The notes beneath the pieces were generated by a model. That model made no database searches. It was not told where the DNA came from and was given only the letters and a program-made list of their open reading frames with translations. Shown here piece after piece: positions 1-64,000 of a stretch of 64,000 bases of DNA. Positions within the stretch are counted from its first letter, which is position 1, and each line of letters starts with the position of its first letter. Source of the stretch: Alphaproteobacteria bacterium (lineage in GTDB: Bacteria; Pseudomonadota; Alphaproteobacteria; JBMOFM01); the NCBI GenBank assembly GCA_049318825.1, contig JBMOFM010000006.1, forward strand, positions 50,013 through 114,012, read 5' to 3'. The position numbers and the translations under genes are program-made.

Positions 1-646
1 CCATCACGCCCCAAAATATAGCATAAGAAAGATGATCGTCGCGCAATATGGGTGCTGCCCCCAAGGGTTTTACCCCCGATGCTTCTATGTTGGCTGCTTC
101 TGTAGTACTGGCTTTTAGATAATATTCAGGCACCGCTCCTTTTTCCATGGCCGAAGGATCAATATAGTACCATACATTATTAGCGGGTTGATTGTTGGGG
201 AAAAAAATATTGGGCTTTCCCGCTTGATATAGCCAACCATCCACCAGCACATCGCCGCTTAATGGCGCTGGTTTGGCCGTTTTTTGCGGCAACCACCCAA
301 TATTCACCATCAGTTTTTTGCCATCATTTAAGGCTAGCGGTTGCAACCAATAATAGCCGGGCTGCCCTTGTTCAAAACGGTTTTGTAAGAAAAACTGCTG
401 GGGCAACCATATTCCCTGCAAGCGCGCATGGCGATAAAGTAAAGAAACAGAATCAGGCGATAAATCATTGATAACTTCATGCTCATAACGAGCAATCTGC
501 TGTTTTATTCCCGCCTTCCATTCTGCCCGCTTCACCTGCCAGCAAGATAAACCAACCAGCAAGGCAAAGCAAAAGGCTACAAATAGCAGGCGGAAAAAAC
601 GGCTCAACCGCCCCACCAATAAACAGCGGTAAAGAGAAACAACCAC
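1..646 (-). CDS. SURF1-family cytochrome oxidase assembly protein. N-terminus is in the window; the C-terminus runs off the left edge. The ORF track misses it because it has no ATG start.
   Basis: Manual minus-strand translation, frame of codon 476-478, gives ...[108 protein letters not shown]...NNVWYYIDP...[15 protein letters not shown]. This has the SURF1 hallmarks: a TM helix, then W-Q-x-x-R-x-x-W-K, an L-Q-N-R segment, and a C-terminal H-L-x-Y-A-x-x-W. There is an in-frame stop at 653-655. The start is probably GTG/TTG at about 646, 619 or 616, overlapping the ctaE stop. It sits downstream of ctaE as in many alphaproteobacteria. Confidence 0.6.
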
Positions 647-1416
647 ACCACATCAACAAAATGCCAATACCAAGCAGCGGCTTCAAAACCAAAATGGCTT
701 TCCGGGGTAAAATGATCTTTACTGGTGCGCCACAAACAAACGGCCAGAAAAATTGTACCGATAATCACATGGAGGCCGTGAAAGCCAGTAGCCATATAAA
801 AAGTTGCGGCGTAAATCGTATCTTTCAAGCCAAAAGAAGCATGGTGATATTCATAAGCTTGCAACAAGCTAAAAGAAAAACCAAGCGCCACGGTTATTTT
901 AAGGGCAGTAATGGCGGCTTTTTTATTGCCTTCAATTAAAGCGTGATGCGCCCATGTGACCGTGCAACCAGAAAGCAACAGAATAAGGGTCATCAATAAA
1001 GGAAAGTGAAAGGGATCAAAAGTATGAATGGATGGCGGTGGCCATACACCTTGGATAGCCGCGCTAGGGAAAAGGGCAGATTTGAAAAATGCCCAGAAAA
1101 ATGCCGCAAAAAACATAACTTCAGAGGCAATGAATAACGCCATCCCGTAACGAAAACCGATACGCACAATCGGGGTGTGGACTTTTTCCTTCACGGCTTC
1201 AAAAAGCACATCGCGCCACCAGCCAAACATCACGCCCAGAACGCCTAAAAAACCAGCAATCAATAACCAATTGCCTTCCTCATGCATAGCCATCACCGCA
1301 CCGCCAGCCAAAGCACCAGCAGAAAGGGCAGCCAATAATGGCCAAGGGCTAGGACGTACCAAATGGTAAGGGTGTGGAGTGCCGCTATCCAGCAAATATT
1401 CAGGTTGATGTGCCAT
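604..1416 (-). CDS. ctaE: cytochrome c oxidase subunit III
   Basis: ORF 604..1431 contains [14 protein letters not shown] and C-terminal [11 protein letters not shown]...YWWGG, both COX3 hallmarks. The likely true start is the MAHQPEY methionine at 1416; the track start at 1431 is also possible. Confidence 0.85.
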
Positions 1417-1604
1417 GCGTAATAAAGCCAAAAAATTCTGTAACCACGATAATCTAGCATTATAAAATTAACATACCAGTATTTTTTAATGCACGAGGCG
1501 TCGCGCCTCAAATAATTACAATACCCCCATTGCGCCATAAAAAATCGGTATATCTTTCATCTTGTTTGCCTAATTTTTATAAATTCCCCGATATGATATA
1601 AAAA

Positions 1605-2840
1605 ATGACCGCTCATATAGGGGATCAGATGCCCAATCGTGCTGCCCACATATTTAATAGTAATAATATTGATGATTATGGAATGAACCTGTTTCGTGCT
1701 GGCTTATATGAAGAAGCAGCCAGACATTGGCAAAAAACTGCCCGCGCCAACCAGCATGATCCGGTGTTTTATTATTATCGTGGGTGGTGCCGCTTATTTT
1801 TAGGAGAAGCAGGCGATGCTTCGGTGGATATGGAAACCGCCTGCTCGATGTTTAGGCGCTTTTATATGGAAGATTGGCAGGCAAAAGCGGAAACTATTTT
1901 TTATCTCACCGCGGGCGATTATGAACGTAGCCTCAAAAACTGTCAGCAGTTACAATCACAAATTCTTCAGTTTAATCAAGAATTCAGTTTTATTGCTGGC
2001 CTTAATTGCTTTTACATGAAAGACATGCAACAAGCGGCTCACCACTGGCAAATGCTGCTTGCCCATATTGGGGATAAAAACCAACCAACAGAAAATAATG
2101 GCTGGATTAATGCCGCGCTAATTAATAAATGGGTGGCGCAAGCATTGCTGGAAATTGGCGATGCTCAAGCCGCAGATATTGCGGCCACCACTGCCATTAG
2201 CGCCGGTTTTGCTGCGGCTTCTGTTTATTTAATCCGCGCCCAAGCCAGAAAAAAAATGCAACGGTTTGAAGAAAGTCTGCATGATATATCCCTTGCGATT
2301 GAGATGAATTCATCATCGCCAGAATTTTTTCAATGCCGCGGTGATTTATTATGTGATATGGGACGCCATGAAGAAGCCTTAGCTAGCTTTAACACCGCCC
2401 ACAAGCTTAATCCTGAAAATAGTACAATATTACTGAGCCGCGGCCGTTGCTGGCAACACCTTAATTTTGCCGATCGCGCACTGGCCGATTACAGCACAGT
2501 GATTGCTCGCCAAGAAAATATTGATCAACATTTTAAGGCCAGTGTTTGGCATAAAAGAGCTTTACTATATGCTGAACGTGGTCAGATAGAAATGGCGATA
2601 CGCGATTTTGATGCCGCGGTGATTCATTCGCCACATAATTTGGAATTGCGGCAAGATCGGGCTATTTTTCTGCTGCGTCAAGGACGGTCGATGGAAGAGG
2701 CAGAAAAAGATTTTTCTTATATATTAGAGAAACAACAGCATGATGATCCTTTATTATATTGGTATCGTGCGCAATGTCGCTTTGCCCTTAAACGCATCGA
2801 TGACGCCAATGAAGACATGAAAAAAGCCAGCCACGCTTAA
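1605..2840 (+). CDS. tetratricopeptide (TPR) repeat protein, function unknown
   Basis: 411 aa, helical and repeat-rich, with 34-residue TPR-like units (A..Y/F..A..P pattern), e.g. AIRDFDAAVIHSPHNLELRQDRAIFLLRQG. Confidence 0.5.
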   Translation: MTAHIGDQMPNRAAHIFNSNNIDDYGMNLFRAGLYEEAARHWQKTARANQHDPVFYYYRGWCRLFLGEAGDASVDMETACSMFRRFYMEDWQAKAETIFYLTAGDYERSLKNCQQLQSQILQFNQEFSFIAGLNCFYMKDMQQAAHHWQMLLAHIGDKNQPTENNGWINAALINKWVAQALLEIGDAQAADIAATTAISAGFAAASVYLIRAQARKKMQRFEESLHDISLAIEMNSSSPEFFQCRGDLLCDMGRHEEALASFNTAHKLNPENSTILLSRGRCWQHLNFADRALADYSTVIARQENIDQHFKASVWHKRALLYAERGQIEMAIRDFDAAVIHSPHNLELRQDRAIFLLRQGRSMEEAEKDFSYILEKQQHDDPLLYWYRAQCRFALKRIDDANEDMKKASHA

Positions 2841-2919
2841 ATTATAGCTACGTTTAACATCTTATAAACTACACCAAAATAAAACTGTACGAATATAGCT
2901 GAAGGCTATTGTCAAGCAA

Positions 2920-3969
2920 CTATTCTTCTGATTCTGAAACGATATCTGGCCATAATTCTGGCTGTAGCGTCGGGGCGTTTGTGGGCGGCTCTAATTGTAA
3001 ATAGCGAAAGCCCGATAAGGATAACATGCGCCCTCTTGGTGTGCGTTGTACGAGGCCTTGTTGTACTAAATAAGGTTCAATCACTTCTTCCAGCACATCG
3101 CGTTGTTCGGCTAAAGCGGCGGCCATGGTTTCTACCCCCACTGGTCCCCCGCCATAATGTTCGGCCATCAGGCGTAGATAACGCCGATCCATCATATCCA
3201 GCCCTTGTTCATCCACATCCAGCCTTTTTAAGGCCATATCCGCCACGTCGCGGTTAATAGGTAGCGATTTGGCCACCACAGCAAAATCGCGCACGCGCCG
3301 CAATAGACGCCCTGCTACCCGTGGTGTGCCCCGCGCACGGCGGGCAATTTCCATGGCACCATCATCAGTAATGCCCACCCCCAATACGCCGGCACCACGT
3401 TTCACAATGCGTAATAAATCGGGCACATTATATAAATCAAGACGCAGGGGAATGCCAAAACGATCCCTTAAGGGGGTGGTGAGTAAACCCGCCCTTGTGG
3501 TGGCGCCCACCAAGGTAAAAGGTGGTAAATCAATGCGCAAAGAACGGGCGGAAGGGCCTTCACCGATCAAAATATCCAGCTGAAAATCTTCCATCGCGGG
3601 GTAGAGAATTTCTTCTACGGCTGGGTTTAGGCGGTGAATTTCGTCAATAAATAAGACATCTCTGGCCTGCAAATTGGTTAAAATAGCAGCTAAATCGCCA
3701 GCTTTGGCAATAACTGGGCCAGAAGTTGCCTTGAAGCCCACTTGCAATTCACGGCTGATAATATGGGCAAGGGTGGTTTTACCAAGGCCGGGTGGGCCAT
3801 GTAACAGCACATGATCCATGGCTTCTTGCCGGCCTTGTGCAGCTTGAATAAAAACCGCCAGATTATCCATTAAATGGGGTTGGCCAACAAATTCTTTCAA
3901 ATATTGTGGGCGCAAGGCTGCTTCGCCTGTATCTTCGCCCTTGATTGCAGCATCGGTTATACGGCTCAT
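2920..3969 (-). CDS. ruvB: Holliday junction branch migration ATPase RuvB
   Basis: Walker [18 protein letters not shown], plus FIDEIHRL and the RuvB C-terminal winged-helix region. Length 349 aa. Confidence 0.9.
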
Positions 3970-4574
3970 TGTCTCACCCCTTTCAATATGGCTAAGCTTT
4001 GGCGTATTAACTCGGCAAAATCAATGGGTGGTTTTTCTTGAATGGCCTTATTAATGGCGGCATAGGCTTCGCTACGCCCATAACCCCAATTCACTAAAGC
4101 CGATAAGGCATCTTGCACCAGCCCTTGTTCGGCGCTGGCGGGGGCGCTAGAATTGCTGAGGGTTGCGGGGGGAAGGCTTTTCACTTTTTCCTGCAATTCG
4201 GCTAATATTCGCGCGGCCAATTTGGGCCCTACGCCATCTGCCCGTTGAAAAGCGGCCTTATCGCTGGCATGGGCAGCGGCAACAATATCGGTGGGGGCAA
4301 GCACGGTTAAAATAGCTAAGGCTGCCTTAGGCCCCACCCCTTGAATGGTGGTAAGCTGGCGAAACCATTGTTGCTCTTCCACGCTGGCAAAACCATAAAG
4401 CTGGGGCATTTCTTCCCGCATGCGGGTATCCACCCATAGTCGGCACACCTCGCCAAGGCCAAAGCTATTTAGGGTTCGGCCACTGCACCAGAGTAAATAG
4501 CCCACACCATTCACATCAATAATCAGCCAATCGTCACCTTGGCTATCTACCACGCCGTTTAATTTGGCAATCAT
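3966..4574 (-). CDS. ruvA: Holliday junction DNA helicase RuvA
   Basis: [32 protein letters not shown]-terminus and paired HhH region ([22 protein letters not shown]). It overlaps the ruvB start by 4 nt. The internal Met at 4574 is preferred over the track start at 4619. Confidence 0.85.
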
Positions 4575-4642
4575 GTTTTTATCTTTTTGTTTTTTTGCAA
4601 TACCACTTACTATATCCAAAAAATAAGGGGAGAGAAGAAAAT

Positions 4643-6616
4643 ATGGATAAGCCGCTATTAATTGCTAATCGTGGAGAAATAGCCTGCCGCATTATAAAAA
4701 CCGCGCGGCGCATGGGCATTAAAACCGTGGCGGTTTATTCAGAAGCCGATAGTAGCGCGCGCCATGTGCGCCTTGCAGATAGTGCATTATGTATTGGCGC
4801 GGCCGAATCTAAGGCCAGCTATCTGAATATTCAGGCAATATTGCAAGCTGCCAAAATAGCAGGGGCGGGGTGGGTGCATCCGGGCTATGGTTTTTTGTCA
4901 GAAAATGCTGAGTTTGCCGAACAAGCCAAGGCAGAGGGGTTGATTTTTGTGGGGCCATCGCCGGCGGCGATTCGTGCCATGGGAGAAAAAAACACTGCAA
5001 AAAGTTTGATGCGTGATGCTGGCGTGCCCCTTATTCCGGGGATAGATAATATCACAACGGTGGATGATGATATATTGCAACATGTGGCCGATATTGGTTA
5101 TCCCCTGATGTTAAAAGCCGTGGCTGGCGGTGGGGGCAAGGGCATTCGGCTGGTTGAAAAAGCTGAAGATTTAGCCGAAGCATTAGAATCGGTGAAGCGT
5201 GAAGCCATGCGGGCTTTTGCGGATGATCGCATCATGGTGGAAGCTTTTATTCAGCAGCCACGCCATGTGGAGGTGCAAATTCTGGCCGATCATCATGGCA
5301 ATGTATTAACATTATGGGAGCGGGATTGTTCGGTACAACGCCGGCATCAAAAATTATGGGAAGAAGCACCAGCCCCCGAACTCAGCGCACAGCAACGCCA
5401 AGAAATGTCAGAAGCTGCGGTATTGGCAGCCAAGGCAGTATTATATACCGGTGCAGGCACGGTGGAGTTTTTGCTTGGCCCCGATGGCCGATTTTTCTTT
5501 TTAGAAATGAATACAAGGCTGCAGGTAGAGCACCCTGTTACGGAAATGATTACAGGGCTGGATTTAGTGGAATGGCAATTGCGCATAGCCCGCGGCGAGA
5601 GTTTACCAGCGCAATCTTCCGTGCAGCTTAATGGCCATGCTATAGAGGTGCGTATTACGGCAGAAGATGCCGATAGAGGCTTTTTGCCTGCCAGTGGTAC
5701 ATTACAAGAATTGTTAATACCCGCCGAGCAACCGTGGCTGCGGGTGGATCATGGCTTGATAGAAGGGCAGGAGGTAAATTTAACCTATGATCCCCTATTG
5801 GCTAAATTAATTGTATGGGGGCAAGACCGAGCGCAGGCAATACGACATTTGCAAGAAGCCCTTAACCAGTTTTTTATTGCGGGCGTTGCCACGAATTTAG
5901 GTTTTTTACGTCGCCTCGCTTATCACCCCCATATTGGTAGCGGGGCGGTGGATACAGGTTTTCTGGCCGCTAATCCCAATCTCACCACGGCGGATGGGGT
6001 GGGTATAACCAGTAAGGCATTGGCGGCATTGGCCTATATTTATCGGTTGGCTGCAGCTGGCGGGTCAATCTCTTGGCAGGGGTTTTGGGCCAATATGCAG
6101 CAAAAAATATATTGTTTTGCAGAAGGCTTAGTATTAACCGCAGAAGAAGATAGCCCCGCTTTGGGTGTAGCCCCTGCTTTTTGGCAGGCTACCAGCCCAG
6201 ATGGCGAAATATTGCTTTATATCTGGCGGGTGCGGGCGGAAAATAATGTGGTTACCTTGGAATATAGTGAAAATAGTGAACATGCGCCCAAAAAATTGAT
6301 GCGGGTACTTACTGTGCAAGGCTTGCATGTATTGCAAGGTGAGGGCGTAAGCTTGGCCTTGCCGTGGCATGGGTTGGATTCATATGACCATCATCAACAA
6401 GCACAAGGAAGCCTAGAAGCCCCGATGCCGGGCATGGTGGTGGCTTTATTGGCGGATGTTGGCAGCACGGTAGAAATTGGCACACCCTTATTGGTGCTAG
6501 AGGCCATGAAAATGGAGCATAGAATCAATAGCCCCGTGGCGGGCACGCTGCAACGCTTTTTCTTTCAACAGGGGGAGCAGGTGAAAGAAGGCATGGTGCT
6601 GGCGGAAATTCTATAA
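4643..6616 (+). CDS. biotin-dependent acyl-CoA carboxylase alpha subunit (biotin carboxylase plus C-terminal BCCP). PccA/MccA-type; substrate is not assignable.
   Basis: The N-terminus MDKPLLIANRGEIACRIIK matches biotin carboxylase, and the ATP-grasp motifs are present. The C-terminal biotinyl domain has EAMKMEH. No carboxyltransferase partner is adjacent. Start moved to the Met at 4643, which is preceded by an AAGGGGAGAG RBS. Confidence 0.8.
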   Translation: MDKPLLIANRGEIACRIIKTARRMGIKTVAVYSEADSSARHVRLADSALCIGAAESKASYLNIQAILQAAKIAGAGWVHPGYGFLSENAEFAEQAKAEGLIFVGPSPAAIRAMGEKNTAKSLMRDAGVPLIPGIDNITTVDDDILQHVADIGYPLMLKAVAGGGGKGIRLVEKAEDLAEALESVKREAMRAFADDRIMVEAFIQQPRHVEVQILADHHGNVLTLWERDCSVQRRHQKLWEEAPAPELSAQQRQEMSEAAVLAAKAVLYTGAGTVEFLLGPDGRFFFLEMNTRLQVEHPVTEMITGLDLVEWQLRIARGESLPAQSSVQLNGHAIEVRITAEDADRGFLPASGTLQELLIPAEQPWLRVDHGLIEGQEVNLTYDPLLAKLIVWGQDRAQAIRHLQEALNQFFIAGVATNLGFLRRLAYHPHIGSGAVDTGFLAANPNLTTADGVGITSKALAALAYIYRLAAAGGSISWQGFWANMQQKIYCFAEGLVLTAEEDSPALGVAPAFWQATSPDGEILLYIWRVRAENNVVTLEYSENSEHAPKKLMRVLTVQGLHVLQGEGVSLALPWHGLDSYDHHQQAQGSLEAPMPGMVVALLADVGSTVEIGTPLLVLEAMKMEHRINSPVAGTLQRFFFQQGEQVKEGMVLAEIL

Positions 6617-6652
6617 AAAACCAATAATTAAATTGGATTGAACGCTAAAATC

Positions 6653-8488
6653 CTATACCAAGAAAGCAGAAAGCTGTTGCAACATGGCGCCGCCCAATTG
6701 TTCGGGGGTTTGTAGGGTCACGGCTTTTTTGTAATAACGGCTGACATCATGCTGAATGCCAATGGCCAGCAATTCAATGCGGCCGGCTTCTTCAATCTGT
6801 TCCACCACTTGCCGTAAATGCTTTTCCAAATAATTACCATTATTAACGGAAAGGGTAGAATCATCCACTGGTGCGCCGTCGGAAATCACCATTAAAATGC
6901 GCCGTTGTTCACTACGTTGTTCTAACCGCTGTACGGCCCATAATAAGGCTTCACCATCAATATTTTCTTTCAAGATTCCTTCGCGCAGCATTAACCCCAA
7001 ATTGCGTTGTGCTCTGCGCCACGGGGTATCGGCTGCTTTATAAATAATATGGCGTAAATCATTCAATCGCCCTGGTTTTATGGGTTTGCCTGCCTGTAGC
7101 CATTGTTCACGCGCTTGGCCACCTTTCCATGCTTTAGTGGTGAAGCCCAAAATTTCTACTTTCACACCGCAGCGCTCTAAGGTTCTGGCCAAAATATCGG
7201 CACTGATGGCGGCAATAGTAATGGGTCTGCCCCGCATGGAGCCGCTATTATCTATCAGTAAGCTCACCACCGTATCGCGAAATTCAGTGGATTTTTCCTG
7301 TTTATAGGCAAGGCCAAGGGTGGGGTCGGCTACAATTCTGGCTAAGCGGGCAGCGTCTAGCAACCCTTCTTCGCAATCAAATAACCAACCACGGCTTTGG
7401 CGCGCCATTAATTGCCGTTGCAGCCTATTGGCCATGCGGGTGATCATGCCCTTAAATGGCAATAATTGTTGATCTAACAATTGATGTAGCCTTTCCATTT
7501 CTTCGGCATCGGCTAGGGTTTCTGCCCCTACCACTTCATCAAAGCGTTGGGTAAAAATCTGGTAACGCCAGCCTGCATGATGACCATCTGGCTGCGGGGT
7601 GGGTGGTTGAAAGAAATTTTCACCACGCGGGCTGATACCGGCCAATAAATCATCTTGGCTATCGCCGTCGCTTTCGGCGGCTTCTTCTTGTTTAGGAGCG
7701 GATGTTTTTTCTTCCCGCCCATCACTGGTTGAAGCGCTGCTGCTTTCTTGGGTTTCGTTATTATTGTCATCAGCATTATGTTGCTGATCATCACCTTCTT
7801 GTTGGTGTTGAGGATAATTGAGGTGGCTGGCTTCATCGCCAGCAATGAAGCCCAAATCCTGCAATAAACGTTTGATCTGTTGACCAAAATTTTCCTGATG
7901 ATTAATTTTTTGGCGTAAACTGGTTATATGACGGTCTATAACCCCGCGTTCTTCTGGTGCTATTAAAGCGAGATGGGCATTAACCCGTTGTGGCAGGCCT
8001 AGCCCTGTGAGTTCTTGCCATAATAACAAAGGAAAATAGTCACTAATTTGTGGTTGCGGCGAAATTTCTGCCGAGGTTAAGGGTAAGTTCGCTTCTTTAA
8101 GCATTAATTGCTTGAGATTATGGGCAACCCCTTGAAACTCGCCACAAGCCAGTGCCTGACAGCGAACATCTTCTGCTTGATCGAATAAACGGGCGGGCAA
8201 TTCATCAAGCGGGCGCATGGCATGGTGAAGACGCTGTTGATGGTGGCGCCAATACACTGCTTGCCGGTCTAATATTCCCCGCAATTGCTGTTTTTCGCTT
8301 TTACTAATGCCTTTGGCCGGTGCTTGAGCGCGAATACGCCCAGGGGTTTTATTGGGGTTAATAATGCCCTGTACCGATAACACCACTTCAAGCCGCGGAT
8401 TAGCAGAAATGGCACGCGCAGCCGCGCTCATTGATTGCTTGAGCTGGTTGGTTTGTTGCGTATCTTGATCATCACTATTATTCAGCAT
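6653..8488 (-). CDS. cobT: CobT-like VWA-domain protein (aerobic cobaltochelatase CobT family)
   Basis: 611 aa with an acidic low-complexity middle ([21 protein letters not shown]) and a C-terminal VWA/MIDAS region [14 protein letters not shown]. Architecture is typical of alphaproteobacterial CobT. No cobS is adjacent. Confidence 0.65.
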
Positions 8489-8537
8489 TAACCAATTATA
8501 CGCAAAGATTACATTTGTGCGATAAAAAAAATCGCTT

Positions 8538-8945
8538 TTATTCGCAAAAAGCCGTGCAATAAGTGTAGGTTTCTATTTTGCCACCGCAATTACTATGACA
8601 TAAGCGATAATCATTGCTGCATTCTGCCTTACAATGATAGCTATCGCAGTTGCTGGAATGATTAAAATAGCTTTCAGATTTTTTGATTTCTTTGCCTTCG
8701 CTTTTGCGGGTGGCTAAATATTCAAGATAATCAATAAACTTTTCAGAATTAGCGATTTTGCGGCAATGGTTAGCCTCTATGGTGCAGTCTTGGCGGCAAT
8801 TTTGTTGCATTAATAAACAATTATTGGCACAGAGGCGGCCAGTTTCATTGGTGGGGGGGATTATTTTATAATCGGTGTCATACATTGGGCTGCATCCCAC
8901 CAACATGAATAATAAATACAACCATAAGCGCATTGTCGGTCTCAC
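8538..8945 (-). CDS. small cysteine-rich lipoprotein, function unknown
   Basis: Signal peptide with lipobox LVGCS. The roughly 110-aa mature part contains 16 Cys in C-x3-C / C-x(n)-C patterns (CANNCLL...NCRQDC...[23 protein letters not shown]...YCTAFCE). Confidence 0.45.
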
Positions 8946-9078
8946 GAATCATTGATGATTAAGCTTGCATCCTACCTTAAAGCAAATTAACAAAAAATTA
9001 TGCGGCCTTTTGCTTGTTGCTGCAGCCATGCATTTTATTACTAATTGAGTGTTATTTTTTTCATGTGAGTGGCAACGA

Positions 9079-10314
9079 ATGAATAAAAGCGGGATCAAGA
9101 AAATAGTATTGGCATATTCGGGTGGCTTGGATACATCGGTTATTCTGAAGTGGTTGCAAATTAACTACCAATGTGAGGTGGTAACTTTTACCGCGGATAT
9201 TGGTCAGGGCGAGGAGTTGGAGCCAGCCAGAGCCAAAGCAAAGTTGCTGGGCGTAAAAGATATTTTTATTGAAGATCTCCGCGAAGAATTTGTGCGCGAT
9301 TATGTGTTCCCTATGTTTCGGGCCAATACCCTTTATGAGGGTTGTTATTTGCTGGGCACATCGATTGCACGGCCATTAATTGCTAAAAGGCAAATTGAAA
9401 TTGCCCGTGCCGTTGGTGCGGATGCTGTTGCTCATGGCGCAACGGGTAAGGGTAATGATCAGGTGCGGTTTGAATTGGGTTATTATGCCCTTGAGCCCCA
9501 CATAAAAGTGGTGGCGCCGTGGCGTGAATGGAATTTGAACTCACGCACAAAATTATTGGAATTTGCCGAGCAGCACCAAATTCCAGTGGCGCGGAATAAA
9601 GCAGGCGAGCCGCCTTATTCTACCGATGCTAATTTATTGCATATTTCTTATGAAGGCCGCGTGCTGGAAGATCCATGGGTGGAGCCAGATGAAAGCATGT
9701 ACACCCGTTCAGTGAGCGTGGATAATGCCCCTAATGAGCCAGAATATATAGAAGTTACCTTTGCCGCTGGCGATGCTGTGGCTGTTAATGGTGTGCCTCT
9801 TTCGCCTGCTACCTTGCTCACCCGCTTGAATGAATTGGGTGGCAAGCATGGTATTGGACGTTTGGATTTGGTTGAAAATCGCTATGTTGGGATGAAAAGC
9901 CGTGGTGTTTATGAAACCCCAGGTGGTACCATATTGCTTTCAGCGCATCGGGCCATTGAAAGCATCACGCTTGATCGCGGAGCGATGCATCTGAAAGACG
10001 AAATGATGCCGCGTTATGCTACATTAATTTATAATGGCTATTGGTTTTCGCCAGAACGTAAAGCCTTGCAGGCATTAATTGATGAAACCCAGAAAAGCGT
10101 GAATGGCGTGGTGCGGTTGAAACTGCATAAGGGTAATGTTTCCGTTGTTGGCCGTCGTTCAGCAAATTCCTTGTATCGCTTGGATTATGTTACCTTTGAA
10201 GAAGATGAGGTATATAATCAAAAAGATGCTGAGGGCTTTATTAAATTGAACGCCTTGCGCCTGCGCCTAGGGGCATTGGCTGGTAATGATGGACAGGAGA
10301 TTGCGGCTGAATAA
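9079..10314 (+). CDS. argG: argininosuccinate synthase
   Basis: [11 protein letters not shown]-loop and [13 protein letters not shown]; ArgG type I length. Start moved to the MNKSGIKK methionine. Confidence 0.9.
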
Positions 10315-11377
10315 TAATAGCGCCTTCCCCACCATTGCAAAGCCAGAAGATATTGGGCAGGCGCTTCGCCATGATGTTGTCCATGTATCAATGTTGCTTC
10401 ATGCCTTGCGCATTGGTGGGGTGGTGCCTATTGAGGTTGCTGGCGAGTTTTTTTTATTGGCGGCGTCCAGAGGCGCTAACCAATTTTTTGAAGATATAGA
10501 GCGTTATTCTTCTCCTTCCCCTTTGTGTTACCGTTTTTTTCCAGAACAAGAAGAATTGCGCTTGGAAGTTCATGCTGTTGCTCCCAGCGCTGTTGTTGCT
10601 GAGGTTAATCCTAGGCCTGAGCCTGAGTTATTACAATTTGTGCGTCTTTTATTGCAGCAGGCTCAGATAATGCCCAAGGGGTGGTTGTATCCATTGCCTG
10701 CTCATATTGTAGCGCAGCAAACAGATTTAAAATTTTTGACGCCGCAGCAATTTAATTGTTATCTGCAGCATAAGGATGATCTGGTTGCTGAAAATAGCGT
10801 TTTTATTCCGTTGCCACAAAAAGTGAATGCAGAAATAACAGCATTTAGGACAATTTTTACGGATGAAACCCATGCTGCCCTTAGTTTTTCTGGAAAAAAT
10901 AACCAAGTAGAGCAGCCTTTGTTGGTGCGCATTCATTCAGCTTGTTTTACTGGGGATATATTTCACAGTTTGCGTTGTGATTGTGGCGCCCAATTAGAAT
11001 CAGCTATTAATATGATGGCTGAAGCTGGTGGTATTATTCTCTATCTCATGCAAGAGGGGCGCGGTATCGGTTTGGCCAATAAGTTGCACGCCTATCAATT
11101 GCAAGATCGGGGGTTGGATACTTATCAAGCGAATCAGCAAATAGGTTTTCCTGAAGATGCAAGGGATTATGCTTTAGCTGCTCATATGCTACAAAAAATG
11201 GGCATCACGGATATACGTTTGCTCACCAATAATCCCGATAAAGTCGCAAAATTGCAAAAATTAGGGATAAATGTTGCGGAACGAGTGGGTATTGTGATTG
11301 CGGCCACCCCAGAAAACCGTGATTATTTAGCCAGTAAACAAAAAAAATCCGGCCATTTTTTAGGCCAAGATGTGTAG
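10286..11377 (+). CDS. ribA: GTP cyclohydrolase II (RibA) with a roughly 170-aa N-terminal extension of unknown function
   Basis: The C-terminal 190 aa match RibA: [25 protein letters not shown], the zinc Cys triad, and [11 protein letters not shown]. The N-terminal part lacks RibB (DHBP synthase) motifs. The track start overlaps argG by 29 nt, so the true start may be later. Confidence 0.7.
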
Positions 11378-11531
11378 CCATTTTGGGTGTATCGGCAAGT
11401 GGGCTTTCGTCTTGGCTGGTGGTGTGATCAAGATATTGTCTTTTTTGCGGCAAAATAATACTGGATTTTAAGATCCTACTTCCATTAAAACATAAAGCTT
11501 AACTTTTTATAAGTAAGAGCGTTGTCTGCAA

Positions 11532-13982
11532 ATGTCATCTCAAAATAATTTTTTTCTGAATAAATTACTTATCGCCAGTTTGGCAGCTCCTTTAGTGTGT
11601 TGGGCTGCTGTTGCTGATGCAGCTTCAAGTAAAGCCAGTCATCCGGCGCATGTATCGGTGGCGCAATCAGGTGCTAAAGGCACTGTGGCCGCAAAAGAAA
11701 GCAAGCGCTCGGCAGTGCAAGCCGAGTCGCCAGAAAAAAATGAGGTAAAATCCTCTGTAAGAGAATCATCGCAATTAATTGATGATTGGGTGCGTAAACT
11801 GGTCGCCTCCAACTACTTATACCACACCAATATTTTAGGCTTGGGCGTGGATAGAGGCACGGAGCTTTCTTTTGTAGAAGGTGAAGCAAAATATTTCTTT
11901 CCAGTGCCTTCAGGGGTGCAGCCTTCAGAGGCCAGTTTTGATTTAGGTGCATCCTATCAATCGGCATTTGCTGGTCAGAGTCACTTACAATTATCCGTTG
12001 AGGATATGCCATTGGCAACCGTTGGTTTAACCTCTACGGATCAGGTTTTATCTTCTCGCTATCCGCTTTCTGTGGCCAATATTTCTCCTTGGATTAAAGA
12101 TGGTTTCTTAGCGGTAAAAGCTAGATATTCAGGCGCCTTCACTAAGGATAGATGCTATGATCAGCGCGTATTGGGGGATCGTTTATATATAACACCGCAA
12201 ACTGGTATCACCTTGTCTTACCCATCCTACCGTATTGATGGTTTAGAAGCGGCGATGCGCTTGTTGCCTCATGAAGTTACCATCAGTTTACCTGCGGGCC
12301 AGTTGGATGAGGGTGGTTTTGAAACAGCCCTGAGCATGGCTTCAAGCTTAACCTCGGCTGGTCATCAGGTGCGCTTTGAGCGTTTGCCACATGCGGGTAT
12401 GTTGGTTAATGCTGTTGGTGGTGCTGCTGAAAAGGCATTGGTTGCTGTGCAGGCGTTATACCCCGATGTGCAAAAAAATGAACGCGGCGTGGTTAATCTC
12501 CCCGATGATCGTTCGGCTTTAGCTTGGGCTTTGGCTATTACCGCTTACGAGGTGGATGATCGTCCATTGTCGGATCATGATAAGCGTCCGGCCAATGGTA
12601 GTATTGGTCAGATTGTGTTAGCCAGTCAGGCTGATCTTGATGCGTTGCGTTCTGTAGCGCAAAATCTGGGGGTGGTAGCTGATCAGCATAATGCCAAAGA
12701 ATTATCGGCATTATTAAAACAGCGTTTCTTGGTGCCAGCAGCATCCACGGCGTTGCAGCAAGATGCCAATGTTTCCCTGTTACGTTTGGGAACACAGCCT
12801 TTGGTGTGGTTGAAGCCTTCAGTGCAAGTTGCAGGTGGTACAGTTACTGGCCAGCCAGCCGCCGCTTGGTTGGGTGGTGTTTGGCAGCCAACGGCTTCTG
12901 GTCAGACCGCTGCTTTAGTGAGCGTGTCGCGTGATCACAATACCGGCAAAAACTTTGTGCCATGGGAAGAATTGCCCCAACAATCAACGGCTATTCAGGA
13001 TATATCCTACCGTGGTAGCTGGGTAGCTTCTGTTCCTTTGTATGCTTTGCCAGCAGGTACCCGCCCTGAGCGTTTGGTGTTGGATATTATGCCGGGTGTT
13101 GATAGTGTTTCCGGCCCAACTATTGCTCAGGTTGAGGTGAATGGTGTATTACTTTACGCTGAGCGTGTAGAACAAGGTAAGGTTCACCGGATTTCTGTGA
13201 CTATTCCAGTGGCTTTGGTTCGTTTGTTTAACACGGTTGAGGTTACTGTTCAGCGGGCATTAGATGGTGGTGATTGCTTGCGCACTCCCGCTTCTTACTC
13301 AGCGCAGCTGTTGCCATCAAGCCGTGTTGAATTATCGGATATGGGCGAGGCATCGGCTTTCCATGATTTAAGCAGCTTGTTTCGTCAGGGGTTGACTATT
13401 TATCTGCCGCAATATGCAGCAGAGCAATCGGAAATATGGTTGGAAGCTTTATCGGCTCTTTCTCCCGGTTTGATTAGCCCTAATATTAACTCAAAAATCC
13501 AGTTTGTGGCTTCTGGGTCAACGCCGGCTAAACCAACTAGTCACTTCCTTGCTTTTGGGGTGCCATTGCCAGAGGGTGTTGTGGAGCCACCAATTTTGTT
13601 GGATAAAGGCCGTGTAACAGTACGTGCTTTGGATAATTCTGTGTTGCTTGATCTTGTTCCTGCTCAACCTTTGTGGGTGGCTCAATTAACCAAAATGAGC
13701 GATTATCAAGGCTTATGGCTATCCAGTCAAGCCATGGTGCCACCTCCAACTTGGAACAAGATTGGTTTGGATAGGGGGGATACTGCATTCTTAGATCGCG
13801 AACGTATTTCCTTATACCTACATTTGCGGTCACCAGCAGAGGCGCGGGTTGAATACCCAGCCACCAGTACAGTTCAGGATGTTTTGAAGCGTTATTGGAC
13901 CGCAGCTTTGGTGTTGTTGTGGTTGGTATTGAGTTTGGTGTTTGCCTTGTATCTGAAGCGGCACTACCGTTCTAAAAACTAA
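11532..13982 (+). CDS. large periplasmic protein with signal peptide and a single C-terminal TM anchor. BcsB-like architecture (putative polysaccharide synthase periplasmic subunit).
   Basis: 816 aa. N-terminal signal LLIASLAAPLVCWAAVADA, then a soluble part of about 770 aa, then a C-terminal hydrophobic helix ALVLLWLVLSLVFALYL followed by KRHYRSKN. It is immediately upstream of a BcsA-like GT2 synthase. The assignment rests on architecture and context only. Confidence 0.4.
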   Translation: MSSQNNFFLNKLLIASLAAPLVCWAAVADAASSKASHPAHVSVAQSGAKGTVAAKESKRSAVQAESPEKNEVKSSVRESSQLIDDWVRKLVASNYLYHTNILGLGVDRGTELSFVEGEAKYFFPVPSGVQPSEASFDLGASYQSAFAGQSHLQLSVEDMPLATVGLTSTDQVLSSRYPLSVANISPWIKDGFLAVKARYSGAFTKDRCYDQRVLGDRLYITPQTGITLSYPSYRIDGLEAAMRLLPHEVTISLPAGQLDEGGFETALSMASSLTSAGHQVRFERLPHAGMLVNAVGGAAEKALVAVQALYPDVQKNERGVVNLPDDRSALAWALAITAYEVDDRPLSDHDKRPANGSIGQIVLASQADLDALRSVAQNLGVVADQHNAKELSALLKQRFLVPAASTALQQDANVSLLRLGTQPLVWLKPSVQVAGGTVTGQPAAAWLGGVWQPTASGQTAALVSVSRDHNTGKNFVPWEELPQQSTAIQDISYRGSWVASVPLYALPAGTRPERLVLDIMPGVDSVSGPTIAQVEVNGVLLYAERVEQGKVHRISVTIPVALVRLFNTVEVTVQRALDGGDCLRTPASYSAQLLPSSRVELSDMGEASAFHDLSSLFRQGLTIYLPQYAAEQSEIWLEALSALSPGLISPNINSKIQFVASGSTPAKPTSHFLAFGVPLPEGVVEPPILLDKGRVTVRALDNSVLLDLVPAQPLWVAQLTKMSDYQGLWLSSQAMVPPPTWNKIGLDRGDTAFLDRERISLYLHLRSPAEARVEYPATSTVQDVLKRYWTAALVLLWLVLSLVFALYLKRHYRSKN

Positions 13983-13990
13983 TTTGATGA

Positions 13991-14024
13991 AAGGGTAGCG
14001 TGCATGGGTGCGCCGCCCTTTTAA
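13991..14024 (+). terminator. possible intrinsic terminator or attenuator between the BcsB-like gene and the GT2 synthase
   Basis: 10-bp stem (aagggtagcg / cgccgccctt, one mismatch and one G-T pair), 10-nt loop, followed by a T-rich ttaattattggttt. Confidence 0.3.
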
Positions 14025-14119
14025 TTATTGGTTTGCTCTGATGCCATTCTACGCTTTTAATTACATCTAGCTAACCATCGTGCTTCATGTGTCTTTAATG
14101 GCTTGAGGCTTTTTTATGT

Positions 14120-16072
14120 TTGCTCTCGAATAAAGTATTTTTCATGTTACGTGCAGACAGTGATATAGGTCAATTTTTGATTGCTAAGGGGTTATTGAGA
14201 TCTGAGGCATGGTTGTCAGCTATTGCCAATGCCAAGATAGATAATAAACCATTATCCGAGGTTCTTCAGCGTGAAGCGGGGATAAATAAGGATGAGTATT
14301 TTCAGTCAACGGCTCAGTATTATAACCTGCCTTATGCAGATCTTGCTGCTTTTCCACCTGATATTTCCTTGTTTAAGTTGGATGATATGCAAGAATATGT
14401 CACCAATCAGGTGGTGCCATGGAAGATGGAAAATGGCAGAATGCTATTGGCAACCGCCTATCCAGGGCCAGATACTTTATTGTATGCCATGCGCCGCTAT
14501 GGTTCTTCTGTTGGCTTGGCGGTAGCTTCCGATGTGGCGGTAAAAAATGCACTACAGCATTTATATGGTGATGAAGCCTCGCATCTGGCTGTGCATGGTT
14601 TGAAAGAGAAGGATATAGACTCTTCTGCTTCTACCGTGTTGACTTTTCCCCAAAAGATATTTCTTTATATTCTTGCGTCTTGTATCCTATTGGGTTTCGC
14701 TTTTGATGGTTGGCGTACCTTATTGGTGATTAATATTGTGATGACATTCTTTTATTTGGGCAATTTTGTGCTTAAATCAGCCTTATTGTGGGTTGGTGGA
14801 CGTACTCGCCGCGTAGAAAATGATCGCTTGCAGTTGATGGCTGATAATCTACGGGATGAAGATTTGCCTGTTTATAGTATTTTAGTGCCTATGTACAAGG
14901 AAGCTCGAATATTAGAGGGGTTGGTGCAAAGTTTGCAGAAACTGGATTATCCGCCAGAAAAGCTTGATATTAAATTGGTGCTTGAGCAAGATGATTTGGA
15001 AACATTAGAAGCGGCCAAAGCCATGAATTTGGATAGCCGTTTTGATGTGGTGATAGTGCCCACAACTTTGCCCAAAACCAAGCCTAAGGCCTGTAATTAT
15101 GCGCTGCATTTTTGCCGTGGCGATTATATTGTTATTTATGATGCAGAAGACAAGCCTGAGCCGGATCAATTGCGTAAGGCTGTGGCGACTTTCAATATTT
15201 CCTCCCCTAAGGTTGTGTGTTTGCAGGCCTGCTTAAATTATTATAATGCCGAAGAAAATTGGCTGACGCGATTATTTACCTTGGATTATTCTTTATGGTT
15301 TGATTTTTTGCTCCCCGGCTTAGAAAAATGGAATATTCCTATTCCGCTGGGAGGGACATCCAACCATTTTAGGATCGCTGCTTTACGTGAGGTATGGGGC
15401 TGGGATCCATATAATGTGACGGAAGATGCGGATTTGGGTTTACGTTTAGCGCGTAAAGGCTATAGCGTTAGTATTGTGCCTTCTACCACTTTTGAAGAGG
15501 CCAATTGCCATATGGGTAATTGGGTAAAGCAGCGTTCTCGCTGGATTAAGGGATATTTTCAAACATTTTTTGTGCATTTACGCACCCCCATTGCTTTGTG
15601 GAGAACCTTGGGAACAAGGGGCTTTTTCGGCTTTTTGTTTTTTATTGGTGGCACCATGCTATCGGGTATCCTTAACCCCATATTCTGGGCAATGTATATT
15701 TTTTGGCTAGTCAGCGGTACCAGTGCCCTTGATCCCATGTTTCCCGGACTATTATTCCATATCAGTTTGTTTAACTTGATGATTGGCAATGGTATATTTA
15801 TTTTCTTGATGTTGGCGGCTCCGGTACGTAGAGGCTGGCTGGAATTGGCACCATTTGCTCTTACCGTATTTTTATATTGGGTGTTGATGTCGATTGCCGC
15901 ATGGCGTGCGCTCATTCAGCTGGTTAAAAATCCTTTTTACTGGGATAAAACGGTGCATGGTATCAGTAAACATAAGAATCAAGAAAATGATAAGGGGGGG
16001 CCATCCTCTGGTAATTTCTCATCGCACAGCTTTAATGACCGCTTGCGTAGTTTGCGTCAAGGGAGGCCATAG
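14120..16072 (+). CDS. processive family-2 glycosyltransferase (BcsA/CrdS-like beta-glycan synthase) with an N-terminal T2SSE_N/MshEN-like cytoplasmic domain
   Basis: 650 aa. About 170-aa N-terminal soluble domain containing IGQFLIAKGLLRSEAWLSAI...PLSEVLQ; two TM helices; a GT-A core with acidic D motifs (DAED) and QRSRW (Q-x-x-R-W); four C-terminal TM helices; then a short tail with no PilZ domain. Confidence 0.7.
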   Translation: MLSNKVFFMLRADSDIGQFLIAKGLLRSEAWLSAIANAKIDNKPLSEVLQREAGINKDEYFQSTAQYYNLPYADLAAFPPDISLFKLDDMQEYVTNQVVPWKMENGRMLLATAYPGPDTLLYAMRRYGSSVGLAVASDVAVKNALQHLYGDEASHLAVHGLKEKDIDSSASTVLTFPQKIFLYILASCILLGFAFDGWRTLLVINIVMTFFYLGNFVLKSALLWVGGRTRRVENDRLQLMADNLRDEDLPVYSILVPMYKEARILEGLVQSLQKLDYPPEKLDIKLVLEQDDLETLEAAKAMNLDSRFDVVIVPTTLPKTKPKACNYALHFCRGDYIVIYDAEDKPEPDQLRKAVATFNISSPKVVCLQACLNYYNAEENWLTRLFTLDYSLWFDFLLPGLEKWNIPIPLGGTSNHFRIAALREVWGWDPYNVTEDADLGLRLARKGYSVSIVPSTTFEEANCHMGNWVKQRSRWIKGYFQTFFVHLRTPIALWRTLGTRGFFGFLFFIGGTMLSGILNPIFWAMYIFWLVSGTSALDPMFPGLLFHISLFNLMIGNGIFIFLMLAAPVRRGWLELAPFALTVFLYWVLMSIAAWRALIQLVKNPFYWDKTVHGISKHKNQENDKGGPSSGNFSSHSFNDRLRSLRQGRP

Positions 16073-16079
16073 GGTAATA

Positions 16080-17915
16080 ATGGCTGATCAAAATAACATG
16101 CACGGTGCGGGTAAGGTTGTCGTTGATTATGATCTTGCGCAATATCGTGGCTTAAAACCATCGGCTGCCGGTAATGTGGCTGAAGAGGCCTCTTTTTTTG
16201 CGGGGGAAGGGCGCATAAAAAAATCTAGCCGTGCATCTGTGTATGATCAACGTCCAGCTTTATCGCGTGGGCAATTGCAGATGTTATTGTGGATGGCCTT
16301 CTTTTTTATTGCCGTGGTGATGGGAAGCTTGTGGTTAATGCATGCTCCATTTTCTCCTGATAATTTGGAAAATTGGGCGGCGGCGATTATTACCCGTGAT
16401 AATATGGATAGTTTTCGGGCTCGTTTTGCGGTGCAGGTATCGCCCTTACCCTTCTGGATCCATTATTTTTTACAATCATTTCCGGGTTTGGGGAATGTGC
16501 CGTCCTCGTGGTTAGCTGCTACTATCGTTCACTCTTTATTATTAATGCAGTGGTACGGCTTGCTGAAAAAAACCAAGGTAGGGCAGTTTTACAGTGTAGC
16601 CTTTGCTCTATTAGCTGGTTTGAACCCCATGGTATTATGGGCGATATGGCAAGGCACGGGCTGTGCTTTGTTGCTTTTCTTTTTTACATGGGCCGCGCGG
16701 GCAGCCTTCTTGGTGCGGCAATTACCCAATGAACGCTCGGTAATGGGGTTTGCGGTGGCGCTTTGTGGGATGTGTTTATCCCACCCCTTGGGTTATTATA
16801 TTTTATTTGGGATGATCCCATTTCTATCCTGGCTGGCAGCCCCGCAGATGCTTGCGCGCAGCATTCGCGGTTATCTCTCGATTATTTTATTCCCTTCCAT
16901 GTTATCCTTAGGGGCTGTGGTTTATCTGCACTGGCTATTTTTGGGCGATGGTTTAATTTTTATTCGTGATGCACAAGGCCCATTTGCAGGTGCTATGCGT
17001 ACCTTGCAACAATCAATATGGGCGATGCGTAATCAGGGCAAAATTATTGAACCCATGGCCTTTTTCTTTGTAGCGTCGGTATTTATTACCCCAGCCTTAA
17101 GCCGTGCATTCTGGTTAAGCAGAGCAAGGTTGTTACGGTTGGTGCCTGCTGCTGTGATGATGATGGGGATTATAGCCGGCGGTACCTTGGCTTCTTCCTT
17201 GGCGTATTTAGATCACCCAGCCACTATTTTATGCTTATATATCAGTTTATTGGCAGCTTTTACGGCCACGGGCGACCGTCCACCACCAGAGCCGCAGCGT
17301 TTGCTTGGCTTAATGTCTGTGGGTTGGTTTGTGGGCTTATTTATTTTATTTGTGTTTCCCAGCAAAAACACGGCTGATTTTTTAAGCGCGATTATTGGCC
17401 GAGAAAGCGAAGAACGGTTGGTTCAAAATCGTTTGATGGCCTTTAGTAGCCATTTTAAGGATTGTGATACCGTGTTGGTGGATGAAGAAGGGGCGTCGAT
17501 ATTAATAGACGGCTATGGGGATGGAAAAAAATTAATGCCGGGTGCTTCCCCTGGATTCTCCCGTTCCGTGTTATCTCGTCGTCCTGAGGGGGATTGTATT
17601 TTAGTGCCGCACCCTGGCAGTAGTGCAGGGAAAAAAGATCGCCTTAATCATGCTTGGCCTAATTTATACAAAGATGGTATTAATGGATATTTTCTGGTGG
17701 GTGAGCAAGATGATTGGCGTTTATATCAACGCTACGGCATGTTGAGAAAAAATCAGAAAATTCAGTTGTTACCAACTTATACACCAAATTCTGCTACACC
17801 AGAAACAGGTAAGCTAGAAAAGGCTACGCCGACAATAGTAAAACCAGAAGAAATAAAACCAGAAACAGTAAAAAATGTAAAACCATTATCGGTTGAAGAA
17901 AAAAAGCTAGATTAG
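16080..17915 (+). CDS. polytopic inner-membrane protein (about 12 TM) with a C-terminal Pro/Lys/Glu-rich tail, function unknown
   Basis: Start reassigned to ATG 16080, 8 nt after the GT2 stop and preceded by GGGAGG. The first 400 aa are many hydrophobic segments, followed by a roughly 200-aa soluble region ending in the repetitive ATPETGKLEKATPTIVKPEEIKPETVKNVKPLSVEEKKLD. The track ORF 15894.. overlaps the GT2 gene and is taken as an over-extension. Confidence 0.5.
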   Translation: MADQNNMHGAGKVVVDYDLAQYRGLKPSAAGNVAEEASFFAGEGRIKKSSRASVYDQRPALSRGQLQMLLWMAFFFIAVVMGSLWLMHAPFSPDNLENWAAAIITRDNMDSFRARFAVQVSPLPFWIHYFLQSFPGLGNVPSSWLAATIVHSLLLMQWYGLLKKTKVGQFYSVAFALLAGLNPMVLWAIWQGTGCALLLFFFTWAARAAFLVRQLPNERSVMGFAVALCGMCLSHPLGYYILFGMIPFLSWLAAPQMLARSIRGYLSIILFPSMLSLGAVVYLHWLFLGDGLIFIRDAQGPFAGAMRTLQQSIWAMRNQGKIIEPMAFFFVASVFITPALSRAFWLSRARLLRLVPAAVMMMGIIAGGTLASSLAYLDHPATILCLYISLLAAFTATGDRPPPEPQRLLGLMSVGWFVGLFILFVFPSKNTADFLSAIIGRESEERLVQNRLMAFSSHFKDCDTVLVDEEGASILIDGYGDGKKLMPGASPGFSRSVLSRRPEGDCILVPHPGSSAGKKDRLNHAWPNLYKDGINGYFLVGEQDDWRLYQRYGMLRKNQKIQLLPTYTPNSATPETGKLEKATPTIVKPEEIKPETVKNVKPLSVEEKKLD

Positions 17916-17970
17916 GGTGTTTCGCTGTACGCAGCATTATCTGCGGTGAATTTTGGATGAGGTGTGGTGC

Positions 17971-18978
17971 ATGAGGCTGCTTGTTGTAGATGATTCTGAT
18001 ATTTCGCGTGCCATGATTGGTGCTATTCTTAGCCGTGCTGGTTATGAGAATATTATTTTTGCCAATAGTGCCGATGAAGCCTTTGCTATTTTGGATATAG
18101 ATAATAACGCAGAAAAATCAGGCCCGTTGGTGGATTTAATTCTGCTGGATGTGTTAATGCCTAAGGTAAATGGCTTGGAAGCCTGCGCTAGAATTAAGGC
18201 CAATGTGCGTTATCGTCATGTGCCGGTGATTATTGCCACCACTTTAGTGGATGAAGAATATATGGCACAGGCTTTTACAGCGGGTGCTATCGATTTTGTT
18301 ACCAAGCCAGTTTCAGCGTTGGAATTGGTGTGCCGCACCCGCAATGCGCTGAAATTGAAAATGGAGATGGATCGCGCCTTGCAGCGTGAAAATGAATTGG
18401 TGTTATTATTGGCGGAAGCCCGCAGCACTGGTTCTGCTATTGGGATGAAGCTACCGCAGGTAAGCATAGATGTAACCACGGGGTTGCCCAATTTATTAGT
18501 GTTGGAGCATACGGTAGAATGGTTGTGCCAAAACAAGCTGTTTTCGCCCCTATCATTAAGTTTTTTTGAGATTAATGATTTTGCGGCCTATCAAACCTAT
18601 CAAGGGCATCCCGCGGCGGATCGTTTATCATTTTTAGTGGCCACGGCGTTACAGCGCCAATTATTGCATTTGGGGGCCAGTTTATTTCATGTGCGGGCGG
18701 GATTATTTGCCGTGATTGACCGCGATGCAGAATGGGAAAAATTACAACAGAGCGTGCCCGCCATTGTGGATGCTGTTTCTACGTTGCGTTTACCCCACGC
18801 TCATGCCACCGAGGGGGAGATTGTGACCTTGTCGGCGGCGGCGGTTTTTGCGGATAGTGGTCAGCGTTTGCAGCATCACTGGTTGATCAGGGGGGCAGAG
18901 GCCAATTTAGAAGACGCCAAAAAACTGGAAGATAAGCTAAAATTGGTGAAGTTGGTTGATTGGTTAGCGGTGAATTAG
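17971..18978 (+). CDS. response regulator: REC receiver domain plus a degenerate GGDEF-like C-terminal domain
   Basis: REC features: VVDDSD, phospho-acceptor D in LILLDVLMP, and T/K positions. The C-terminal half has a GGDEF-like fold signature (GLPN, INDFAAYQTYQGHPAADRL) but the catalytic GG(D/E)EF position reads RAGLF, so it is probably not an active cyclase. Confidence 0.6.
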   Translation: MRLLVVDDSDISRAMIGAILSRAGYENIIFANSADEAFAILDIDNNAEKSGPLVDLILLDVLMPKVNGLEACARIKANVRYRHVPVIIATTLVDEEYMAQAFTAGAIDFVTKPVSALELVCRTRNALKLKMEMDRALQRENELVLLLAEARSTGSAIGMKLPQVSIDVTTGLPNLLVLEHTVEWLCQNKLFSPLSLSFFEINDFAAYQTYQGHPAADRLSFLVATALQRQLLHLGASLFHVRAGLFAVIDRDAEWEKLQQSVPAIVDAVSTLRLPHAHATEGEIVTLSAAAVFADSGQRLQHHWLIRGAEANLEDAKKLEDKLKLVKLVDWLAVN

Positions 18979-19057
18979 GCTGCATGGATAAGACCCCCAT
19001 AGCCTGCGCTGAGCAGTGGATGGGGGGTATTTTTTACTGGTTGGATTTTTAATAATG

Positions 19058-19864
19058 AAGAACATAACAACATTAAAAATAGTCACATTATTGGCTTGGG
19101 GCGCTGTATTTGGTGCTGGGGAAGCAAGAGCGGGTGCTTGGACATTAAACCCTGGGGTGGGGCAGGTGATCACCAGTATTACCGCGGGTAATGCCAGCAG
19201 CTATTATGCTGATAATAGTGGCAAGAAATTGAATAAAACCGAGCTAACGGTTTATGGCGAATATGGGGTGAACCCATGGCTTACGGCCATTGTTGCGCCG
19301 CGCCAACAATGGTTTCGTTACAAACAAACTGGCTTTGCTAATAATGGCGATTTTACCTCGGTAGAGGCTGGCTTTCGCATGCGTTTATGGCAAAGCAATG
19401 CTTCGGTATTTTCGTTTCAGCTCACTGGTATTACCTCGTTGCGTGATTCTAGCAGTGGCGGTAATAATTTTGGCGGCAAGGGCGTGGAATATGATGTGCG
19501 TGGCTTATATGGCTATGGTATTTCGCCATTTATGGTCTCGAAGGGTGAACATGCCGATTTGTTTAGCCTGCCCATGTATGTGAATGCCGAAATCGCTTTC
19601 CGTGGGCGACCATCGCCATTATCGGATGAGGTGCGCACCGATATTGCCTTGGGCATTAAACCCAGCGATCGTTGGGAAATTCCTTTGCAATATTATGGCA
19701 TTTATGGGTTGGATGATGGTTATACCGGCCATAAGCTGCAATTATCTGGCATTTATGCCGTGGCGCCCGATTGGTTGGTGCAAGGCGGTGGCTATTACAC
19801 TTTTGCGGGGTCTGATTTCCCTAAAGAGCGCGGTGGCTTGCTGGCCGTGTGGAAGAAATTTTAA
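19058..19864 (+). CDS. small outer-membrane beta-barrel protein (possible porin or exporter)
   Basis: Signal peptide LAWGAVFGAGEARA; alternating amphipathic beta-strand pattern; C-terminal aromatic residue (...LAVWKKF), which is the OMP signature. Start moved to MKNITTLK. Confidence 0.5.
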   Translation, partial: KNITTLKIVTLLAWGAVFGAGEARAGAWTLNPGVGQVITSITAGNASSYYADNSGKKLNKTELTVYGEYGVNPWLTAIVAPRQQWFRYKQTGFANNGDFTSVEAGFRMRLWQSNASVFSFQLTGITSLRDSSSGGNNFGGKGVEYDVRGLYGYGISPFMVSKGEHADLFSLPMYVNAEIAFRGRPSPLSDEVRTDIALGIKPSDRWEIPLQYYGIYGLDDGYTGHKLQLSGIYAVAPDWLVQGGGYYTFAGSDFPKERGGLLAVWKKF

Positions 19865-19897
19865 GCCTGCGGCGGAAACTATTGCAAAATAGGGGCA

Positions 19898-21214
19898 ATG
19901 TGTTACACATTGCCCATGCCTTTATCCAGCCCTTCACCAAACCCTAGCGCGGCCGCTTCTGCGGTTGATTCCCTGCAGCAATATCGCTTGCAACAAGTGG
20001 AACAAGAGTTGCAAGAGCTGAAAGCGCGCGCGCAGGAAAGCCAGAAAGACTGGTTGCAGCGTTTAGAAAATAGCCAGAAAGAGTGGCGCAACGAAATTCA
20101 GGTGGAGCGGGATCAATATAACAAATCCGATGAACACCACCTCAATTTATACGAAAAACACCTCAATACGATTAGCGTTATTTTGGGTTTATTCGCAGGT
20201 GTGGTTGTGCTACTGAACTTTTTAGGGTGGCTGTTCGGGCGAAAATGGGTGAATGATTTTCTTGCTAAAAAAATCAATGAAAGCTTGGATAAAAAAGTAG
20301 ATGAACATATTAAAACATTCATTGACCCTCTTGAAACAAAGTTAAAGCAGAAAATTGTAGATCTTGAAGAACAAGGCCAACAGCTAATAGCTGAGCAAAA
20401 ACAGCAAGGCAAGTATCTACAAGCAACCCAATATTATGTGGATGCTGGCCGAGCGCTTGAAGAAAGAAATTATCTCCAAGCGATTGATTTATATAATGAC
20501 GCCATTGAGCTGAACCCGAAATTTGCTGAAGCCTATAATAATCGTGGGAATGCTAAGGCCGCGCTTGGTAAGCATGAAAAAGCAATCGAGGATTATAATG
20601 AAGCGATTAAGTTGAATGAGAATTATGCTGAGGCCTATAATAACCGTGGGAATGCTCATAGAAATCTTGGTGAGCATGAAGAGGCACTGGCAGATTATAA
20701 TAAGGCGATTGAGCTAAATGAGAATCTTGATATGCCCTATAATAATCGCGGGGTTGCTAAAGCAAGCCTTGGGAACTATGAAAAGGCAATCGAGGATTAT
20801 AATGAAGCGATTAAGTTGAATGAGAATTATGCTGATGCCTATCATAATCGTGGGAATGCTAAGGCCGCGCTTGGTGAGCACGAAGAGGCAATCACGGATT
20901 TTGATAAGGCGATTGAGCAGAACCTCAATGATGCCGAGACCTATAATAATCGTGGAGTTGCTAAAGCAAGACTTGGGAAGTACGAAGAGGCATTGGCGGA
21001 TTTTGATAAGGCAATCAGCTTGAAGCATGATTATGCTGGTGCTCATATTAATAAAGCTCGTATTTTTGCGCAGCAAAATCAGCCAACAAAGGCCTTGGTG
21101 GCCTTAGAACAAGCTATTCTCTATGATAAAGGCTTCAAAAAGCAAGCTAAGGAAGAAGCTGTTTTCAAGGTTTTGCAGGATAATCCAGAGTTTATAAAAT
21201 TAACAAAAGAATAG
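19898..21214 (+). CDS. membrane-anchored coiled-coil plus TPR-repeat protein
   Basis: N-terminal coiled coil and one TM (VILGLFAGVVVLLNFLGWLF), then at least 7 near-identical 34-aa TPR units (AEAYNNRGNAKAALGKHEKAIEDYNEAIKLNENY). The DNA-level repeats create antisense shadow ORFs. Confidence 0.6.
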   Translation: MCYTLPMPLSSPSPNPSAAASAVDSLQQYRLQQVEQELQELKARAQESQKDWLQRLENSQKEWRNEIQVERDQYNKSDEHHLNLYEKHLNTISVILGLFAGVVVLLNFLGWLFGRKWVNDFLAKKINESLDKKVDEHIKTFIDPLETKLKQKIVDLEEQGQQLIAEQKQQGKYLQATQYYVDAGRALEERNYLQAIDLYNDAIELNPKFAEAYNNRGNAKAALGKHEKAIEDYNEAIKLNENYAEAYNNRGNAHRNLGEHEEALADYNKAIELNENLDMPYNNRGVAKASLGNYEKAIEDYNEAIKLNENYADAYHNRGNAKAALGEHEEAITDFDKAIEQNLNDAETYNNRGVAKARLGKYEEALADFDKAISLKHDYAGAHINKARIFAQQNQPTKALVALEQAILYDKGFKKQAKEEAVFKVLQDNPEFIKLTKE

Positions 21215-21299
21215 GGTGGCTAGGGCGCGTTACTCTTAAGGCTTGTGTGCGAACAATTTATTGCCCTTCATTCTTTAGCCTTCAGTCCCTTAGAGCTCT

Positions 21300-21660
21300 C
21301 ATCCCCCCCCCTCACCCCTACCCTCTCCCAGAGGGAGAGGGGAAAATAAGGGCAGTCTCTCTCTCAGAGTGAGAGGGAGAAATAAGCGAGCACTTCTCCC
21401 AGAGGGAGTAAAATACTACCCTCTCCCATAGGGAGAGGGGAAATAAGGGGGTACCCTCTCTCCCAAAATTATAAAAACTGGGAGAGGGCTGATACATTTA
21501 CCCCCTCTCCCTTTGGGAGAGGGCAGGGTGAGGGTGTGCTTTCCCAAAAAAGAGACGGGAAAGGGATAAAAAAGGACGGCACTATCCAATTTATAAAAAA
21601 CGCAATTTTACTTAAACTCCCTCTCCCCCAAATTATAAAAACTGGGAGAGGCTGATGGTT
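21300..21660. repeat. cluster of short palindromic (hairpin-forming) repeats built on CCCTCTCCC-N3-GGGAGAGGG
   Basis: At least six units, at about 21321, 21354, 21393, 21419, 21453, 21501 and 21619. Variants include ccctctcccagagggagagggg and ccctctcccatagggagagggg (both followed by gaaaataaggg), ctctctcagagtgagaggg, and ccccctctccctttgggagaggg. Two larger-loop copies share about 35 bp (tcccaaaattataaaaactgggagagg, at 21463 and 21624). The cluster lies in the 480-bp gap between convergent genes. Confidence 0.7.
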
Positions 21661-21695
21661 GCTTATAAGTGGGCGCACCATAATCCCGCTTTTAT

Positions 21696-22271
21696 TCAAC
21701 TCATGGCGGGGAGGCCAGCCTGCATCACATATAACAGGGTGAACAGGCGGCGGGCGGTATCGATATTAATATCCACCTTGCCTTTTAACCGCTCTTGCAG
21801 CATGGCGGCCCCTTCATTATGCAGGCCACGGCGTCCCATATCCACGGCTTCTATCTGGGTGAGGCTGCAGCCACGGCTTACGGCCGCATAATAGCTATCG
21901 CATACCATGTGATAATCGCGAATAATGCGGCGGAAAGGGCTCAGCGATAAGCCCAATATGCCCAATATTTCCCCTGCCTGATTGGCCAGCGTTAAAATTA
22001 AGCGGTTATCCTTCACGCCCAATGTTAAGGAATAGGGCCCTTCAGGGAAATGATGCGGGGCAAAATAATTATCTTCCAGCAAATCATACACGGCCACCAT
22101 CCGCTCATGCCCCATTTCTGGGGTGGGCGAGGTTTCGCAGCCTTCGTCGAAGTTGAGTTTGATGATTTTCAGATTGGCCGATGGCACGGCAGCACTATCC
22201 TTATTCCCACTTATATTGAGGTTTTTAACAGGCTGCGGGGCAGCAGAAGACGTACAACCATCAGGGCACAT
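21696..22271 (-). CDS. UPF0262-family protein
   Basis: Conserved HERMVAVYDLLEDN, GPYSLTL, PFRRIIRDYHMVCDSYY, IEAVDMGRRGLHNEG and TARRLFTLL. Adjacent to hisG, as in many alphaproteobacteria. Confidence 0.6.
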   Translation of the reverse strand: MCPDGCTSSAAPQPVKNLNISGNKDSAAVPSANLKIIKLNFDEGCETSPTPEMGHERMVAVYDLLEDNYFAPHHFPEGPYSLTLGVKDNRLILTLANQAGEILGILGLSLSPFRRIIRDYHMVCDSYYAAVSRGCSLTQIEAVDMGRRGLHNEGAAMLQERLKGKVDINIDTARRLFTLLYVMQAGLPAMS

Positions 22272-22354
22272 TGTTTAACCATTATTTTCCATTAGCCCAT
22301 CATAGCGCAAATTATTCTTCTTCGCAACTGCAACATAAAACAGTGTCAATAGCG

Positions 22355-23029
22355 TTAGCCACGGATGGAAAGCTGTTGGCATACATCTGTAAACTTTGCA
22401 ACCCAGCCATGCACTTCATGTGAGCGGGTTTTACTGGCCGAGCGGTTAACCACCAACCGTGAAGAAATATCGGCAATAATTTCTACCTCTTCCAGCCCAT
22501 TGGCCTTTAAGGTGGAGCCAGTGGAGACCAAATCCACAATGTAATGGCATAAACCCAGCAAGGGGGCAATTTCCATGGCACCATTCAGTTTAACGCATTC
22601 GGCCTGAATGCCCTTATTGGCAAAAAAATTGGCCGTGAGGTGGGGGTATTTGGTGGCCACGCGCACATGGCTTGCGCCATTACCCACCGCCCCAACCCCT
22701 GAAGGGGCAGCCAAGCTCAGGCGGCAATGGCCGATATTAAGATGCAAGGGGGCGTAAATTTCACTATAATTAAATTCCATCAATACATCCGAGCCACACA
22801 CCCCTATCTGTGCGCCGCCAAAAGCCACAAAAGTGGCCACATCAAAAGAACGCACCCGCACCAAGCGCACATGCGGGTGTTGGGTGGCAAACATTAATTG
22901 GCGGCTATGCTCATCGTAAAAAGCGGGTTCTGCTTCTATGCCCGCCATGCTTAACAGGGGCATTAACTCGCGGGCGATGCGCCCTTTGGGAACGGCAATG
23001 GTTAAGGGAGACAATGCAAAACAACCCAT
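22355..23029 (-). CDS. hisG: ATP phosphoribosyltransferase (short form)
   Basis: LTIAVPKGRI, RLVRVRSFDVATFVAFGGAQIGVCGSDVLMEF; length 224 aa. Confidence 0.85.
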   Translation of the reverse strand: MGCFALSPLTIAVPKGRIARELMPLLSMAGIEAEPAFYDEHSRQLMFATQHPHVRLVRVRSFDVATFVAFGGAQIGVCGSDVLMEFNYSEIYAPLHLNIGHCRLSLAAPSGVGAVGNGASHVRVATKYPHLTANFFANKGIQAECVKLNGAMEIAPLLGLCHYIVDLVSTGSTLKANGLEEVEIIADISSRLVVNRSASKTRSHEVHGWVAKFTDVCQQLSIRG

Positions 23030-23155
23030 GAATATCTATATATTTCACTATACCAACCTCGTGCCAGCTATTCAGCATGGGATTTGCCGCAGATAGAAGA
23101 GATTGCCAGAAACCTCCCATTGCTATAATATTCATAAAAAATATGGAAATAAAAT

Positions 23156-24412
23156 ATGCTAAGCTATCACCAGAATATCTTGCATCTTGATGATGTGCCC
23201 CTGCCCCTTATTGCCGAAAAATTTGGCACGCCATGCTATATTTACAGCCAAAAAAAGCTGCATGAGCAATATCACCTTCTGGCTAATGCCCTAAAGGGGG
23301 TGGATGCCCGCATTTGTTTTGCGGTAAAGGCCAATAGTAATTTAGCCGTGTTGAAAGCCTTGGGTCAATGGGGGGCTGGGGCGGATATTGTTTCAGCGGG
23401 GGAAATGAAGCGGGCACTGGCGGCAGGTATAAAAGCCGAGCATATGGTATATTCTGGCGTGGCTAAAACCACTCAAGAAATGGAATTTGCCCTTGGGCAA
23501 GGCATTGGCCAAATTAATGTGGAAAGCGTGCCAGAAATAGCCGCTTGGTCGGCCGTGGCCAGCCGTTTGAATAAAATTGCCCCTATTGCTATTCGCGTGA
23601 ACCCCGATGTGGATGCCGGCACCCACGCTAAAATTACCACGGGGCTAAAGCATAATAAATTTGGCATTGATTTGGCCATGGCACTGGAAGTTTGCCGTAT
23701 TGCCCAAACGCAGCCCCATGTAAAATTGGTGGGGTTGGCTTGTCATATTGGCTCGCAGCTTACCAGCCTTACGCCATTTCGCCGTGCTTTTAAGCGTTTG
23801 CATAAAGCGGTGTTGATGTTGGCAGAACAGGGCATCACGCTGGAGCGGTTGGATATTGGCGGTGGTTTGGGGGTGGCGTATAACACCGAAACCCCGCCCC
23901 CCGTGGAAGATTACGCTAAGCTTATTCGTGAAGAATTGGGCGATTTGGGGCTGAAATTGGTGTTGGAGCCGGGGCGTTTTCTGGTGGCAGAAGCGGGCAT
24001 ATTGCTCACACAAGTGGTGGTGGTAAAAACATTGCCCGAACGCCGTTTTTTACTGGTGGATGCGGGCATGAATGATTTGGTACGCCCCGCCATGTATGAT
24101 GCGTGGCACAATATTTTGCCCGTGCAGCAGAATAACAACAGCGAAACACTAGATTTTGATGTGGCAGGGCCGGTGTGTGAATCATCGGATGTGTTTGGCT
24201 ATGATCGGCTATTTCCTGCCAATATTGCCACGGGCGCGCTGTTGGCTATTACCCATGCGGGGGCTTATGGCTCGGTGATGTCTTCTTTTTATAATAGCCG
24301 CGCGCTTGTGCCAGAAATATTGGTGCATAATCAACAATTGGCGATGACCAGACAACGTGTTAGCATTGAAGAACAGATGAACTGGGAAACAATACCGGCT
24401 TGGCTCACATAA
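23156..24412 (+). CDS. lysA: diaminopimelate decarboxylase
   Basis: CFAVKANSN PLP-lysine motif, GGGLG, EPGRFLVAEAG, CESSD; 418 aa. Confidence 0.9.
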   Translation: MLSYHQNILHLDDVPLPLIAEKFGTPCYIYSQKKLHEQYHLLANALKGVDARICFAVKANSNLAVLKALGQWGAGADIVSAGEMKRALAAGIKAEHMVYSGVAKTTQEMEFALGQGIGQINVESVPEIAAWSAVASRLNKIAPIAIRVNPDVDAGTHAKITTGLKHNKFGIDLAMALEVCRIAQTQPHVKLVGLACHIGSQLTSLTPFRRAFKRLHKAVLMLAEQGITLERLDIGGGLGVAYNTETPPPVEDYAKLIREELGDLGLKLVLEPGRFLVAEAGILLTQVVVVKTLPERRFLLVDAGMNDLVRPAMYDAWHNILPVQQNNNSETLDFDVAGPVCESSDVFGYDRLFPANIATGALLAITHAGAYGSVMSSFYNSRALVPEILVHNQQLAMTRQRVSIEEQMNWETIPAWLT

Positions 24413-26880
24413 AAACTGTACATAAAGCACCTTTATTTGGTGCATCCCCCCATTCTACCCCCGCCGCTACGCCTTCTATTAGTGGCTGGCGGCTTGGGTT
24501 GGCCTATGTTTTTGTGGCCATAGAACAGATATGGGGCTGTTACTGGCCGCTCACCGCCCTATGGGGGGCATGGTTGGGGCTGGCGTTGGCGGGCATCATT
24601 GCTTTATTGCCCTTCTGGTTGCATGGCTTGTTATTATTGGGTTTGGTGGCTGCCACGGTGTTTTTAGGGTGGCGGGCAAGCCGCCATTTATCATGGCCGA
24701 ATCGTTACCATATCTGGCAACGCATGGAAAAAGCGGGAGCGATTTTGCATCAACCCAGCCTGCAATTAATCGATAAACTGCCCAGCACCATGGCGCACAA
24801 CCCAACCACGCAGGCTTTATGGGCACTGCAACAGCAAAAAAACCGCGTTTTATTGCGGGGGATGCGGGTATTCTGGCCGCGGCCTGTTTTATTGCCCGCC
24901 GATCATTACTGCCTATTACCCATGGCGTTGATGTTGGCTTTGTTGGGTTTAGCGGTGGCACGGGGCAATTGGCAGCCCTTGCAGCAATCTTTCCTGCCCC
25001 AATGGCCCAGCATGGTGGCCATGAATACGCAACATATCAGCGGTTGGGCTGTGCCCCCGCAATATACCGCCTTGCCGCCTATATTGCTGGCAGAAGGGGG
25101 CAGTGCTAGCCCTGTGGCCATCCCCATTGGTAGTGCTATTACCATTACCGCTAATGGGGATGCTGATGGCCTAAAGCTGGTGATAAACCGTGAACATAGC
25201 CCCTTGAAAAAACAGGCAGAAGATAGCTGGAAAGCCGAAGCCAATTTTACGGGCGGCGATTCTATTGCTGTGGCCTCTTATTTTTTTACTAAAAGCCGTT
25301 GGCCAGTGCAAGCTGTTGCCGATGCTCCGCCCCGTATCAGCTTTAAGGAATATCCCACCATTAATCAGCAAAACCGCATTAATATTGCCTTAGATGTGCA
25401 AGATGATTATGGGGTGAAGGATATTATTATCAAAGCCAGATTGGCGGATGTAGAACAAGCCACCAGTGAAATATTATGGTCTTTAACCCTCAGCCCCACC
25501 CTTGCCCAGAAACAGCAATTGCTCACCTTGGATTTAACCAGCCATTATTGGGCGGGCAATCCCGTGATTTTATGGGCGGAGGCCAGTGATGCTGCCGCCC
25601 ACACCGCAAAAACCGATGAGGTGCGCCTCAGCCTACCAGAAAAAACATTCAATAATAAAATTGCCAAATTATTGATTGAAGAGCGCAAAAGGCTGGAAAA
25701 AACGCCCCAAGATTGGCTGAAAACCGTAGAAACCTTGCATAATATTGCCGCCAAACCGCAAGAATTTAATGAAGATAGCAGCATTTATCTGGGCTTGAAG
25801 GTGGCATCGCAAATATTATGGCGCCTTGGCAGTGGTGAGCATTCCAATATTAACCCTGAAAATATTGAGCCCGTACGGCAGATGTTATGGCAAATGGCCT
25901 TGGCTTTAGAAAATAGCAGCGCGGGGGCTAAATTGCAGGCCATGCAGCGGCAATTGGAAGAAATGTTGCAAAGCCAGCAAACCACCCCCAAGCAATTATC
26001 GGAAAGCTTGCAGCGTTTACAGCAAGCCATGGGGGAGCAATTTGCCAAATCGTTACAGGAATTACAGAAAAAAATGGCTAAAGCGGGGTTAAAGCCAGAA
26101 GATTTTGCTAACCAACCCGCCGAAGATATGGGCAATAATTTAAGCCAAACCCTGAAAGATATGCAAAAAATGGCCGAAATGGGGGATAAGCAGGGCATGG
26201 CCGAAAAACTGAATGAATTACAACAGATGATGGAGAATGTACAAAAAACGCCCACGGTTGAAGAGCTGAAAAAAATGGCCGAAATGAATAAATTGGCGCA
26301 AAAACTCAAAGATATTACCCAAAAGCAGCAATCTTTACTGGATAAAACCTACCCTTCTGCCACTAAAGGCCGTTATATGAGTGAGCAGGATGGCCAGCAA
26401 TTGCAGCAATTGGGGCAAGAACAGCAAAATTTGCGCAAAGAGCTGGGCGATGCCATGCAGCAAATGGATGAAGCCGGCGGCGATATTCCTAAAAACTTGC
26501 AAGAAGCCGATAAGCATATGCGTGAATCACGCCAGAATTTACAGCAAGAAGATGCAGGCGCGGCGGTTTTTTCACAAAATTCGGCATTGAAATCATTGCA
26601 AGAGGGGGCAGAAAAATTAGGCCAGCAACAGCGTAAAATGAGCCAAGGCATGTTGGTGCCCATGCCCTTGAATAATGCGGGCAATAATAAAGATAAGGAT
26701 CCATTTGGCCGTAAGGGCGCATCGGGTAAGGATTTGGATGATGAACGGGTAAAAGTGCCAGAAGAAATTGCCCGCGAGCGCGCTCGCGAAATTTTGCAGC
26801 AATTGCGTAACCGTTCTGGCGATCAACATCTATCGCCCATGGAGCGGGAATATTTAGAAGGGTTGATGAAACAGTTTTAG
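24400..26880 (+). CDS. large membrane-anchored, Gln-rich coiled-coil protein (possibly TIGR02302/DUF4175 family)
   Basis: 826 aa. N-terminal TM helices; a long Q/E/K-rich helical C-terminal half. Overlaps the lysA stop, which is the typical alphaproteobacterial lysA neighbour arrangement. The family call is from memory and is weak. Confidence 0.35.
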   Translation: MAHIKTVHKAPLFGASPHSTPAATPSISGWRLGLAYVFVAIEQIWGCYWPLTALWGAWLGLALAGIIALLPFWLHGLLLLGLVAATVFLGWRASRHLSWPNRYHIWQRMEKAGAILHQPSLQLIDKLPSTMAHNPTTQALWALQQQKNRVLLRGMRVFWPRPVLLPADHYCLLPMALMLALLGLAVARGNWQPLQQSFLPQWPSMVAMNTQHISGWAVPPQYTALPPILLAEGGSASPVAIPIGSAITITANGDADGLKLVINREHSPLKKQAEDSWKAEANFTGGDSIAVASYFFTKSRWPVQAVADAPPRISFKEYPTINQQNRINIALDVQDDYGVKDIIIKARLADVEQATSEILWSLTLSPTLAQKQQLLTLDLTSHYWAGNPVILWAEASDAAAHTAKTDEVRLSLPEKTFNNKIAKLLIEERKRLEKTPQDWLKTVETLHNIAAKPQEFNEDSSIYLGLKVASQILWRLGSGEHSNINPENIEPVRQMLWQMALALENSSAGAKLQAMQRQLEEMLQSQQTTPKQLSESLQRLQQAMGEQFAKSLQELQKKMAKAGLKPEDFANQPAEDMGNNLSQTLKDMQKMAEMGDKQGMAEKLNELQQMMENVQKTPTVEELKKMAEMNKLAQKLKDITQKQQSLLDKTYPSATKGRYMSEQDGQQLQQLGQEQQNLRKELGDAMQQMDEAGGDIPKNLQEADKHMRESRQNLQQEDAGAAVFSQNSALKSLQEGAEKLGQQQRKMSQGMLVPMPLNNAGNNKDKDPFGRKGASGKDLDDERVKVPEEIARERAREILQQLRNRSGDQHLSPMEREYLEGLMKQF
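26797..26880 (+). repeat. left copy of an 84-bp direct repeat (the 3' end of the 826-aa gene)
   Basis: cagcaattgcgtaaccgttctggcgatcaacatctatcgcccatggagcgggaatatttagaagggttgatgaaacagttttag recurs at 28003..28086 with 81/84 identity. Confidence 0.85.
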
Positions 26881-26970
26881 GGATATTGGCGGCGCGTGGC
26901 GTTGTTGCTGTGGTGTTTTTGGTGTAAATAAATTATTTATTTTAGGTAAATAATTTTTTACTACCATCGG

Positions 26971-27837
26971 GTGTTATGCGTTATGGCCGAAATTCTGGAT
27001 AAAAATGGGGATGTTATTTTTTCTATGAAGGGTTCCGATCTGGAAGCCGTATCTTACCTGCAAAATAATACAACTATTTCTATGCGTGGTATAGCCTTAG
27101 AAAAATGTAAGGGTAGTTTTTTTGATCAATTGGGGAAACTGCAATCCAGATCTGCTAATGTTTTTTCCAGCACTTCTCATAGACCCAAAGATATGCGGGA
27201 GGGTAGCTTTGTTCAATGCTGGCATGAAAACTATTATCCGATATCAGCCTATGATTTTTCTGGGGCAATTTTTAAGGATTGTTTTATAAAGGTTTCTTCT
27301 TCAAAAGCAGATGGTTTTCACTTATGTAATTTCCGCGCTGCGCAATTTATTAACTGCACCATCACCGGAAATTTTCATTATTGCGATCTTTCAGGGGTAG
27401 ATTTTAGTAACAGTAATACAGCCAGGGTTAAATTTGGTGATAATTGGTATGATGATAATAGTCATTTAGTTAGTTATGGGGTTGCTCTACCCAAAAAAGT
27501 GGAGCGCGTAAAAAAAAGAATAGAGCAAATTTTCAATTGGGATAAAATTATTCAAACACCGCCGCAACATGTTGGCGGTATTACGCCAGCCCTACAACAA
27601 CAGCTGGAAGCTATTATTAATGCTTCGCCTGAGCAGGCACAGCGATTATTACATGAAGCGAGACCGCAAGATATATTGGCTCTGGAATTGGCGGCTGATC
27701 TTTCTACGCTTTACAATAAAGTTGCCTTACCCGCCGATGATTCACTTGAAAATCACCAGCAGCGGCCTGATTTAACCAACCAACAAATTGCTGATATTGT
27801 GCGTATGGTCATGAAAAATCGCGGCCGCCGTCCTTGA
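26971..27837 (+). CDS. hypothetical protein with pentapeptide-repeat-like segments, carried on a roughly 1.1-kb insertion
   Basis: 288 aa. Central CNFRAAQFINCTITGNFHYCDLSGVDFSNSNTARVKFGD resembles pentapeptide-repeat units. Flanked by the 84-bp direct repeats. Confidence 0.45.
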   Translation: MLCVMAEILDKNGDVIFSMKGSDLEAVSYLQNNTTISMRGIALEKCKGSFFDQLGKLQSRSANVFSSTSHRPKDMREGSFVQCWHENYYPISAYDFSGAIFKDCFIKVSSSKADGFHLCNFRAAQFINCTITGNFHYCDLSGVDFSNSNTARVKFGDNWYDDNSHLVSYGVALPKKVERVKKRIEQIFNWDKIIQTPPQHVGGITPALQQQLEAIINASPEQAQRLLHEARPQDILALELAADLSTLYNKVALPADDSLENHQQRPDLTNQQIADIVRMVMKNRGRRP

Positions 27838-27888
27838 ACTGCCTTTTAGCGAAATCATTGCTCAAGCGGAATAAACATTAAAGGCTTG

Positions 27889-27933
27889 TTATAGTAGATG
27901 AACTATAAGGATGCTTAAGTTCATCTACTATAA
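27889..27933 (+). terminator. perfect 16-bp inverted repeat (stem-loop) downstream of the inserted gene
   Basis: ttatagtagatgaact - 13-nt loop - agttcatctactataa, followed by an A/T-rich stretch. It could be a terminator or a recombination site. Confidence 0.5.
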
Positions 27934-28002
27934 AATCTATAATTTACGGCACAAAGAGTGCCGCAGCGGCAGTCGCTGCTGTGATATAGTGGGCAAGATG
28001 GC

Positions 28003-28086
28003 CAGCAATTGCGTAGCCGTTCTGGCGATCAACACCTCTCGCCCATGGAGCGGGAATATTTAGAAGGGTTGATGAAACAGTTTTAG
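28003..28086 (+). repeat. right copy of the 84-bp direct repeat
   Basis: 81/84 identical to 26797..26880, including the TAG stop of the upstream gene. Confidence 0.85.
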
Positions 28087-28114
28087 TTTTTGCCTAGATC
28101 GTAAAGCACTAGAT

Positions 28115-28564
28115 TCATTGAGGCGGCATCATGGGTGGGGGCATCATGGGATCTAATTTCTTGAGATGCTCTGCTAGTTTTTTTCTTTCTTCACCATTCA
28201 AGCCCCTGATAAATACCACTAAATTCTCCATAATTTCATTTTGCAGGTCATCACGCATAGTGTTCATTTGCTTGAATTGTTTGCGAAAACTTTCTTCATC
28301 AAAATCTGTTGCCGTGATAATGGCAAATAATTTTTCTCTCATTTCATCCATCTCGGCTTTAGATGCCTGATGTTTTGCGATAGTGCGCAGCATTGTTTGA
28401 TGAAACATTTCAGCTTTTTCTGGTGGCAGAAAACGCAGTAATTCCTGATGTTGCCGTTCAATGATAAAGGCAGGCATCATCAAAGGATTCAGACCAAATC
28501 TTGCAACATGGCCAATAAAAACTGCCAGCAGCAAACAATTAAGCCCAATAGAAAGCAACAGCAA
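28115..28564 (-). CDS. membrane-anchored periplasmic helical protein, Spy/CpxP/ZraP-like (metal or envelope-stress associated)
   Basis: N-terminal TM, a helical domain, and a C-terminal Pro/Met tail DPMMPPPMMPPQ. Located downstream of the ECF sigma / anti-sigma pair. Confidence 0.4.
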   Translation of the reverse strand: MLLLSIGLNCLLLAVFIGHVARFGLNPLMMPAFIIERQHQELLRFLPPEKAEMFHQTMLRTIAKHQASKAEMDEMREKLFAIITATDFDEESFRKQFKQMNTMRDDLQNEIMENLVVFIRGLNGEERKKLAEHLKKLDPMMPPPMMPPQ

Positions 28565-28581
28565 TATTTTAAGCGATCTAC

Positions 28582-28890
28582 TTATAGCAAGCCTCCATTA
28601 TCATATATCATTGTGGGGAGTGGAGAAATCTGTTGTTTCTGGCTAATGCCAACAATACCAGAAAACCCAATAAGAAAACCAATAATCATCAAAGAAGCCA
28701 TGGTAGGCATAAGATAAGGAATGTTAAATTCACGCAAGAAACCCATGGATTGTAGACTAAAACGGGTTTTTTCCATTTGTTGATGGTGATAGCTGCAAGC
28801 AATAATCCGTGACAGAAAATCTTCTGATGGCGTGAATTTCTTACGTTCAAGTAATATTTTTTCGAGTTCAGCATCGCTTAAATTTTTCAT
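28582..28890 (-). CDS. putative anti-sigma factor (single-pass membrane)
   Basis: 102 aa with a cytoplasmic N-terminus and one TM (YLMPTMASLMIIGFLIGF). Translationally coupled to the ECF sigma gene (ATGA overlap at 28890). Confidence 0.4.
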   Translation of the reverse strand: MKNLSDAELEKILLERKKFTPSEDFLSRIIACSYHHQQMEKTRFSLQSMGFLREFNIPYLMPTMASLMIIGFLIGFSGIVGISQKQQISPLPTMIYDNGGLL

Positions 28891-29468
28891 TACTTTACCC
28901 TCACATCATTATGCTCATTTAAGGACGCTAATTTTATGCGCAGTTTATTTTTTGCCCGCATAATTAAAGATTGTAAGGCTTTTACACTCATGCCCATGAT
29001 ACTGGCCGCTTCCTGATTACTGAATTCTTCATAAAAACACAAATTCAATGCCATTTGTTGATGCTGTGGTAAGGATAAGATTGCCGCCCCCAGCATTTTT
29101 TGTTTTGCTTGTTCCTCGATTTTTACATCAATGGCCATGCTCTCATCCTGCAATTCTTCTAGGGCTTCATTCACCGTATTTTTCTTGGATTTTATGAGGT
29201 TTAGTGCCCTATTGGTAATAATTTGATAAAACCATGTGGTAAATTTTACCCCTCTATGAACATCAAAACGCCAAGGCTCTTTCCATAATTGTAGAAATGC
29301 CTCTTGTACAACATCTTCAGCGTCTTGAGAATGCTGAACAATACGCTGCGCTACCCGAAAAAAACGCACACCATGCCGTTGAACCAGTTCAGCAAATGCA
29401 GAATGAACCCCCTTTGAAATATCGACAACCAACTCTTCATCCGTGAATGAACGAAAATTCTCCTGCAT
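28890..29468 (-). CDS. ECF (sigma-70 family group IV) RNA polymerase sigma factor
   Basis: Region 2 (DAEDVVQEAFLQLW) and region 4 HTH (QEAASIMGMSVKALQSLIMRAKNKLR). Confidence 0.8.
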   Translation of the reverse strand: MQENFRSFTDEELVVDISKGVHSAFAELVQRHGVRFFRVAQRIVQHSQDAEDVVQEAFLQLWKEPWRFDVHRGVKFTTWFYQIITNRALNLIKSKKNTVNEALEELQDESMAIDVKIEEQAKQKMLGAAILSLPQHQQMALNLCFYEEFSNQEAASIMGMSVKALQSLIMRAKNKLRIKLASLNEHNDVRVK

Positions 29469-29494
29469 TTGCCAAACTTTACCAACAGAGAATT

Positions 29495-29764
29495 TTAATC
29501 ATGGCATATTTTTTCTTTCAGCTTTTGCTGATGCAATGATTTAGCTTCTTCTCTGGTGACAATTCCATCCTTGTTTTTATCCATTTGTGTGAATATTTTG
29601 CTGTGAAAATTAATAACTTCTTCTTTGGTTAGCTGACCATCGCCATTAACATCCATTTCTTTGAACATATCTTCTGGGGGAAAAGGCGGCTCAAAAGCCC
29701 TAACCTCAGCGATCATTCCAACCCATAATGATGCAATCAACAATAAAACTGTACTTTTTTTCAT
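29495..29764 (-). CDS. secreted EF-hand calcium-binding protein
   Basis: Signal peptide, then two canonical EF loops: DVNGDGQLTKEEV and DKNKDGIVTREEA. Confidence 0.7.
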   Translation of the reverse strand: MKKSTVLLLIASLWVGMIAEVRAFEPPFPPEDMFKEMDVNGDGQLTKEEVINFHSKIFTQMDKNKDGIVTREEAKSLHQQKLKEKICHD

Positions 29765-30002
29765 TAAACCTCCTGAAATTGAGTTAAGTTAAATACACAT
29801 CTTATTGTTTATACAAACCACTACTCACAAATCTTCGGTTGGTTTGAAAATAAATCTCGCACGGAAATTATCCCCCGCACCCCTTTTTTATTTCTGGCAC
29901 GATTCTTGCTAGGGTTACAATCGTGCCATGTTTTAAGCATTGGCTCGTTACTGGGCATGGAATGATCCATGCCCAGCGTATTTTTGTAAAAAGGAGAAGT
30001 TA

Positions 30003-30608
30003 ATGAATATTTCAGGTTTTTCATCCCTGAGTAGTGCTGGTTTTGATCCTTCAAAATTCAGCCAGAAAATTCAGGATAAGTTTACCAAAGATTTTGGTAG
30101 TGAGGCCTTAGCAGGGGTTCAAGATAAAGATGGCAATATTGACCCTAGTAAAATGAAAAGTTTTATGGAAAGCAAAGGCATGAAACCCCCAGCAGGTGCG
30201 CCGCCATTTGGCCAGATGGGTGGTGCTGGTGGCCCACCTTCTGGTATGGGTGGCCCTGATGGGGTTAGTAAAAGTGCTGGTGGGGATCAGAAAATTCTTG
30301 ATCTATTTAAACAAAGCTCGGATGAAGATGATGATGATGACTCATCAAACAAAATAACCGATAGCAATGGAAAAGTAGATTATAGCAAATTAAAGGATTT
30401 TCTTGATAAAGCTATTAATTCATTACAGAGCAATGCCAAAAGCTATTCAGCTGATGGCGCAGGTTCTGGTTTTGACCTCACCAGCTTTCTTGGTAAGCAA
30501 TCTTCGAACACAAGCAGCAGTAGTGATGATCTACAATCTCAATTGCTGCAAAGCCTATTTGGTAATAATGGCAGCAAAAATGGCTTATTTACCGATCTTA
30601 ATGCCTAG
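30003..30608 (+). CDS. low-complexity acidic, Gly/Ser-rich protein (likely disordered), function unknown
   Basis: Start moved to MNISGFSSL, preceded by AAAGGAGAAG. Contains SSDEDDDDDSS, GGAGGPPSGMGGPDG, and a poly-S stretch. Confidence 0.4.
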   Translation: MNISGFSSLSSAGFDPSKFSQKIQDKFTKDFGSEALAGVQDKDGNIDPSKMKSFMESKGMKPPAGAPPFGQMGGAGGPPSGMGGPDGVSKSAGGDQKILDLFKQSSDEDDDDDSSNKITDSNGKVDYSKLKDFLDKAINSLQSNAKSYSADGAGSGFDLTSFLGKQSSNTSSSSDDLQSQLLQSLFGNNGSKNGLFTDLNA

Positions 30609-30724
30609 AAACCTCTAGGTGAGACTCAGTGCCAGATATTCATCTTGCAAACGAAACAATCACTGAGCCCCATTATCATACAATTTTTCTACAGATTATC
30701 TTCGATGCTTACAGTAGATATTTT

Positions 30725-32125
30725 TTAAACAGGTAAAATAATTTCCACCATCAATCCTCGATTCCCATCGCTAAACATCGGATTGTTCAATAGTGTGAGT
30801 TTACCCTGATGCATTTTTACAATCGCTTTTACCAAACTTAAACCCAAACCATTGCCGGGAGAATTTCTGGCTGGATCAAGGCGAGTAAAAGGCTCGGTTA
30901 CCTTTTCTCTGGCCGCGGATGGAATACCGATACCCGTATCGGTAATAGTGATAACAACGTAATTCATGTTTCTCTTTAGGCTTAAAAAAACCTCCCCTCC
31001 TTGCTGATTATATTTGATAGCATTATCAATGAGATTAGAAATGGCTTGAATAAGAAGTTCTCGATGAACCTTACCCATCACTTCAGAATCAATAGAAGCG
31101 GTGAATTTTAACCCTTCATCCTCCACTAATGGCTGGTATAAATCAACTATATCTTCTACCAATTGTGAGAGATCAATTTCTGCAAGCGTTGATATTTTTC
31201 TACCCGCTTCAATTTCTGCAATCGATAATAAGGCTTGGAAGGTACGCAATATTTGATCTGTTTCTTGAATAGCGTGATCAATGGCTTGTGAACGGTTTTC
31301 TTCATCCTTATCTTCTAATGCCAGTTCAAGCCTTGTTTTTAAGCGGGTGAGGGGGCTGCGCAAATCATGGGCAATATTATGGGTGACATGACGAATGCCA
31401 ATCATTAAGCGTTCAATATCCGCCAACATATTATTCAAAATTTCCCGCAAGCGATCAAACTCATCTTCCGCGCCGGAAAGCGGAAAACGGTGGCTAAAAT
31501 CCCCCGCCATAATTTCACGGGCATTTTCAGTCACCACATCAATCTGGCGTAACATCCGGTGTGCCATTAACACGCCGCCCACCGTGCCAAAACCTGCCGC
31601 AATTAACAGGGAAGAAATCATGGCATCGAGAATAAGTAGGCGTAAATCTTCCCGCTGTTGTACATCGCGGCCAACGGCTAGGATGCCTTTATCCACAGAA
31701 ATCAATTGTGCCTGCATTAAATGGCCAGAGCGTTTCCCTGAATTGTTGCTAGCAACAAAGCTTTTCCACCCCTTTATTTCATTGGAGAGTAAAGGGTAAG
31801 CTTCGCTGCTATCCACATGTATTCCTGCTATTTCATCCACATATAAATAGAAATTTTCTTCACTTTGTTGTGATTTTTGTTGTACCAGATTAGCCAAGGC
31901 TTGTTTGCCGTCGGTTTTATAAACCGACATCAGCTCATCCATTTCCGTGTACACATGGGCATAGGTTTTGGTGTCGATTTTATCAATAGTGCGCCAGTAA
32001 ATATTGGCCAATACTGCAAGCAGCGAGACATAAAATAACCATGCATACAAAATAATCAGCCGAAAACTGCTGGTGCGTACAAAACGGCGAATGGTTTTTA
32101 ATACATTACTCGGCTTCATGATCAA
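30725..32125 (-). CDS. sensor histidine kinase
   Basis: Two TM helices plus HAMP; HisKA H-box HDLRSPLTRL; HATPase motifs GIGIPSAAREKVTEPFTR and GNGLGLSLVK. Confidence 0.85.
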   Translation of the reverse strand: MIMKPSNVLKTIRRFVRTSSFRLIILYAWLFYVSLLAVLANIYWRTIDKIDTKTYAHVYTEMDELMSVYKTDGKQALANLVQQKSQQSEENFYLYVDEIAGIHVDSSEAYPLLSNEIKGWKSFVASNNSGKRSGHLMQAQLISVDKGILAVGRDVQQREDLRLLILDAMISSLLIAAGFGTVGGVLMAHRMLRQIDVVTENAREIMAGDFSHRFPLSGAEDEFDRLREILNNMLADIERLMIGIRHVTHNIAHDLRSPLTRLKTRLELALEDKDEENRSQAIDHAIQETDQILRTFQALLSIAEIEAGRKISTLAEIDLSQLVEDIVDLYQPLVEDEGLKFTASIDSEVMGKVHRELLIQAISNLIDNAIKYNQQGGEVFLSLKRNMNYVVITITDTGIGIPSAAREKVTEPFTRLDPARNSPGNGLGLSLVKAIVKMHQGKLTLLNNPMFSDGNRGLMVEIILPV

Positions 32126-32798
32126 TCTTCAACATATAGCCATTACCCCGCATGGTGTGCAGCAACATGACATCAAAATCCTTATCCAGCTTTTGCCGTA
32201 GGCGCGAGACATGCACATCAATGACGTTGGTTTGTGGATCAAAATTAATATTCCACACTTTTTCTAGCAACATGTTGCGGGTTACCAATTGTTGGGGGTG
32301 GCGCATAAAAAATTCTAACAGGGCAAATTCTCTTGGTTTCAGCTCTAATTCAATGCCCTGCCGCCATGCTTGCCTTGTAATTAAATCTAAGGTTAATTCT
32401 CCCAATGTAAGCCTTGTTTGCGTGCTATTCGCATTTCGTCGCCGCCCTAATACTTCTATTCTGGCCAGTAACTCAGTAAAAGCAAAAGGCTTGGTGAGAT
32501 AATCATCGCTACCACCTTTAAGGCCGGTGAGGCGATCATCCAACTGCCCCAAGGCACTTAAAATAAGGATGGGTGTATCATTACCATCTTCTCGTAAGGC
32601 TTGGATGACCGATAAACCATCTTTTTTGGGGAGCATGCGGTCAATGACCAACACATCACATAATTTTTGGCGAGCAGCTTCTAGGCCAGATTCACCATCC
32701 GCACAATGCACCACCTGATGACCAGCATCTTGCAGGCCCTTTACCACTAAGGCGGCTGCTTTTTCATCATCTTCTACCAAAAGGACATTGAGCCCCAT
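32106..32798 (-). CDS. OmpR-family response regulator
   Basis: REC (LLVEDDE, D in VLVIDRMLP) plus a winged-helix C-terminus. Overlaps the kinase gene. Confidence 0.85.
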   Translation of the reverse strand: MGLNVLLVEDDEKAAALVVKGLQDAGHQVVHCADGESGLEAARQKLCDVLVIDRMLPKKDGLSVIQALREDGNDTPILILSALGQLDDRLTGLKGGSDDYLTKPFAFTELLARIEVLGRRRNANSTQTRLTLGELTLDLITRQAWRQGIELELKPREFALLEFFMRHPQQLVTRNMLLEKVWNINFDPQTNVIDVHVSRLRQKLDKDFDVMLLHTMRGNGYMLKIDHEAE

Positions 32799-32851
32799 AT
32801 TTTTCTCCATGTTGGTATATCGGTAACCATTTTTCTCTATGATCTACCATA

Positions 32852-34450
32852 ATGGATAATAGTCAAGAAAACCAACCGCTAATCGCTTTAGGCTCGCTGC
32901 GTGCAAAATATTTGCCACGGGTGAAAGATATTATCACCATGGAAAAAATCTCCCGCATGCATCGGGGGGATTTGGCCTATGAGGTAAAAAAAATTATCAC
33001 CGAAGAGTTGGCGCGCGACGGGGTGGAGCTTAACCGCCTCGATCAGCGGGATTTAATCACCCTTGTGTTGAATTTATTGGTGGCAGAAACCAGTGCTACC
33101 CCCACAGCAGAAATACCCGCGCCCACAATCATTGAAAAACCAGCCCCCATTGCTGAAATACCAGCTCCACCACCGCCAGCTGCATCTTCTGCTCGCCCAC
33201 GGGTGGAAGCAGCGCGCAACCAAATACAAGGGTTATTGCTGGATAGAATTGATGCCAGTGCCGCAGCACGGCTACCACGCAATGAGTTGCAGCAACAAAT
33301 TATTGAGTTGGTAGGCGATTTATTGGTTGAAAAAAGAATGCAGCTTACCGGCCCTGAAACCTTAGAGCTGGTAGAAAAGCTGCTGGATGATATGCTGGGT
33401 TTTGGGCCATTAGAACCTCTATTGGCCGATGAAACCGTAACCGATATTATGGTGAACGGCCCAGCCAATGTGTATGTTGAGCGCAAAGGCAAGCTAACAC
33501 TTACCGATGTAAAATTTCGTAATAATGCGCATGTGATGGCGATTGCCACCAGAATTGTAACAGGGGTGGGGCGGCGGGTGGATGAATCGGTACCCCTGTG
33601 CGATGCCCGCTTACCAGATGGTAGCCGCGTGAACATCATTATTCCGCCACTTGCAATTGATGGGCCTTCTATTTCTATTCGTAAATTTTCTAAGAAAAAA
33701 ATTACCTTAGAAACCATGGCCAACCAAAATAATATTTCCCCTGCCATGCGCCGCGTTTTAGAAATAGCAGGGAAATGTCGCCTGAATATTTTAATTTCTG
33801 GCGGTACGGGTTCTGGAAAAACCACCATGCTGAACGCCATTTCAAAAATGATTGATGAGCAAGAACGCATTGTTACCATTGAAGATGCCGCTGAGCTGCA
33901 ATTACAGCAGCCGCATGTGGTGCGCTTGGAAACAAGGCCAGCCAATTTAGAAGGCGATGGCGAAATTTCCATGCGTGATTTAGTAAAAAACTCGCTGCGG
34001 ATGCGCCCCGACCGTATTATTCTAGGCGAGGTGCGCGGCGCAGAAGCGGTGGATATGTTGCAGGCCATGAATACAGGCCATGATGGCTCGCTGGCAACTA
34101 TTCACGCTAACCGCCCGCGTGAAGCCATTACGCGGTTGGAGAATTTGGTGGGCATGGCTGGTATTAATTTAGCGCCGCGCGCTATTCGCATGCAAATTGC
34201 CTCGGCTGTGGAAATTATTGTACAAATCAGCCGCATGCGCGATGGTGTGCGCCGCGTGACCTATATCACTGAATTGGTGGGGCTGGAAGGCGATATTATT
34301 TTAATGCAGGATTTATTTACCTATGAGGTAACAGGTGAAGGCGAAGATGGTAAGCTGATTGGCCAATTCAAATCTTCTGGCTTGCGCCCACATTTTTACC
34401 CCAAGGCAGAATATTTTGGTTTGGGAAAAGCCCTCATGGAATTGATTTAG
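32852..34450 (+). CDS. cpaF: CpaF/TadA-type secretion ATPase (type II/IV secretion NTPase), orphan
   Basis: Walker A ILISGGTGSGKTT; Asp/His boxes (IVTIEDAAEL, GHDGSLATIHANRPREAITRL). There is a long N-terminal region with a Pro/Ala-rich linker (IPAPTIIEKPAPIAEIPAPPPPAASSARP). No other tad/cpa genes are in the window. Confidence 0.75.
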   Translation: MDNSQENQPLIALGSLRAKYLPRVKDIITMEKISRMHRGDLAYEVKKIITEELARDGVELNRLDQRDLITLVLNLLVAETSATPTAEIPAPTIIEKPAPIAEIPAPPPPAASSARPRVEAARNQIQGLLLDRIDASAAARLPRNELQQQIIELVGDLLVEKRMQLTGPETLELVEKLLDDMLGFGPLEPLLADETVTDIMVNGPANVYVERKGKLTLTDVKFRNNAHVMAIATRIVTGVGRRVDESVPLCDARLPDGSRVNIIIPPLAIDGPSISIRKFSKKKITLETMANQNNISPAMRRVLEIAGKCRLNILISGGTGSGKTTMLNAISKMIDEQERIVTIEDAAELQLQQPHVVRLETRPANLEGDGEISMRDLVKNSLRMRPDRIILGEVRGAEAVDMLQAMNTGHDGSLATIHANRPREAITRLENLVGMAGINLAPRAIRMQIASAVEIIVQISRMRDGVRRVTYITELVGLEGDIILMQDLFTYEVTGEGEDGKLIGQFKSSGLRPHFYPKAEYFGLGKALMELI

Positions 34451-34540
34451 GCGGTATTACAATTGAAAAATTATAAATGTTGATAAAAAAATCAAGCCAC
34501 GGTATAAAAATTTATCATAATTTTATGTAGTAACACTAAT

Positions 34541-35029
34541 ATGTATTCAATTCTTAATAACGGTATTTCCAGCGACCAGAAAAAAGATATTGATTGTCCT
34601 AGTTTGCAAAGAATATTTAACCACTCTATAATAGATGAATTGCAACCTGCCGATAACCCAGTTTTATGGGATGGGATTGTACATATTTGTAATGAATTAT
34701 CGGTTGCTATGCCGGTTATTTATATTATTGAACACCCTATTCCAAGAATTAACACGATTAACGTCACCGGCTCTATAGCAATAACCAGTTCTTTTCTGGC
34801 ACTGCCTGACGCCGAGATCCGCCATCATTTAGCAGCGATTGCCCATGAAATAGGTCATAGTTTTTGTGAACCAGAAGAAAAATTATCTAAAGAGTATTTG
34901 GATATTGCCCTTTTATATGGGGAGTACGCCCTTTTATATAGGGATACCATACAAACAATGATGCAATTAGAAAAATATGCAGCAGCACCGTTGTTTTTTG
35001 CTTTGGTTGAAAAAAACTCACCTACATGA
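34541..35029 (+). CDS. M48-like zinc metallopeptidase, N-terminal part (HExxH); split gene
   Basis: IAHEIGHSF zinc-binding motif. No signal peptide or TM. Confidence 0.4.
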   Translation: MYSILNNGISSDQKKDIDCPSLQRIFNHSIIDELQPADNPVLWDGIVHICNELSVAMPVIYIIEHPIPRINTINVTGSIAITSSFLALPDAEIRHHLAAIAHEIGHSFCEPEEKLSKEYLDIALLYGEYALLYRDTIQTMMQLEKYAAAPLFFALVEKNSPT

Positions 35030-35337
35030 TTGCTTTTTATGAAGCAGATGAAAAAATGCAAGAACATGGCAAGGAAGCAGCAAAAATAAAGCGACGCATA
35101 GAAATGAAAGCAGATAGAGTAGCCGTGCAGGCTGTTGATCCAAGGGATTTAGCTGAAATATTGCATATAATGTGTCCAAACTGGTTGCATGAAGACCAAC
35201 TTTCTAAGAAAAATCCTTATGCGCCTCATCCAACATTAAAAGAGCGTTTTTGTCAGTTAGCTGGTTTGGCCTTGGAGAAATCTTCCACCCAAAACCCTGC
35301 TAAACCCCAAAATAGGCGGATGCAAAATAGCGGCTAA
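35026..35337 (+). CDS. M48-like zinc metallopeptidase, C-terminal part (ExxAD); split gene
   Basis: EMKADRVAVQAVDPRDLAEIL lies about 87 codons after the HExxH of the upstream ORF, which is M48 spacing. The two ORFs overlap by ATGA: either a frameshift/pseudogene or a translationally coupled pair. Confidence 0.35.
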   Translation: MIAFYEADEKMQEHGKEAAKIKRRIEMKADRVAVQAVDPRDLAEILHIMCPNWLHEDQLSKKNPYAPHPTLKERFCQLAGLALEKSSTQNPAKPQNRRMQNSG

Positions 35338-35971
35338 AAACAGCTTGTAATTGCCCAGTATCTGGATTGTCCAGCCATGGTACCCAGCCCAATGAAGGAA
35401 CATCGCCCATGGTGGTGATGGTGTGTATATTATCCTTATTGTCAGGCCCCACAAACACCATCCCTAATAGGGGGATGCTGGCCGCGCGCAGCGCTGCTAA
35501 GGATAAGAGGCTGTGATTAATTGTGCCCAAACCCGTGCTAGCTACCAGCAACACGGGCAATTTCCATTGTTGGTACAGTTGATATTGTAATAATTGACGG
35601 GTGATGGGCACCATAATACCACCCGCACTTTCAATAATTAGCGGGGCATGGGGTATGTTGGGCAATCGGAACAGGCTAGCTGTATCAATTGGCCGATTTT
35701 CTAATTCAGAGGCAATATGGGGGGATAGGGGCGCTTCAAAATTATATGTTTCGGGTATAAAATGTTGCGGTGGCAAACTAGATAAACGCTGCACTGTGGC
35801 GCGATCTGAAGCAATATCGATAGTTGCAGGGGAAATACCTGTTTGGATGGGTTTCCAATAGCAACCTTGCAATACGCTCATCAACAAAGCCGATACCATG
35901 GTTTTTCCAACATCCGTACCCGTGCCCGCTATAATAAAGCCAGAGGAGGTAAATGGTTGAGGAATAACCAT
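35300..35971 (-). CDS. bioD: dethiobiotin synthetase
   Basis: GTGTDVGKT P-loop and the BioD family pattern. Start moved to the internal Met (MVIPQPF), avoiding overlap with yceI. Confidence 0.75.
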   Translation of the reverse strand: MVIPQPFTSSGFIIAGTGTDVGKTMVSALLMSVLQGCYWKPIQTGISPATIDIASDRATVQRLSSLPPQHFIPETYNFEAPLSPHIASELENRPIDTASLFRLPNIPHAPLIIESAGGIMVPITRQLLQYQLYQQWKLPVLLVASTGLGTINHSLLSLAALRAASIPLLGMVFVGPDNKDNIHTITTMGDVPSLGWVPWLDNPDTGQLQAVFSRYFASAYFGV

Positions 35972-35987
35972 GGTGTTTATAAATATA

Positions 35988-36680
35988 TTAGCGCACAAAC
36001 TCTGCTTCTAAACGTAGGCTTACTTCATCGCCCACCGCAGGCAGTAATGCCTTCATACCAAAATCAGAACGATTAATTTTACCCGTGGCACTAAAGCCCA
36101 ACACTTTTTTGCCTGAAAAAGGGTTGCCCCCTGCTGCATTAAATACCACATCCAAGGTTATGGGTTTTTCAACACCCAATAACCGCAAATTGCCCGTAAC
36201 CTTGCCTTTACTATCGGAAATTTTTTGAATATGGGTAGAGGTAAAAGTAATCTCGCCATAGCGCGCTACATTAAAAAAATCCTCGCCCTTGAGTTTGTTT
36301 TTTAACTCCTCGCTTTGCACTTGAATGCTGCTTGCATCTATGCGCACTTCCAATTTGCTGTTTTCAGGCTTTTTATTATCAAAAGCCAATTGTCCAGTAA
36401 TATTATTAAAGCTACCCGTGTAATTGCTGAAGCCCAAATGTTTGATAAAAAACAGAGCGGCAACATGGGTGGAGTCTATTTGATATAGGCCGGGTTCAAC
36501 CTGCTCTAACACCTCTGCTACTTGACCAGCCTTAGCCACCATGGGGGATGCTGCTTTTGCCGCATGGCTAATGGTAAAGGCAGACATGGCAAGCAACCCG
36601 CCGATTAATAAACAGCGTACAGGCTTAAAAAACCCCGCTTTTGCATTGATATATAATGCTTTTTTATAAGATTGTTGCAT
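35988..36680 (-). CDS. YceI-family periplasmic protein
   Basis: Signal peptide; YQIDSTHVAALFFIKHLGFSNYTGSF...GNLRLLGVEKPITLDV match the YceI-like fold motifs. Confidence 0.7.
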   Translation of the reverse strand: MQQSYKKALYINAKAGFFKPVRCLLIGGLLAMSAFTISHAAKAASPMVAKAGQVAEVLEQVEPGLYQIDSTHVAALFFIKHLGFSNYTGSFNNITGQLAFDNKKPENSKLEVRIDASSIQVQSEELKNKLKGEDFFNVARYGEITFTSTHIQKISDSKGKVTGNLRLLGVEKPITLDVVFNAAGGNPFSGKKVLGFSATGKINRSDFGMKALLPAVGDEVSLRLEAEFVR

Positions 36681-36789
36681 TGTTCTGTCCTTAATCTACT
36701 TGCGATGATTTGTTTGTAGATTGATATGTAAATAAATGCAATGATTACCATCACTATTATTGTGTTTTTATGGCATAAAAGCAGCGAGT

Positions 36790-37221
36790 ATGAAAATCAT
36801 GAAAAAAACAACAACAATCATGGCCGCCTTTTCTGTGTTGGCTGTGTTATCCGTTACCAATAGTCACTACGCACAAGCAGAAGCTGTTAAAGCTGGATCT
36901 CATGTAGCAACCCCAGCTCTTGGTGTGGCGGCTAAAAAAGCAGCGCCCAAAATGGCAGACCCGCAGAAAGTAGATTGCAATGGTTTTAGTGAAAAAGAAT
37001 TGATGGAAAATGCTAAAATTCCAGATTTTAGAAAATCTAACGGTTCAATTTACTATAATGAGAGATTGGGTGGGGTGGATGTTGGTCAACAAAATGTGAA
37101 AGCCAAACGTGCCGCTTTAGTGAATGCGTTGGATCAAACCACCAAAGAAGAGCGCAATAAAAAAGCGATTGATGAATTTTTTAAGGCACAGCGCGCGCAA
37201 ATTCGTAAGCGTTGTTTATAA
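36790..37221 (+). CDS. small secreted protein, unknown
   Basis: Signal peptide MKKTTTIMAAFSVLAVLSVTNSHYAQA. Basic and helical, with two Cys near the ends. Confidence 0.35.
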   Translation: MKIMKKTTTIMAAFSVLAVLSVTNSHYAQAEAVKAGSHVATPALGVAAKKAAPKMADPQKVDCNGFSEKELMENAKIPDFRKSNGSIYYNERLGGVDVGQQNVKAKRAALVNALDQTTKEERNKKAIDEFFKAQRAQIRKRCL

Positions 37222-37242
37222 AAATAGCGGAAATAAGGGGCG

Positions 37243-38391
37243 GTGGCCATGCTGCTCGTTCTCAATATTGGCTCTTCTAGCATCAAATTTGCTTTATTTC
37301 ATGCGAAAGAGGCGATTGTTGCCAGTGTGGGTTATTGGAGTTTTGCCAATAACCAGTTGGTTGTGGATGGGATAAAATACCCGTTTTCTGATACTGCTGG
37401 CACCGATAAGCTGTTGGTATTATTGGAATATTTGCAGCGTCTTAACCCTAGTTATTTAGCGCCTGAAGCCATTATTCACCGCGTGGTGCATGGCGGTAAT
37501 ATTTATACAGGCATTACGGAAATTAATGATGCGGTACTGCAAGATTTAGAGCAATTTTCTAGCTTTGCGCCTTTGCATCAGCCCATTGCTTTAGCGGCTA
37601 TACATGTTTTGCGGCAGAAATTTCCAACAATCAGGCAATATGCTTGTTTTGATACCGCATTTCATCATCATCAGCCGCGGTTAAACCGTTTATTTGCCTT
37701 GCCCTTGGCCATGGAAGAACAGGGTATTGTGCGTTATGGTTTCCATGGTCTTTCTTACGGCTACATTACGGGGCAATTACAGCAACTGGTTACAAATTAT
37801 GCGCAGCAACGTTGGATTATTGCCCATTTGGGCAGTGGTGCCAGCGTGTGTGGTTTGAAAAATGGCAAAAGTTTTGCCAGTAGCATGGGGTTTTCTGCCC
37901 TTGATGGTTTAATGATGGGCACGCGCTGTGGCCGGTTGGATGCAGGGGTTTTATTGCATTTATTGCGGGCTGGGTGGGATGTAAAACAGCTGGAACAATT
38001 ATTATACAAAGAATCTGGCTTACAAGGTATCTCTGGCATTTCGGGGGATATGCAAATATTGCAGCAGAGTTCTGTGCCCAATGCGGCCTTAGCCGTGGAA
38101 TTATTCATTGAACGCTTGGTAGAAGAAATTGGTTTAATGGTGGCAAAGCTCAATGGTGTGGATGGCTTAATATTTACTGGTGGTATTGGTGAGCATAGTG
38201 CTTCAATTCGTGCGCAAACAGTAGCCCGTTTGGGTTGGTTGGGGGCAACGCTGGATGAAGAAGCCAATAAAGAAAGAAGAATGCGTATAGATTCTGCATC
38301 CTCTCTTGTTTCTTTATGGTGCATGGCCACTAATGAAGAGCAGCAAATGGCAGAGGAATATAAAAAATGGATAAGCCAATTATCGATTTAA
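37243..38391 (+). CDS. ackA: acetate (or short-chain acyl) kinase
   Basis: LVLNIGSSSIKFALF, HLGSGASVCG and the ASKHGT-fold motifs. 382 aa, slightly short. No pta is adjacent. Confidence 0.75.
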   Translation: MAMLLVLNIGSSSIKFALFHAKEAIVASVGYWSFANNQLVVDGIKYPFSDTAGTDKLLVLLEYLQRLNPSYLAPEAIIHRVVHGGNIYTGITEINDAVLQDLEQFSSFAPLHQPIALAAIHVLRQKFPTIRQYACFDTAFHHHQPRLNRLFALPLAMEEQGIVRYGFHGLSYGYITGQLQQLVTNYAQQRWIIAHLGSGASVCGLKNGKSFASSMGFSALDGLMMGTRCGRLDAGVLLHLLRAGWDVKQLEQLLYKESGLQGISGISGDMQILQQSSVPNAALAVELFIERLVEEIGLMVAKLNGVDGLIFTGGIGEHSASIRAQTVARLGWLGATLDEEANKERRMRIDSASSLVSLWCMATNEEQQMAEEYKKWISQLSI

Positions 38392-39155
38392 CGGGTAAAA
38401 AAGCCTTGGTGATTGGGGTGGCTAATGCTGCATCCTTAGCTTTTGGTTGTGCCCAGCAATTAAAACAGGCAGGGGCAGATATTGCCTTAACCTATCTCAA
38501 TGAAAAGACCAAAAACTATATACAGCCATTAGCGGTTGAGCTTAATGCCACTACACACCCTTATGATGCTCGTCAGAAAGATCCTGATGCCGAAGATAGT
38601 CTAGAGCAGTTGATTGAAGGGGTAGTAAAACCGTGGCAACAGGTGGATGTTGTCATTCATTCCATTGCTTTTGCGCCGTTACCAGATTTGCATTTACCTT
38701 TAAGTCAAGTATCGGCCGCTGGCTTTGCGGAGGCCATGGATATTTCGTGTCATTCTTTTATTCGTTTGGCGGGGCTGGTACAGCCTTTCATGAAAAAAGG
38801 TGGCTCCTTAATCACCATGAGCTATTATGGAGCAGAAAAAGTGGTGCCCAATTATGGTATGATGGGGCCAGTAAAAGCCGCATTAGAAGCCACGGTGCGC
38901 TATTTGGCTTATGAAATGGGCGACGCGGCTATTCGCGTGAATGCTATTTCAGCAGGGGCAGTGGCCACCCGTGCTGCGGGCGGCCTCAAAGATTTTTCCC
39001 ATTTACTGGATGAATCGGTGAAAAAATCCCCTATCCATCGCCTAGTACAGCCCAGCGATATAGGGGCATTAGCTGCTTTTCTTGCCAGCCCAGCCGGCCA
39101 AGCCATTAGTGGGGAAACCATTTATGTGGATTCAGGTTACCATGTGGTGGATTAG
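38367..39155 (+). CDS. fabI: enoyl-[ACP] reductase (NADH) FabI
   Basis: GKKALVIGVAN, YYGAEKVVPNYGMMGPVKAALEATVRYLA (Y-x6-K). Overlaps the ackA 3' end by 25 nt. Confidence 0.85.
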   Translation: MDKPIIDLTGKKALVIGVANAASLAFGCAQQLKQAGADIALTYLNEKTKNYIQPLAVELNATTHPYDARQKDPDAEDSLEQLIEGVVKPWQQVDVVIHSIAFAPLPDLHLPLSQVSAAGFAEAMDISCHSFIRLAGLVQPFMKKGGSLITMSYYGAEKVVPNYGMMGPVKAALEATVRYLAYEMGDAAIRVNAISAGAVATRAAGGLKDFSHLLDESVKKSPIHRLVQPSDIGALAAFLASPAGQAISGETIYVDSGYHVVD

Positions 39156-39247
39156 ATAGGGGAATGAGGGGCAAAAAAACATTGCTTGGGCACAAAACAT
39201 CGCTATAATAATGAAAGTTTATTTCAATAAAGAAAGGTTAAAATATT

Positions 39248-40036
39248 GTGAGTAATGAAGCAGCCGAAATGGAAGCACAGGAAAAATATAGCACAATGAT
39301 GCTGGCGGTGGATGCGATCAGAGCCTATCAAGAAAAAAACTCTGATTTTATTTGGCAGAGAAAAGAAAATTTTCTGAGCGAATATCGACAGGGTCGGCGT
39401 GATTTTGCAGGTGAAGATTTGCGCGGGTTGTGCCTTGAATATAGCGGTATCCCACAATTTGAGAATTTAGTGCTGGATGATGCTAATGTAAGTGGCAGTC
39501 AATTCACAAGAGTAAAGTTCATTAATTTAAGCGCGAAAAATGCCCTATTCACTGATGTGGAAATGATAGAGATTATTGCTGAAGGGGCTGATTTCAGCGG
39601 TACTAATTTAGATAATATTGATGGTCATGAAGCCAGATTAGGCGGTTCAAATTTTTTTGGTGCGTCCCTCATTTATGCAAGTTTACGAAAAAGCAGTTTA
39701 TGGGAGTGTAATTTTACCGATGCGGATTGTACTTATGCCCAATTGAATGAGGCAAGCCTGAGAAGAGCAGATTTATGGAAAGCGTGTTTCTTGGCCGCCG
39801 GTCTTACAGAGGCTAAATTACAAGAAGCGAAATTGTACGATGCGGATTTTAGATTAGCGAACATTAGCGCCGCAAAATTTGAAAAGGCCGTGCCCAATAG
39901 CCAAACAATATGGACGGGCAGCCGCAATAGCCCTGAATCATTGCCAGAAGGCATGACGGCAGAGGCATTCAGCCAATTACAAAACCCTTCTGTAAAAAAA
40001 GCTGCCCCTAAAAGAAAGTTGGGATTGTGGTGGTAA
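39248..40036 (+). CDS. pentapeptide-repeat protein, paralog 1
   Basis: 262 aa, possible GTG start. The central region has runs of A-[DN]-[LF]-x-x pentads (ADFSGTNLDNIDGHEARLGGSNFFGASL...ADLWKACFLAAGLTEAKLQEAKLYDADFRLANISAAKF). Confidence 0.65.
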   Translation: MSNEAAEMEAQEKYSTMMLAVDAIRAYQEKNSDFIWQRKENFLSEYRQGRRDFAGEDLRGLCLEYSGIPQFENLVLDDANVSGSQFTRVKFINLSAKNALFTDVEMIEIIAEGADFSGTNLDNIDGHEARLGGSNFFGASLIYASLRKSSLWECNFTDADCTYAQLNEASLRRADLWKACFLAAGLTEAKLQEAKLYDADFRLANISAAKFEKAVPNSQTIWTGSRNSPESLPEGMTAEAFSQLQNPSVKKAAPKRKLGLWW

Positions 40037-40189
40037 TTATTGCGTTTTTTACTTGAATAGGGACTGAAACTTTTAATGCAAAAATCGAGGCCAAAATCAG
40101 GAAGAACATCACCCGCCGCAAAAAAATATTGCGTGGTCACGAAAAATCGCTACAATAAAAAAATTTATTTCAATGAAAGTTAAAATATT

Positions 40190-40966
40190 ATGAGCAATGA
40201 AGCAGCCGAGATGGAAGCACAGGAAAAATATCGCACAATGATGCTGGCGGTGAATGCGATCAGAGCCAATGAAGGAGTGTCTGGTCAGGCAGCACAAAGT
40301 TTTGCTAGCGATTATCAACATGGGCGGCGTGATTTTGCAGGCGAAGATTTGAGTGGGTTGTGGCTTAACTATAGCGGTATTCCACAATTTGAGAATTTAG
40401 TGCTGGATGGTGCCAAAGTAACTGGCGGTGTATTCACAGGAGTAAAGTTCATTAATTTAAGCGCGAGAGATGCCCTATTCACTGATACGCAAATGCAAAG
40501 GGTTATTTGTGAAGGTGCTGATTTCAGCGGCGCTAATTTAGATAATATTGATGGTCATGAAGCCAGATTAAATGGTTCAAATTTTTTTGGTGCGTCCCTA
40601 ATTCTCGCAAGTTTACGAAAAAGCAGTTTATGGGAGTGTAATTTTACCGATGCGGATTGTACTTATGCCCAATTGAATGAGGCAAGCCTGAGAAGAGCAG
40701 ATTTATGGAAAGCGTGTTTCTTGGCCGCCGGTCTTACAGAGGCTAAATTACAAGAAGCGAAATTGTACGATGCGGATTTTAGATTAGCGAACATTAGCGC
40801 CGCAAAATTTGAAAAGGCCGTGCCCAATAGCCAAACAATATGGACGGGCAGCCGCAATAGCCCGAAAACCTTGCCAGAAGGCATGACGGCAGAGGCATTC
40901 AGCCAATTACAAAACCCATATGTAAAAAAAGCTGCTCCCACAAAAAAATGGGGATTGTTGTGGTAA
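40190..40966 (+). CDS. pentapeptide-repeat protein, paralog 2
   Basis: 258 aa. The N-terminal 20 aa and C-terminal 150 aa are near-identical to paralog 1; the middle has diverged. Confidence 0.65.
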   Translation: MSNEAAEMEAQEKYRTMMLAVNAIRANEGVSGQAAQSFASDYQHGRRDFAGEDLSGLWLNYSGIPQFENLVLDGAKVTGGVFTGVKFINLSARDALFTDTQMQRVICEGADFSGANLDNIDGHEARLNGSNFFGASLILASLRKSSLWECNFTDADCTYAQLNEASLRRADLWKACFLAAGLTEAKLQEAKLYDADFRLANISAAKFEKAVPNSQTIWTGSRNSPKTLPEGMTAEAFSQLQNPYVKKAAPTKKWGLLW

Positions 40967-41017
40967 TTATTGCGTTTTTTACTTGAATGGGAATGAAATT
41001 TATTGGCGCGCAATATA

Positions 41018-41926
41018 CTATCTCAGGCTTTGTGGGCGCTGCCATAAACAGGCGGTAAATAATAGAAGCCCTGCCACCAATACCATCATGGGGGCGGCCA
41101 CAAAAGCATGTTCTATGCCTAGCCATGCGGGCAGTAATATAGCCAAACTATAACCAAGAGTGGCACTGAAAGCAGCCAATATGGAACTTAAAATAATTTG
41201 GTGGGCAAGATTTTGGGTAAGCAAGCGCGCGGTTGCTGGGGGGCATACCAGAAAGCCTACCACCAGAATAGAACCCACCGCTTCAAAAGCAGCCACCAAG
41301 CATAACACTAATAAACCCAGAAAAATCAATTGCCATAAGCCCACTTGGTATCCAGCCACCCGTGCAAAAATGGGATCAAAACATATAAGACGTGTTTCTT
41401 TGAATAATAGGAGTAGCAATACGCCTAATCCCAGCAATAATAACCACAACATCGCCAATTGGCGGGGCATATTTAATAGGGTTTCTGTATGAAATAGATC
41501 CTGTATCTGTTGCAATTCTGGCCAATATACCATTTCCAGCGCCCCATAAAGGGCATGTTGTGCATCTAAATGCACCTGTCTGCCCAATTGTTGCTCTAGC
41601 AGCATTACCCCCAAGGCAAACATGCCGGTTAGTACCACCCCCATGGCCATTGACGGTTGTAAGCCCCCCCAGCGGCTAAGGGCAGCCATTAGTAAAACCG
41701 CCAGTAAACAGGCGGCGCCTGCCCCCAACATCATGAATAAAGGCGAAATAATACCAGTAAGCAAAAAGGCAACCGCTAGCCCCGGTAGCACCACATGGCT
41801 TAGGGCATCCCCCAGTAAGGCATGGCGGCGCAATAATAAATAATTACCCAACAGGGCACAATTCATGGCGGCTAAAATCGCCACCAGTAAAGGGGCGGCA
41901 TCTACAGCCCAAAAACTACTCATCAT
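41018..41926 (-). CDS. metal ABC transporter permease (Znu/Mnt/Tro-type), subunit 2
   Basis: 302 aa, polytopic, ABC-3 family pattern. Adjacent to a second permease, an ATPase and a cluster-A-1 SBP. Confidence 0.7.
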   Translation of the reverse strand: MMSSFWAVDAAPLLVAILAAMNCALLGNYLLLRRHALLGDALSHVVLPGLAVAFLLTGIISPLFMMLGAGAACLLAVLLMAALSRWGGLQPSMAMGVVLTGMFALGVMLLEQQLGRQVHLDAQHALYGALEMVYWPELQQIQDLFHTETLLNMPRQLAMLWLLLLGLGVLLLLLFKETRLICFDPIFARVAGYQVGLWQLIFLGLLVLCLVAAFEAVGSILVVGFLVCPPATARLLTQNLAHQIILSSILAAFSATLGYSLAILLPAWLGIEHAFVAAPMMVLVAGLLLFTACLWQRPQSLR

Positions 41927-42772
41927 TTAGGCTATTCTCCGCAATAAACGAACGGGTAGGGCTAATAACACTAGGCCAAAGCCCAATAAAACAATCATTG
42001 AACCGGTGGGAATATTGGGGTAGCGGCTGGATAATATAACCCCTAACATGGCACTGGTTACACCCAATAAAGCGGCCATAGCAAAAAGTGGCCGCAGGCG
42101 TTGGGTTAGCATTTTAGCGGCGGCGGCTGGCATAATTAACATGGCTAATACCAATACTACCCCCACGGTTTTTAAGCCCAAACATACAACCACCAGCATT
42201 AAGGATGTCATCACCCCATCCAGCCTAGCTGCTTGATAGCCTTGTAAATGGCTGAAATTGGGATCAAAAGCCAACATGATATATTGCTTGCGTAGAATGA
42301 AGGCAATGAATAATACCGCCACCATGGCAAGGCTTAAAAAAATAATCTCATCCTTTTGCAAGGAAGCGGTTTGCCCTAATAAAAAAGAATCCAGCCCCGC
42401 AATGCTGCCTAGCGGTAAATGTTGAATATAGCCCAATAATAAAAGACCTGCCGCAAAAAAAACGCTTAAGACCACGGCTATGGCGGTATCAGCACTTAAT
42501 ATGCTGCGCCGCTGCAGCCAATTGACGGTAAACATGCCAAGCCAAGCAGTGAGAAAAGCCATGAACAGCATGAGGGGTAAATGTCGTCCCTCGTGCCAGC
42601 CTAAGGAAAGTGCCAGTAAAAAACCCAGTGCCACCCCCGGTAGGGTGGCATGGCTAGCGGCATCTGCGGCCATGGCGCGGCCACGCAGCATCATGAAAAC
42701 GCCGATTACTGCTGCCCCTAAGCCTAAAATAGCGGTACCCAATAACACTAAAAGAGAATTGTAACCAATCAT
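41927..42772 (-). CDS. metal ABC transporter permease, subunit 1
   Basis: 281 aa, polytopic, ABC-3 family. Confidence 0.7.
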   Translation of the reverse strand: MIGYNSLLVLLGTAILGLGAAVIGVFMMLRGRAMAADAASHATLPGVALGFLLALSLGWHEGRHLPLMLFMAFLTAWLGMFTVNWLQRRSILSADTAIAVVLSVFFAAGLLLLGYIQHLPLGSIAGLDSFLLGQTASLQKDEIIFLSLAMVAVLFIAFILRKQYIMLAFDPNFSHLQGYQAARLDGVMTSLMLVVVCLGLKTVGVVLVLAMLIMPAAAAKMLTQRLRPLFAMAALLGVTSAMLGVILSSRYPNIPTGSMIVLLGFGLVLLALPVRLLRRIA

Positions 42773-43716
42773 GGCGCCACAGCCCGAGCACGGGGGGCAG
42801 AATAATGAGGGGCTGCTTGGGCAGCAAACCCTTCTATTTTTTTGGCGTCTGGTGAAAAAACGCCTTGCCTGATGTGGGGAATATTTCTTAACCTTGCCTC
42901 AAATGACCCTGCTTCAAATGCCTGCACCAATTCTCTACCCGAATAAATTTTCCCATCCTTGCTATGGTCAATCACAACTGATTCTGAATGAGCTGCAGCC
43001 ATTACTCGATCATGGACTTGAGGATAAAACTCTTGCCATTGATTTAAGAAGGCATTGATTTCTGGATTATTGAAATTTTTCCAGTAACCGGGCCATAATA
43101 TTTCCTGAAATTCAGGCATTTTTTTTGTTTCTAGATGTTCTATCTCTAAAGAGGCTTGGGCATATTCTTTGGGTTCTTTTGTAGGGTTTTCCAATATTAA
43201 TTGTCTTTCTTCTCTGGCTTCCTGTACCAATTTTCTAAAGGGTTCAAGCATGGGATTAACAATATAGCTAAGGTTTGTTTCAAAACGTTCAAGTATGAAC
43301 ATCATTTTATGAAAATCTGCTTTGGCCTCAGCCTCAATCACCTTTTCAACAAACCCTTCTTTATCCAGCCGATAAGGATTGAGGTGTAAATTATCTTTAT
43401 TGCGATGATGACCCTCTAACTCATGGGGTAAGGTTTCAGCATAATGGAGGACTATTAATGGCTCCAATGGATTATCCAAGTTACAATTAGCCGTTACACG
43501 ATTAGGGTTCAAATTAAGAAATAACTTATTATCATCACTATTCCATATTGAAGCATGAGGACCGTTTTCAGAAATAAGAACGGGCACATCATGGGTTTTC
43601 AGATATTCTATCGATAATTTGCCTTTATTGGTTTTATTTAGCTCAATCAGAATATTAAAAAACCAAAGAACATGGCGTTCTTTATCGCTATCGCCTTGCC
43701 AATCAAATGGAAGCAT
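42769..43716 (-). CDS. hypothetical 315-aa cytoplasmic protein inserted between the ATPase and permease genes of the metal ABC operon
   Basis: No recognisable motifs except LPHELEGHHRN. ATGA overlap with the permease start. No signal peptide. Confidence 0.4.
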   Translation of the reverse strand: MLPFDWQGDSDKERHVLWFFNILIELNKTNKGKLSIEYLKTHDVPVLISENGPHASIWNSDDNKLFLNLNPNRVTANCNLDNPLEPLIVLHYAETLPHELEGHHRNKDNLHLNPYRLDKEGFVEKVIEAEAKADFHKMMFILERFETNLSYIVNPMLEPFRKLVQEAREERQLILENPTKEPKEYAQASLEIEHLETKKMPEFQEILWPGYWKNFNNPEINAFLNQWQEFYPQVHDRVMAAAHSESVVIDHSKDGKIYSGRELVQAFEAGSFEARLRNIPHIRQGVFSPDAKKIEGFAAQAAPHYSAPRARAVAP

Positions 43717-43788
43717 CGTTTTATGCCCTTATGGCTATTGTTATGCTTAACAATATATCATTTATGTAAAATATACTCAACCTATCTG

Positions 43789-44523
43789 TCACCCAAATAA
43801 TAGTTGGCCAGCATAGGCTTGTTGTAATATAGCGGGGGTAAATACTTCTTTTACCGTGCCACAGCCATAAAGATGACGGTTCAAAATAACAGCATGGCTA
43901 AAATATTGAGGCACGCTAGGCAAATGATGATGTACACAAATAATGGTTTTGCCTTTTTGCTGTTCGGCTAGCATCAGCTTAAATAATAATTCTTCACTGG
44001 CAGCATCCACACCCGCCAGTGGTTCATCCATGATATAACAATCAGCCTGTTGTACTAAGGCTCTGGCAAAAAACGCCCGTTGCTGTTGCCCGCCCGATAG
44101 GGCACCAATCGAGCGGCGGGCAAAATCGGCTAGCCCCACCGCTTCTAAAGCAGCATGGGCTTTTTCTTTATCCTGCTTATTCAGCCCCCGCAACCAACCG
44201 CGTTGGCGGTATAAACCCATGCCGACCACCTCGGCGGCGGATACTGGAAATTGCCAATCCACCGCTGCCCGTTGTGGTATATAGGTAATGCGTTGGCGGA
44301 TGGAATCTAGCGCTTGATTCCAAAATAGCACCTTGCCTTTTTCTTTAGCCACCAACCCCACCATGGCTTTTACCAGCGTGCTTTTACCCGCACCATTAGC
44401 ACCGATAACCGCAGTAAGGCTGGCAGTGGGCAGCGAGAAACTCACATCAATTAAAGCGGGTTGGTTTTGGTAAGAAACCGATAAATTTTCAACATTCAGG
44501 CATATATCGGGGCTGGCATTCAT
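43789..44523 (-). CDS. metal ABC transporter ATP-binding protein
   Basis: Walker A GANGAGKST, signature LSGGQQQR, Walker B YIMDEP. Confidence 0.85.
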   Translation of the reverse strand: MNASPDICLNVENLSVSYQNQPALIDVSFSLPTASLTAVIGANGAGKSTLVKAMVGLVAKEKGKVLFWNQALDSIRQRITYIPQRAAVDWQFPVSAAEVVGMGLYRQRGWLRGLNKQDKEKAHAALEAVGLADFARRSIGALSGGQQQRAFFARALVQQADCYIMDEPLAGVDAASEELLFKLMLAEQQKGKTIICVHHHLPSVPQYFSHAVILNRHLYGCGTVKEVFTPAILQQAYAGQLLFG

Positions 44524-45473
44524 GGCTGTGCTGCCTCGCTGGTTAATTTTCCGCTCATGCCATTGGCGGGAACATTACCGCCCAGTGCCTTGCCAATCAT
44601 GGTCACATTATGGTCAATCATGCCCACATAAGTGCCTTCATAGGTTAAGGGTTTGCCCATGGCATCAGAAAATAAATGGCCGCCAATCAGTAAGCGGTGA
44701 TTTTTTGCGGCCGAGCCTTCTACCAAGGCCTTGATGTTGCGGTCACTTACCGAAGTTTCGGCAAATACGGCTGGTATATTGCGGGCTACAATTAAGGCCA
44801 CCAGCTCTTCAATTTGCTTTAAGCCTGCTTCGCTATCGGTTGAAATGCCTTGTATGCCATGCACTTCAATGCCATAACGCTGGCCAAAATAATGAAACGC
44901 ATCATGAGCGGTAATTAAAGCGCGTTTTTCGGCAGGAATAGAAGCAATAACCTGTTTGGCATAGGCATCAAGCTGTTGTAATTCTTGATCATAGGCCGTT
45001 AAATTGCGGGTAAATTCGGCTTCATGCTGGGGCAAGGCCTTGATTAAGGCAGCGGCAGTTTTGTGTAATGCTGCGCGCCAGCGTTCAACATCCATCCACA
45101 CATGCGGGTCGATGCCATGATGGGCATTGCCGCTACCATCATCGGCCACGGCCAGCACCAATTTGTTGGCGGCTAATTTTTCCAACAAATCAGTCATTTT
45201 TCCTTCTAAATTCAGGCCGCTATAAAACACCATATCGGCTTGTTGTAGCTTTACCATATCGCTGCGGGTGGGGCGGTAGAGATGGGGATCCACCCCTTCA
45301 CCCATCATGATGTCCAACCTTACATGATCGCCGGCCACATGGCGCACTAAATCCCCCACCTGTGCGGTGGTGGTCACAATAAATAACGGCGGGGCAGCAT
45401 GGGCATAAGCCGCAAAAAATAGCCAACCTAGACCCAACACAGCCCATAAACAGAAACGATAACAAAATTTCAT
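44520..45473 (-). CDS. periplasmic metal-binding protein (ZnuA/MntC/TroA cluster A-1 SBP)
   Basis: Signal peptide; His-containing metal-site motifs; HDAFHYFGQRYGIEVHGIQGIS. Confidence 0.8.
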   Translation of the reverse strand: MKFCYRFCLWAVLGLGWLFFAAYAHAAPPLFIVTTTAQVGDLVRHVAGDHVRLDIMMGEGVDPHLYRPTRSDMVKLQQADMVFYSGLNLEGKMTDLLEKLAANKLVLAVADDGSGNAHHGIDPHVWMDVERWRAALHKTAAALIKALPQHEAEFTRNLTAYDQELQQLDAYAKQVIASIPAEKRALITAHDAFHYFGQRYGIEVHGIQGISTDSEAGLKQIEELVALIVARNIPAVFAETSVSDRNIKALVEGSAAKNHRLLIGGHLFSDAMGKPLTYEGTYVGMIDHNVTMIGKALGGNVPANGMSGKLTSEAAQP

Positions 45474-45523
45474 GGGATAAACTCAAGCGAAAACTATCCC
45501 TTGATGTTTACCATCGGCTTCTA

Positions 45524-45543
45524 AATTTAGCAATGGCTAAATT
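45524..45543. promoter_or_regulatory. candidate DtxR/MntR-family operator in the metal ABC operon promoter
   Basis: Perfect palindrome AATTTAGC-aatg-GCTAAATT (TTAGC...GCTAA core resembles DtxR/MntR boxes). It lies 50-70 bp upstream of the SBP start. A DtxR-family regulator is encoded 0.5 kb away. Confidence 0.4.
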
Positions 45544-45554
45544 GCGTTTTGGAG

Positions 45555-45860
45555 CTAACCAATCCTGAAACGTGGCTGAATACGATAGATCCCATCGGCC
45601 GCTTTTTCTACATAAGCATTGAGGCGATCTCCTTTTACGTCCATTGTACTCATCATCCCAGGTAACCACAAACGTAACCTCAATCCAGCTTGATGGGCGC
45701 TGTGTTTCAAATCTTCAACCACAGGGTCTGGTCCAACCAACTGAGGCACAACAAAGCTTCCACGGGATGTATCGCGGGTTGTTTCAATAATATTGACTGA
45801 AAGACCAGAAAAACGGTTAAATTCTTCGCTAATTGAAGGAGGAGCCATTTGTGATCTCAT
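45555..45860 (-). CDS. peptidase inhibitor I78-family protein
   Basis: C-terminal LRLWLPGMMSTMDVKGDRLNAYVEKAADGIYRIQP matches the I78 signature (PG.MVTMDYR.DRLN...D..G.I). Confidence 0.45.
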   Translation of the reverse strand: MRSQMAPPSISEEFNRFSGLSVNIIETTRDTSRGSFVVPQLVGPDPVVEDLKHSAHQAGLRLRLWLPGMMSTMDVKGDRLNAYVEKAADGIYRIQPRFRIG

Positions 45861-46016
45861 ATTTTAGGGGTGTAAATTATCTTGGTGTTTCTATAATATA
45901 GCCACGGCAATTTCAATGTTTAAGTTTTTGGGGCTAAATATTGGCAGGGGTGAAGTGCTTGCATCCTGCTATTATTCGGGTTATGCAATAGGCAAAAATA
46001 GATTAAAGATATAAAA

Positions 46017-46439
46017 ATGAAACAAAAACTTGTTGATGCTAGCACCCAAGCCAAGCGTTTTGAGACATTGCGGGTGGCGCATCAAACAGAAACCACCGAA
46101 GATTATGTGGAATTGATTGCTGATTTATTGGCCGCCAATGGTGAAGCCAGATTGGTGGATTTATCGCGCCGTTTTGGGGTTTCACATGCCACGGCTAATA
46201 AAATTATTGCGCGGTTACAAAAAGAGGGGTTTGTAGAAAGCCAGCCTTACCGTTCATTGTTTTTAACCCCTGAAGGGCTGGCCCTAGCGCAAGCATGCAA
46301 AAAACGGCACAATATTGTGTTGCAATTTTTGCTGCATATTGGCGTAAGCCGCGAAAATGCTGAAACCGATGCAGAAGGCATCGAGCATCATGTTAGTCAA
46401 GAAACCCTAGCGGCTTTTGCCCGCTTTACAACCGCCTGA
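46017..46439 (+). CDS. mntR: DtxR/MntR-family metal-dependent transcriptional regulator
   Basis: HTH VDLSRRFGVSHATANKIIARLQKEGFV plus a dimerisation/metal-binding helix region. 140 aa, no SH3-like domain, so MntR-type. Confidence 0.75.
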   Translation: MKQKLVDASTQAKRFETLRVAHQTETTEDYVELIADLLAANGEARLVDLSRRFGVSHATANKIIARLQKEGFVESQPYRSLFLTPEGLALAQACKKRHNIVLQFLLHIGVSRENAETDAEGIEHHVSQETLAAFARFTTA

Positions 46440-46483
46440 TTTTTCTTACAAATGTTTTTTTTATAATGATGGATGCCGAATAG

Positions 46484-47791
46484 ATGAAGGGTTTAACGCG
46501 CCAGCAATGGATTGTTTTTATTGCGGCTTGGTTGGGTTGGGGCTTTGATGTTTTTGACGGATTGCTGTTCAATTACGTTGCCCCCAATTGCGTGCCAACC
46601 CTGTTGGGGCTTGAGATTGGCTCTCCTGCTGCCAAGGCTGCCACTTTGTATTGGACAGGCCTCATCACCTCTATGCTATTGCTGGGCTGGGCGGCAGGTG
46701 GAATTATTTTCGGCTATATTGGCGATAGGTTAGGGCGCAGTAAAACCCTGTTGCTCACCATGTTATTATATGCTTTGGGTACTGGCTTATGTGCTTTTGT
46801 GCCGAATATGGAATTATTATTACTGTGCCGTTTTATTGCCAGCCTTGGTATTGGTGGGGAATGGGCAGCGGGGGCTTCCATGGTGGCCGAAGCCATGCCC
46901 GAAAAATACCGCGTGGAAGCAGGGGCGTTGTTATATACCTCTGCGCCCATTGGGTTGTTTTTGGCCACAGCGGTGAATGCGATGATTACTGGTTTATTTC
47001 CTGATCAACCTGAGGTCTCGTGGCGTTATGTTTTTCTTTGTGGGTTAATTCCTGCTGCTTTAGCCTTTGTTATCCGTTTTTTCTTAAAAGAACCAGAACG
47101 CTGGCAAGAGGTGGCACAAAAGACAAAACCACCCCGTATTAGTGAATTATTTTCAGCCGAAAACCGCCGCTTTACTCGCAGCGGCGTATTAATGGCTTTG
47201 ATTGCTTTGCTCACATGGTGGAGTTGCAATGCTTTTATTCCCGTGGTGGCGGTGGGTCTAGGCCATGCCAGTGCAGAGGCTACAGGCATTATCGCCACGC
47301 AAGGCTTATTAGAAGGCTGGAAATCATGGCTTACTTCTGGCTTTAATTTGGGTGGCTTATTGGGTACATTGCTCACTATTCCAGCGGCCAAAATATTGGG
47401 CAGAAAAAAAATGTTCAGCCTTTATTTTGCGCTGGCTTCTCTTGCGTTACTCACGGCTTTTAGTGGGTTCATGCCGCAAGAGAAAATAGTGTGGACGGGC
47501 TTATATTTTGTGATTGGTCTCACGGTTTTTGGCGTATTTGGTAGTTTTACTTTTTACCTACCGGAACTTTTTCCTACCAGATTGCGCGCTACGGGTTCGG
47601 GCTTTTGCTATAATATTGGCCGCGTGATTACCTCTGTGGGCCCTTTTTTGGTCGGCAGCATCGCCGCACAAAAATCCAACGCCCTGCAAGGCGCGTTGGA
47701 TTTATTATTCTGGGTGGGCTTTATTCCCTTAATTGGCATTTTACTGATGCCTTTAGTGATAGAAACAAAAGGCCAAACATTGCGGGATTAG
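46484..47791 (+). CDS. MFS transporter
   Basis: 435 aa with 12 predicted TM and MFS loop motifs (G-x-x-x-D-R-x-G-R-like GDRLGRSKTLL). Confidence 0.7.
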   Translation: MKGLTRQQWIVFIAAWLGWGFDVFDGLLFNYVAPNCVPTLLGLEIGSPAAKAATLYWTGLITSMLLLGWAAGGIIFGYIGDRLGRSKTLLLTMLLYALGTGLCAFVPNMELLLLCRFIASLGIGGEWAAGASMVAEAMPEKYRVEAGALLYTSAPIGLFLATAVNAMITGLFPDQPEVSWRYVFLCGLIPAALAFVIRFFLKEPERWQEVAQKTKPPRISELFSAENRRFTRSGVLMALIALLTWWSCNAFIPVVAVGLGHASAEATGIIATQGLLEGWKSWLTSGFNLGGLLGTLLTIPAAKILGRKKMFSLYFALASLALLTAFSGFMPQEKIVWTGLYFVIGLTVFGVFGSFTFYLPELFPTRLRATGSGFCYNIGRVITSVGPFLVGSIAAQKSNALQGALDLLFWVGFIPLIGILLMPLVIETKGQTLRD

Positions 47792-49593
47792 TTGGATTGG
47801 CCATTATCAATTCTCTCCCCCATGAGGGCGCCATAGGCGGTGCTGAAGCCGGGGGTAGTGGCACCATTATATACCCCGCCTTCATGGGTGAAGTTCTGCA
47901 ATAGTTGGGTGTGTACCACCGCTATACCCGCTTGTACCAAATGCTGAACAAGTTGTGCCAATTCTATTCTGTTTTCTATAGCGGTGCCTTGATTTTTTAA
48001 CAGAAAGCGGCAGCGTTGATGATCCACCAGATAGGGGTCCATCAAGCTGGGCCACACCTCTTGCCCACGGTTGGTGATGCGTTGTAGCACATAATTTTCT
48101 CCCGCTGCTTCTTGCAATTGCTGCGCTAAAGATTGCAGAGCAATGATGGTTAATAACCGCCCCTGTTCTTGATATTTTTTCAATAGGGCAAGGGCTTCTG
48201 GTGCTGGCATTTGCTCAATAGATGCCGTGAAATAGCTATTATTAAACGACAAGCCGGCTTTTAAGGTGCGCACCCCCCAACTGATATATTCGCGTACACT
48301 CTCTGTTGTATGAAAATGGCTCACATTTAAGATGTCTTCATAATTTAAGCCTGTTTTCTGGTGCCAATATTGTAGAATATTGGCCTCTAATCCGTGCCAT
48401 TCAATAAACACATCCATCCCTAGAATATCGGTTTTTTGGGCTTTTACCAACATGGGTGGCGCCACGATTTTTTCTTTATGCGCGCGAAACTTATCCCATT
48501 TCAAGCAGCGTGCCTGTAGTGCCCCTTCTGGCACTTTTTGGCCGGATTTTATTTTTTCTAAACGCTGGGCAATTTCATCGCCAAATTCGTGGCAACCACG
48601 CTTTAATGAAACCGATGTTTCTTTCTCTTTTTCTTCTTGGTAAGCCCCGCGAATATCGCCAGTATGCACACCGTCTTGTAATGTCCATAACAGGGCATGG
48701 TATAAATGGCGCGCCGCTGTTTGATTACCATCGCCAATATGCACCAGCATATCAATAGCGGCCATTAATAAAGCCGTGGGGTTGGCCAGATTTTTGCCAG
48801 CAATATCGGGCGCGGTGCCGTGCATGGCTTCAAACATGGCATAATCTTGACCAATATTGGCTGAGCCCACCAAGCCAACGCCCCCCGCTAATTTTGCTGT
48901 AATATCTGAACCAATATCCCCAAAAATATTACTGGTAACCACCGCATCATATTTTTCTGGTTTAACTGCCAGTTCTGCTAGGCCATCATCAATATTTTTG
49001 AAAAATGAGGTGATGTGGGGCTCATATTCTTTAGCCAATTGCCAGAATATTTTTTCAAATAACCCGCCAGTATTTTTCAAAATATTGGGTTTTTCTAGCC
49101 CCAACATGGTTTTTCTACCCTGCTGCAGGGCCAATTCAAAAGCAATACGAATCGCTTTTTCACAGCCTTGATGGCTCATTAAACGCAAGGCCATTTTTAC
49201 ATTGGGGCTTTCATCATATTCAATGGCGGCGTATAAATCTTCAATATTTTCGCGCACAAATAATAAATCCATTTGTGGAAAATGGCTATCCACCACGGGG
49301 TAGAAGGAAGCACAGCGGCGCACCGAAACGCTTTGTTCAAAACCCTTACGCACCGTTACATTAAAGCTTTTACTGCCACCAATAGAAGAGGGGGTTTCTG
49401 TTGGCCCTTTCAGCACTATTTTATGCTTGCGAATAAGCGCAAAACAATCAGTAATTTCTTGCGCGCTGGCTTCTTTACCCAAATGGGCAGGAATAAAATC
49501 GATTTTCGCGCCCACTTTTTGTAAAAGACTAACCACCACATCACTAATTTCAGGCCCAATACCATCACCTTTAACCAAAACCACTGAACGCAT
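47788..49593 (-). CDS. isocitrate/isopropylmalate dehydrogenase-family enzyme fused to a roughly 255-aa C-terminal domain of unknown function
   Basis: N-terminal 345 aa: VVLVKGDGIGPEI, NIFGDIGSDITAKLAGGVGLVGSANIG, GTAPDIAGKNLANPTALLMA. The C-terminal 255 aa have no recognisable motif. Start set to ATG 49593 (RBS ggaga); the track extension to 49794 reads antisense through tRNA-His. Confidence 0.65.
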   Translation of the reverse strand: MRSVVLVKGDGIGPEISDVVVSLLQKVGAKIDFIPAHLGKEASAQEITDCFALIRKHKIVLKGPTETPSSIGGSKSFNVTVRKGFEQSVSVRRCASFYPVVDSHFPQMDLLFVRENIEDLYAAIEYDESPNVKMALRLMSHQGCEKAIRIAFELALQQGRKTMLGLEKPNILKNTGGLFEKIFWQLAKEYEPHITSFFKNIDDGLAELAVKPEKYDAVVTSNIFGDIGSDITAKLAGGVGLVGSANIGQDYAMFEAMHGTAPDIAGKNLANPTALLMAAIDMLVHIGDGNQTAARHLYHALLWTLQDGVHTGDIRGAYQEEKEKETSVSLKRGCHEFGDEIAQRLEKIKSGQKVPEGALQARCLKWDKFRAHKEKIVAPPMLVKAQKTDILGMDVFIEWHGLEANILQYWHQKTGLNYEDILNVSHFHTTESVREYISWGVRTLKAGLSFNNSYFTASIEQMPAPEALALLKKYQEQGRLLTIIALQSLAQQLQEAAGENYVLQRITNRGQEVWPSLMDPYLVDHQRCRFLLKNQGTAIENRIELAQLVQHLVQAGIAVVHTQLLQNFTHEGGVYNGATTPGFSTAYGALMGERIDNGQSN

Positions 49594-49717
49594 ATATTCT
49601 CCTATTGATAAAAGGGCAGTTAGAGAGCCATTTTTCTTTGCATGTGTCATCCTGACTTGAAAACAATATTGACGAAAGAGTAAAAATCTGAATAATGCAG
49701 TTTTATTAGTTAAGCAT

Positions 49718-49793
49718 GGCGGTTGTAGCTCAGCGGTAGAGCCCTCGGTTGTGGTCCGAGTTGTCGTGGGTTCGAACCCCATCAATCGCCCCA
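49718..49793 (+). tRNA. tRNA-His (GTG anticodon), with encoded G-1 and CCA
   Basis: Cloverleaf: G-1, acceptor gcggttg/caatcgc, D-arm tagctcagcggtagagc, anticodon stem ctcgg/ccgag with loop ttGTGgt, T-arm gtgggttcgaaccc, discriminator C, CCA. Confidence 0.85.
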
Positions 49794-49812
49794 TTCTTCA
49801 ACGATAATCTAT

Positions 49813-49885
49813 TCGAACCCACGAATTATTTTTATGTTTTGTTTCGTTGAACGAAACGGGGGTATCGAACCCCATCAATCGCCCT
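49813..49885 (+). repeat. partial direct repeats of the tRNA-His 3' end (att-like scar)
   Basis: ttcgaaccca at 49812-49821 and atcgaaccccatcaatcgccc at 49865-49885 repeat the tRNA segment ttcgaaccccatcaatcgccc (49771-49791). A palindrome gtttcgttgaacgaaac lies between them. Confidence 0.6.
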
Positions 49886-49903
49886 GTTTTTTTGACAATT
49901 TCC

Positions 49904-50491
49904 TTATGGCACACCCGCCAGATAGCCTTCCACCAAAGCAAAGGCCATGGCTTCTGGTGAAGAAGCGCCGGTAATCGCCAATTTGCCTGAAAGAGCTAAA
50001 ATAGTGATGCCATGAATACCCGCCCATAATATTTTGGCGGTTTGTTTTATGCTGGCTTCATCTTGCAGATTGGGGGCAATAGCTGTTTCTAATTGTTGGA
50101 AAAACCGTTGTAATTTTTCTTGATACCATAAGGGTATCTCATAATCTGGGCTGGCATGATACTCAAATAAGCCAAGCCAAGATTGTTGATGCTGCTCGCT
50201 ATATTGCAGATAAAATCGTGCCAAGCGGTGAATTAAGGAAAGATTATCTTCTTGCGCCAAGGCGGCCATCATGGCTTCATACCAATGGTCAAGGGTTTTG
50301 GCGTTAATATGGGTCATTAAATGATCGTAACTACCAAAAACATGATATAAAGTGCCCACGGAATAGCCTATTTTATTGGCCACCGCGCGGGCACTGAAAT
50401 TTTTTATTCCCTGTTCGCTAATCAGTTCATGCCCTGTATCAATAATCAGCTGTACCAATTCATCACGGCTATGATCCGAGCGTCTGGCCAT
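49904..50491 (-). CDS. TetR-family transcriptional regulator
   Basis: N-terminal HTH ...FSARAVANKIGYSVGTLYHVF. About 195 aa. Confidence 0.75.
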   Translation of the reverse strand: MARRSDHSRDELVQLIIDTGHELISEQGIKNFSARAVANKIGYSVGTLYHVFGSYDHLMTHINAKTLDHWYEAMMAALAQEDNLSLIHRLARFYLQYSEQHQQSWLGLFEYHASPDYEIPLWYQEKLQRFFQQLETAIAPNLQDEASIKQTAKILWAGIHGITILALSGKLAITGASSPEAMAFALVEGYLAGVP

Positions 50492-50493
50492 GG

Positions 50494-51555
50494 CTAGCCC
50501 CCCCATAAATGGCGTAAAGATTCTTCAGCTTTTTTATGTTGCGGGGTGAAGTCTATATCCCCCTTACCACCAGCTTGTGGATCGGTGAGCCAACGCCAGA
50601 TTAATACATGGCTGATATAGGGTTTGTTCAGCGTTTCAATCCACCAGCTTAAAATCTTGGCCTGCAACAGCTCATCAAATGGTGCTTGCCGTTCTTCGGG
50701 GCTGCGCCATGGTTCTGCTTGGGCATTTTGTGCCGACATCAAACCAATTTCGGTAATACTCACCGGCTTTTTATAGCGGGCGGAAAGGCGGGCTATTTGC
50801 TGTTCGGTTTGTTGCATTACCCCTTTTATATATTGCTCGTTCGGGGTTTCCCCCATTTTGGGGTAAAGGGTGATGCCAATCTCATCCACCAATGGCCAGA
50901 AAGGAACGCTGAGCGCGCCTTCTATACCATGAGCAACATAGATAATTTTACCGCGATAAACCCGCCTCACCCGCTCAATTAATAAAGGCCAGCGCGGGTG
51001 ATCTTGCGATTTATTCAACTCGGTACCCACGGCAAAATAAGCGCAACCAGCCTGTTGGGCAAGGGTGGCATAATATAAAATCACGCGTTCATAGGCATCA
51101 AACCAATGTTCCCACGCCTCACCATTGGGCGGTTCTATGGCACCCGCCCAACTGCCTTCTACCCATATATGGGGCTTTAGCATAATGGTAAAGCCTTGTT
51201 CGTGCGCCTGTTTAATGCCTTGCAATAAATCATTATCATGCACGGCCCTACCAAAATCTACCCGTGCGGCGCGGTTATTTTCCATCCACGCAAAAGGAAT
51301 AAAGGCCAGAACCCTAGCCCCCACAGAATCGGCCAATTGTAGCGATTGGCGAAACCCAGCACTGCCATAGGGCACATGATCGGCTTGAATAAGGTTAAAA
51401 CCACCCATGGGTTTAATAATGGTGGGGTTACGGGTGGTTTTTTTAAGGGGTGATTTGTTGTATAACCTGCCACCATTCAGTAATAATCCAGCCCCGCCCA
51501 AAATCCCCACAAGGCCAGTAAACATAATTTGCCGCCTGCTCAGCCATTTTGCCAT
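50494..51555 (-). CDS. secreted (Tat-type signal) glycoside hydrolase, clan GH-A-like (GH5/GH26/GH113-type (beta/alpha)8)
   Basis: N-terminal SRRQIMFTGLVGILGGAG looks like a twin-arginine signal. Candidate catalytic acid/base is GTELN and candidate nucleophile is TEIG. Confidence 0.4.
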   Translation of the reverse strand: MAKWLSRRQIMFTGLVGILGGAGLLLNGGRLYNKSPLKKTTRNPTIIKPMGGFNLIQADHVPYGSAGFRQSLQLADSVGARVLAFIPFAWMENNRAARVDFGRAVHDNDLLQGIKQAHEQGFTIMLKPHIWVEGSWAGAIEPPNGEAWEHWFDAYERVILYYATLAQQAGCAYFAVGTELNKSQDHPRWPLLIERVRRVYRGKIIYVAHGIEGALSVPFWPLVDEIGITLYPKMGETPNEQYIKGVMQQTEQQIARLSARYKKPVSITEIGLMSAQNAQAEPWRSPEERQAPFDELLQAKILSWWIETLNKPYISHVLIWRWLTDPQAGGKGDIDFTPQHKKAEESLRHLWGG

Positions 51556-52232
51556 CAGCTTAAAGCCTTACTTAAACTGGCCGCCAGTTTGCGGTATAAT
51601 AGTGTTTCTGCAGTATAAGCTTGCTGCATGAGTTGATAATCAGGGTCAAGCGGCAGTAATTCCCGCGCTACATCGGTCAAATGGCCTTCTTCTTCTTGTA
51701 ATAGGCCTGCCAATGAAAATTCAGAGGGGGTGTATTGTTGATAAGCCCACACCGCCCGTACTTCAACCAACCCCGTTACCAATAAATAACAAGTGCGGGT
51801 AATATGCTGGCTGCGGTTTTTCTGCACCAACCGATTGACCGTGGCATCCAACCGTGCAAAATAGAGGCGGGCGGCACTGGCGGCCAGTAGCTCATCATTT
51901 TCCCATCCCAAGCTTTTTTCGGCCAGTTTTTCTGCTTGCCGCTTAAAGAAAAAAGCATGGCGTGCCTCTTCAGCTAAATGCTGTAATACATCCTTATCGG
52001 GTTGAAGCCCATGCGAATGCGTCGCCATAATTTTGCGGCTGCCAATATGTTCCATCATGGATAGGGTATTGCAAAATTTAGCATGGGTTATTTTATTAGC
52101 CACCACCCGTTGCAATATATGCTCCAGCAATAAATTATCAGGATTGCTGGGGGCAAGCAGGCCAAAAACCTGCCATGGCTCATGCAGCGGCGATGCGGGT
52201 TTGGTCGGTATAGGCGCGGTCGATAAGCTCAT
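51555..52232 (-). CDS. hypothetical protein with two E-x-x-H motifs (possible ferritin-like/di-metal carboxylate protein)
   Basis: EEARHAFFF and EEEGH on predicted helices. Start uncertain (track 52316; MSLSTAP at 52232; later Mets possible). Overlaps the bioA 3' end. Confidence 0.3.
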   Translation of the reverse strand: MSLSTAPIPTKPASPLHEPWQVFGLLAPSNPDNLLLEHILQRVVANKITHAKFCNTLSMMEHIGSRKIMATHSHGLQPDKDVLQHLAEEARHAFFFKRQAEKLAEKSLGWENDELLAASAARLYFARLDATVNRLVQKNRSQHITRTCYLLVTGLVEVRAVWAYQQYTPSEFSLAGLLQEEEGHLTDVARELLPLDPDYQLMQQAYTAETLLYRKLAASLSKALS

Positions 52233-53466
52233 AAACCCGTTCCAATTCTTCAGTGGGGGTACAATAGGGCGGTAATATATATAGCACATGCCCCAATGGC
52301 CGCAATAGCACCCCATGCCTCAGAAACCAGTGCCGCAGGGAAGGGCCTAAACAGGCCAGATAACCAGCATCATCGGCTGGAAATTCAATGGCGGCCATCA
52401 CCCCGCAGCTACGGGTGACGGCATGGTGCTTATTGGCAAAATCCTTCACAAAATCTGCATGTAAGCCGCTAATACGCTTGATCTGTGTGTGGGGTTCATC
52501 GGTTTCCCATATTTTGCAATTGGCTACGGCCGCAGCACAGGCCAAAGGGTTTGCCGTGAAGGAGCTGGAATGGAAAAAACTGCGCGCGCGCGAGGTGCTA
52601 TAAAAGGCTTGATAAATTTCTTCACTGCATAAAGTGGCGGCCAAGGGTAAAAAACCAGCGGTTAAACCCTTGGCGGTGCATAAAATATCTGGCACAACGC
52701 CGGCTTGTTCACAGGCAAATAATGTACCGCTGCGCCCCCAACCTGTCATCACCTCATCAGCAATCACATAAATGCCATGAGCACGCACCATGGCCACCAT
52801 TTGGGCAAAAATTTCTGGCCGCCACATTAACATGCCGCCCGCGCCCAAAATCAAGGGTTCTACAATCATCGCCGCTACTTCTGTGCCATGCTTTTGTAAA
52901 TAATCGGCCAGCCATGCTAGGCTGGCTTGTTCATTGGCTGGGTGCGGAAAAGGAATGCGATCCACCGCAAAAAGCAGCGAATCATAGCTTTGTGAAAAAA
53001 TATTACGCGCTCCCACCGCCATGGCACCAAAACTATCCCCATGATAGGCATGCTCCATGGCTAAAATTCTGGTGCGTGGCGGTTGCTGGTGATCCATAGC
53101 GTGGTGATAATGTGCCCCCACCGCCATTTTCAGGGCAACTTCTACCGCCAAAGAGCCGGAATCAGTAAAAAATACTTTGGATAATCCCTTAGGAGCAAAT
53201 TTCAGCAAATATTGCGCCAATTCTTGTGCAGGGGGGTGGGTGAAACCCGCAAAAATTACCTGATCCAATCGAGCCGCCTGCTCACTAATGGCCTTGACCA
53301 ATCGTGGATCTCCATGGCCATGGGTAATCACCCACCATGAAGATATAGCATCCAGAATGGGGGTGCCCTGTTCAGGAAACAACCAGCACCCTTCAGCACT
53401 TTCTATACTGATAATATTTTCTTCTAACCCATGTTGGGTAAAAGGGTGCCAAATAACAGAGCTCAT
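52180..53466 (-). CDS. bioA: adenosylmethionine-8-amino-7-oxononanoate aminotransferase
   Basis: Class-III aminotransferase with N-terminal IWHPFTQH, DEVMTGWGRSG, and PLP-Lys in CTAKGLTAG. Start moved to MSSVIW (53466). The track start at 53493 lies inside a tandem repeat array. Confidence 0.75.
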   Translation of the reverse strand: MSSVIWHPFTQHGLEENIISIESAEGCWLFPEQGTPILDAISSWWVITHGHGDPRLVKAISEQAARLDQVIFAGFTHPPAQELAQYLLKFAPKGLSKVFFTDSGSLAVEVALKMAVGAHYHHAMDHQQPPRTRILAMEHAYHGDSFGAMAVGARNIFSQSYDSLLFAVDRIPFPHPANEQASLAWLADYLQKHGTEVAAMIVEPLILGAGGMLMWRPEIFAQMVAMVRAHGIYVIADEVMTGWGRSGTLFACEQAGVVPDILCTAKGLTAGFLPLAATLCSEEIYQAFYSTSRARSFFHSSSFTANPLACAAAVANCKIWETDEPHTQIKRISGLHADFVKDFANKHHAVTRSCGVMAAIEFPADDAGYLACLGPSLRHWFLRHGVLLRPLGHVLYILPPYCTPTEELERVYELIDRAYTDQTRIAAA

Positions 53467-53472
53467 TATTGT

Positions 53473-53541
53473 TCCATAAAAAAGACTAGCCATAAAAAAG
53501 GGTTGGCCATAAAAAAGGGTTGGCCATAAAAAAGGGCTGGC
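53473..53541. repeat. 17-bp tandem repeat (about 4 units) in the bioA leader
   Basis: (t/g)ccataaaaaag(a/g)(c/g)t(a/t)g units: tccataaaaaagactag, gccataaaaaagggttg x2, gccataaaaaagggctg. The last unit merges into a terminator hairpin. Confidence 0.7.
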
Positions 53542-53561
53542 ACAATGTACCAGCCCTTTTT
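53535..53561 (-). terminator. intrinsic terminator of the curlin-like gene (bidirectional hairpin)
   Basis: gggctggcacaatgtaccagccc stem-loop flanked by T-runs on both strands, 20 nt after the stop at 53582. Confidence 0.65.
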
Positions 53562-53581
53562 AGGCGAAACCAATAGAAATA

Positions 53582-54691
53582 TTACTGCGTAATAGAAGCA
53601 GTGTTGCTATTGCCTTGTTGAATAATACCAGCAATGTTACCAAAACCAGTTTGTATGAAGCTTTGGTAGTTGCTATCACCAATTTGTGAAGCGGTAATCA
53701 CGTTACCACCACTATATTGGCTAGCATAAATGCTGTTGAAATTACCAATTTGTTCGCCAGAGAAGCTTTGGTAATCATTTTCTTGATACAGCACGATGAT
53801 GTTGCTGTTGCCATTTTGGTAGGCATAAGCATAATCATAATTGCCCAATTGGGTAATATCAATCAGGTTATTTTCACCAAAGCTGTATAAATTAGTTGTA
53901 TTAAATTCACCCACGCGGAACAGGTTAATCACGTTGAACGTGCCAGCACCGCCCGTGCTATCTTGGTAAATAGAATCGGAGTTATTATCCCCAGTTTGGA
54001 TCAGGCTGTAGCTGTTGCCATCGCCATATTGAGAAATCAAACCAAAATTATTATTACCATCTTGCTCTAAATAAGCCTGATTATTGGAGCCATTTTGGTA
54101 CAAAATACCAAGGTTATAATTACCATTTTGCAAAATGCTGGCTAGGTTATTATCGCCATTTTCCTGCACGATGCTGGCGGCATTACCATCGCCATATTGG
54201 CTGATGGAGCCACTATTGCCCGAACCATTATATTGGGTAAGGAAAGTAGCGTTGCCATTGTCTTGGCTGTAAATAGAGCCAATGTTAGAATCGCCAAACT
54301 GAAGAGCATTAGATTGGTTATCATCGCCATATTGGGTGATAGAAAACACATTACCATTACCCACTTGGAAACCATATTGGTAGCCCGAATCGGTAAAATA
54401 AATACCGGGGCCTACAGAATTGCCATTACCATATTGGTTAACGCTAGCATTGTTGCTGTTGCCATTTTGTAAAAAAGGTTGAAACACACCTTCATTCAAA
54501 AAACCAATAATGTTGCTATCGCCTTGCTGATTGCCATAAAAGCTGTTGCCCTCACCGCTTACCTGATCGATACCCACTTGGTTGTTGAGGCCAGATTGGC
54601 TGATGGTGCTGGAGTTGCTATCAGCGTGCGCTGCGCTTGCTGCTAGGGTTAGCACCAACGCCATGGTGCCAAATAGAAAATTCTTGCTCAT
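53582..54691 (-). CDS. secreted curlin-repeat protein (CsgA/CsgB-like functional amyloid subunit)
   Basis: Signal peptide ...AASAAHA, then at least 10 imperfect 20-23-aa repeats with the curlin consensus S-x-I-x-Q-x-G-x-x-N-x-A-x-I-x-Q (ISQYGDGNAASIVQENGDNNLASILQNGNYNLGILYQNGSNNQAYLEQDGNNNFGLISQYGDGNSYSLIQTGDNNSDSIYQ). Confidence 0.6.
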   Translation of the reverse strand: MSKNFLFGTMALVLTLAASAAHADSNSSTISQSGLNNQVGIDQVSGEGNSFYGNQQGDSNIIGFLNEGVFQPFLQNGNSNNASVNQYGNGNSVGPGIYFTDSGYQYGFQVGNGNVFSITQYGDDNQSNALQFGDSNIGSIYSQDNGNATFLTQYNGSGNSGSISQYGDGNAASIVQENGDNNLASILQNGNYNLGILYQNGSNNQAYLEQDGNNNFGLISQYGDGNSYSLIQTGDNNSDSIYQDSTGGAGTFNVINLFRVGEFNTTNLYSFGENNLIDITQLGNYDYAYAYQNGNSNIIVLYQENDYQSFSGEQIGNFNSIYASQYSGGNVITASQIGDSNYQSFIQTGFGNIAGIIQQGNSNTASITQ

Positions 54692-54799
54692 TGAAGACCC
54701 CCTTAATTTTAATTTGGTTAATTTTTTAACCTAGATTAATTTTAAGCAAGCAGCGCGGCAAAAGCAAGCATAAGAGTATGTGTGGAACGCGGTATTCAG

Positions 54800-55876
54800 C
54801 TATGCGTTTTTAGAATAGCTGTGTTCGCTACCTTTCACATCTTGTACTATGGTGGTTTGGGGGGAATAATAACAATAATCCACGGGCACTTTGCCTGCCC
54901 CGCCGGGTATATCCAGCATATAGGTTGGTAAACATAAGCCCGATACGGTGGCCCTAAGCGTCCGCATTAATTCTTGGCCTTCTTCAATACTCAAGCGAAA
55001 ATGGCTGGTGCCCGGTGCAAGATCAGGGTGATGCAAATAATAAGGTTTGATCCCCAGCTCCACTAAGCGGCGAAACAAATTTTCTAAGGCGGCAACATTA
55101 TTATTCACCCCCTTCAGCAATACCGATTGCCCTATTAACTGAATGCCAGCCATGCGCAAGGCTTTAATGGCTTCTATCACTTGGGGCGCTTGTAATTCAT
55201 CCGCGTGATTAACATGCAAGGCTAACCAAGAAGATGGATGCAGGGCCAATACCCGCACCAGATCAGCCGTTATTTTTAGAGGCTCTACCACTGGCAACCG
55301 CGTATGAAAACGCAAGATTTTCACATGGGGGATGGCGATTAAACGTTGCACCAATTTTTCTAAACGCCGTACCGACATCACCAACGGATCACCGCCAGTA
55401 AGGATAACCTCCCAAATGGTGGGGGTGGTTGCAATATAATGAAGAGCGGCTTCCATTTCGGCATCATTCAATACCTCGCCCCCATTGCCCACCATGGCGC
55501 GGCGAAAACAAAAACGGCAATAAACCGCGCATTGATGCACGGGCTTGAATAGCACGCGATCGGGGTGACGATGAACAATACCCTTAACAGGCGAATGCAC
55601 TTCATCGCCAATAGGGTCGGCATTTTCTTGAGGAGTGGTATATAATTCAGCCACTTGCGGTAGATATTGCTTGGCAAGAGAGCCATCAATGCCCTGTTGT
55701 TTAATCTGGTCGGCCAAAAAATGGGGGAGGCGCACATCGTAAATGGCTGCTACCTTCTCTAAGGCCTCTGCTTGTTGCGGTGCTACCAAACCGGTTTCAA
55801 CAAGGTCATGAATATGGGTAAGAGGGCGGGCATTGGCCCTGTTGGGCACAACATCCTGCTGGGGTAATGTTTTCAT
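54800..55876 (-). CDS. KamA-family radical SAM protein (lysine 2,3-aminomutase / EpmB-like)
   Basis: CAVYCRFCFRR is the CxxxCxxC of KamA type. About 358 aa, with a C-terminal zinc-binding Cys region. Confidence 0.75.
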   Translation of the reverse strand: MKTLPQQDVVPNRANARPLTHIHDLVETGLVAPQQAEALEKVAAIYDVRLPHFLADQIKQQGIDGSLAKQYLPQVAELYTTPQENADPIGDEVHSPVKGIVHRHPDRVLFKPVHQCAVYCRFCFRRAMVGNGGEVLNDAEMEAALHYIATTPTIWEVILTGGDPLVMSVRRLEKLVQRLIAIPHVKILRFHTRLPVVEPLKITADLVRVLALHPSSWLALHVNHADELQAPQVIEAIKALRMAGIQLIGQSVLLKGVNNNVAALENLFRRLVELGIKPYYLHHPDLAPGTSHFRLSIEEGQELMRTLRATVSGLCLPTYMLDIPGGAGKVPVDYCYYSPQTTIVQDVKGSEHSYSKNA

Positions 55877-55935
55877 AAAATAGCCATTTTTTACTGGAAG
55901 ATAGCAAATAAACAGGTTGTTGAATAGGAGTATCC

Positions 55936-56523
55936 ATGCCGCGGTTTAACCAACATTTTGCTTTGTGTTTAGTGATGGGGTTGTTATTGGCCGCTTGCGC
56001 TAAGCCGCCAGCCTCATCCATTCCACCCGTTTCTATCCAGTCCAAAGCACCAGTGTTACTGAATGTTGCCCAAATTCAAGTGGTGAATGAAATTCCACCG
56101 TCCAATTCTTCGCGCCAAGTAGAGCAGTGGTTTCCTACCCCGCCATATCAAGCCCTACGCCACATGGTAGAACAGCGTTTTAAGGCCGTGGGTAGTGAAG
56201 GCATTGCCACCATTCATTTGAAAGACATAAAAGTGGTGGAAGAAAATTTGCCCGTTACCGATGGTGTGGCCGGATTATTTGTGAGCGAACCATCCGAGCG
56301 TTACCGTGCTACCCTTAATGTGGCCGTGGATGCCGTTTCTGGCGATAGAACCCGTACCGCCAGCACCGAAATTCGCGCCGAGCAAACCACCACCGTACAA
56401 AAAGGGGCAACCCTTGCGGAACGGGAAGTGGTATGGGATAAATTGCTACAAGATATGCTGCGCCAGTTGGATAATAGCCTGAGTGAAGGGGTGCGGAAAT
56501 ATTTAGGGGCTTTTGTTCAGTAA
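55936..56523 (+). CDS. lipoprotein, unknown function
   Basis: Lipobox LLLAAC; 195 aa. Confidence 0.5.
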   Translation: MPRFNQHFALCLVMGLLLAACAKPPASSIPPVSIQSKAPVLLNVAQIQVVNEIPPSNSSRQVEQWFPTPPYQALRHMVEQRFKAVGSEGIATIHLKDIKVVEENLPVTDGVAGLFVSEPSERYRATLNVAVDAVSGDRTRTASTEIRAEQTTTVQKGATLAEREVVWDKLLQDMLRQLDNSLSEGVRKYLGAFVQ

Positions 56524-57537
56524 AGCTTTGGGGGCAACAGGTAGGCTGGTACGGGGGGCAGGTTCTAACTTGCCTGTTTCAGAATCGAGGCGTTCAAACC
56601 AGTGGGCAGAGCCTTGATACGCCCAAGCTTTACCCTTTTTATCTTCTTCTCCCACTGCTTTCCAGCTTTCAATAAGTTCCATGGTGCTGGCGGGGCATGG
56701 CGTGAGATCGGACGATTGGTTGACAGTTTCACAAAAAGCAGTGAGCGTGTGCATGGCTTGCACTGCTCGGTATAGCCACCAACCATGTGGTTCTGGGATG
56801 CCAAGAAGATTTTTCCTAGAATAGGGCGTTAGAGGAATGCGTCTTGGGGTATCTGAACCAATAATATCAGTTATTTTTTTGAATGCCAACACCAGTGATT
56901 CAGGCGGGTACCCAGCTTCATATAACCGGCGAATGGCGGAAAGATCGGCATTACGTTCATTGGCAGAAAGAGCCATTTCTGTGCCATCCGTGAATTTTAT
57001 TGTGCCGAATCGGTCGATGTTATGAAGGTTATCAATAGCGATAAATTCCCCTTCTTTAGCCGCCACTTCCCAATGGCCATATTCATGGGCCAATACTGCT
57101 GCCAATTGATTATCATTCAGCAATTCCAAGAACATTCTGGTAATGCCCAAATTGGGAAACTCAGCTGGGTATTGAGGGGCATACCATGCACTTATTTCGG
57201 TTTTGGTGCTGATTTCGATGACCATTTTTTGCAAGTTAAAGACCGCATGGTTAAGAGTTGAACCTGGGTAGGTATTGCTAGCTTTCGCCAAGCGCTGCGC
57301 GATTGCGATTAACCGTTTTACATCGGGATCTTCTGCCAGCCCTGACGCTGATTGTTGCGGTTTGGGGTTAAAAATAAAAGGCGATGATGGCTGCGATGAC
57401 GGAACGATGTTGCTATCATCGGCAAAAACGGGGCGGTTTATGGCAAAAATCGCAAGGGTGCTAGCTGAAATCACAGTCACCATTGCTGCACGATTGAAAA
57501 TCTTATGAAGATGCATGTGTTTACCGCTTGCCTGCAA
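56503..57537 (-). CDS. secreted M48-like zinc metallopeptidase-domain protein, tandem paralog A
   Basis: Signal peptide; AHEYGHWE (HExxH); ERNADLSAIRRLYEAGYPPESL (M48 ExxAD...AGYxP); C-terminal Cys pair AFCETVNQSSDLTPCPASTM. Confidence 0.55.
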   Translation of the reverse strand: MQASGKHMHLHKIFNRAAMVTVISASTLAIFAINRPVFADDSNIVPSSQPSSPFIFNPKPQQSASGLAEDPDVKRLIAIAQRLAKASNTYPGSTLNHAVFNLQKMVIEISTKTEISAWYAPQYPAEFPNLGITRMFLELLNDNQLAAVLAHEYGHWEVAAKEGEFIAIDNLHNIDRFGTIKFTDGTEMALSANERNADLSAIRRLYEAGYPPESLVLAFKKITDIIGSDTPRRIPLTPYSRKNLLGIPEPHGWWLYRAVQAMHTLTAFCETVNQSSDLTPCPASTMELIESWKAVGEEDKKGKAWAYQGSAHWFERLDSETGKLEPAPRTSLPVAPKALLNKSP

Positions 57538-57628
57538 TGCTGTAAACGCATAGCAATATTTCTTTCATAAGGCCAGTATAAATAATTATTCTTTGTGCTC
57601 TGCAACCATAAAACCAGAATATAGAAAA

Positions 57629-58768
57629 TTATGGGGTGTTTTTCAGTAATTTCGGGCGGGGTAGTGTGTTGATGGGTACTGTTATTGTAGCAACTGGTCT
57701 TATCTCGCCGCTATCGGCATTAACGCGTTCAAACCACTTGGTTGTGCCCGTAAACTCCCAAGCTTTAGCCTTTGTATCCTCTTCTCTGGCTATTTTCCAG
57801 CTCTCAATAAAATTCATGGTGCTGGCGGCGCAGGGTGGTAAATTGGGTGAATTTTCAATGGTTTCACAAAAAGCGGTAAGCGTTTGCATGACTTGATTAA
57901 CCCTAACAATATTCCACCCTTGCGGCACAGGAAAGCCCCCCAAGGGCGTGAGCATATCCTGCGGGGTTAATGGAATGGGGTTAGGGGTATCCGAGCCATT
58001 AATATCCTCCATTTTCTTGAAAAAAAGTACTAGTGACTCAGGCGGGTATCCAGCTTCATATAACCGGCGAATGGTGGAAAGATCGGCATTACGTTCATTC
58101 GCGGCTTGTGAAATTTGGCTGCCATCAGCAAATTTTACTGTTCCCACCATTTTCGAGCTTTGTGTATCGAATCTCGCATCTACCCCACTATTATCATTGT
58201 CCTTTTTCAGCACCTCAACATCAATAATTTTTGCCCCTGCTTTTCCAGTTATTTCCCAATGGGCATATTCATGCGCGAATACGGCGGCTAATTGTTGTTC
58301 GGTTAATAACTTTAATAATTTGGCATGCATGCCAAATTTGGGGGTCGCGGCACTGAATAAGGGGTCGTGCCAAGCGCCCTGACCTTTTTCCGACCTGATT
58401 TCCACCGTCAGCTGGTGAAGATCGAAGCTGGGCGGCGTGACCGTGGAATCTGGAAAGCTATTGGTGCCTTGCATCAGCTGCTCCATAATGTGGGGCAAGC
58501 GGTTGATCATGGCATTAATTGTTGGGTCTGCAACATCATCGCCGGTGCGTTTATCTACCATTGTGATGCCGTTATCGGCAGAATATTGAATCCCTTCGGC
58601 AGCTTTTAATTCGTCTGCTGGCGTTTGGTATGATGCCGGTGCAACGCTGCTATCACTGGGCAAGGGCGGTAAAATAATGGGAGATTGTCCTTCTGCCTGT
58701 AGAGTGCCAGCCATAAGCGTTGTAGTTATAGTAATGGAAGCCGCCGCGATATTAAAAAACTGTTTCAT
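57629..58768 (-). CDS. secreted M48-like zinc metallopeptidase-domain protein, tandem paralog B
   Basis: Signal peptide; AHEYAHWE; ERNADLSTIRRLYEAGYPPESL; AFCETIENSPNLPPCAASTM. About 60 percent identical to paralog A in the C-terminal 150 aa. Confidence 0.55.
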   Translation of the reverse strand: MKQFFNIAAASITITTTLMAGTLQAEGQSPIILPPLPSDSSVAPASYQTPADELKAAEGIQYSADNGITMVDKRTGDDVADPTINAMINRLPHIMEQLMQGTNSFPDSTVTPPSFDLHQLTVEIRSEKGQGAWHDPLFSAATPKFGMHAKLLKLLTEQQLAAVFAHEYAHWEITGKAGAKIIDVEVLKKDNDNSGVDARFDTQSSKMVGTVKFADGSQISQAANERNADLSTIRRLYEAGYPPESLVLFFKKMEDINGSDTPNPIPLTPQDMLTPLGGFPVPQGWNIVRVNQVMQTLTAFCETIENSPNLPPCAASTMNFIESWKIAREEDTKAKAWEFTGTTKWFERVNADSGEIRPVATITVPINTLPRPKLLKNTP

Positions 58769-58858
58769 GGCTGTAAGGTGCTAAGGCAATTAAAAAACTC
58801 TATCATTTTACGATAATTAACGAGCAAACTCAAGTTGCTTTCTGCGCACAGCGATTTC

Positions 58859-60007
58859 CTATCGCTTAAAAGCGGGTTTTGAGGATTGTTTAGGCCGCGT
58901 GGTGGCTGTAGATAAAGGCGCGGTTGGTTGTAAAACCGGAGATAGAGATTGTAGATTGCGCAGCCATTTTTCTGTGCCCTGATATGCCCATGCTTCACCT
59001 TGCTGGTCTAACGCTTGTGCTTCTTGTTGCCAGCTGGCCACCAATTTGTTAGTGCTTTCGGGGCAGGTTTCAATAGCACAGAACCCAGCCAGAGCATTCA
59101 TTACCTGTGCTACCCTGAATATTGGCCAACCATGCGGACTACGAGAGCCATCACTAGAGACCACGTCAAAAGGCGTGGTGGGGATAGGGGCAGGGGTTTT
59201 GTCTCCCCACACTTTTTGTAATCGTACCATCGCTAATATAAAAGCTTCAGGGGGCAAGCCGCCGGCATGTAGGCGCTTGATGCTGGCTAAATCGGCGTTG
59301 CGTTCATCGCCAGAGGCCAGTAATTTTGTGCCATCATCAAAATGGAAGCCCATAAACTCACGGCTGGCATGGTAATATTTTTCATTAAAAATAGGCATGT
59401 GAAAACCATTTTTGCCGTCTATTTTTCTGTAAAAACTTGCGGGGTCTGCTGGAGCTAAAGGTTGATTGTTAAACACTCCCTTTTTACCGTGAACCTCTCT
59501 ATGGCCAAATTCATGCGCCAATATTCCCGCCAGTTCAATCTCATTAACCTCTTTGAGTAACGCTGTTGTGATTTCAAAAGCTGGCTGTTCTGCTGGAAAA
59601 CTATGGTCATAAAAGGCATTGGGGTCTTCACTTGCGCTAATTAGAATTTGCATGTGATTGATATCAAGCTCACTAGGGGTAATGGTAGAACCTGGGAAGC
59701 TATTGCTGCCCCGTAATAGCTTTTTTAGTATTTCTGGGAGTTGGGCAATGTTTTCATTCATTCTTTTATCGGTTAGATCACCGCCGCTGCGTTGATCGAT
59801 AATCGTAAAACCATGGCGCTGCGGTGCGATATTTTCTAAAGCTGGCGCATTGGCGGTGGTGGGGGCAGACTGTTCTACAGCCAAAGACGGCATGCCAGTG
59901 AACATGACCGAGCCAATGGCAAAAGACATGGCAACACGGGATGCAATGCCGTTGGCCGCTTGATTAAATGCCTGTTTAATGCCCATATATTTACAATAAA
60001 TATGCAA
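58859..60007 (-). CDS. secreted M48-like zinc metallopeptidase-domain protein, tandem paralog C (more divergent)
   Basis: Signal peptide; AHEFGHRE; ERNADLASIKRLHAGGLPPEAF; GFCAIETCPESTNKL. Confidence 0.5.
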   Translation of the reverse strand: MHIYCKYMGIKQAFNQAANGIASRVAMSFAIGSVMFTGMPSLAVEQSAPTTANAPALENIAPQRHGFTIIDQRSGGDLTDKRMNENIAQLPEILKKLLRGSNSFPGSTITPSELDINHMQILISASEDPNAFYDHSFPAEQPAFEITTALLKEVNEIELAGILAHEFGHREVHGKKGVFNNQPLAPADPASFYRKIDGKNGFHMPIFNEKYYHASREFMGFHFDDGTKLLASGDERNADLASIKRLHAGGLPPEAFILAMVRLQKVWGDKTPAPIPTTPFDVVSSDGSRSPHGWPIFRVAQVMNALAGFCAIETCPESTNKLVASWQQEAQALDQQGEAWAYQGTEKWLRNLQSLSPVLQPTAPLSTATTRPKQSSKPAFKR

Positions 60008-60029
60008 CTTATATTGATTTTACAATAAT

Positions 60030-60515
60030 TTGCATTTAGGTTCAATGAATATTTTGCTGGAGACACCTTCAATGAGCAGCGATTTTACTGAAGAACAACA
60101 ATCACGTAATTATTATCGTTTATGGTTGCAGGATGAGGTGCGCTTTAGCGATTTGGATGCGTTGGGGCATGTCAGTTCGGTGCGTATGCACGAGTTTTTA
60201 GCCACCGCCCGCACCATGCTGTTTGTAAAAGCCATCCCCGATTATCCCCATGCTGCCATTATTCCCATTCTCAAAAAACAATTGGCGGTGCATCAGCATG
60301 AAATTAACTACCCCGCTAGTTTGGATATTGGTCTCACCATAGAGCGCATGGGCAATAGTTCTGTCACTTTTTGTTTGGGTATTTTTCAAGGCACGCAATG
60401 CGCCGTGCTGGCACGCAATGTTTTTGTGTTTAGTGATCGGCAGGCACGCCGATCACACGCCCCGCCGCAGCAGGTAGTCGAAAATTTTATGACATTGGCA
60501 GGGCGTATTTTATAA
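60030..60515 (+). CDS. hotdog-fold acyl-CoA thioesterase (YbgC/4HBT-like)
   Basis: DLDALGHVSSVRMHEF matches the 4HBT D-x-D-x-x-G-H-V-N-N pattern. About 150 aa. Confidence 0.5.
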   Translation: MHLGSMNILLETPSMSSDFTEEQQSRNYYRLWLQDEVRFSDLDALGHVSSVRMHEFLATARTMLFVKAIPDYPHAAIIPILKKQLAVHQHEINYPASLDIGLTIERMGNSSVTFCLGIFQGTQCAVLARNVFVFSDRQARRSHAPPQQVVENFMTLAGRIL

Positions 60516-61712
60516 GCCCATATTTCTTTTTATATGCCACCATCGGGCTTGAATTTTTTCAGTCCACTCTTGCCCTTGTTGTAACACACCTTCAAATTTT
60601 TGCGTGAAGGATTGAGCCGTGCCAATTTTGGGAAATTGTCTAAACGCACAATCCATCCGTTGCCAATATTTTGTTGCAAAAGAATCCATGCCTATCCGTT
60701 CATAGCGGTCACAAGTGAGCTGATCCACCGCTACAGAATTGGCCTTGATGGTAAAAATAGGGCTCTTTTTATCTGCTTGTGTGCAAGTAAAAGGGCACAC
60801 CGCTGTTGCAACGCCTTCTTTGAGTTCTTGTAGGGATGTATCTGGCTTAAATAAAGTGCCGTCTCTCGCAAGCAATGCACCATTACTGGCTGGCCGCTGA
60901 AACTGTACATGATAAACACCAGTAAATAAGCCATCTGTTACCTGAGCGGCAATATTGGGGGGCAATGGAAAAGAAGGCAGGGGCGCTTCAACATTTTTGT
61001 AAATAGAGGCACTGCTGGCTTCTATGGCGGGGAAACAATCAAGCGATTGAGAGTTGATGAGCTCAGCCGCCGCGCCCATGGCAAAACATAGGCTGATTTG
61101 GGTAAGAATTTTGGGATCTTTATATTGTCGAACCACATCCAACCAGTCAATTTCCAACAATAGTTCTTGATCAGCAGAAACGGCCATGGCCGTAATACCG
61201 ATAGAATTGAGAGAATTGACCACAGTTCCCACTGCCATTCCACCAAAATTGAGGGGGGATATAACAAGGGTGCGCTCATATTTTTGTGTGCAATAATTAT
61301 AATCGCCAGAAAAATTGGTGTTATTATTTTTGTATAATAATACAGCCAAGGCACGGTTTAACATGTGTGCACCATATTCAATGGTTTCACTCGGTAATGG
61401 TATTTTATTAAGCCGTTGACAACGGGCAATCAATTCGCTTTTTTCACTGGCTTGCAGATAGCTTGTTTCAGAAAACACTCGGCCTGAGGCTTCATCGAAT
61501 TTGGTTCGGTTATAAAATTCGCCGATATTGCCAGCAAAAACAGCCACAATTTCATGGGCCGCAATATCAGGCAAGGGTTGGGTATAGATGACTTCTCTAC
61601 CGGAGTGTGGGTCTTTATAAAATGACCATAAATCACCACTGCTAATGAAACGCTGTGCAAATTCTTTGCTGTGTGTATTCACCACCCGCAGCAATTCTTT
61701 ATGGTCCATCAC
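60510..61712 (-). CDS. hypothetical 400-aa cytoplasmic protein
   Basis: Long ORF with good codon periodicity; no motifs recognised; no signal peptide. Confidence 0.4.
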   Translation of the reverse strand: MMDHKELLRVVNTHSKEFAQRFISSGDLWSFYKDPHSGREVIYTQPLPDIAAHEIVAVFAGNIGEFYNRTKFDEASGRVFSETSYLQASEKSELIARCQRLNKIPLPSETIEYGAHMLNRALAVLLYKNNNTNFSGDYNYCTQKYERTLVISPLNFGGMAVGTVVNSLNSIGITAMAVSADQELLLEIDWLDVVRQYKDPKILTQISLCFAMGAAAELINSQSLDCFPAIEASSASIYKNVEAPLPSFPLPPNIAAQVTDGLFTGVYHVQFQRPASNGALLARDGTLFKPDTSLQELKEGVATAVCPFTCTQADKKSPIFTIKANSVAVDQLTCDRYERIGMDSFATKYWQRMDCAFRQFPKIGTAQSFTQKFEGVLQQGQEWTEKIQARWWHIKRNMGL

Positions 61713-61778
61713 ACAATACTTCCCATTTACAAGTAATAATTTGGGAAATATTGTGTAAATTTTGCTGTAATAGCAATA

Positions 61779-62358
61779 TTATTTTAGCCGCACATAAGTT
61801 ACCACCCGCCGAACATCGGCAATGGCGCGGGCATGGTTGGTAACGCGGTCAAGCTCTTGCTGGTTTTGGGCAATACCCATTAAATACACCACCCCGCCCA
61901 CTACTTCTAAATTATAATTCACCGATTTTACCTCGCCATCAAAAGCGAGGCGGCTGCGTAATTGGGTTAAAATCCAGCTATCGCGGGCATAGCCGCCGAT
62001 GCCTTCGCTGTCGGCTATGTCCACTTCATTCAGCACTTCGCGCACGCCATTGGCTTGCCACGCTAAACGCACGGCATCGAGACGCATTTCTTGCGTGGGC
62101 ACGCGGCCAGTGATTAATACCTTGCCTTCATGCACGCTCAAATTCAGGCTATTATAGAGCACGCGGTTGGTTTCAATCCATTTGCGGCTAATATCGGCAC
62201 GAATAATATTATCATCAATGGTTTGCCCCACGGGGCGATCTTGGGCAATAACCCCAACCCCTGTGCCAGCAGCCCCCAACACCAACGGGCCACAGCCAGA
62301 AAGTAAAATAGAGCCAGCAAAAGATATTGCAATCATTGCGTGAAACTTCTTCATTATT
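61779..62358 (-). CDS. BON-domain lipoprotein (OsmY/YraP-like)
   Basis: Lipobox LLSGC; two BON-like segments. Gene order rsmI-yraN-BON is conserved. Confidence 0.6.
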
Positions 62359-62728
62359 CGCCCCATATATTTTTTAAGTGTTGTGGTAAGCCCCATGGTT
62401 TTACGAGCACGGCATCAATGCGAATAGAATGGGCATGATGCACGGTTAATAAGGGTTGCACCGCTCTTGCTGCCTTTAATAACCTCTCCCTCTTAGCCGA
62501 TGTTAATGTTTCTGGCAAGTGAGAAGCATTATGGCGGGTTTTTACTTCCACCAGCACCAATGTTTGGCGGTGACAAGCCAAAATATCAACCTCTACCCCA
62601 GCAAAACGCTTTCTTGTGGCTAAAATATGGTAGCCTTTCAACCATAGCCAAGCAATGGCCAGCCTTTCACCCCATTGCCCTAATTGATGGTTGGCCGGCG
62701 GATTTTTCTTTTTAGATGTCGCCGTCAT
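62354..62728 (-). CDS. YraN-family (UPF0102) endonuclease-like protein
   Basis: GQWGERLAIAWLWLKGYHILATRKRFAGVEVDILA...LVLVEVKTR matches the UPF0102 consensus. Confidence 0.7.
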   Translation of the reverse strand: MTATSKKKNPPANHQLGQWGERLAIAWLWLKGYHILATRKRFAGVEVDILACHRQTLVLVEVKTRHNASHLPETLTSAKRERLLKAARAVQPLLTVHHAHSIRIDAVLVKPWGLPQHLKNIWGE

Positions 62729-63663
62729 GCCTGATTTTCATGCCTGACTTTCATGGCTAAGGCTAGATCATAAATATGTTGGCGGGGCAGGGAAAATTCA
62801 GCCGCCACCAACCGTGCCGCTTTAGCGGGGGGGTGGTCAATCAGCAGGGTAGCCAGTCTGGTTTTTATGGCCAATTCATCGGTTGGTTGTTCATCGCCTG
62901 CTGCTGGTTTAGCATCAATCACCACCACATATTCACCGCGAATAATCGAATCGCTTTGCTGGCACATGGCCATCAGTTCTGCTATGGTGCCGCTTTGCAC
63001 CTCTTCAAATTTTTTACTAATTTCCCGCACCAAGGCTGCCTGACGGTTTCCCAAAGCGGCATGAGCATCGGTTAATAAATCAAGGATACGTCGCGCTGAT
63101 TCATAAAACACCAAGCTGGCCTCAGCCTTAGCAAGGGTTAAGATTTTTTCTTTGCGGGCACCAGATTTTACTGGCAGAAAACCACCAAAAACAAAAGGCA
63201 TGGGTGCAAGACCCGATAATAACAACCCCGGCAATACAGCATTTGCCCCCGGTAATACCGTGACCGCCAAACCTTCTGCCCGACAATCTTTCAGTAATTG
63301 CCAACCGGGGTCGGAAATACCCGGCATGCCAGCATCGCTCACTAGGGCCACGGCGTGCCCCTCGCGAATGAGGCTGCGAATATATCCCCCCTGTTTTTCA
63401 TGGGAATGGTCATCATAACGGCATGTTTTTGCTTTAATGCCGTAATGGCGCAGTAATAAACCCGTTACCCTTGTATCTTCAGCGGCTATAAGATGAGCTT
63501 GTTGCAATACCCGTAAGGCACGCAAACTTATATCTTCAAGGCAGCCAATAGGGGTGGGCGTCAGATACAACCCCGCCGCTAGCGGTTCTTCATATTTTTT
63601 TATTATTTCTGGCATAAACAACGGGGCGGAAACCTTATTGAATAAAATGAGCCTGCTGGACAT
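62725..63663 (-). CDS. rsmI: 16S rRNA (cytidine1402-2'-O)-methyltransferase RsmI
   Basis: GLYLTPTPIGCLEDISLRALRVLQQAHLIAAEDTR and the tetrapyrrole-methylase fold motifs. The true start may be the Met at 63615 (MPEIIKK). Confidence 0.75.
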   Translation of the reverse strand: MSSRLILFNKVSAPLFMPEIIKKYEEPLAAGLYLTPTPIGCLEDISLRALRVLQQAHLIAAEDTRVTGLLLRHYGIKAKTCRYDDHSHEKQGGYIRSLIREGHAVALVSDAGMPGISDPGWQLLKDCRAEGLAVTVLPGANAVLPGLLLSGLAPMPFVFGGFLPVKSGARKEKILTLAKAEASLVFYESARRILDLLTDAHAALGNRQAALVREISKKFEEVQSGTIAELMAMCQQSDSIIRGEYVVVIDAKPAAGDEQPTDELAIKTRLATLLIDHPPAKAARLVAAEFSLPRQHIYDLALAMKVRHENQA

Positions 63664-63720
63664 AAGAAACAGGCTGTGGCATTAATAGATGTGATATACA
63701 ATATACGGCGTATCAATACG

Positions 63721-64000
63721 ATGATAAAATGGCAAGCTTTTACATATGTGGCTCTGTTGGCTTTTACTATACAGTTAACCGCTTGTACTACCCCCCGTTT
63801 GCCAGAACGCCCGATTGATCGGCCGATTGTGGGCACCATTTCCAAAAATCAGAATAACCGCTTATATAGCGCGCCTTTACCGCCACAGCCTGCTGTACCG
63901 CCAGTTTCAACCCCAGCGCAACCAGCCCCACCCCCCATATTACCAGAAATCACAACCCCCAACCTCCCCATAGAAACTTCGGCCTTGCCGGCTGTGCAAG
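63721..64000 (+). CDS. lipoprotein, N-terminal part only (LppC/LpoA-like PBP-activator candidate), runs off the window
   Basis: ATG 63721, lipobox LTAC, then a Pro-rich linker. Divergent from rsmI, as yraM/lpoA is in enterics. Confidence 0.35.
   Translation, partial: MIKWQAFTYVALLAFTIQLTACTTPRLPERPIDRPIVGTISKNQNNRLYSAPLPPQPAVPPVSTPAQPAPPPILPEITTPNLPIETSALPAVQ

Follow-up and report, generated by a model that had tools for sequence, protein, structure and literature searches.

An expanded local cluster of the BoxC/PIT/TM_ECO triplex motif in a convergent-gene spacer of an uncultured alphaproteobacterium

The closest described counterpart of the array reported here is TM_ECO, a triplex motif with the published pattern 5'-CCCTCNCCC-N3-6-GGGNGAGGG-N3-GGGNGAGGG-3' (Holder et al., 2015, Nucleic Acids Res, PMC4666352). 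The same work equates TM_ECO with BoxC, a repeat known since the 1990s (Bergler/Bachellier), and with the PIT (potential intrastrand triplex) elements (Hoyne/Maher, 2000), counts 3610 copies in 262 proteobacterial genomes, and describes related G/C-rich motifs in cyanobacteria. In E. coli K-12 all copies are intergenic, inverted pairs occur at five E. coli loci, and no functional class stands out among the genes that neighbour the E. coli copies. Holder et al. found neither mobility genes near family copies nor an association of the motif with plasmids, and the loci that carry it vary more among E. coli strains than do control spacers (PMC4666352). CD and NMR established that the isolated G-rich strand adopts a purine-motif triplex of high stability and not a G-quadruplex; the triplex was not seen when the complementary strand was present, nor by in vivo DMS footprinting in E. 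coli (PMC4666352). As far as the older PIT work is summarized there, the elements blocked DNA polymerase in vitro, and in E. coli they acted neither as promoters nor as terminators and were without effect in vivo (via PMC4666352). A second point of comparison comes from Enterobacter sp. 638, whose genome holds 100 copies of the palindrome 'CCCTCTCCCXX(X)GGGAGAGGG' (Taghavi et al., PLoS Genet 2010, PMC2869309). These palindromes often stand as doublets or triplets at gene 3' ends, and a role in termination has been presumed for them (PMC2869309).

The array described here lies in a 64-kb stretch of DNA (the window) from an uncultured alphaproteobacterium with about 45% G+C. It occupies positions 21307-21652, where eight hairpin units follow one another in about 350 bp, inside the 481-bp spacer between a TPR-repeat protein gene on the plus strand (end at 21214) and a UPF0262 family gene on the minus strand (end at 21696). 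The location is thus intergenic, overlapped only by short ORFs without Pfam matches. The array sequence is found identically in a Logan contig of the SRR30676221 assembly; as this may be the same sample, it is a weak independent check. Exact-protein look-ups meant to reach past the window likewise gave only short Logan contigs within it. The features of the locus are as follows, numbered by window position.

19898..21214, plus strand: gene for a TPR-repeat protein of 438 aa (ORF; Pfam TPR_1 at 4e-57), 3' end toward the array
21303-21308: C-run ahead of the first three-block motif
21309..21341, minus strand: unit 1, full three-block BoxC/PIT/TM_ECO motif, exact match to the published pattern
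21342..21352, plus strand: tail GAAAATAAGGG behind the first hairpin, the spacer of a 35-36-nt duplicated unit (repeat family D1)
21354..21388, plus strand: unit 2, degenerate hairpin and tail, CTCTCTCTC-AGA-GTGAGAGGG followed by AGAAATAAGCG (family D1, 74% identical to unit 1)
21389..21415, plus strand: unit 3, truncated, TCTCCC-AGA-GGGAG followed by TAAAATA (family D2, 100% over 14 nt)
21416..21450, plus strand: unit 4, CTA, a perfect hairpin at 21419-21439 and the tail GAAATAAGGGG (89% identical to unit 1)
21451..21498, plus strand: unit 5, long-loop hairpin (G)TACCCTCTCTCCC-AAAATTATAAAAACT-GGGAGAGGG followed by CTGATACATT (family D6)
21503..21534, plus strand: unit 6, second three-block motif, inverted, CCCTCTCCC-TTT-GGGAGAGGG-CA-GGGTGAGGG (relaxed pattern)
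21539..21563, plus strand: weaker hairpin CTTTCCC-N11-GGGAAAG (family D12; fold -9.5 kcal/mol, z -2.2)
21586..21599, plus strand: orphan AT-rich loop sequence CCAATTTATAAAAA, without stems (family D5)
21613..21660, plus strand: unit 8, long-loop hairpin CCCTCTCCCCC-AAATTATAAAAACT-GGGAGAGG followed by CTGATGGTT (family D6, 96% over 26 nt)
21696..22271, minus strand: gene for a UPF0262 family protein of 191 aa (Pfam UPF0262 at 8e-57), 3' end toward the array
22355-23029, minus strand: hisG, next after the UPF0262 gene (Pfam HisG at 5e-47)
23156-24412, plus strand: lysA, after hisG

A first reading of the letters alone had described a dense cluster of at least six hairpin units between convergent genes, and this description holds: repeat finding and folding together bring the count to eight. 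Perfect CCCTCTCCC-N3-GGGAGAGGG hairpins occur three times (21321-21341, 21419-21439 and 21503-21523), where 0.00 are expected by chance from dinucleotide-preserving shuffles of the window. Allowing up to one mismatch, GGGAGAGGG is matched 21 times in the 64 kb against 7.2 expected, and 15 of these 21 near-matches are concentrated in 21309-21652. That no other copy would be visible in the window was likewise confirmed by motif and unit searches of the 64 kb, which found no further copy of any array unit, and the window's remaining short inverted repeats bear no relation to the array units.

Folding was modelled with Watson-Crick pairs only, and the single hairpins span RNA fold energies from -6.4 to -20.4 kcal/mol. 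The two three-block motifs lie at the stable end of this range, with -18.5 kcal/mol for 21305-21345 and -20.4 kcal/mol for 21499-21538. Unit 4, which has no third block, folds at -18.4 kcal/mol (z -3.9). Unit 2 has an 11-bp stem (21356-21366 / 21370-21380; -16.0 kcal/mol), and the truncated unit 3 one of 5 bp (21396-21400 / 21404-21408; -6.4 kcal/mol). Of the two long-loop hairpins, whose AT-rich loops measure 14-16 nt, unit 5 pairs 21456-21465 with 21479-21488 (-15.7 kcal/mol), and unit 8, the hairpin closest to the 3' end of the UPF0262 gene, pairs 21620-21627 with 21644-21651 (-13.5 kcal/mol, z -3.4). The weaker hairpin at 21539-21563 may be a decayed relative of the other units or may be unrelated to them. 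Taken as a whole, the spacer folds far more stably than its shuffles on either strand (z = -7.4 on the plus strand, -6.6 on the minus strand). The minimum-energy folds of both strands include a long-range pairing of the two three-block motifs; these motifs, 21309-21341 and 21503-21534, make up an inverted repeat of 27 nt with 93% complementarity (pair I1), about 33 nt when extended (I15).

What identifies the array is the third block. Read on the minus strand, 21309-21341 is CCCTCTCCC-TCT-GGGAGAGGG-TAG-GGGTGAGGG; on the plus strand the third block CCCTCACCC (21309-21317) and the loop CTA (21318-21320) precede the hairpin at 21321-21341. In unit 6, GGGTGAGGG (21526-21534) stands behind the hairpin of 21503-21523 after a second loop of 2 nt, not 3. 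The published pattern accordingly matches exactly at 21309-21341 on the minus strand, and at 21503-21534 on the plus strand only if a second loop of 2 nt is allowed. As a positive control, the same expression recovers both Table-1 copies in the hrpB-mrcB spacer of E. coli MG1655. Because the third block CCCTCACCC / GGGTGAGGG stands beside the hairpin, the array belongs to BoxC/PIT/TM_ECO and neither to the RAYT-associated REP/BIME elements nor to the Rickettsia palindromic element. It is an expanded local cluster of this known family and no new kind of element. Holder et al. worked with oligonucleotides that have these same block sequences. The G-rich strand also fits (G3N1-7)x4, and a G-quadruplex was considered as a candidate; it is excluded for the isolated strand by the NMR of Holder et al. 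(PMC4666352).

The likeness to BoxC/PIT/TM_ECO goes beyond the order of the blocks (CCCTCTCCC, a short loop, GGGAGAGGG, 2-3 nt, GGGTGAGGG). Here too the motif is intergenic, no mobility gene was found nearby, and two copies are paired in opposite orientation, a family trait that takes the form of the 27-nt inverted repeat. In other respects the locus differs. The hrpB-mrcB pair, the single E. coli pair compared, stands less than 20 nt apart with its third blocks facing inward, whereas here the two motifs are about 160 nt apart and face outward. The gap between them is filled with hairpins that have no third block, and hence are unable to form the triplex. Moreover, two units carry a 14-16-nt AT-rich loop, and the host is an alphaproteobacterium of about 45% G+C. 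The repeats of Enterobacter sp. 638 share an identical hairpin and the habit of standing in twos and threes at gene 3' ends (PMC2869309); they are, however, 100 dispersed copies with TGT/ACA loops, against one locus in 64 kb with AGA/ATA/TTT loops.

The motif was also followed in other sequence collections. IMG/VR, scanned for the bare hairpin, yielded at least 120 stretches, with 184 hairpins among the matches listed. Within these, the third block (CCCTCNCCC or GGGNGAGGG) lies 1-5 nt away, on one side only, in 115 of the 184 hairpins; the second loop is exactly 3 nt in 83 of these 115 motifs and 2 nt in 11. For a further 37 of the 184 the third block is found at 6-50 nt. Judged by these counts, a 9-mer kept at a fixed offset from the hairpin across so many stretches cannot be a product of chance. 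The G+C content of the host stretches listed runs from 44 to 75%, so a single conserved sequence is distributed over very different genomes. A gene-context census by longest-ORF calling placed 101 of 176 hairpins 'inside ORFs'; we rejected the figure as artefactual, because ORFs called in this way come out too long where G+C is high. A full-length copy is absent from curated phage genomes, and therefore the IMG/VR matches are probably prophage or host sequence and do not reflect carriage by phages.

Dense clusters are uncommon in this material: among the IMG/VR matches listed, 6 of 120 stretches hold at least 4 hairpins per 360 nt. Inverted motif pairs within 300 nt number four outward and two inward in the same list, the outward ones including stretches L068 and L089. 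In L089 (4577-4775) a founder is followed by two hairpins, each with the same 13-nt spacer, then by a decayed hairpin and two opposite founders. A JGI metagenome contig (L136) has the same outward layout as the present array. This contig also gives the one JGI metagenome match to the exact 31-nt hairpin plus tail, located between two peptide-permease genes; by a rough estimate, such a match is only marginally beyond chance. The proteins of L136 are up to 92% identical to database entries, several close matches (89% and below) being named Margulisiibacteriota. The contig is thus from Margulisiibacteriota and says nothing on dispersal within the alphaproteobacterial lineage. Separately, the window's 33-mer is found at a coverage of at least 80% in 321 plasmid records, conjugative plasmids included, whose hosts range from Klebsiella to Rhizobium and Pseudanabaena. 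The suggestion that this might be a locus-specific array therefore stands in one part only: the family is very widespread, its carriers including at least 120 contigs of IMG/VR and 321 plasmids, but the derived units do look locally generated.

The signs of local growth are written into the units themselves. Units 1, 2 and 4 stand head to tail at a step of 35-36 nt, with the identities to unit 1 given above, and the period given by Tandem Repeats Finder is 36 (2.4 copies, 78% matches). The TA(C) of the first motif's second loop is retained in units 1, 4, 5 and 6. A tail had been said to follow several hairpins; tail-like sequence is indeed present at three units, but GAAAATAAGGG is exact only once (21342-21352), the other two being the variants GAAATAAGGGG (21440-21450) and AGAAATAAGCG (21378-21388). 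Units 5 and 8 have their loop and 3' arm in common, together with a CTGAT tail. Their shared core, put at 35 bp by the sequence-only reading, is real but shorter: 19 nt are exact, 26 nt agree at 96%, and about 38 nt can be aligned only with two indels. In general, the derived units without a third block retain the 'TA(C)' prefix, the GAAA(A)TAAGGG tail or the AT-rich loop, and those between the two founders clearly descend from the left one. Two founder motifs with their third blocks outward thus bracket four derived hairpins, and two further hairpins lie to the right.

Comparison with a relative bears on how lasting this arrangement is. The best UPF0262 match among the GTDB representatives scanned is 51% identical. 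The closest relative found, with a UPF0262 protein 71% identical, is a 2.2-kb JGI contig (L133) in which the hisG-UPF0262 synteny is kept. Its corresponding spacer, of about 395 bp, holds a plain GC hairpin with a T-run, that is, an ordinary terminator, and the convergent neighbour gene is a different one. No trace of the motif or the array was found in this spacer of the single relative compared. Since the array is absent there, it is, on this sequence comparison, not an ancient conserved component of the locus; one relative gives non-conservation and not the direction of change. A neighbourhood that is not conserved in the relative fits the local variability reported for BoxC/PIT/TM_ECO.

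We consider it most probable, at about 0.7, that the array is a structural repeat which is unstable and whose part at transcript 3' ends, if any, is incidental. In such a case the derived units would have arisen by growth in place, through slippage or unequal exchange between direct and inverted copies. Judging by the relationships among their sequences, they would not be separate insertions, and the array could have grown locally without any transposase. It would then be structurally troublesome, evolutionarily unstable intergenic DNA with no dedicated function, whose hairpins perhaps cap the 3' ends of both converging transcripts incidentally. In E. coli the triplex escaped detection in vivo, so a structural mechanism of the instability can only be presumed. 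A link to recombination, proposed when the array was first noticed, or to instability is possible, and the raised local variability around the motif in E. coli (PMC4666352) is in its favour.

A second explanation gives the hairpins a function of their own. The array could be a bidirectional transcription stop and/or a 3'-end protector for the converging genes, with stem-loops that pause RNA polymerase and block 3'-to-5' exonucleases. REP hairpins protect mRNA, and those of E. coli are the model for this explanation. The array does sit exactly between two gene 3' ends, every unit folds on both strands, and the 481-bp spacer contains no other terminator-like site; some stop signal is to be expected here, since the equivalent spacer of the relative has its terminator. 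The Enterobacter sp. 638 palindrome, with its position at gene 3' ends and its presumed role in termination (PMC2869309), points the same way. However, a T-rich tail is present in only 1 of 16 hairpin/strand combinations, namely unit 4 on the minus strand (21439-21419, tail TAGTATTTTA); the tails behind the remaining hairpins are purine-rich, and are not those of intrinsic (Rho-independent) terminators. The terminator scan of the spacer returned 1 site against 1.5 expected in shuffles. Sites with the shape of canonical terminators do occur elsewhere in the same genome, for instance at 53529-53561, and eight units exceed what termination needs. Together with the absence of terminator activity of PIT elements in E. 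coli, so far as that work is related in PMC4666352, these results speak against the terminators that the sequence-only reading had proposed. We therefore regard a dedicated stop or protector as unlikely, while keeping in mind that it and an unstable repeat are not mutually exclusive.

The instability itself might be taken further. The array could be a minisatellite that grows from an inverted pair of triplex motifs: replication stalled at a hairpin or triplex would lead to repeated slippage, and this would leave behind hairpins without a third block and give rise to new long-loop variants. Arrays of this type would then be the way in which a family without a transposase multiplies and gains in diversity, with plasmids carrying the motif between phyla. 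The Margulisiibacteriota contig and the 321 plasmids are compatible with such a growing minisatellite but are no demonstration of it, and we hold this larger proposal to be quite doubtful.

Insertion as a single mobile unit fares less well. The 228-bp segment 21307-21534 might be one MITE-like element, inserted whole, with the inverted motifs as its terminal inverted repeats. Arms of 27 nt with 93% complementarity, lengthening to about 33 nt, would suit such an element, 228 bp falls within the size range of MITEs, the array in L089 is similarly bounded, and the segment is missing from the relative's locus. Yet the ends of the inverted pair show no direct repeat (...CATCCCCCC on the left, TGTGCTTTCC on the right), and hence no target-site duplication. 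A second copy is absent from the window, and the long-loop unit has no match in JGI metagenomes. Beyond the supposed ends there are further related units, at 21613-21660 and perhaps at 21539-21563, and the internal content of the segment differs wholly between the window and L089. Furthermore, Pfam detected no transposase or Y1 family in the genes flanking the array or in 50 further ORFs of the window, which are housekeeping genes. A MITE thus seems improbable.

The array could also be a cluster of the REP/BIME type, kept up by a REP-associated tyrosine transposase (RAYT) whose gene lies in another part of the genome, as the first reading suggested. The REP/BIME elements of enterobacteria and pseudomonads share with it the character of short GC-rich intergenic palindromes, sometimes in mosaic clusters, with hairpins at transcript 3' ends; short imperfect palindromes are clustered in this spacer as well. 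GTAG is the typical head of many REPs, and units 1 and 4 start with CTAC, which is GTAG on the opposite strand. Here, though, CTAC corresponds to the second loop and the stem of the triplex motif; that loop varies from member to member (in E. coli it is TTA or CCG), and across the family a GTAG-like head is not conserved. REP/BIME elements differ in sequence and lack the third block. Neither a RAYT nor a Y1 transposase was found among the window ORFs scanned, no other intergenic region of the 64 kb holds a copy where a high-copy element would, and in the work of Holder et al. the family's copies had no mobility genes nearby (PMC4666352). We rate a RAYT-maintained cluster as very improbable.

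RPEs, the other comparison made at the outset, are about 100-150 bp long, rich in A+T and frequently placed in frame within coding sequences. They have in common with the array only that they are palindromic repeats in an alphaproteobacterium, and the AT-rich type of ~100-150 bp is not seen here. The resemblance to REP/BIME or RPE elements is thereby replaced by the assignment that the third block marks, while the underlying perception of a short palindromic intergenic repeat was sound.

Finally, a small structured RNA or a degenerate CRISPR-like array has next to no likelihood. Strong structure is predicted for either strand, but no Rfam family reaches its gathering threshold (the best sub-threshold score being 27.9 bits against 100); the top Rfam matches come from models of eukaryotic microRNA hairpins, fall far short of the gathering scores and amount to chance hairpins. 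The array contains no promoter-like site and is not shared by the relative. A CRISPR, which the first reading had rightly dismissed, is contradicted by irregular spacing (36, 35, 27, 35 and 48 nt) and by nearly contiguous palindromic units whose 'spacers' measure 0-12 nt.

A candidate 'new repeat family' is hereby removed, being tied to a motif that has been described since the 1990s and was characterised in 2000 and 2015. The locus gives a clear example of this motif outside the enterobacteria and cyanobacteria, in an uncultured alphaproteobacterium, and an unusually large local cluster of it, the internal homologies of which record growth by local duplication. The occurrences on plasmids and in Margulisiibacteriota bear on the question of how a 33-nt sequence stays near-identical across phyla without a known transposase.

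The 33-nt three-block motif of the window, in which a hairpin is joined by a third block, is carried by 321 PLSDB plasmid records (at least 80% coverage). Conjugative, mobilizable and non-mobilizable plasmids each account for approximately one third of these, and their hosts include Klebsiella, Citrobacter, Aeromonas, Enterobacter, Escherichia, Rhizobium, Pseudanabaena and Planktothrix. The motif had been reported without association to plasmids or phages (Holder et al., 2015, PMC4666352). Regarding phages our result agrees with that study, as no full copy of the 33-nt motif was found in curated phage genomes.

Two lineage variants of the motif were seen, one in IMG/VR stretches and the other in Brevundimonas staleyi. 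In the first, approximately 25-30 nt separate the third block from the hairpin, and this gap contains another small hairpin (…GGGAGAGGGagggagc…gcggaaGGGTGAGGG).

Stretches carrying variants of the three-block motif
L011, L033, L036, L063, L073, L096 (IMG/VR): variant 1, distant third block
L124 8152, 17739, 17877 (Brevundimonas staleyi): variant 2, Brevundimonas form, arms CCCTCCCCC/GGGGGAGGG

Comparison stretch L089 (4577-4775) contains an array laid out like that of the window, where a founder (three-block) motif is followed by two hairpins, each then trailed by TGAAAGATGTAA(C/T), by a decayed hairpin and finally by two founder motifs in opposite orientation; L117 holds the same array sequence.

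The canonical G-quadruplex pattern (G3N1-7)x4 also fits the pair of purine blocks of each founder motif in the window, and in E. coli oligonucleotides of the motif NMR favoured the triplex over the quadruplex (Holder et al., 2015, PMC4666352).

Purine blocks matching (G3N1-7)x4 in the window
21515-21534 (+): purine blocks of a founder motif
21309-21329 (-): purine blocks of a founder motif

Besides the TPR protein encoded next to the array, repeat proteins are fairly numerous in the window, given its length of 64 kb.

Further repeat proteins in the window
1605-2840: second TPR protein
39248-40036 and 40190-40966: two adjacent pentapeptide-repeat proteins
53582-54691: curlin-repeat protein

Between an aminotransferase gene and the curlin-repeat gene lies a 16-nt inverted repeat (53529-53561, AAAAAGGGCTGGCACA-T-TGTACCAGCCCTTTTT) with an A-run on one side and a T-run on the other, and is thus shaped like a bidirectional intrinsic terminator. 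ORF 26971-27837 is closely preceded by a 20-nt AT-rich inverted repeat (26920-26966) and closely followed by a perfect 16-nt one with a 13-nt spacer (27889-27933, TTATAGTAGATGAACT / AGTTCATCTACTATAA); both could be operator-like or terminator-like sites. Elsewhere, the longest isocitrate dehydrogenase ORF (47788-49794, -) extends across the tRNA-His gene (49719-49793, +), and its true start must therefore be further downstream.

A JGI metagenome contig (L136, Ga0209636_10049334), several of whose close protein matches bear the name Margulisiibacteriota, carries 31 nt (CCCTCTCCCAGAGGGAGAGGGGAAAATAAGG, 2165-2195) identical to the first hairpin of the window's array and the short tail after it. 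The match sits between two peptide/nickel permease genes, and near it are a second hairpin and third blocks facing outward. The identity of these 31 nt reflects either chance or cross-phylum transfer.

Follow-up and report, generated by a model that had tools for sequence, protein, structure and literature searches.

Organization of the DUF4175 Locus

The analyzed window was the whole 64,000-nt stretch taken from an Alphaproteobacteria bacterium MAG (GCA_049318825.1, JBMOFM010000006.1:50013-114012), and all positions are counted from its first letter. The region of interest comprises a conserved gene, a segment that we designated X, a fragment of the conserved gene and the end of a convergent operon. 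The following features were recognized:

24400-26880, plus strand: intact DUF4175/TIGR02302-like gene, 826 aa (PF13779, 481 bits, full length)
26395-26404, plus strand: first CAGCAATTGC 10-mer, one end point of a 402-nt in-frame deletion
26797-26806, plus strand: second CAGCAATTGC 10-mer, the other end point of the 402-nt deletion and the start of the 84-nt repeat
26797-26880, plus strand: repeat copy 1, the last 27 codons and the TAG of the functional 826-aa DUF4175 gene
26881-27975, plus strand: segment X, ~1.1 kb, between the gene and the relic, unique to this locus
26887-26920, plus strand: terminator-like hairpin and T run, by consensus match only, immediately 3' of the stop of DUF4175, on the left border of X
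26983-27837, plus strand: ORF284, 284 aa from the NCBI ATG start (288 aa from GTG at 26971)
27889-27933, no strand assigned: AT-rich hairpin with perfect 16-nt arms (27889-27904 and 27918-27933) and no T tract
27947-27981, no strand assigned: two small GC-rich hairpins just 5' of the relic
27976-28086, plus strand: DUF4175 3'-region pseudogene relic, 5'-truncated, of which 27988-28086 is secure
28003-28086, plus strand: repeat copy 2, 84 nt, the final 46-48 nt identical to copy 1
28115-28564, minus strand: Spy/CpxP-like (Metal_resist) gene, convergent, the last gene of an ECF-sigma operon

The 826-aa protein clearly belongs to the DUF4175 family, its PF13779 score of 481 bits standing against a cut-off of 27.3, and it scored 257.6 with the NCBIfam equivalog TIGR02302, under the cut-off of 394.3 for that model. 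The most conserved motif of the family is formed by the C-terminal 28 aa. The gene lies downstream of lysA, and the lysA-DUF4175 order is kept in two distant relatives (L003 and L004); the gene on the 3' side of DUF4175 differs among the distant relatives. The right-hand block (~27976-30700) consists of the relic followed by the Spy-like, anti-sigma, ECF-sigma and EF-hand genes. Between the TAG of the relic and the stop codon of the convergent Spy/LTXXQ-like gene there are 28 nt, which is a normal convergent spacing.

The Direct Repeat and the Chimeric Relic

The preliminary description of this DNA had reported that the last 84 bp of the 826-aa gene, together with its TAG, recur at 28003-28086 with 81/84 identity, and that the two copies enclose an ORF as well as a perfect 16-nt inverted repeat. 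Direct comparison confirmed the recurrence, and both intervening features were found where they had been placed. The three mismatches (copy 1/copy 2) are at 26810 (A/G), 26829 (T/C) and 26832 (A/C), the counterparts in copy 2 being 28016, 28035 and 28038. Both copies are closed by TAG and diverge from the very next base, GGATATT following copy 1 and TTTTTGC following copy 2; in the assembled order the A-T-A alleles of copy 1 lead to GGATATT and the G-C-C alleles of copy 2 to TTTTTGCC. A chance origin of the 84-nt repeat was dismissed, since the other long repeats in the 64-kb window are only tandem paralogous genes and intragenic repeats.

The similarity to the gene extends beyond the left end of copy 2. 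The 15-27 nt upstream of it (27976/27988-28002) match 26368/26380-26394 in the DUF4175 gene, the source of this upstream match (26368-26404) being situated ~400 nt 5' of the repeat within the same gene. The anchored score of the match was reached by none of 20,000 random sequences (P < 5e-5). As a whole, the relic is a chimera of ~99-111 nt in which ~26368-26404 is joined to 26807-26880 and from which the counterpart of 26405-26806 (402 nt, in-frame) is missing. Because the missing 402 nt correspond to 134 aa that include 15 invariant columns of the DUF4175 family, the relic represents a deletion derivative and not an ancestral short form. It contains an in-frame TGA at 27982. Between the relic and the gene, 3-8 differences were counted, and all eight fall within the left 62 of the 110 aligned columns (P about 0.01). 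Such left clustering is not predicted by simple neutral decay, and hints at gene conversion or a site-specific core.

The left border of the relic can be read in two ways, as positions 27976-27987 are either relic sequence or junction microhomology: GCTGTGATAT (27976-27985) matches GCCGTTATAT (26368-26377) at 8 of 10 positions, which fits microhomology and a decayed relic alike. No further pieces of a DUF4175 relic were detected inside X by blastn-short or tblastn. The upstream continuation of copy 2 had been overlooked in the preliminary description, and the relic is a pseudogene fragment that carries no annotation.

Since the relic is chimeric, 5'-truncated and bears the 402-nt deletion, it does not correspond to the target duplication of a transposition event. 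Read from the sequence, copy 2 forms the end of a second, defunct DUF4175 3' region. The perfect identity of the repeats over 46-48 nt could still allow precise RecA-dependent loss of X.

Segment X and Its Orphan Gene

The non-coding parts of X recur neither in the window nor in any of the loci fetched. No terminal inverted repeats were found at the ends of 26881-27975, nor any other ORFs of at least 50 aa in the segment, save for frames overlapping ORF284. Neither X nor any of the 30 larger ORFs examined from 9 to 38 kb yielded a recombinase domain, and over that range the earlier statement that the locus has no transposase or integrase stands. If its arms are extended, the AT-rich hairpin has a stem of 20 bp, interrupted by a single bulged base, and a loop of 4 nt (-23.8 kcal/mol as RNA), and the spacer 27838-28002 as a whole has a folding z of -6.2. 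Copies of this hairpin were absent from metagenome and viral contigs, a comparison with Rfam returned nothing, and the window itself holds one weak match with 3 mismatches, inside another ORF. An integron gene cassette, defined by an attC with R''/R' cores (RYYYAAC ... GTTRRRY) and a nearby integrase with attI, was also considered and rejected, as inspection of 27889-27933 revealed no GTTRRRY/RYYYAAC cores and no integrase was found among the scanned ORFs.

ORF284 has a weakly pentapeptide-like central region and a helical C-terminal third. It had previously been described as a pentapeptide-like gene, which holds for the weak central similarity but not for family membership: the match to PF13599 reached 23.1 bits against a cut-off of 38 and that to PF00805 17.6 against 20.2. 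Residues ~92-155 gave weak matches to PF13599, the Qnr models and MfpA (PDB 6zt4), all of them below the family cut-offs. The likeness to the Qnr/MfpA proteins is limited to these matches, the N-terminal and the helical C-terminal regions being unrelated, and ORF284 is not significantly similar to either of the two true pentapeptide proteins that the window encodes. The AF2 models, built from the single sequence and from a 2-sequence alignment, had a pLDDT of 37 with short strands only, at residues 78-156.

A search of 5.8 billion proteins returned ORF284 itself alone, and the sole homologue among 1.8-5.8 billion proteins is P0010, a 27-30% paralogue from the same MAG, so that the two make up a two-member family confined to a single MAG. 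P0010 lies 129 nt after the 3' end of a tRNA, a classic insertion site of islands, and the unitig breaks at that point. No second copy of the tRNA end occurs within 3.7 kb of P0010, and alignments between the flanks of ORF284 and those of P0010 were unconvincing, without clear homology. Neither ORF284 nor X was found elsewhere in any genome, metagenome, phage or plasmid searched. An effector, phage, plasmid or defence origin of the gene was rejected in view of the lack of PHROG, phage and plasmid hits and of NCBIfam HalA and Qnr scores far below the cut-offs.

The GC and GC3 of ORF284 (0.40 and 0.32, against 0.36-0.41 for the five genes beyond the relic) are in the low tail of the window. There is a GC step at 26880, and the same low GC continues throughout 26983-30608. 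The preliminary description had taken the gene for horizontally acquired cargo and proposed a GC check. The insert is not singled out by composition, because the values of ORF284 are equalled in the five genes that follow the relic, and composition was discarded as evidence of transfer; as horizontally acquired cargo, the gene is putative. Judging by the flanking signals, ORF284 is probably transcribed on its own, after the terminator-like hairpin and an AT-rich leader, and the strong downstream hairpin probably insulates it from the convergent operon.

Reads and Relatives

Two independent Logan unitigs (k = 31) of run SRR30676221 have one end precisely 30 nt (k-1) within the repeat, measured from its right border. 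L001 spans 26851-27925 of the window, enters the ORF and stops inside the hairpin; its counterpart has its end at 28057 and connects the repeat to the LTXXQ-like gene. Thus, each repeat-to-unique junction occurs in the reads. At the repeat itself the k = 31 unitigs are interrupted, and the order across the 46-nt identical stretch is that of the MAG assembly alone. When the DUF4175 protein was scanned against 185,579 species genomes with tblastn confirmation, nothing was retrieved, and genome and metagenome contigs likewise gave no exact 45-mer match; among the DUF4175 homologues, the nearest shares 28% identity.

Origin of the Structure

The observed repeat, the chimeric relic, the absence of recombinase genes from the scanned ORFs and the orphan ORF are the facts from which any explanation has to start. 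They identify the structure as an ordinary recombination scar and not the footprint of a jumping element. The preliminary description had spoken of the footprint of an insertion or recombination event that duplicated the target; the scar of insertion or recombination is there, but the chimeric relic, its 3-8 differences from the gene and the missing terminal inverted repeats speak against a target-site duplication. The layout needs a second, longer copy of the 3' region of the gene, supplied either by the incoming DNA or by the resident gene.

We favor, with a probability of about 0.5, an insertion assisted by homology, in which a 3' fragment of the gene was pushed downstream. The incoming DNA would have carried a 3' portion of DUF4175 followed by segment X with ORF284 and the hairpins, and would have been joined to the chromosome through homology in the DUF4175 3' region. 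This may have happened through a linear fragment that recombined by homology at one end and was joined illegitimately at the other (homology-facilitated illegitimate recombination), or through a single Campbell-type crossover with a small circle bearing the gene fragment. Either route would leave an intact gene, X and a 5'-truncated fragment beside the original neighbor, the convergent ECF-sigma/Spy-like operon. The silent fragment would later have lost 402 nt by slippage or recombination between the two CAGCAATTGC 10-mers and acquired point changes and one indel, and the structure would now be passive. In what order the events took place, in which direction DNA was transferred and whether the gene is expressed are matters of inference. 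A silent, 5'-truncated fragment of the same gene was indeed found past non-homologous DNA, the arrangement by which displacement is recognized. Against displacement counts the homology stopping exactly at the stop codon, which is more directly predicted by an element-borne replacement 3' end.

That last point leads to the remnant of a site-specific integrative element, or of an integrase-less miniature mobilized in trans, with the repeats as attL and attR. Such an element would target the 3' end of DUF4175 and bring a replacement tail, all but one cargo gene having since been deleted. The repeats are indeed the 3' end of the target gene and stop at the stop codon, with the gene kept intact; their last 46-48 nt are identical and the differences lie leftward, as around a crossover core; a strong hairpin is close to one end; and the only paralogue of the cargo gene sits 129 nt past a tRNA 3' end, where the unitig breaks. 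The icd/icdC architecture provides a documented parallel (PMC13626634). Nevertheless, we regard this origin as rather unlikely, since neither integrase nor excisionase turned up in X or among the 30 larger ORFs scanned at 9-38 kb, sequence from ~400 nt upstream is unexpected in the relic for an att crossover in the last 84 nt, the paralogue locus shows no second tRNA end within 3.7 kb and no clearly homologous flanks, and ORF284 has no PHROG, phage or plasmid match. A narrower version, in which the 1206-nt unit of X and relic would be a miniature integrase-less cassette moved in trans by a recombinase from another part of the genome of this uncultured alphaproteobacterium, appears very improbable. 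Were it true, the cassette would bring a substitute tail with it and so enter at the 3' ends of conserved genes; ORF284 and P0010 would represent cargo specific to the lineage, the latter placed at a tRNA 3' end, and the identical 46-48-nt block with the nearby hairpin would be the recombination site.

The polarity could also be reversed, DUF4175-ORF284 being the older arrangement and the low-GC right block (~27976-30700) having been imported with a DUF4175 tail fragment from a relative in which that block adjoined DUF4175. The attachment of the relic to the downstream operon at the normal 28-nt spacing, the GC step at 26880 with uniformly low GC over 26983-30608, which does not mark X as the newcomer, and the variable gene downstream of DUF4175 in distant relatives are all consistent with such an import. 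We nonetheless consider it distinctly unlikely, given that ORF284 is the orphan and the ECF-sigma operon ordinary chromosomal equipment, that an illegitimate join would be required at both ends of a ~2.7 kb block, and that no second scar is visible near 30.7 kb. The source being a short-read MAG whose k = 31 unitigs break at the repeat, and L001 coming to an unexplained stop at 27925 in the hairpin, we also weighed an artefact of assembly or a heterogeneous population: two haplotypes, or an empty-site chromosome plus a 1206-nt circular or alternative form, might have been threaded into one path via the 46-nt identical stretch. However, 46 nt is below the usual final assembly k-mers and read length, the three allele differences are 46-71 nt from the junction and so phasable by ordinary reads, and the contig holding the window is 123 kb long. 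Moreover, the reads connect X at either end with sequence derived from the gene, which makes the relic-X junction real regardless of linkage; we consider an artefact very unlikely. Finally, insertion of a transposon or IS would account for direct repeats around a discrete segment, but its probability is practically negligible: target-site duplications are short direct repeats of fixed length (about 2-14 bp) with identical copies, whereas the repeat here is 84-111 nt, imperfect and chimeric, differs from the gene at 3-8 positions besides the 402-nt internal deletion, and is accompanied by neither terminal inverted repeats nor a transposase.

Comparison with Known Systems

CIMEs are integrase-less, att-flanked elements derived from ICEs that target the 3' ends of genes, e.g., fda in Streptococcus thermophilus. 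The locus resembles them in having small cargo bounded by direct repeats of a gene 3' end, without a recombination module, but this MAG has no known cognate ICE or integrase, and the repeat is longer and chimeric.

Insertion of e14 or phage 21 into icd leads to the order icd, prophage, icdC pseudogene, as outlined in PMC13626634, citing Hill et al. 1989. The similarities include an element between an intact gene and a C-terminal pseudogene fragment, a duplicated 3' end with few, mostly silent changes, and a single chimeric gene being given back by recombination between the copies. The segment described here differs from e14 (about 15 kb, with an integrase and SOS-induced excision) in being 1.1 kb long and lacking a recombinase, and the relic differs from icdC in its sequence from ~400 nt upstream and its internal deletion.

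The closest parallel to our favored reading comes from the Rhs/CdiA/T6SS effector loci, where orphan 3' fragments arise by C-terminal displacement (PMC2935791; PMC5361080). The mechanisms proposed there are homology-facilitated illegitimate recombination or a circular intermediate, the latter for Rhs displacement (PMC2935791), and a matching architecture has been described for the T6SS effector-immunity arrays (PMC5361080). The locus shares with them an intact gene followed by new DNA and a silent 5'-truncated 3' fragment, no dedicated recombinase, and a layout explained by a homology anchor inside the gene. DUF4175, by contrast, is no polymorphic toxin but a membrane protein conserved in alphaproteobacteria; the displaced and the active tail share 96% identity, there is no alternative C-terminus or toxin/immunity logic, and, unlike in the T6SS arrays, a single event is seen.

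Significance

If homology-assisted displacement is correct, the locus would be a clean single-event case outside toxin loci, with a gene added behind a conserved gene, the old tail shunted downstream and no mobile-element machinery left. X could be lost precisely at the 84-nt repeats, which also pose a risk when short reads are assembled. Current understanding is unchanged by the finding, whose value lies mainly in correct annotation. It also advises caution, as flanking repeats are not always a target duplication or proof of horizontal transfer.

Duplicated tail of the DUF4175 gene

The final 27 codons and the TAG stop codon of the DUF4175 gene (copy 1, 26797-26880) recurred beyond segment X, the approximately 1.1 kb of DNA that follows the gene, as copy 2 (28003-28086). 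The copies were identical at 81/84 nt (copy 1/copy 2: A/G at 26810, T/C at 26829, A/C at 26832); TAG closed both and the sequences diverged from the very next base. The whole-window search revealed no comparable pair besides paralogous genes and intragenic repeats, hence the 84-nt repeat reported in the preliminary description was confirmed and is not due to chance. The 288-aa ORF and the perfect inverted repeat placed between the copies were also found.

Features of the region
24400-26880, DUF4175 gene, 826 aa, full-length PF13779 match (481 bits)
26887-26920, terminator-like hairpin and T run after the DUF4175 stop
26971-27837 (+), long ORF of X, 288 aa from GTG; 284 aa from ATG 26983 according to NCBI (ORF284)
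27889-27904 / 27918-27933, perfect 16-nt inverted repeat
27976-28086, relic of the DUF4175 gene, including copy 2
28115-28564, convergent Spy/CpxP-like gene (PF13801), last gene of the ECF-sigma operon

Similarity to the gene extended to the left of copy 2. The preceding 15 nt (27988-28002, AGTGGGCAAGATGGC) matched 26380-26394 at 13/15 positions, and the match reached back to 27976 (26368 in the gene) if one indel was allowed. In the DUF4175 gene, this stretch is followed by CAGCAATTGC (26395-26404), and the same 10-mer begins the 84-nt repeat at 26797. In a test anchored at all CAGCAATTGC occurrences in the window, the observed score was reached by 0/20000 random sequences. Copy 2 thus represents a chimeric fragment, fusing gene sequence around 26368-26404 straight onto 26807-26880; the in-frame loss of 402 nt (134 codons) fell between two direct repeats of 10 nt. 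The missing 134 residues hold 15 columns invariant in seven DUF4175 proteins, so the relic arose by deletion and does not preserve a shorter ancestral form. It also contains a TGA in frame, at 27982. Copy 2 with its upstream extension (about 99-111 nt) is a pseudogene relic, and 28 nt separate its TAG from the stop codon of the convergent Spy/CpxP-like gene. When the relic was aligned with the gene (27976-28086 vs 26368-26880), 8/8 differences fell into the left 62 of 110 columns (P about 0.01), with a perfect block of 46-48 nt at the right end. This clustering could result from gene conversion, mark a recombination core, or reflect constraint on the sequence as the 3' flanking region of the convergent operon.

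Read-level support

Two Logan unitigs (k=31) of run SRR30676221 were retrieved by exact-protein look-up. L001 corresponds to 26851-27925, L002 ends at 28057, and each has one end placed exactly k-1 (30) nt inward from the right end of the repeat. Such ends are the pattern of a genuine branch of the read graph: after the common 3' end some reads continue with GGATATT and others with TTTTTGCC, hence both repeat junctions are real. Because the last 46 nt are identical, the linkage of left halves to right flanks is ambiguous in the k=31 graph and rests on the MAG assembly (123-kb contig). A misassembly, or an empty site and a circle threaded via the 46-nt identity, was judged very improbable. The other end of L001 (27925-27926) falls within the 20-bp hairpin formed by the inverted repeat, in its right arm; no repeat or palindromic k-mer accounts for this stop, for which reduced coverage or variation in the population may be responsible.

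Segment X and its orphan gene

ORF284 is preceded by an AT-rich leader of about 60 nt. Behind it, the inverted repeat forms a 20-bp stem with a single bulge (-23.8 kcal/mol), and the spacer 27838-28002 as a whole gave a folding z of -6.2. The strong hairpin, 51 nt past the ORF284 stop, probably serves to terminate or stabilise the transcript and to protect the convergent operon.

The only match of ORF284 in a set of 5.8 billion clustered proteins was to itself. From a full HMMER search of 1.84 billion representatives, P0010 (296 aa, 27-30% identity, E 7e-9) emerged as the single real relative, and the profile built from both proteins found no further members. P0010 (locus tag ACOYK8_00950, same submission; accessions MFZ4761370 and MFZ4762095) is encoded on a different contig of the same MAG, so the two constitute a two-member, lineage-restricted family. 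A tRNA gene ends (3' end ...GGTTCAAGTCCCTCCGCCCGCACCA) 129 nt before the start of P0010 (unitig L005, 1-160, Logan SRR30676221_108927). L005 breaks exactly 30 nt into the tRNA end plus 3 nt, resembling a repeat boundary.

The gene had been described as pentapeptide-like. Weak pentapeptide-repeat matches did occur at residues about 92-155, but all were sub-threshold (PF13599, 23.1 bits, cut-off 38); PDB 6zt4 (MfpA) gave E 0.022. The two genuine pentapeptide proteins of the window, at 39-41 kb, did not resemble ORF284 significantly. They are encoded in tandem (39248-40036 and 40190-40966; PF00805, 72 and 71 bits) by DNA segments 86-88% identical. The AF2 models of ORF284 were unusable (pLDDT 37), and no phage, plasmid, or PHROG match was found. 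With a GC/GC3 of 0.40/0.32, ORF284 fell short of the window mean (0.455/0.43) but equalled the five genes that follow. The evidence on fold and origin is thus weak, and the horizontal acquisition asserted previously is a possibility only.

A step to lower GC and GC3 marks the DUF4175 stop (26880-30700). The six successive genes past it (ORF284, Spy-like, 102-aa gene, ECF sigma, EF-hand gene, 222-aa low-complexity gene) have a GC of 0.36-0.41 versus 0.48-0.52 for hisG-lysA-DUF4175.

The closest DUF4175 proteins showed 25-28% identity, and searches of genomes and metagenomes with protein as well as exact DNA queries returned no hits. Two distant relatives kept lysA-DUF4175 with a different gene downstream, hence the DUF4175 3' side is a synteny break point anyway.

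Other features of the window

The intergenic TPR/UPF0262 region (21310-21660) contains at least six REP-like CTCTCCC-N3-5-GGGAGAG palindromes in units of about 35 nt. A tandem array of three 17-nt units (AAAAAGGGTTGGCCATA, 53478-53541) adjoins the curlin-repeat protein gene (53582-54691, PF07012). Three tandem paralogous genes occupy 56503-60007 (DNA segments 73-77% identical), with weak Peptidase_M48 matches in the two scanned. The tRNA-His gene (49719-49793, +) overlaps the 5' end of a mechanical ORF (47788-49794, -), whose real start must therefore be further in.

Origin of the arrangement

The preliminary description interpreted the locus as the footprint of an insertion or recombination that duplicated its target. 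The recombination scar was upheld, but not target duplication by transposition: such a duplication would be much shorter than this repeat, which moreover is imperfect and chimeric, X (26881-27975) lacks terminal inverted repeats, and no transposase domain was found in the single ORF it carries. An integron cassette was rejected, as neither attC core sites nor an integrase were present. In agreement with the earlier claim of no transposase or integrase, no recombinase domain of any kind was detected in the 30 larger ORFs scanned at 9-38 kb, where the gene content is that of an ordinary chromosome (argG, ribA, glycosyltransferase, GGDEF, TPR, UPF0262, hisG, lysA, two-component system, T2SSE ATPase, bioD-like, YceI, ackA).

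A 5'-truncated second copy of the gene 3' end beyond unrelated DNA is the signature of homology-assisted insertion, the most likely family of explanations, given a probability of about 0.5. A linear fragment (DUF4175 3' part and X) could have entered via homologous recombination on the left and illegitimate recombination on the right, or a small circle with a gene fragment via one Campbell-type crossover. Both routes would leave an intact gene, X, and a shunted fragment adjoining the original neighbour; the fragment would afterwards lose 402 nt between the 10-mers and gain point changes. At the left edge of the relic, GCTGTGATAT and GCCGTTATAT match imperfectly; this may have been the microhomology at which the illegitimate joint formed.

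The repeat terminating exactly at the stop codon, the differences clustered left of the perfect block, and the position of the only ORF284 paralogue close to a tRNA end would also suit a decayed or miniature site-specific element bringing a replacement 3' end, modelled on e14, which sits between icd and the icdC pseudogene (PMC13626634). Such an origin is nevertheless unlikely, considering the lack of an integrase, the relic sequence from 400 nt upstream, the absence of a tRNA-end repeat within 3.7 kb at the paralogue locus, and paralogue flanks without clear homology. A tiny trans-mobilised cassette with its own replacement gene tail is highly improbable. The composition, with GC falling at 26880 and staying low until about 30.6 kb, is compatible with the reversed polarity, i.e., an import in which the low-GC block to the right of the relic brought along part of the donor's DUF4175, which we consider quite unlikely.

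Both routes of homology-assisted insertion were previously put forward for loci that share the architecture of DUF4175-X-relic, namely T6SS effector-immunity arrays (PMC5361080) and Rhs loci, the latter under the name "C-terminal displacement" via a circular intermediate (PMC2935791). The 46-48 nt of perfect identity could allow precise RecA-dependent deletion of X, and deletion between the repeats would give one intact gene, at most N804S different. The locus, from a sparsely sampled alphaproteobacterial MAG, is a recombination scar in which the gene tail was displaced and has decayed; it carries an orphan gene and adds a further instance to a known type of structure.

Follow-up and report, generated by a model that had tools for sequence, protein, structure and literature searches.

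Within a 64-kb stretch of DNA from a metagenome-assembled alphaproteobacterial genome (hereafter, the window), a unit of ~0.94 kb comprising a leader, a gene, and a short 3′ tail is present twice, head to tail, at 39171–40072 and 40118–41001. Each unit encodes one pentapeptide-repeat protein (PRP), a rod-shaped kind of protein; the two are here called PRP-A and PRP-B, and for both an identical protein is annotated at NCBI as a pentapeptide repeat-containing protein (Table 1). A repeat search of the window returned direct-repeat start-to-start spacings of 947, 942, and 930 nt. When unit A was compared with the window by blastn, it aligned to unit B at 88.8% identity over 902 columns, with no further copy in the 64 kb. 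Across their entire length, the two proteins share 82% identity (BLASTP, E = 3e-160). The tandem repeat is genuine and lies well outside what chance would produce. A sequence-only reading of this DNA had proposed a ~940-bp tandem duplication giving two pentapeptide-repeat paralogs, and on this point repeat spacings, blastn alignment, BLASTP, and Pfam all agree.

Table 1. Features of the tandem pentapeptide-repeat locus, with positions counted along the 64-kb window.
Feature	Position	Strand	Description
Leader of copy A	39171..39247	+	aligned with leader B
Promoter-like pair, leader A	TTGCTT 39182–39187, 16 nt, TATAAT 39204–39209	+	hexamers read directly from the sequence
Shine-Dalgarno-like motif GAAAGG	within leader A, 39171..39247	+
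PRP-A gene	39248..40036	+	262 aa, GTG start; MFZ4762111.1; from the ORF list
Hypervariable patch, copy A (codons 27–48)	39326..39391	+	end of helix 1, turn, and helix 2 of the predicted hairpin; dN 0.69, dS 0.59
Moderately diverged segment, copy A (codons 49–143)	39392..39676	+	first four predicted beta-helix coils; pentad register
Putative gene-conversion tract, copy A side	39677..39933	+	257 nt, identical to 40607–40863; codons 144–229, coils 5–8
Diverged 3′ end, copy A (codons 229–262 and stop)	39934..40036	+	encodes the basic C-terminal tail
3′ tail of unit A	40037..40072	+	resembles the tail of unit B
Unique spacer between units	40073..40117	+	45 nt; no counterpart upstream of copy A
Leader of copy B	40118..40189	+	aligned with leader A
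Promoter-like pair, leader B	TTGCGT 40129–40134, 16 nt, TACAAT 40151–40156	+	hexamers read from the sequence
PRP-B gene	40190..40966	+	258 aa, ATG start; MFZ4762112.1; from the ORF list
Hypervariable patch, copy B	40268..40321	+	4 codons shorter than in A
Putative gene-conversion tract, copy B side	40607..40863	+	257 nt, identical to 39677–39933
3′ tail of unit B	40967..41002	+	next to a convergent metal ABC permease gene (41018–41926, minus strand), whose 3′ end it abuts

The leaders and downstream regions had been described as near-identical between the copies. Alignment bore out the similarity of leaders and tails but lowered its degree: the leaders share ~74–82% identity with small indels, and downstream the 22 nt past the stop of copy A (40037–40058) are identical in copy B, but similarity is gone by ~40072. 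Those 22 nt belong to a 29-nt identical run (40030–40058) that begins inside gene A and ends in the 3′ tail. The spacer that follows has no 14-mer match elsewhere in the 64-kb window. The outer flanks of the two copies differ as well: copy A lies next to the fabI stop codon, and copy B next to the 3′ end of the permease gene. A short direct repeat lies at the unit boundaries (ATAGGGGAATGA at 39156, ATAGGGACTGAA at 40057, and AATGGGAATGAA at 40986) and might mark the original end-points of the duplication; we gave it no weight, because similar matches with two mismatches occur elsewhere in the window.

The neighbours are housekeeping genes: ackA and fabI precede the pair, and a metal ABC operon follows it. 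The GC content of the pair (0.42 and 0.44) deviates by no more than ~1 sd from the average of the window (0.457 ± 0.036), and no mobile-element genes were found among the window proteins scanned. Each copy may carry its own weak sigma-70-like promoter, judging from the hexamers in its leader. A consensus promoter scan listed neither pair, the −35 criterion failing; in leader A, this is because the −35 matches at only 3 of 6 positions. Scanning and folding revealed no terminator-like hairpin between the copies, so co-transcription of the two genes is also possible. Folding z-scores of −0.66 to +0.85 gave no sign of structured RNA in the leaders and spacer, where Rfam returned only a distant tRNA and no riboswitch.

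The pentapeptide assignment, first made from the letters of the DNA, held in Pfam. PF00805 scored 72.4 bits for PRP-A and 71.1 bits for PRP-B (cut-off 20.2), PF13599 scored 49.6 and 56.7 (cut-off 38), and PF13576 scored 37.7 and 42.2 (cut-off 27). PRPs are recognized by at least eight contiguous pentapeptides that fit the consensus (PMC8145042). PRP-A carries 29 pentads in unbroken register at residues 69–213, preceded by ~3–4 less regular ones; measured against that consensus (PMC8145042), the i−2 residue fits in 28 of the 29, and 22 have L or F at the centre. Both proteins thus belong to the pentapeptide-repeat superfamily (PF00805 / Rfr fold).

We built an AlphaFold2 model of PRP-A from a 44-sequence alignment. 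The model has a pLDDT of 84 overall and above 90 for residues 49–215, and it places two helices (3–30 and 32–47) in an N-terminal hairpin, followed by a beta-helix with one short strand per pentad that runs uninterrupted and without loops from ~69 to 213. The C-terminal 45 residues are of low confidence, with a short helix at 238–244 and pLDDT below 50 for residues 247–262. All of the best 50 Foldseek matches in the PDB are PRPs. Each protein is accordingly predicted to form a right-handed, four-sided beta-helix of ~8 coils with 29 in-register pentads, and both are predicted to be soluble and cytoplasmic, with no signal peptide. Their predicted surface is mildly acidic, with a net charge of −8 for PRP-A and −4 for PRP-B and outward-facing residues summing to −7 and −4. 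The C-terminal tail, which in PRP-A ends ...VKKAAPKRKLGLWW, is basic (net charge +5 and +4 over the last 15 residues of A and B), Trp-ended, and predicted to be disordered.

Searches of 5.8 billion clusters and 1.84 billion representatives returned the tandem neighbour as the only full-length relative of each protein; the remaining 34,597 matches cover the repeat core only. No orthologue was found in GTDB species genomes, where the sole match was a Chloroflexota PRP at 38% identity, nor in JGI metagenomes (one match, 28% identity), nor on plasmids (all matches below 35% identity). The N-terminal helical hairpin is predicted to be lineage-specific in both proteins. The source lineage is poorly sampled and deeply branching. 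The best non-self match of a neighbouring DUF4175 protein is 28% identical.

The best matches in both sequence and structure were stand-alone cyanobacterial PRPs (Np275/Np276, HetL (All3740), and Rfr32). They share with PRP-A and PRP-B pentads of A(D/N)LXX type in unbroken register, a right-handed, four-sided beta-helix (predicted here), and an N-terminal alpha-helical cap. Identity is only 20–35%, however, and is confined to the repeat core, and the 48-aa N-terminal hairpin and basic C-terminal tail are without detectable relatives. The NCBIfam cyanobacterial equivalog models likewise scored below their cut-offs (HetL 65.7 against 260; Alr5209 58.7 against 125). Np275 and Np276 are also encoded by adjacent genes (PMC8145042), but those look like a single gene split in two, whereas PRP-A and PRP-B are a duplicated pair. 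YjbI-like PRPs have a widespread "GVxxWNxWR" cap, and we also considered whether the N-terminal helices correspond to it. MAFFT aligned the two in a suggestive way (AVDAIRAYQEKN against GVDAWNAWREEN), but homology is not supported: the probability from hhalign was only 4%, and its alignment was limited to the first pentads.

A third homolog had been proposed at 26971. The ORF in question (26971–27837) has no detectable homology to PRP-A or PRP-B: BLASTP gave E = 1.9, neither phmmer nor tblastn returned a match at E ≤ 10, and hhalign assigned 31% probability over 15 columns outside the repeat region. Its scores against the Pfam pentapeptide models (23.1, 17.6, and 16.8 bits) fall below the respective cut-offs of 38, 20.2, and 27. 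There is no three-member PRP family in the window.

We then compared the two genes block by block, which refined the earlier description. Codons 1–26 are 94% identical (5 differences in 78 nt). Codons 27–48 are hypervariable, with 56% nucleotide identity, 24 differences in 54 aligned nt, and a 4-codon indel, while codons 49–143 are 87% identical (38 differences in 285 nt; dN 0.135, dS 0.176). The "central ~90 codons" said to differ thus divide into a short hypervariable patch and a longer, moderately diverged segment; the differing peptides cited as examples, AYQEKNSDFIWQRKENFLSEYRQ and ANEGVSGQAAQSFASDYQH, are present exactly as quoted. From codon 229 to the stop (the last 34 codons), identity is again 87% (13 differences in 103 nt; dN 0.09, dS 0.36). 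The last ~150 codons had been called near-identical, which is true of a perfect 257-nt tract but not of the whole, because that tract is flanked by 13% divergence. In gene order, dS is 0.145, 0.59, 0.18, 0, and 0.36, and dN/dS is 0.34 (codons 1–26), 1.18 (27–48), ~0.77 (49–143/145), and 0.26 (229–262).

The 257-nt tract is the longest identical run between the copies, the runner-up measuring 47 nt, and it sits within 413 nt of flanking sequence that is 13% diverged. A run of at least 257 nt arose in none of 20,000 permutations, whose maximum was 150 nt, and an analytic estimate puts its chance probability at ~2e-8. Synonymous changes number 0 at ~50 sites within the tract and 22 at ~110 sites elsewhere (Fisher p = 2.6e-4). 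Taken one by one, the dS differences among the non-identical blocks do not reach significance (p = 0.08 and 0.20). The sequence-only reading had offered two origins for the mosaic, and one of them, gene conversion, is strongly supported for this tract by the synonymous test and the permutations in this comparison of two sequences.

Our preferred reading, to which we assign a probability of about 70%, is an old tandem duplication that carries a lineage-specific PRP gene and has been partly homogenized by gene conversion. In this reading, the duplication is a genuine chromosomal one, of a unit of ~0.94 kb. It is old rather than recent: outside the perfect tract, silent and non-coding sequence has diverged by ~0.15–0.6 per site. 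Since then, the copies would have exchanged sequence by intrachromosomal gene conversion, with the latest event leaving 257 bp, codons 144–229 and predicted beta-helix coils 5–8, perfectly identical. The graded divergence of the remaining blocks suggests that there were earlier exchanges of different ages. Paralog-specific sequence would remain in helix 2 of the N-terminal hairpin (22 codons, with the 4-codon indel), in coils 1–4, and in the final 34 codons.

Concerted evolution by gene conversion is familiar in tandem bacterial paralogs, for example tufA/tufB, rRNA operons, and surface-antigen families. The PRP pair resembles these cases in its same-orientation paralogs, ~0.9 kb apart, and in a sharply bounded perfect tract within 13%-diverged sequence. 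It differs in that homogenization covers only part of the gene, the N-terminal third remaining paralog-specific. We found no discussion of PRPs in this context in the literature searched. The pattern is real but ordinary gene-family evolution.

The other origin on offer was diversifying selection, in which positive selection on a target-binding surface, rather than mere old divergence, would have created the difference in the N-terminal third, with conversion secondary. dN/dS is higher at codons 27–48 and 49–145 (1.18 and 0.77) than at codons 1–26 and 229–262 (0.34 and 0.26), the ratio of nonsynonymous to synonymous changes is 48:14 in the central part and 10:8 at the two ends (Fisher p = 0.08), and several codons of the patch differ at two or three positions. 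However, dN/dS is significantly above 1 in no block, and the patch value depends on four synonymous changes. The dS of the patch is also raised (0.59), which selection alone would explain less well than a segment that is older or of foreign origin. Of 17 replacements in the regular coils, 12 lie at outward positions, which is no significant enrichment (binomial p = 0.26), and they are spread over all four faces; each of the five inward ones is conservative. These data do not demonstrate diversifying selection on a binding face, and we regard it as unlikely, although it deserves a hearing. A diversity-generating retroelement, which would restrict the differences to adenines of one copy and have a reverse transcriptase close by, was also considered as the source of the variable region and rejected: the bases at the 54 differing sites (A15 G15 T14 C10 in copy A; A16 G14 C13 T11 in copy B) have no adenine bias, and no reverse transcriptase domain was seen among the window proteins scanned.

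Selection and conversion could also be combined in a two-member specificity system. Conversion would keep the scaffold of coils 5–8 identical, while selection would exclude conversion from the helix-2 patch and coils 1–4, such that the two proteins recognize different partners. Should the basic C-terminal tail serve as an export signal, these might include targets in a host or a competitor. We hold such a system to be improbable. If true, it would resemble, on a small scale, the diversification of antigen or effector cassettes, here in a protein family for which hardly any functions are known.

Pentapeptide-repeat proteins had further been characterized as DNA-mimic or effector-like. Neither protein reached the NCBIfam cut-off of a named PRP family (Qnr, MfpA, HetL, or PipB/PipB2). 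The general Qnr model (penta_rpt_Qnr) scored 36.2 against a cut-off of 240 and MfpA 34.1 against 360; the QnrA, B, C, D, E, S, and VC models scored 21–30 against cut-offs of 425–500; and PipB and PipB2 scored 43.3 against 274 and 38.0 against 354. With Qnr, MfpA, PipB, and PipB2 scores 6–10 times under their cut-offs, the label is not supported as a family assignment.

A DNA-mimic role would have the pair bind and protect DNA gyrase or topoisomerase IV in the manner of Qnr, MfpA, and AlbG. The proteins are like Qnr, MfpA, AlbG, and McbG in size, in beta-helix length and coil number (~8), in their mildly acidic overall charge, and in predicted fold, and the structural searches and, weakly, the sequence searches also picked up AlbG, MfpA, QnrB1, and EfsQnr. 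Besides the low Qnr and MfpA scores, cyanobacterial and synthetic PRPs of unknown function outmatch the gyrase-binding ones, and the confident part of the model, which leaves out the low-confidence C-terminal 45 residues with their short helix, shows neither a C-terminal dimerization helix nor Qnr-type loops. PRP-A and PRP-B instead carry extra terminal modules, and to our knowledge neither a ~48-aa N-terminal hairpin nor a basic tail is a feature of gyrase-protecting PRPs. The comparison on these two features also draws on PMC8145042. The genomic context is unrelated as well, with no mfpB-like or toxin-biosynthesis neighbour in the window. Such a role is doubtful.

The effector label would make the pair secreted substrates of a type IV or III system in a host-associated bacterium, with the basic tail as export signal and diversification as the source of the paralog differences. 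A positively charged C-terminal tail, such as the +5 and +4 seen here, resembles VirB/D4-type signals. The proteins are orphans, and several low-GC orphan genes lie nearby. PRP modules are known in the secreted PipB/PipB2, SopA, and NleL (PMC8145042), and the Rickettsia effector SrfD bears PRP domains that are needed for binding host Sec61 (PMC11258249). In these effectors (PipB/PipB2 of Salmonella, SopA and NleL with their N-terminal domains, and SrfD), the pentapeptide beta-helix serves as a protein-binding module. Unlike them, PRP-A and PRP-B have no family-level score, PipB and PipB2 included, and no catalytic or kinesin-binding add-ons, and by direct reading the PipB2 LFNEF motif is in neither sequence. 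T3SS, T4SS, and T6SS genes are absent from the 64 kb, where the one secretion-related gene is an isolated T2SSE-family ATPase, which also tells against "effector-like" as an assignment. The functions encoded in the window (amino-acid, biotin, and cobalamin-related, curli-like, and exopolysaccharide) are typical of a free-living cell. We consider secretion very unlikely. In a separate search for anti-phage defence, PADLOC matched neither PRP-A, PRP-B, nor five nearby orphan ORFs.

The pair might also be an artefact of metagenome assembly, produced by placing in tandem the alleles that two strains have of one single-copy gene, or by collapsing or mis-joining a repeat. The genome was assembled from a metagenome, and the 257-nt exact repeat exceeds the usual assembly k-mers, so that joining across it depends on read pairs. 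But overall the two copies are 11% different, and indels separate them further, one of 12 nt within the gene and one of ~5 nt within the leader. Stacked alleles would normally bring repeated flanking sequence with them; here, the flanking single-copy sequence is not repeated, each copy keeps the outer flank described above, and the unique 45-nt spacer joins the two. No path other than the tandem one would use each of the five distinct segments once, and there is very little chance that the duplication is an assembly product.

That the pair modulates the adjacent Mn/Zn ABC importer post-translationally, as an RfrA-like regulator, is highly improbable: the two genes adjoin a convergent five-gene metal ABC operon (41018–45473) with a DtxR/MntR-type regulator (46017–46439), the PRP RfrA of Synechocystis offers a precedent in regulating manganese uptake (PMC8145042), and the basic, Trp-ended tail could bind membranes, but what connects pair and importer is adjacency alone, convergent orientation means that they are not co-transcribed, and RfrA itself acts, by an unknown mechanism, on a transporter other than MntABC (PMC8145042). 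GTDB species genomes and JGI metagenomes held no relatives in which conservation of this neighbourhood could be followed.

The window and the protein searches yielded no partner for either protein, no informative operon link, and no relative that has been characterized. By analogy with PRPs generally, PRP-A and PRP-B may act as rigid binding scaffolds. A shared scaffold half combined with a differing N-terminal end suggests that the paralogs probably bind related partners with different specificity.

The pair adds two orphan PRPs, with a predicted lineage-specific N-terminal hairpin and a basic tail, to a superfamily that is very large and functionally obscure. The analysis corrects the earlier account in three respects: the mosaic reflects gene conversion and old divergence, with positive selection not demonstrated, the window contains no PRP family of three members, and neither "DNA mimic" nor "effector" is justified by family membership. 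As an instance of partial concerted evolution, the pair is neat and of the textbook kind, and it matters little beyond this genome. Should sister genomes of this unsampled lineage appear, it would lend itself well to finding out where in a PRP the binding specificity resides.

Two tandem pentapeptide-repeat protein (PRP) genes, PRP-A and PRP-B, make up the duplication of about 940 bp proposed by the sequence-only reading, which is real, rightly placed and for the most part correctly described. A repeat search gave direct-repeat start-to-start spacings of 947 nt in the leader, 942 nt at the gene 5' end and 930 nt over the gene remainder. In a blastn search of the first unit (leader, gene and short 3' tail) against the whole window, 39171-40072 matched 40118-41001 (902 columns, 88.8% identity), and no third copy was found. 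The two proteins share 82% identity from end to end, the peptides quoted from them in the earlier reading are both found as written, and the NCBI annotation of the source contig carries exactly these two, under consecutive accessions (MFZ4762111.1 and MFZ4762112.1). The 22 nt past the stop codon are identical between copies and similarity is gone by ~40072; the spacer that follows has no match upstream of A or elsewhere in the window.

Coordinates of the PRP pair and other features of the window
Feature	Position	Strand	Details
PRP-A gene	39248-40036	+	262 aa, GTG start
PRP-B gene	40190-40966	+	258 aa, ATG start
Spacer between units	40073-40117		~45 nt, unique
Identical tract	39677-39933 = 40607-40863		257 nt
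Proposed third homolog	26971-27837	+	288 aa, GC 0.40, GC3 0.32
Exopolysaccharide cluster	11532-18978	+	
DUF4175 protein	24400-26880	+	826 aa, TIGR02302-type
Low-GC ORFs	29940-30608, 34541-35029, 36760-37221	+	GC 0.37-0.41, GC3 0.30-0.33
T2SSE-family secretion/pilus ATPase	32852-34450	+	PF00437, 226 bits
ackA (acetate kinase)-fabI	37243-39155	+	25-nt overlap
First permease gene, Mn/Zn-type ABC operon	41927-42772		
Orphan ORF in ABC operon	42769-43716	-	315 aa, GC 0.39, GC3 0.32
ATPase gene, Mn/Zn-type ABC operon	43789-44523		
Isocitrate dehydrogenase ORF	47788-49794	-	667 aa
tRNA-His	49719-49793	+	anticodon GTG, Rfam 60.8 bits
Curlin-associated repeat protein	53582-54691	-	369 aa, PF07012, 111 bits

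Codon alignment with Nei-Gojobori counts, together with direct comparison, divided the units into blocks of unequal divergence.

Divergence between the A and B copies by block
Block	Differences	dN	dS
Leader	74-82% identity, small indels		
Codons 1-26	5/78 nt	0.05	0.15
Codons 27-48 (hypervariable patch)	4-codon indel + 24/54 nt	0.69	0.59
Codons 49-143 (coils 1-4; dN/dS block end 143/145)	38/285 nt	0.135	0.176
Identical tract (coils 5-8)	0/257 nt	0	0
Codons 229-262	13/103 nt	0.09	0.36

The sequence around the identical tract is 13% diverged. Random placement of those 54 differences on 670 positions gave no run above 150 nt in 20,000 trials (mean longest run, 53 nt); the second-longest identical run in the actual data is 47 nt, and the chance probability of a 257-nt run is ~2e-8 by analytic estimate. 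Synonymous changes number 0 in ~50 sites of the tract against 22 in ~110 elsewhere (Fisher p = 2.6e-4), and because those ~50 sites are unchanged, protein-level constraint cannot account for it. This conversion tract is most simply explained if the tandem copies recently underwent a non-reciprocal exchange, and the remaining blocks would reflect an old duplication overlaid by earlier exchanges of differing ages. Block dS values of 0.15, 0.18, 0.36 and 0.59 do not differ individually at significance (p = 0.08, 0.20); this spread, from the A/B pair with no outgroup, is compatible with older exchanges of varied age.

For the diverged middle, the earlier reading had offered gene conversion or diversifying selection on a target-binding face; the tract and the synonymous test bear out conversion, and the selected face is the part that is not demonstrated. 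That positive selection mainly drove the A/B divergence, a reading compatible with conversion, is rather unlikely. Amino-acid replacements are relatively frequent in the centre: dN/dS is 1.18 for the patch and 0.77 for coils 1-4, versus 0.26-0.34 at the ends. In no block is dN/dS significantly above 1, and dS too is highest in the patch. The N:S ratio is 48:14 in the centre versus 10:8 at the ends (p = 0.08). The pentad register, read from the sequence, runs unbroken for 29 pentads (A residues 69-213). With positions i-1, i+1 and i+2 pointing outward, 12 of the 17 replacements in regular coils are outward (10.2 expected, p = 0.26) and the 17 are distributed across all four faces, so a specific diversifying face is not demonstrated; the five inward changes are all conservative (S/G, V/T, I/V, A/C, T/A). 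Relaxed constraint, or old divergence shielded from conversion, would fit the centre equally well. A diversity-generating retroelement is excluded because the differences have no adenine bias.

Both proteins score above the gathering threshold in three Pfam pentapeptide models, in agreement with the family first assigned to them. Every NCBIfam match to a named PRP family falls far under its cut-off: HetL (66 against 260), Alr5209 (59, 125), PipB (43, 274), PipB2 (38, 354), Qnr (36, 240) and MfpA (34, 360). In 1.84 billion representatives, searched exhaustively with HMMER, 34,597 proteins matched at E <= 1e-3, among which the tandem neighbour is the sole full-length match and the rest are confined to the repeat core (~residues 40-230); word-indexed protein searches had the same outcome. 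With sub-cut-off scores and matches limited to the core, A and B are ordinary PRP superfamily members of no characterised subfamily, and their terminal modules are lineage-specific. Residues 20-31 looked suggestive of the common 'GVxxWNxWR' cap, a resemblance that hhalign (4% probability) does not bear out. GTDB species genomes, JGI metagenomes and plasmids held no related locus. This orphan status is partly a sampling effect, because the nearby DUF4175 protein, of a type typical of Alphaproteobacteria, finds no relative above 28% identity in 5.8 billion protein clusters; the genome thus comes from a deeply branching, essentially unsampled lineage.

AlphaFold2 with a two-sequence alignment was not usable (pLDDT 42); the final model, with 42 generic PRPs added, reached pLDDT 84, and >90 over residues 49-215. 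It predicts N-terminal helices at residues 3-30 and 32-47 (pLDDT 74-87) and a beta-helix with a single short strand per pentad, with low confidence in the C-terminal 45 residues. In this model the patch would take up the N-terminal hairpin's turn and its second helix. Pentapeptide-repeat proteins account for all of the best 50 Foldseek matches in the PDB, with Np275/Np276, synthetic 'beta1' solenoids and HetL first and AlbG, MfpA and QnrB1 after, a ranking repeated by PDB sequence search. Net charge is -8 for A and -4 for B; their basic C-terminal 15 residues (+5 and +4) terminate in GLWW or GLLW. That the pair are Qnr/MfpA-like DNA mimics is improbable.

The ORF beginning at 26971, previously named as a third homolog, has no detectable homology to either protein and lies outside the A/B family. 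Against A/B it gave BLASTP E = 1.9, no phmmer match at E <= 10 and no tblastn match, and against a 44-sequence PRP alignment hhalign reached a probability of 31% across 15 columns, all outside the repeats. Its Pfam pentapeptide matches (residues ~94-155) all lie under curated cut-offs, and the PDB entry that matches it best, a plant PRP, scores E = 0.29. It may contain a short PRP-like segment, as residues 95-134 are readable by eye as eight pentads. NCBI seemingly uses another start, since its records lack the exact 288-aa product. Together with four further low-GC ORFs it forms a set of compositionally distinct orphans. Three of these four, scattered amid housekeeping genes, have no Pfam or PADLOC match. 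The fourth, lying between the ATPase and first permease genes of the ABC operon, matches nothing in Pfam, NCBIfam or PADLOC and no PDB sequence; it carries a HELEGHH motif, shares 4 nt with the start of the permease gene and has neighbours of GC ~0.48, and looks like a foreign gene inserted in, and translationally coupled to, the transporter operon.

The window is a stretch of ordinary chromosome (COX3, RuvAB, ArgG, RibA, HisG, LysA, isocitrate dehydrogenase, RsmI, ackA-fabI), with two-component systems, an ECF sigma factor, a curlin-repeat protein and an exopolysaccharide cluster; it holds no transposase, integrase, T3SS, T4SS or T6SS genes, and A, B and five nearby orphan ORFs gave no PADLOC match. 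GC is 0.42 and 0.44 in A and B (GC3 0.38, 0.39), ~1 sd under the window mean of 0.457 +/- 0.036. The pair lies 92 nt downstream of ackA-fabI on the same strand; ackA and fabI are probably co-transcribed because they overlap, a pairing reminiscent of the pta-ackA-fabI operon of Sinorhizobium. Read directly, the leaders carry TTGCTT or TTGCGT, a 16-nt spacer and TATAAT or TACAAT; these stay proposed promoters because the -35 hexamers match consensus at 3/6 positions and fail the promoter-scanner rule. Rfam found nothing near the pair, and leaders and spacer show no significant RNA structure and no terminator.

Elsewhere, the T2SSE-family ATPase is isolated: no further genes for secretion or pili flank it, and a low-GC orphan ORF follows. 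The curlin-repeat protein is a CsgA-like amyloid subunit, uncommon in Alphaproteobacteria. The exopolysaccharide cluster, likely under c-di-GMP control, encodes an 816-aa protein resembling BcsB, a GT2 glycosyltransferase that bears an MshEN (c-di-GMP-binding) domain at its N terminus, a GGDEF-domain response regulator and a 673-aa ORF without Pfam match, whose longest reading overlaps the preceding gene by 179 nt. The tRNA-His lies opposite the first ~25 codons of the longest isocitrate dehydrogenase ORF, whose true start is probably downstream of it because the Pfam domain begins only at residue 70.

The sequence derives from a MAG, and an assembly artefact is very unlikely given that the copies are 11% diverged with indels, have a unique spacer and differ in their outer flanks. 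Secretion as an effector is similarly hard to credit: PRP effectors exist, such as Rickettsia SrfD (PMC11258249), but no secretion machinery was found in the window, whose gene content looks free-living. Direct reading found no signal peptide-like N-terminus in either protein. An RfrA-like modulation of the adjoining Mn/Zn transporter, for which adjacency is the sole basis (PMC8145042, section 2.2), is the least probable of all.

PRP-A and PRP-B are ordinary tandem paralogs in partial concerted evolution, within a very common repeat-protein family. They would act as rigid binding scaffolds that differ in specificity N-terminally and have their C-terminal coils in common.

Follow-up and report, generated by a model that had tools for sequence, protein, structure and literature searches.

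Results

Our analysis points to a past integration event at the 3' end of a tRNA-His gene in the window, i.e. the whole stretch of 64,000 nucleotides of DNA analyzed here. With a probability of roughly 0.6 we regard the region as an att-flanked remnant of a tyrosine-integrase element that had integrated into tRNA-His. The 3' portion of the gene is present twice, and the insertion between the two copies measures 72 nt, which leaves room for no gene. The features referred to below are the following (window positions):

49669-49696, + strand: candidate sigma-70-like promoter of tRNA-His, TTGACG-16-AATAAT (consensus scan only, 10/12 match), about 22 nt upstream of G-1
49718-49793, + strand: tRNA-His(GTG), apparently intact (ARAGORN, Rfam, sequence)
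49772-49791, + strand: copy 1 of the direct repeat, attL-type core, TCGAACCCCATCAATCGCCC, T55 to C74 of tRNA-His
49794-49811, + strand: 18 nt of non-tRNA DNA directly behind the tRNA, putative element side of attL (P' arm remnant); no match in phage, plasmid or viral-contig sequences
49812-49824, + strand: 13-nt inverted copy of the T-arm 5' half, TTCGAACCCACGA, perfectly complementary to 49764-49776 (TCGTGGGTTCGAA)
49841-49857, no strand assigned: palindrome GTTTCGTT-G-AACGAAAC, immediately left of copy 2
49858-49864, + strand: GGGGGTA, similar to the T-stem 5' strand (GTGGGT in the tRNA), putative element-derived core half-site (C) of attR
49865-49884, + strand: copy 2 of the direct repeat, attR-type core, exact 20-nt copy of T55-C74, followed by CTG in place of CCA
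49885-49893, + strand: TG and a T7 run after copy 2, presumed original tRNA trailer/terminator

The tRNA-His gene and its neighbors

ARAGORN identified tRNA-His(GTG) at 49719-49793 as the sole tRNA in the 64-kb window, and the Rfam tRNA model scores 60.8 bits on 49719-49790. By direct reading, G-1 (49718), the discriminator C73 (49790) and the CCA end (49791-49793) are all encoded. The genes on both sides, an icd-like gene (47788-49593) and a TetR-family gene (49904-50506), lie on the opposite strand; an exact-sequence look-up of the TetR-family protein gave no match. One open reading frame (47788-49794, - strand) covers tRNA-His, and the suspicion of the initial annotation that it had been over-extended across the tRNA was well founded: the annotated 601-aa protein P0001 (100% identical) starts with an ATG at 49593 that is preceded by an AGGAGA ribosome-binding site. 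The gene call running over tRNA-His is hereby corrected to a 601-aa isocitrate-dehydrogenase-family protein starting at 49593. Among 5.8 billion proteins its nearest other homologue is only 46% identical, so that no close relatives are at hand for comparison.

This isocitrate-dehydrogenase-family protein (47788-49593, - strand) is unusually long with its 601 aa. Pfam has no match for a stretch of about 165 residues (roughly 323-486) that separates the Iso_dh from the bacterial IDH C-terminal domain, and a typical Icd homologue match (~480-500 aa) covers just 66% of the protein. The two nearest homologues, of 651 aa (46% identical) and 624 aa (45% identical), also have the long form.

A direct repeat of the tRNA-His 3' end

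The 21-mer TTCGAACCCCATCAATCGCCC occurs at 49771-49791 (0 mismatches) and again at 49864-49884 (1 mismatch). A check within the 64-kb window found no copies beyond these two, and none at all was seen in 100 shuffled sequences; the 20/21 repeat is far above chance. The second copy described in the initial annotation thus exists, although not as an 18/21 match at 49865-49885 but as a 20/21 match at 49864-49884. The exact shared block comprises 20 nt, from T55 to C74 of the tRNA (49772-49791 = 49865-49884), the two copies lying 93 nt apart; an ungapped comparison of 49772-49798 with 49865-49891 yields 24/27 identities. An insert bounded by a direct repeat of the tRNA 3' portion, here exact over 20/20 positions, is what characterizes tRNA-targeted integrative elements. 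The TG + T7 stretch behind copy 2 can be compared with the T-run trailers that directly follow tRNA-His at three surveyed loci, L033, L028 and L036 (CCCCATTTTTTT, CCCCATGTTTTC). Copy 2, like these native genes, is followed by a T-run, and this speaks in favor of the integration scenario.

For identity counts the surroundings of copy 2 were set in register with tRNA-His. The block itself shows 20/21 identities; 3/10 positions agree in the adjoining 10 nt on the left, 13/50 in the preceding 50 nt and 4/10 on the right. The 13/50 upstream of the block is at random level, and the break falls at the T-stem/T-loop junction. The left break occurs at the same position in the two other duplicated tRNA-His loci described below, L021 (20/21 vs 15/50) and L034 (21/21 vs 17/50). 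In a decayed tandem tRNA gene, identity would be expected to fade gradually along the length. A step at the T-stem/T-loop junction fits a site-specific crossover in the T-loop and not a decayed tandem copy, and a decayed tandem tRNA-His gene is disfavored by the 13/50 identity upstream of the T-loop and by the lack of a second ARAGORN or Rfam match, even at E<=10. Also, the 93-nt unit behind copy 2 does not repeat the unit behind copy 1, which argues against any simple tandem duplication. A break in the T-loop is predicted by the known T-loop sublocation of tRNA-targeting integrases (reviewed in 10.1101/2020.11.02.365908), and the identity from T55 on places the site in this sublocation class of tRNA att sites.

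The 8 nt left of copy 2 (CGGGGGTA) resemble the T-stem 5' strand CGTGGGT, and GGGGGTA (49858-49864) together with 49870-49873 forms a T-arm-like hairpin. In L034, too, the short stretch that adjoins the block on the left is similar to the 5' strand of the T stem. Judged by their sequence, such bases would be as expected of an element-derived core half-site.

The 72-nt interior

The interior contains the 13-nt inverted motif, whose 11-mer core is expected 0 times by chance. The motif sits in a small hairpin, ATTCG/CGAAT (49811-49826), which is followed by a T-rich run (49825-49840). The initial annotation had read a 10-bp partial direct copy of the tRNA end at 49812-49821, but the direct match is 9 nt only and the element is a perfect inverted copy of 13 nt. 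In L034 the T-loop reads TTCGAGTCCC and the direct reading of the motif fails; a direct copy is thereby ruled out and the inverted reading confirmed. Serial integration, which the initial annotation had offered as one explanation, rested on this middle repeat, and three direct TTCGAACCC copies as a sign of serial integration were rejected for the same two reasons. The intervening palindrome, in contrast, was described correctly, GTTTCGTT-G-AACGAAAC occupying 49841-49857. A hairpin just left of the second copy is also present in L021 and L034.

In blastn-short comparisons of 49794-49900 with the window all matches were to the segment itself and to the tRNA, and about 55 nt of the interior are without local template in the 64-kb window; foreign DNA is therefore needed in any case. 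Two further candidates were tried and rejected. A dispersed repeat (MITE/REP-like) would be present in several copies, and no further copies of the interior occur within the window. A pseudo-tRNA at 49811-49886, with GTTTC-GTTGAAC-GAAAC as anticodon arm (U33 and A37 present), would have a variable region of 1 nt and no acceptor 5' strand; it is detected by no tool and its identity to the real tRNA is at random level.

Duplicated 3' ends and integration at other tRNA-His loci

A metagenome scan with the anticodon-arm sequence of the window as query returned 37 tRNA-His loci. Two independent cases among them carry a second T-loop-to-3' copy, L021 (of which L049 is a duplicate) at +125 nt with 20/21 identities and L034 at +197 nt with 21/21. 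The repeat in L034 extends about 50 nt beyond the tRNA. Both loci differ from the window in GC content (~0.54-0.56 vs 0.45) and in their acceptor stems, and they consequently represent independent lineages and separate events. A third match in L021, at +4322, was rejected as attR since it belongs to an unrelated tRNA-Leu.

The interiors of the window, L034 and L021 show no overall homology in alignments apart from the motif. The inverted motif CGAACCCACGAA with its T-rich run lies 57 nt left of the second copy in L034 and 52 nt in the window. Among the 53 loci checked, an extra copy of CGAACCCACGAA occurs only in L034 and in L016, the latter being the window's own sequence from an independent assembly. 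The shared inverted motif suggests related donor elements in the window and L034.

In L021, about 22 nt behind the second copy, a T-arm-like piece TCGTGTTCGAAC is found at 8132-8143 (the tRNA has TCGTGGGTTCGAG); it may be due to chance or may be a trace of an older junction.

A scan of a genome collection for the 20-mer retrieved tRNA-His genes of Novosphingobium, Porphyrobacter and a few Firmicutes, with one exact copy per 8-kb locus. The tRNA-His 3' end is widely conserved. The lineage of the window is absent from these matches, so the matches in Sphingomonadales and Firmicutes do not amount to a comparison of relatives.

Sequence comparisons with further loci indicate that tRNA-His is a real integration target. 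In L029 (JACCDG010985384.1) an integrase N-terminus (Arm-DNA-bind_3 + Phage_int_M) starts about 170 nt after a near-identical tRNA-His; the integrase is 47.6% identical to P4 Int, and P4-like GGGGGCATAAT repeats lie between tRNA and integrase. L029 and L035 (JACCDR010236435.1) are 91.6% identical and have in common tRNA-His and 73 nt beyond it, after which L029 continues into the P4-family integrase and L035 into a dTDP-4-dehydrorhamnose epimerase. Their point of divergence thus lies outside the tRNA, and this suggests that different elements, or a remnant, share one attL-proximal arm. The scan of the genome collection also retrieved an orphan T-loop-to-C74 20-mer, located at 3159-3178 in a Sphingomicrobium MAG (DATJHF010000046.1, L002) and lacking any tRNA gene within 8 kb. 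It is preceded by a small hairpin and followed by GCGCGTTTTT, and has the appearance of the distal (attR) boundary of an island that had integrated at tRNA-His. The viral contig IMGVR_UViG_3300044984_001489 (L055, oriented positions 650-698) contains part of a tRNA-His, extending from the anticodon stem to CCA and receiving no ARAGORN call, which is probably an attP with anticodon-loop sublocation of a gammaproteobacterial-type tRNA-His. Of the six downstream ORFs scanned at the surveyed tRNA-His loci, one is an integrase.

Searches for an integrase and a parent element

Pfam scans were conducted on 54 window ORFs, using a threshold of at least 50 aa in the flank at 44-50 kb and of at least 150 aa in the remainder (i.e. 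the 56 ORFs of at least 150 aa minus four short nested ones, plus two shorter ones near the tRNA). No integrase, recombinase or transposase domain was found in these 54 ORFs, and the cognate integrase envisaged by the initial annotation is not among them. Nor does the 72 nt between the repeats contain an integrase gene. The genes of the window are ordinary chromosomal housekeeping genes, among them CoxIII, RuvAB, ArgG, HisG, LysA, acetate kinase, a FabI-like protein and ZnuABC. Scans of viral contigs for the 20-mer, for the interior and for the combination of motif, gap and core gave 0 matches, and blastn of the interior against phage records and plasmids returned chance matches of 25 nt only. 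An intact element sharing the 72-nt interior was found neither in viral contigs nor in phage records nor in plasmids; the sole link is the 12-nt motif in common with L034.

Discussion

An integration scenario at tRNA-His

The evidence outlined above would be accommodated by the following course of events. A tyrosine-integrase element with P4-like T-loop crossover would have inserted into tRNA-His. Its attP would have supplied a new T-loop-to-CCA end (copy 1, attL), so that the tRNA stayed functional, and the original 3' end with its T-run trailer would have been displaced to the far side (copy 2, attR). Later the element interior including the integrase would have been lost. The attL side would account for about 18 nt of the 72-nt residue and the attR-proximal arm for about 54 nt, the latter comprising the inverted T-arm half-site, the AT-rich stretch and the hairpin. 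We infer the order of these events, which copy is the native one and what role the internal motifs have. The present state agrees with a decayed att-flanked remnant, in that both repeats (putative att sites) are kept and no integration or transfer genes lie between them. The remnant should be unable to excise alone, and a repeat of 20 nt offers little length for homologous recombination; it would therefore persist as a stable scar. Elements of the same specificity that arrive later could also use it as a secondary target. The wording "remnant of an excised island" in the initial annotation follows a wrong logic and should be given up: after precise excision one attB would be left and no second copy, while two copies 93 nt apart mean that the insertion is still there, reduced to 72 nt.

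Several observations sit less comfortably with this scenario. The loss of all but ~70 nt with both cores kept needs luck or a specific mechanism. All three duplicates (window, L021, L034) are shorter than 200 nt; the retrieved loci were short, however, and detection is therefore biased to short insertions. Copy 2 lacks CCA (CTG instead), so that a later loss of 2 nt is needed if it is the native end, and a repeat reaching 50 nt past the tRNA, as in L034, is long for an att identity block. Also, a simple scar does not predict that the inverted half-site is kept at near-equal spacing (52 vs 57 nt). Its location is analogous to that of the arm sites in P4, and it could thus be an additional integrase site within the P arm; alternatively, it could have arisen when synapsis took place in the wrong orientation on the palindromic TTCGAA overlap, or it could belong to an RNA structure.

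Alternative explanations

A local duplication without any recombinase, either as a decayed tandem tRNA-His or by a template switch that pivots on the T-loop TTCGAA and generates direct and inverted copies, is an unlikely competitor. Template switching typically leaves direct and inverted copies of neighboring sequence within 100 nt, and the perfect 13-nt inverted repeat has its pivot in TTCGAA, a self-complementary sequence. Such an origin, however, is hard to reconcile with identity falling at one position from 20/21 to 13/50, with a unit after copy 2 that is no repeat of the unit after copy 1, or with an interior of which some 55 nt have no local template; neither ARAGORN nor Rfam sees a second tRNA or pseudo-tRNA, and that three lineages break at one and the same position speaks for a site-specific process. 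Slightly less probable in our judgment is a functional RNA trailer, in which elements of a read-through pre-tRNA would have been kept for their usefulness as terminator, processing or decoy structure. Its parts would be an anti-T-arm strand (the inverted motif), a hairpin, a T-arm/acceptor mimic and a U7 run. The 183-nt transcript 49718-49900 indeed folds into an extended cloverleaf (-62.4 kcal/mol, z = -4.57), where copy 2 is base-paired to the acceptor 5' strand and the inverted motif to the 5' half of the T arm; a long-loop closing stem AAACGGGGG/CCCUGUUU precedes U-rich sequence, and in L034 as in the window a T-rich run comes directly after the motif. Yet the strong fold follows from the repeats and is no independent evidence, and the trailer alone is not unusually stable (z = -1.21). 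The terminator consensus scan detected no + strand site and a single weak one on the - strand (49873-49859), and Rfam matches in the region were to no family other than tRNA. Furthermore, the T arm would fold co-transcriptionally ahead of the synthesis of the competing strand, the three interiors (window, L021 and L034) can be aligned nowhere outside the motif, and two examples are too few for covariation.

A further reading, which we consider improbable, would see in the trailer not a dead scar but a recurrent, selected tRNA-His module made up of inverted half-site, T-rich run, hairpin and T-arm/acceptor mimic. Such a module would act either as an attachment site folded from single-stranded DNA, where pairing of the motif with the left half of copy 2 would rebuild a duplex core in analogy to CTX-phi attP or integron attC, or as an RNA switch or terminator that would compete with T-arm folding in the read-through pre-tRNA. 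An artefact of metagenome assembly, i.e. a repeat-induced misjoin at the conserved tRNA 3' end, is the least probable explanation. The source is a MAG, and conserved tRNA ends can attract chimeric joins, but a separate Logan assembly of SRR30676221 (L016) agrees in all 393 overlapping bases at the junction and has the same flanking genes, which makes a one-off misassembly unlikely, and the same architecture is seen in contigs of other projects. Compared to all of these, the att-flanked remnant remains our preferred reading.

Comparison with known systems

Among the closest known counterparts is the P4 attP (X51522.1), whose annotated 20-nt core (4078-4097) begins in the tRNA-Leu T-loop and reaches the acceptor end, with an AT-rich spacer and arm-type repeats about 54-77 nt left of the core. 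P4 attP / E. coli leuX and the window share the ~20-nt identity block from T-loop to acceptor end as well as an AT-rich arm left of the core, the protein-binding repeats of P4 being located at about 54-77 nt. The P4 family is further linked to sites of this kind by the P4-family integrase that adjoins the near-identical tRNA-His in L029. Unlike P4, the window is without integrase, its insertion measures 72 nt in contrast to 11.6 kb, the target is tRNA-His and not tRNA-Leu, and the internal motif is an inverted half-site of the window's own core and not an arm repeat of the P4 type GGGGGCAT.

Elements that have kept attL and attR and lost the integration genes form an established class, the CIMEs (PMC5704250; PMC3146451). 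Described CIMEs, however, usually span kilobases and have a known parent, whereas the 72 nt in the window are gene-free and no parent was found. As to mobilization by accretion, a circle of 93 bp would probably be too small to arise. The ssrA islands of Dehalococcoides likewise have their borders marked by a 20-bp T-loop-proximal repeat of the 3' end of an essential small-RNA gene, and some of their repeat-bounded units are without integration module (PMC3146451). They differ in that a serine recombinase is involved and gene-bearing islands extend over up to 100 kb; the window has one direct duplicate with no genes between the copies. For tRNA islands, direct repeats from T-loop to CCA of typically 20-25 nt are the norm, and the minimum length applied there in island finding is 3.5 kb (10.1101/2020.11.02.365908). 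The region is most likely a miniature integration scar, which is a well-known kind, and the instance reported here is new and unusual only in its small size.

The region can be regarded as the record of an earlier integration at tRNA-His, from an alphaproteobacterial lineage that has been sampled poorly; by itself it carries little weight. To our knowledge, att-flanked insertions under 200 nt have rarely been catalogued. Three of the surveyed tRNA-His loci (window, L021/L049 and L034) appear to harbor them, and tools that require an integrase or a minimum length would miss such scars, which could in turn be secondary landing sites. The shared inverted half-site may show part of the attP arm of an uncharacterised tRNA-His-specific element family. 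It would be of interest if it proved general, or if it turned out to act in pre-tRNA processing or in an att site folded from a single strand.

Further features of the window

Some features away from the tRNA locus are reported here as separate observations. A same-strand cluster at 11532-21214 (+ strand) encodes a weakly BcsB-like protein of 816 aa, a GT2 glycosyltransferase, a response regulator with GGDEF domain and a TPR protein, and looks like a c-di-GMP-linked exopolysaccharide locus. Its GT2 glycosyltransferase, which has an N-terminal MshEN domain (14120-16072), overlaps a 673-aa ORF without Pfam match (15894-17915) by about 180 nt; this overlap may be a start-codon artefact. At 1e-5, Pfam gave no match for three ORFs at 57629-61712 (- strand; 379, 382 and 400 aa), and besides 15894-17915 the same holds true for the ORFs at 19016-19864, 26971-27837 and 29940-30608. 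The lowest GC content of the window (0.39) is reached at 28-30 kb, where an ECF-type sigma factor is encoded. Two adjacent pentapeptide-repeat paralogues of about 260 aa are located at 39248-40966 (+ strand), and a 369-aa protein with curlin repeats is encoded at 53582-54691 (- strand), downstream of a TetR/GH113/aminotransferase block.
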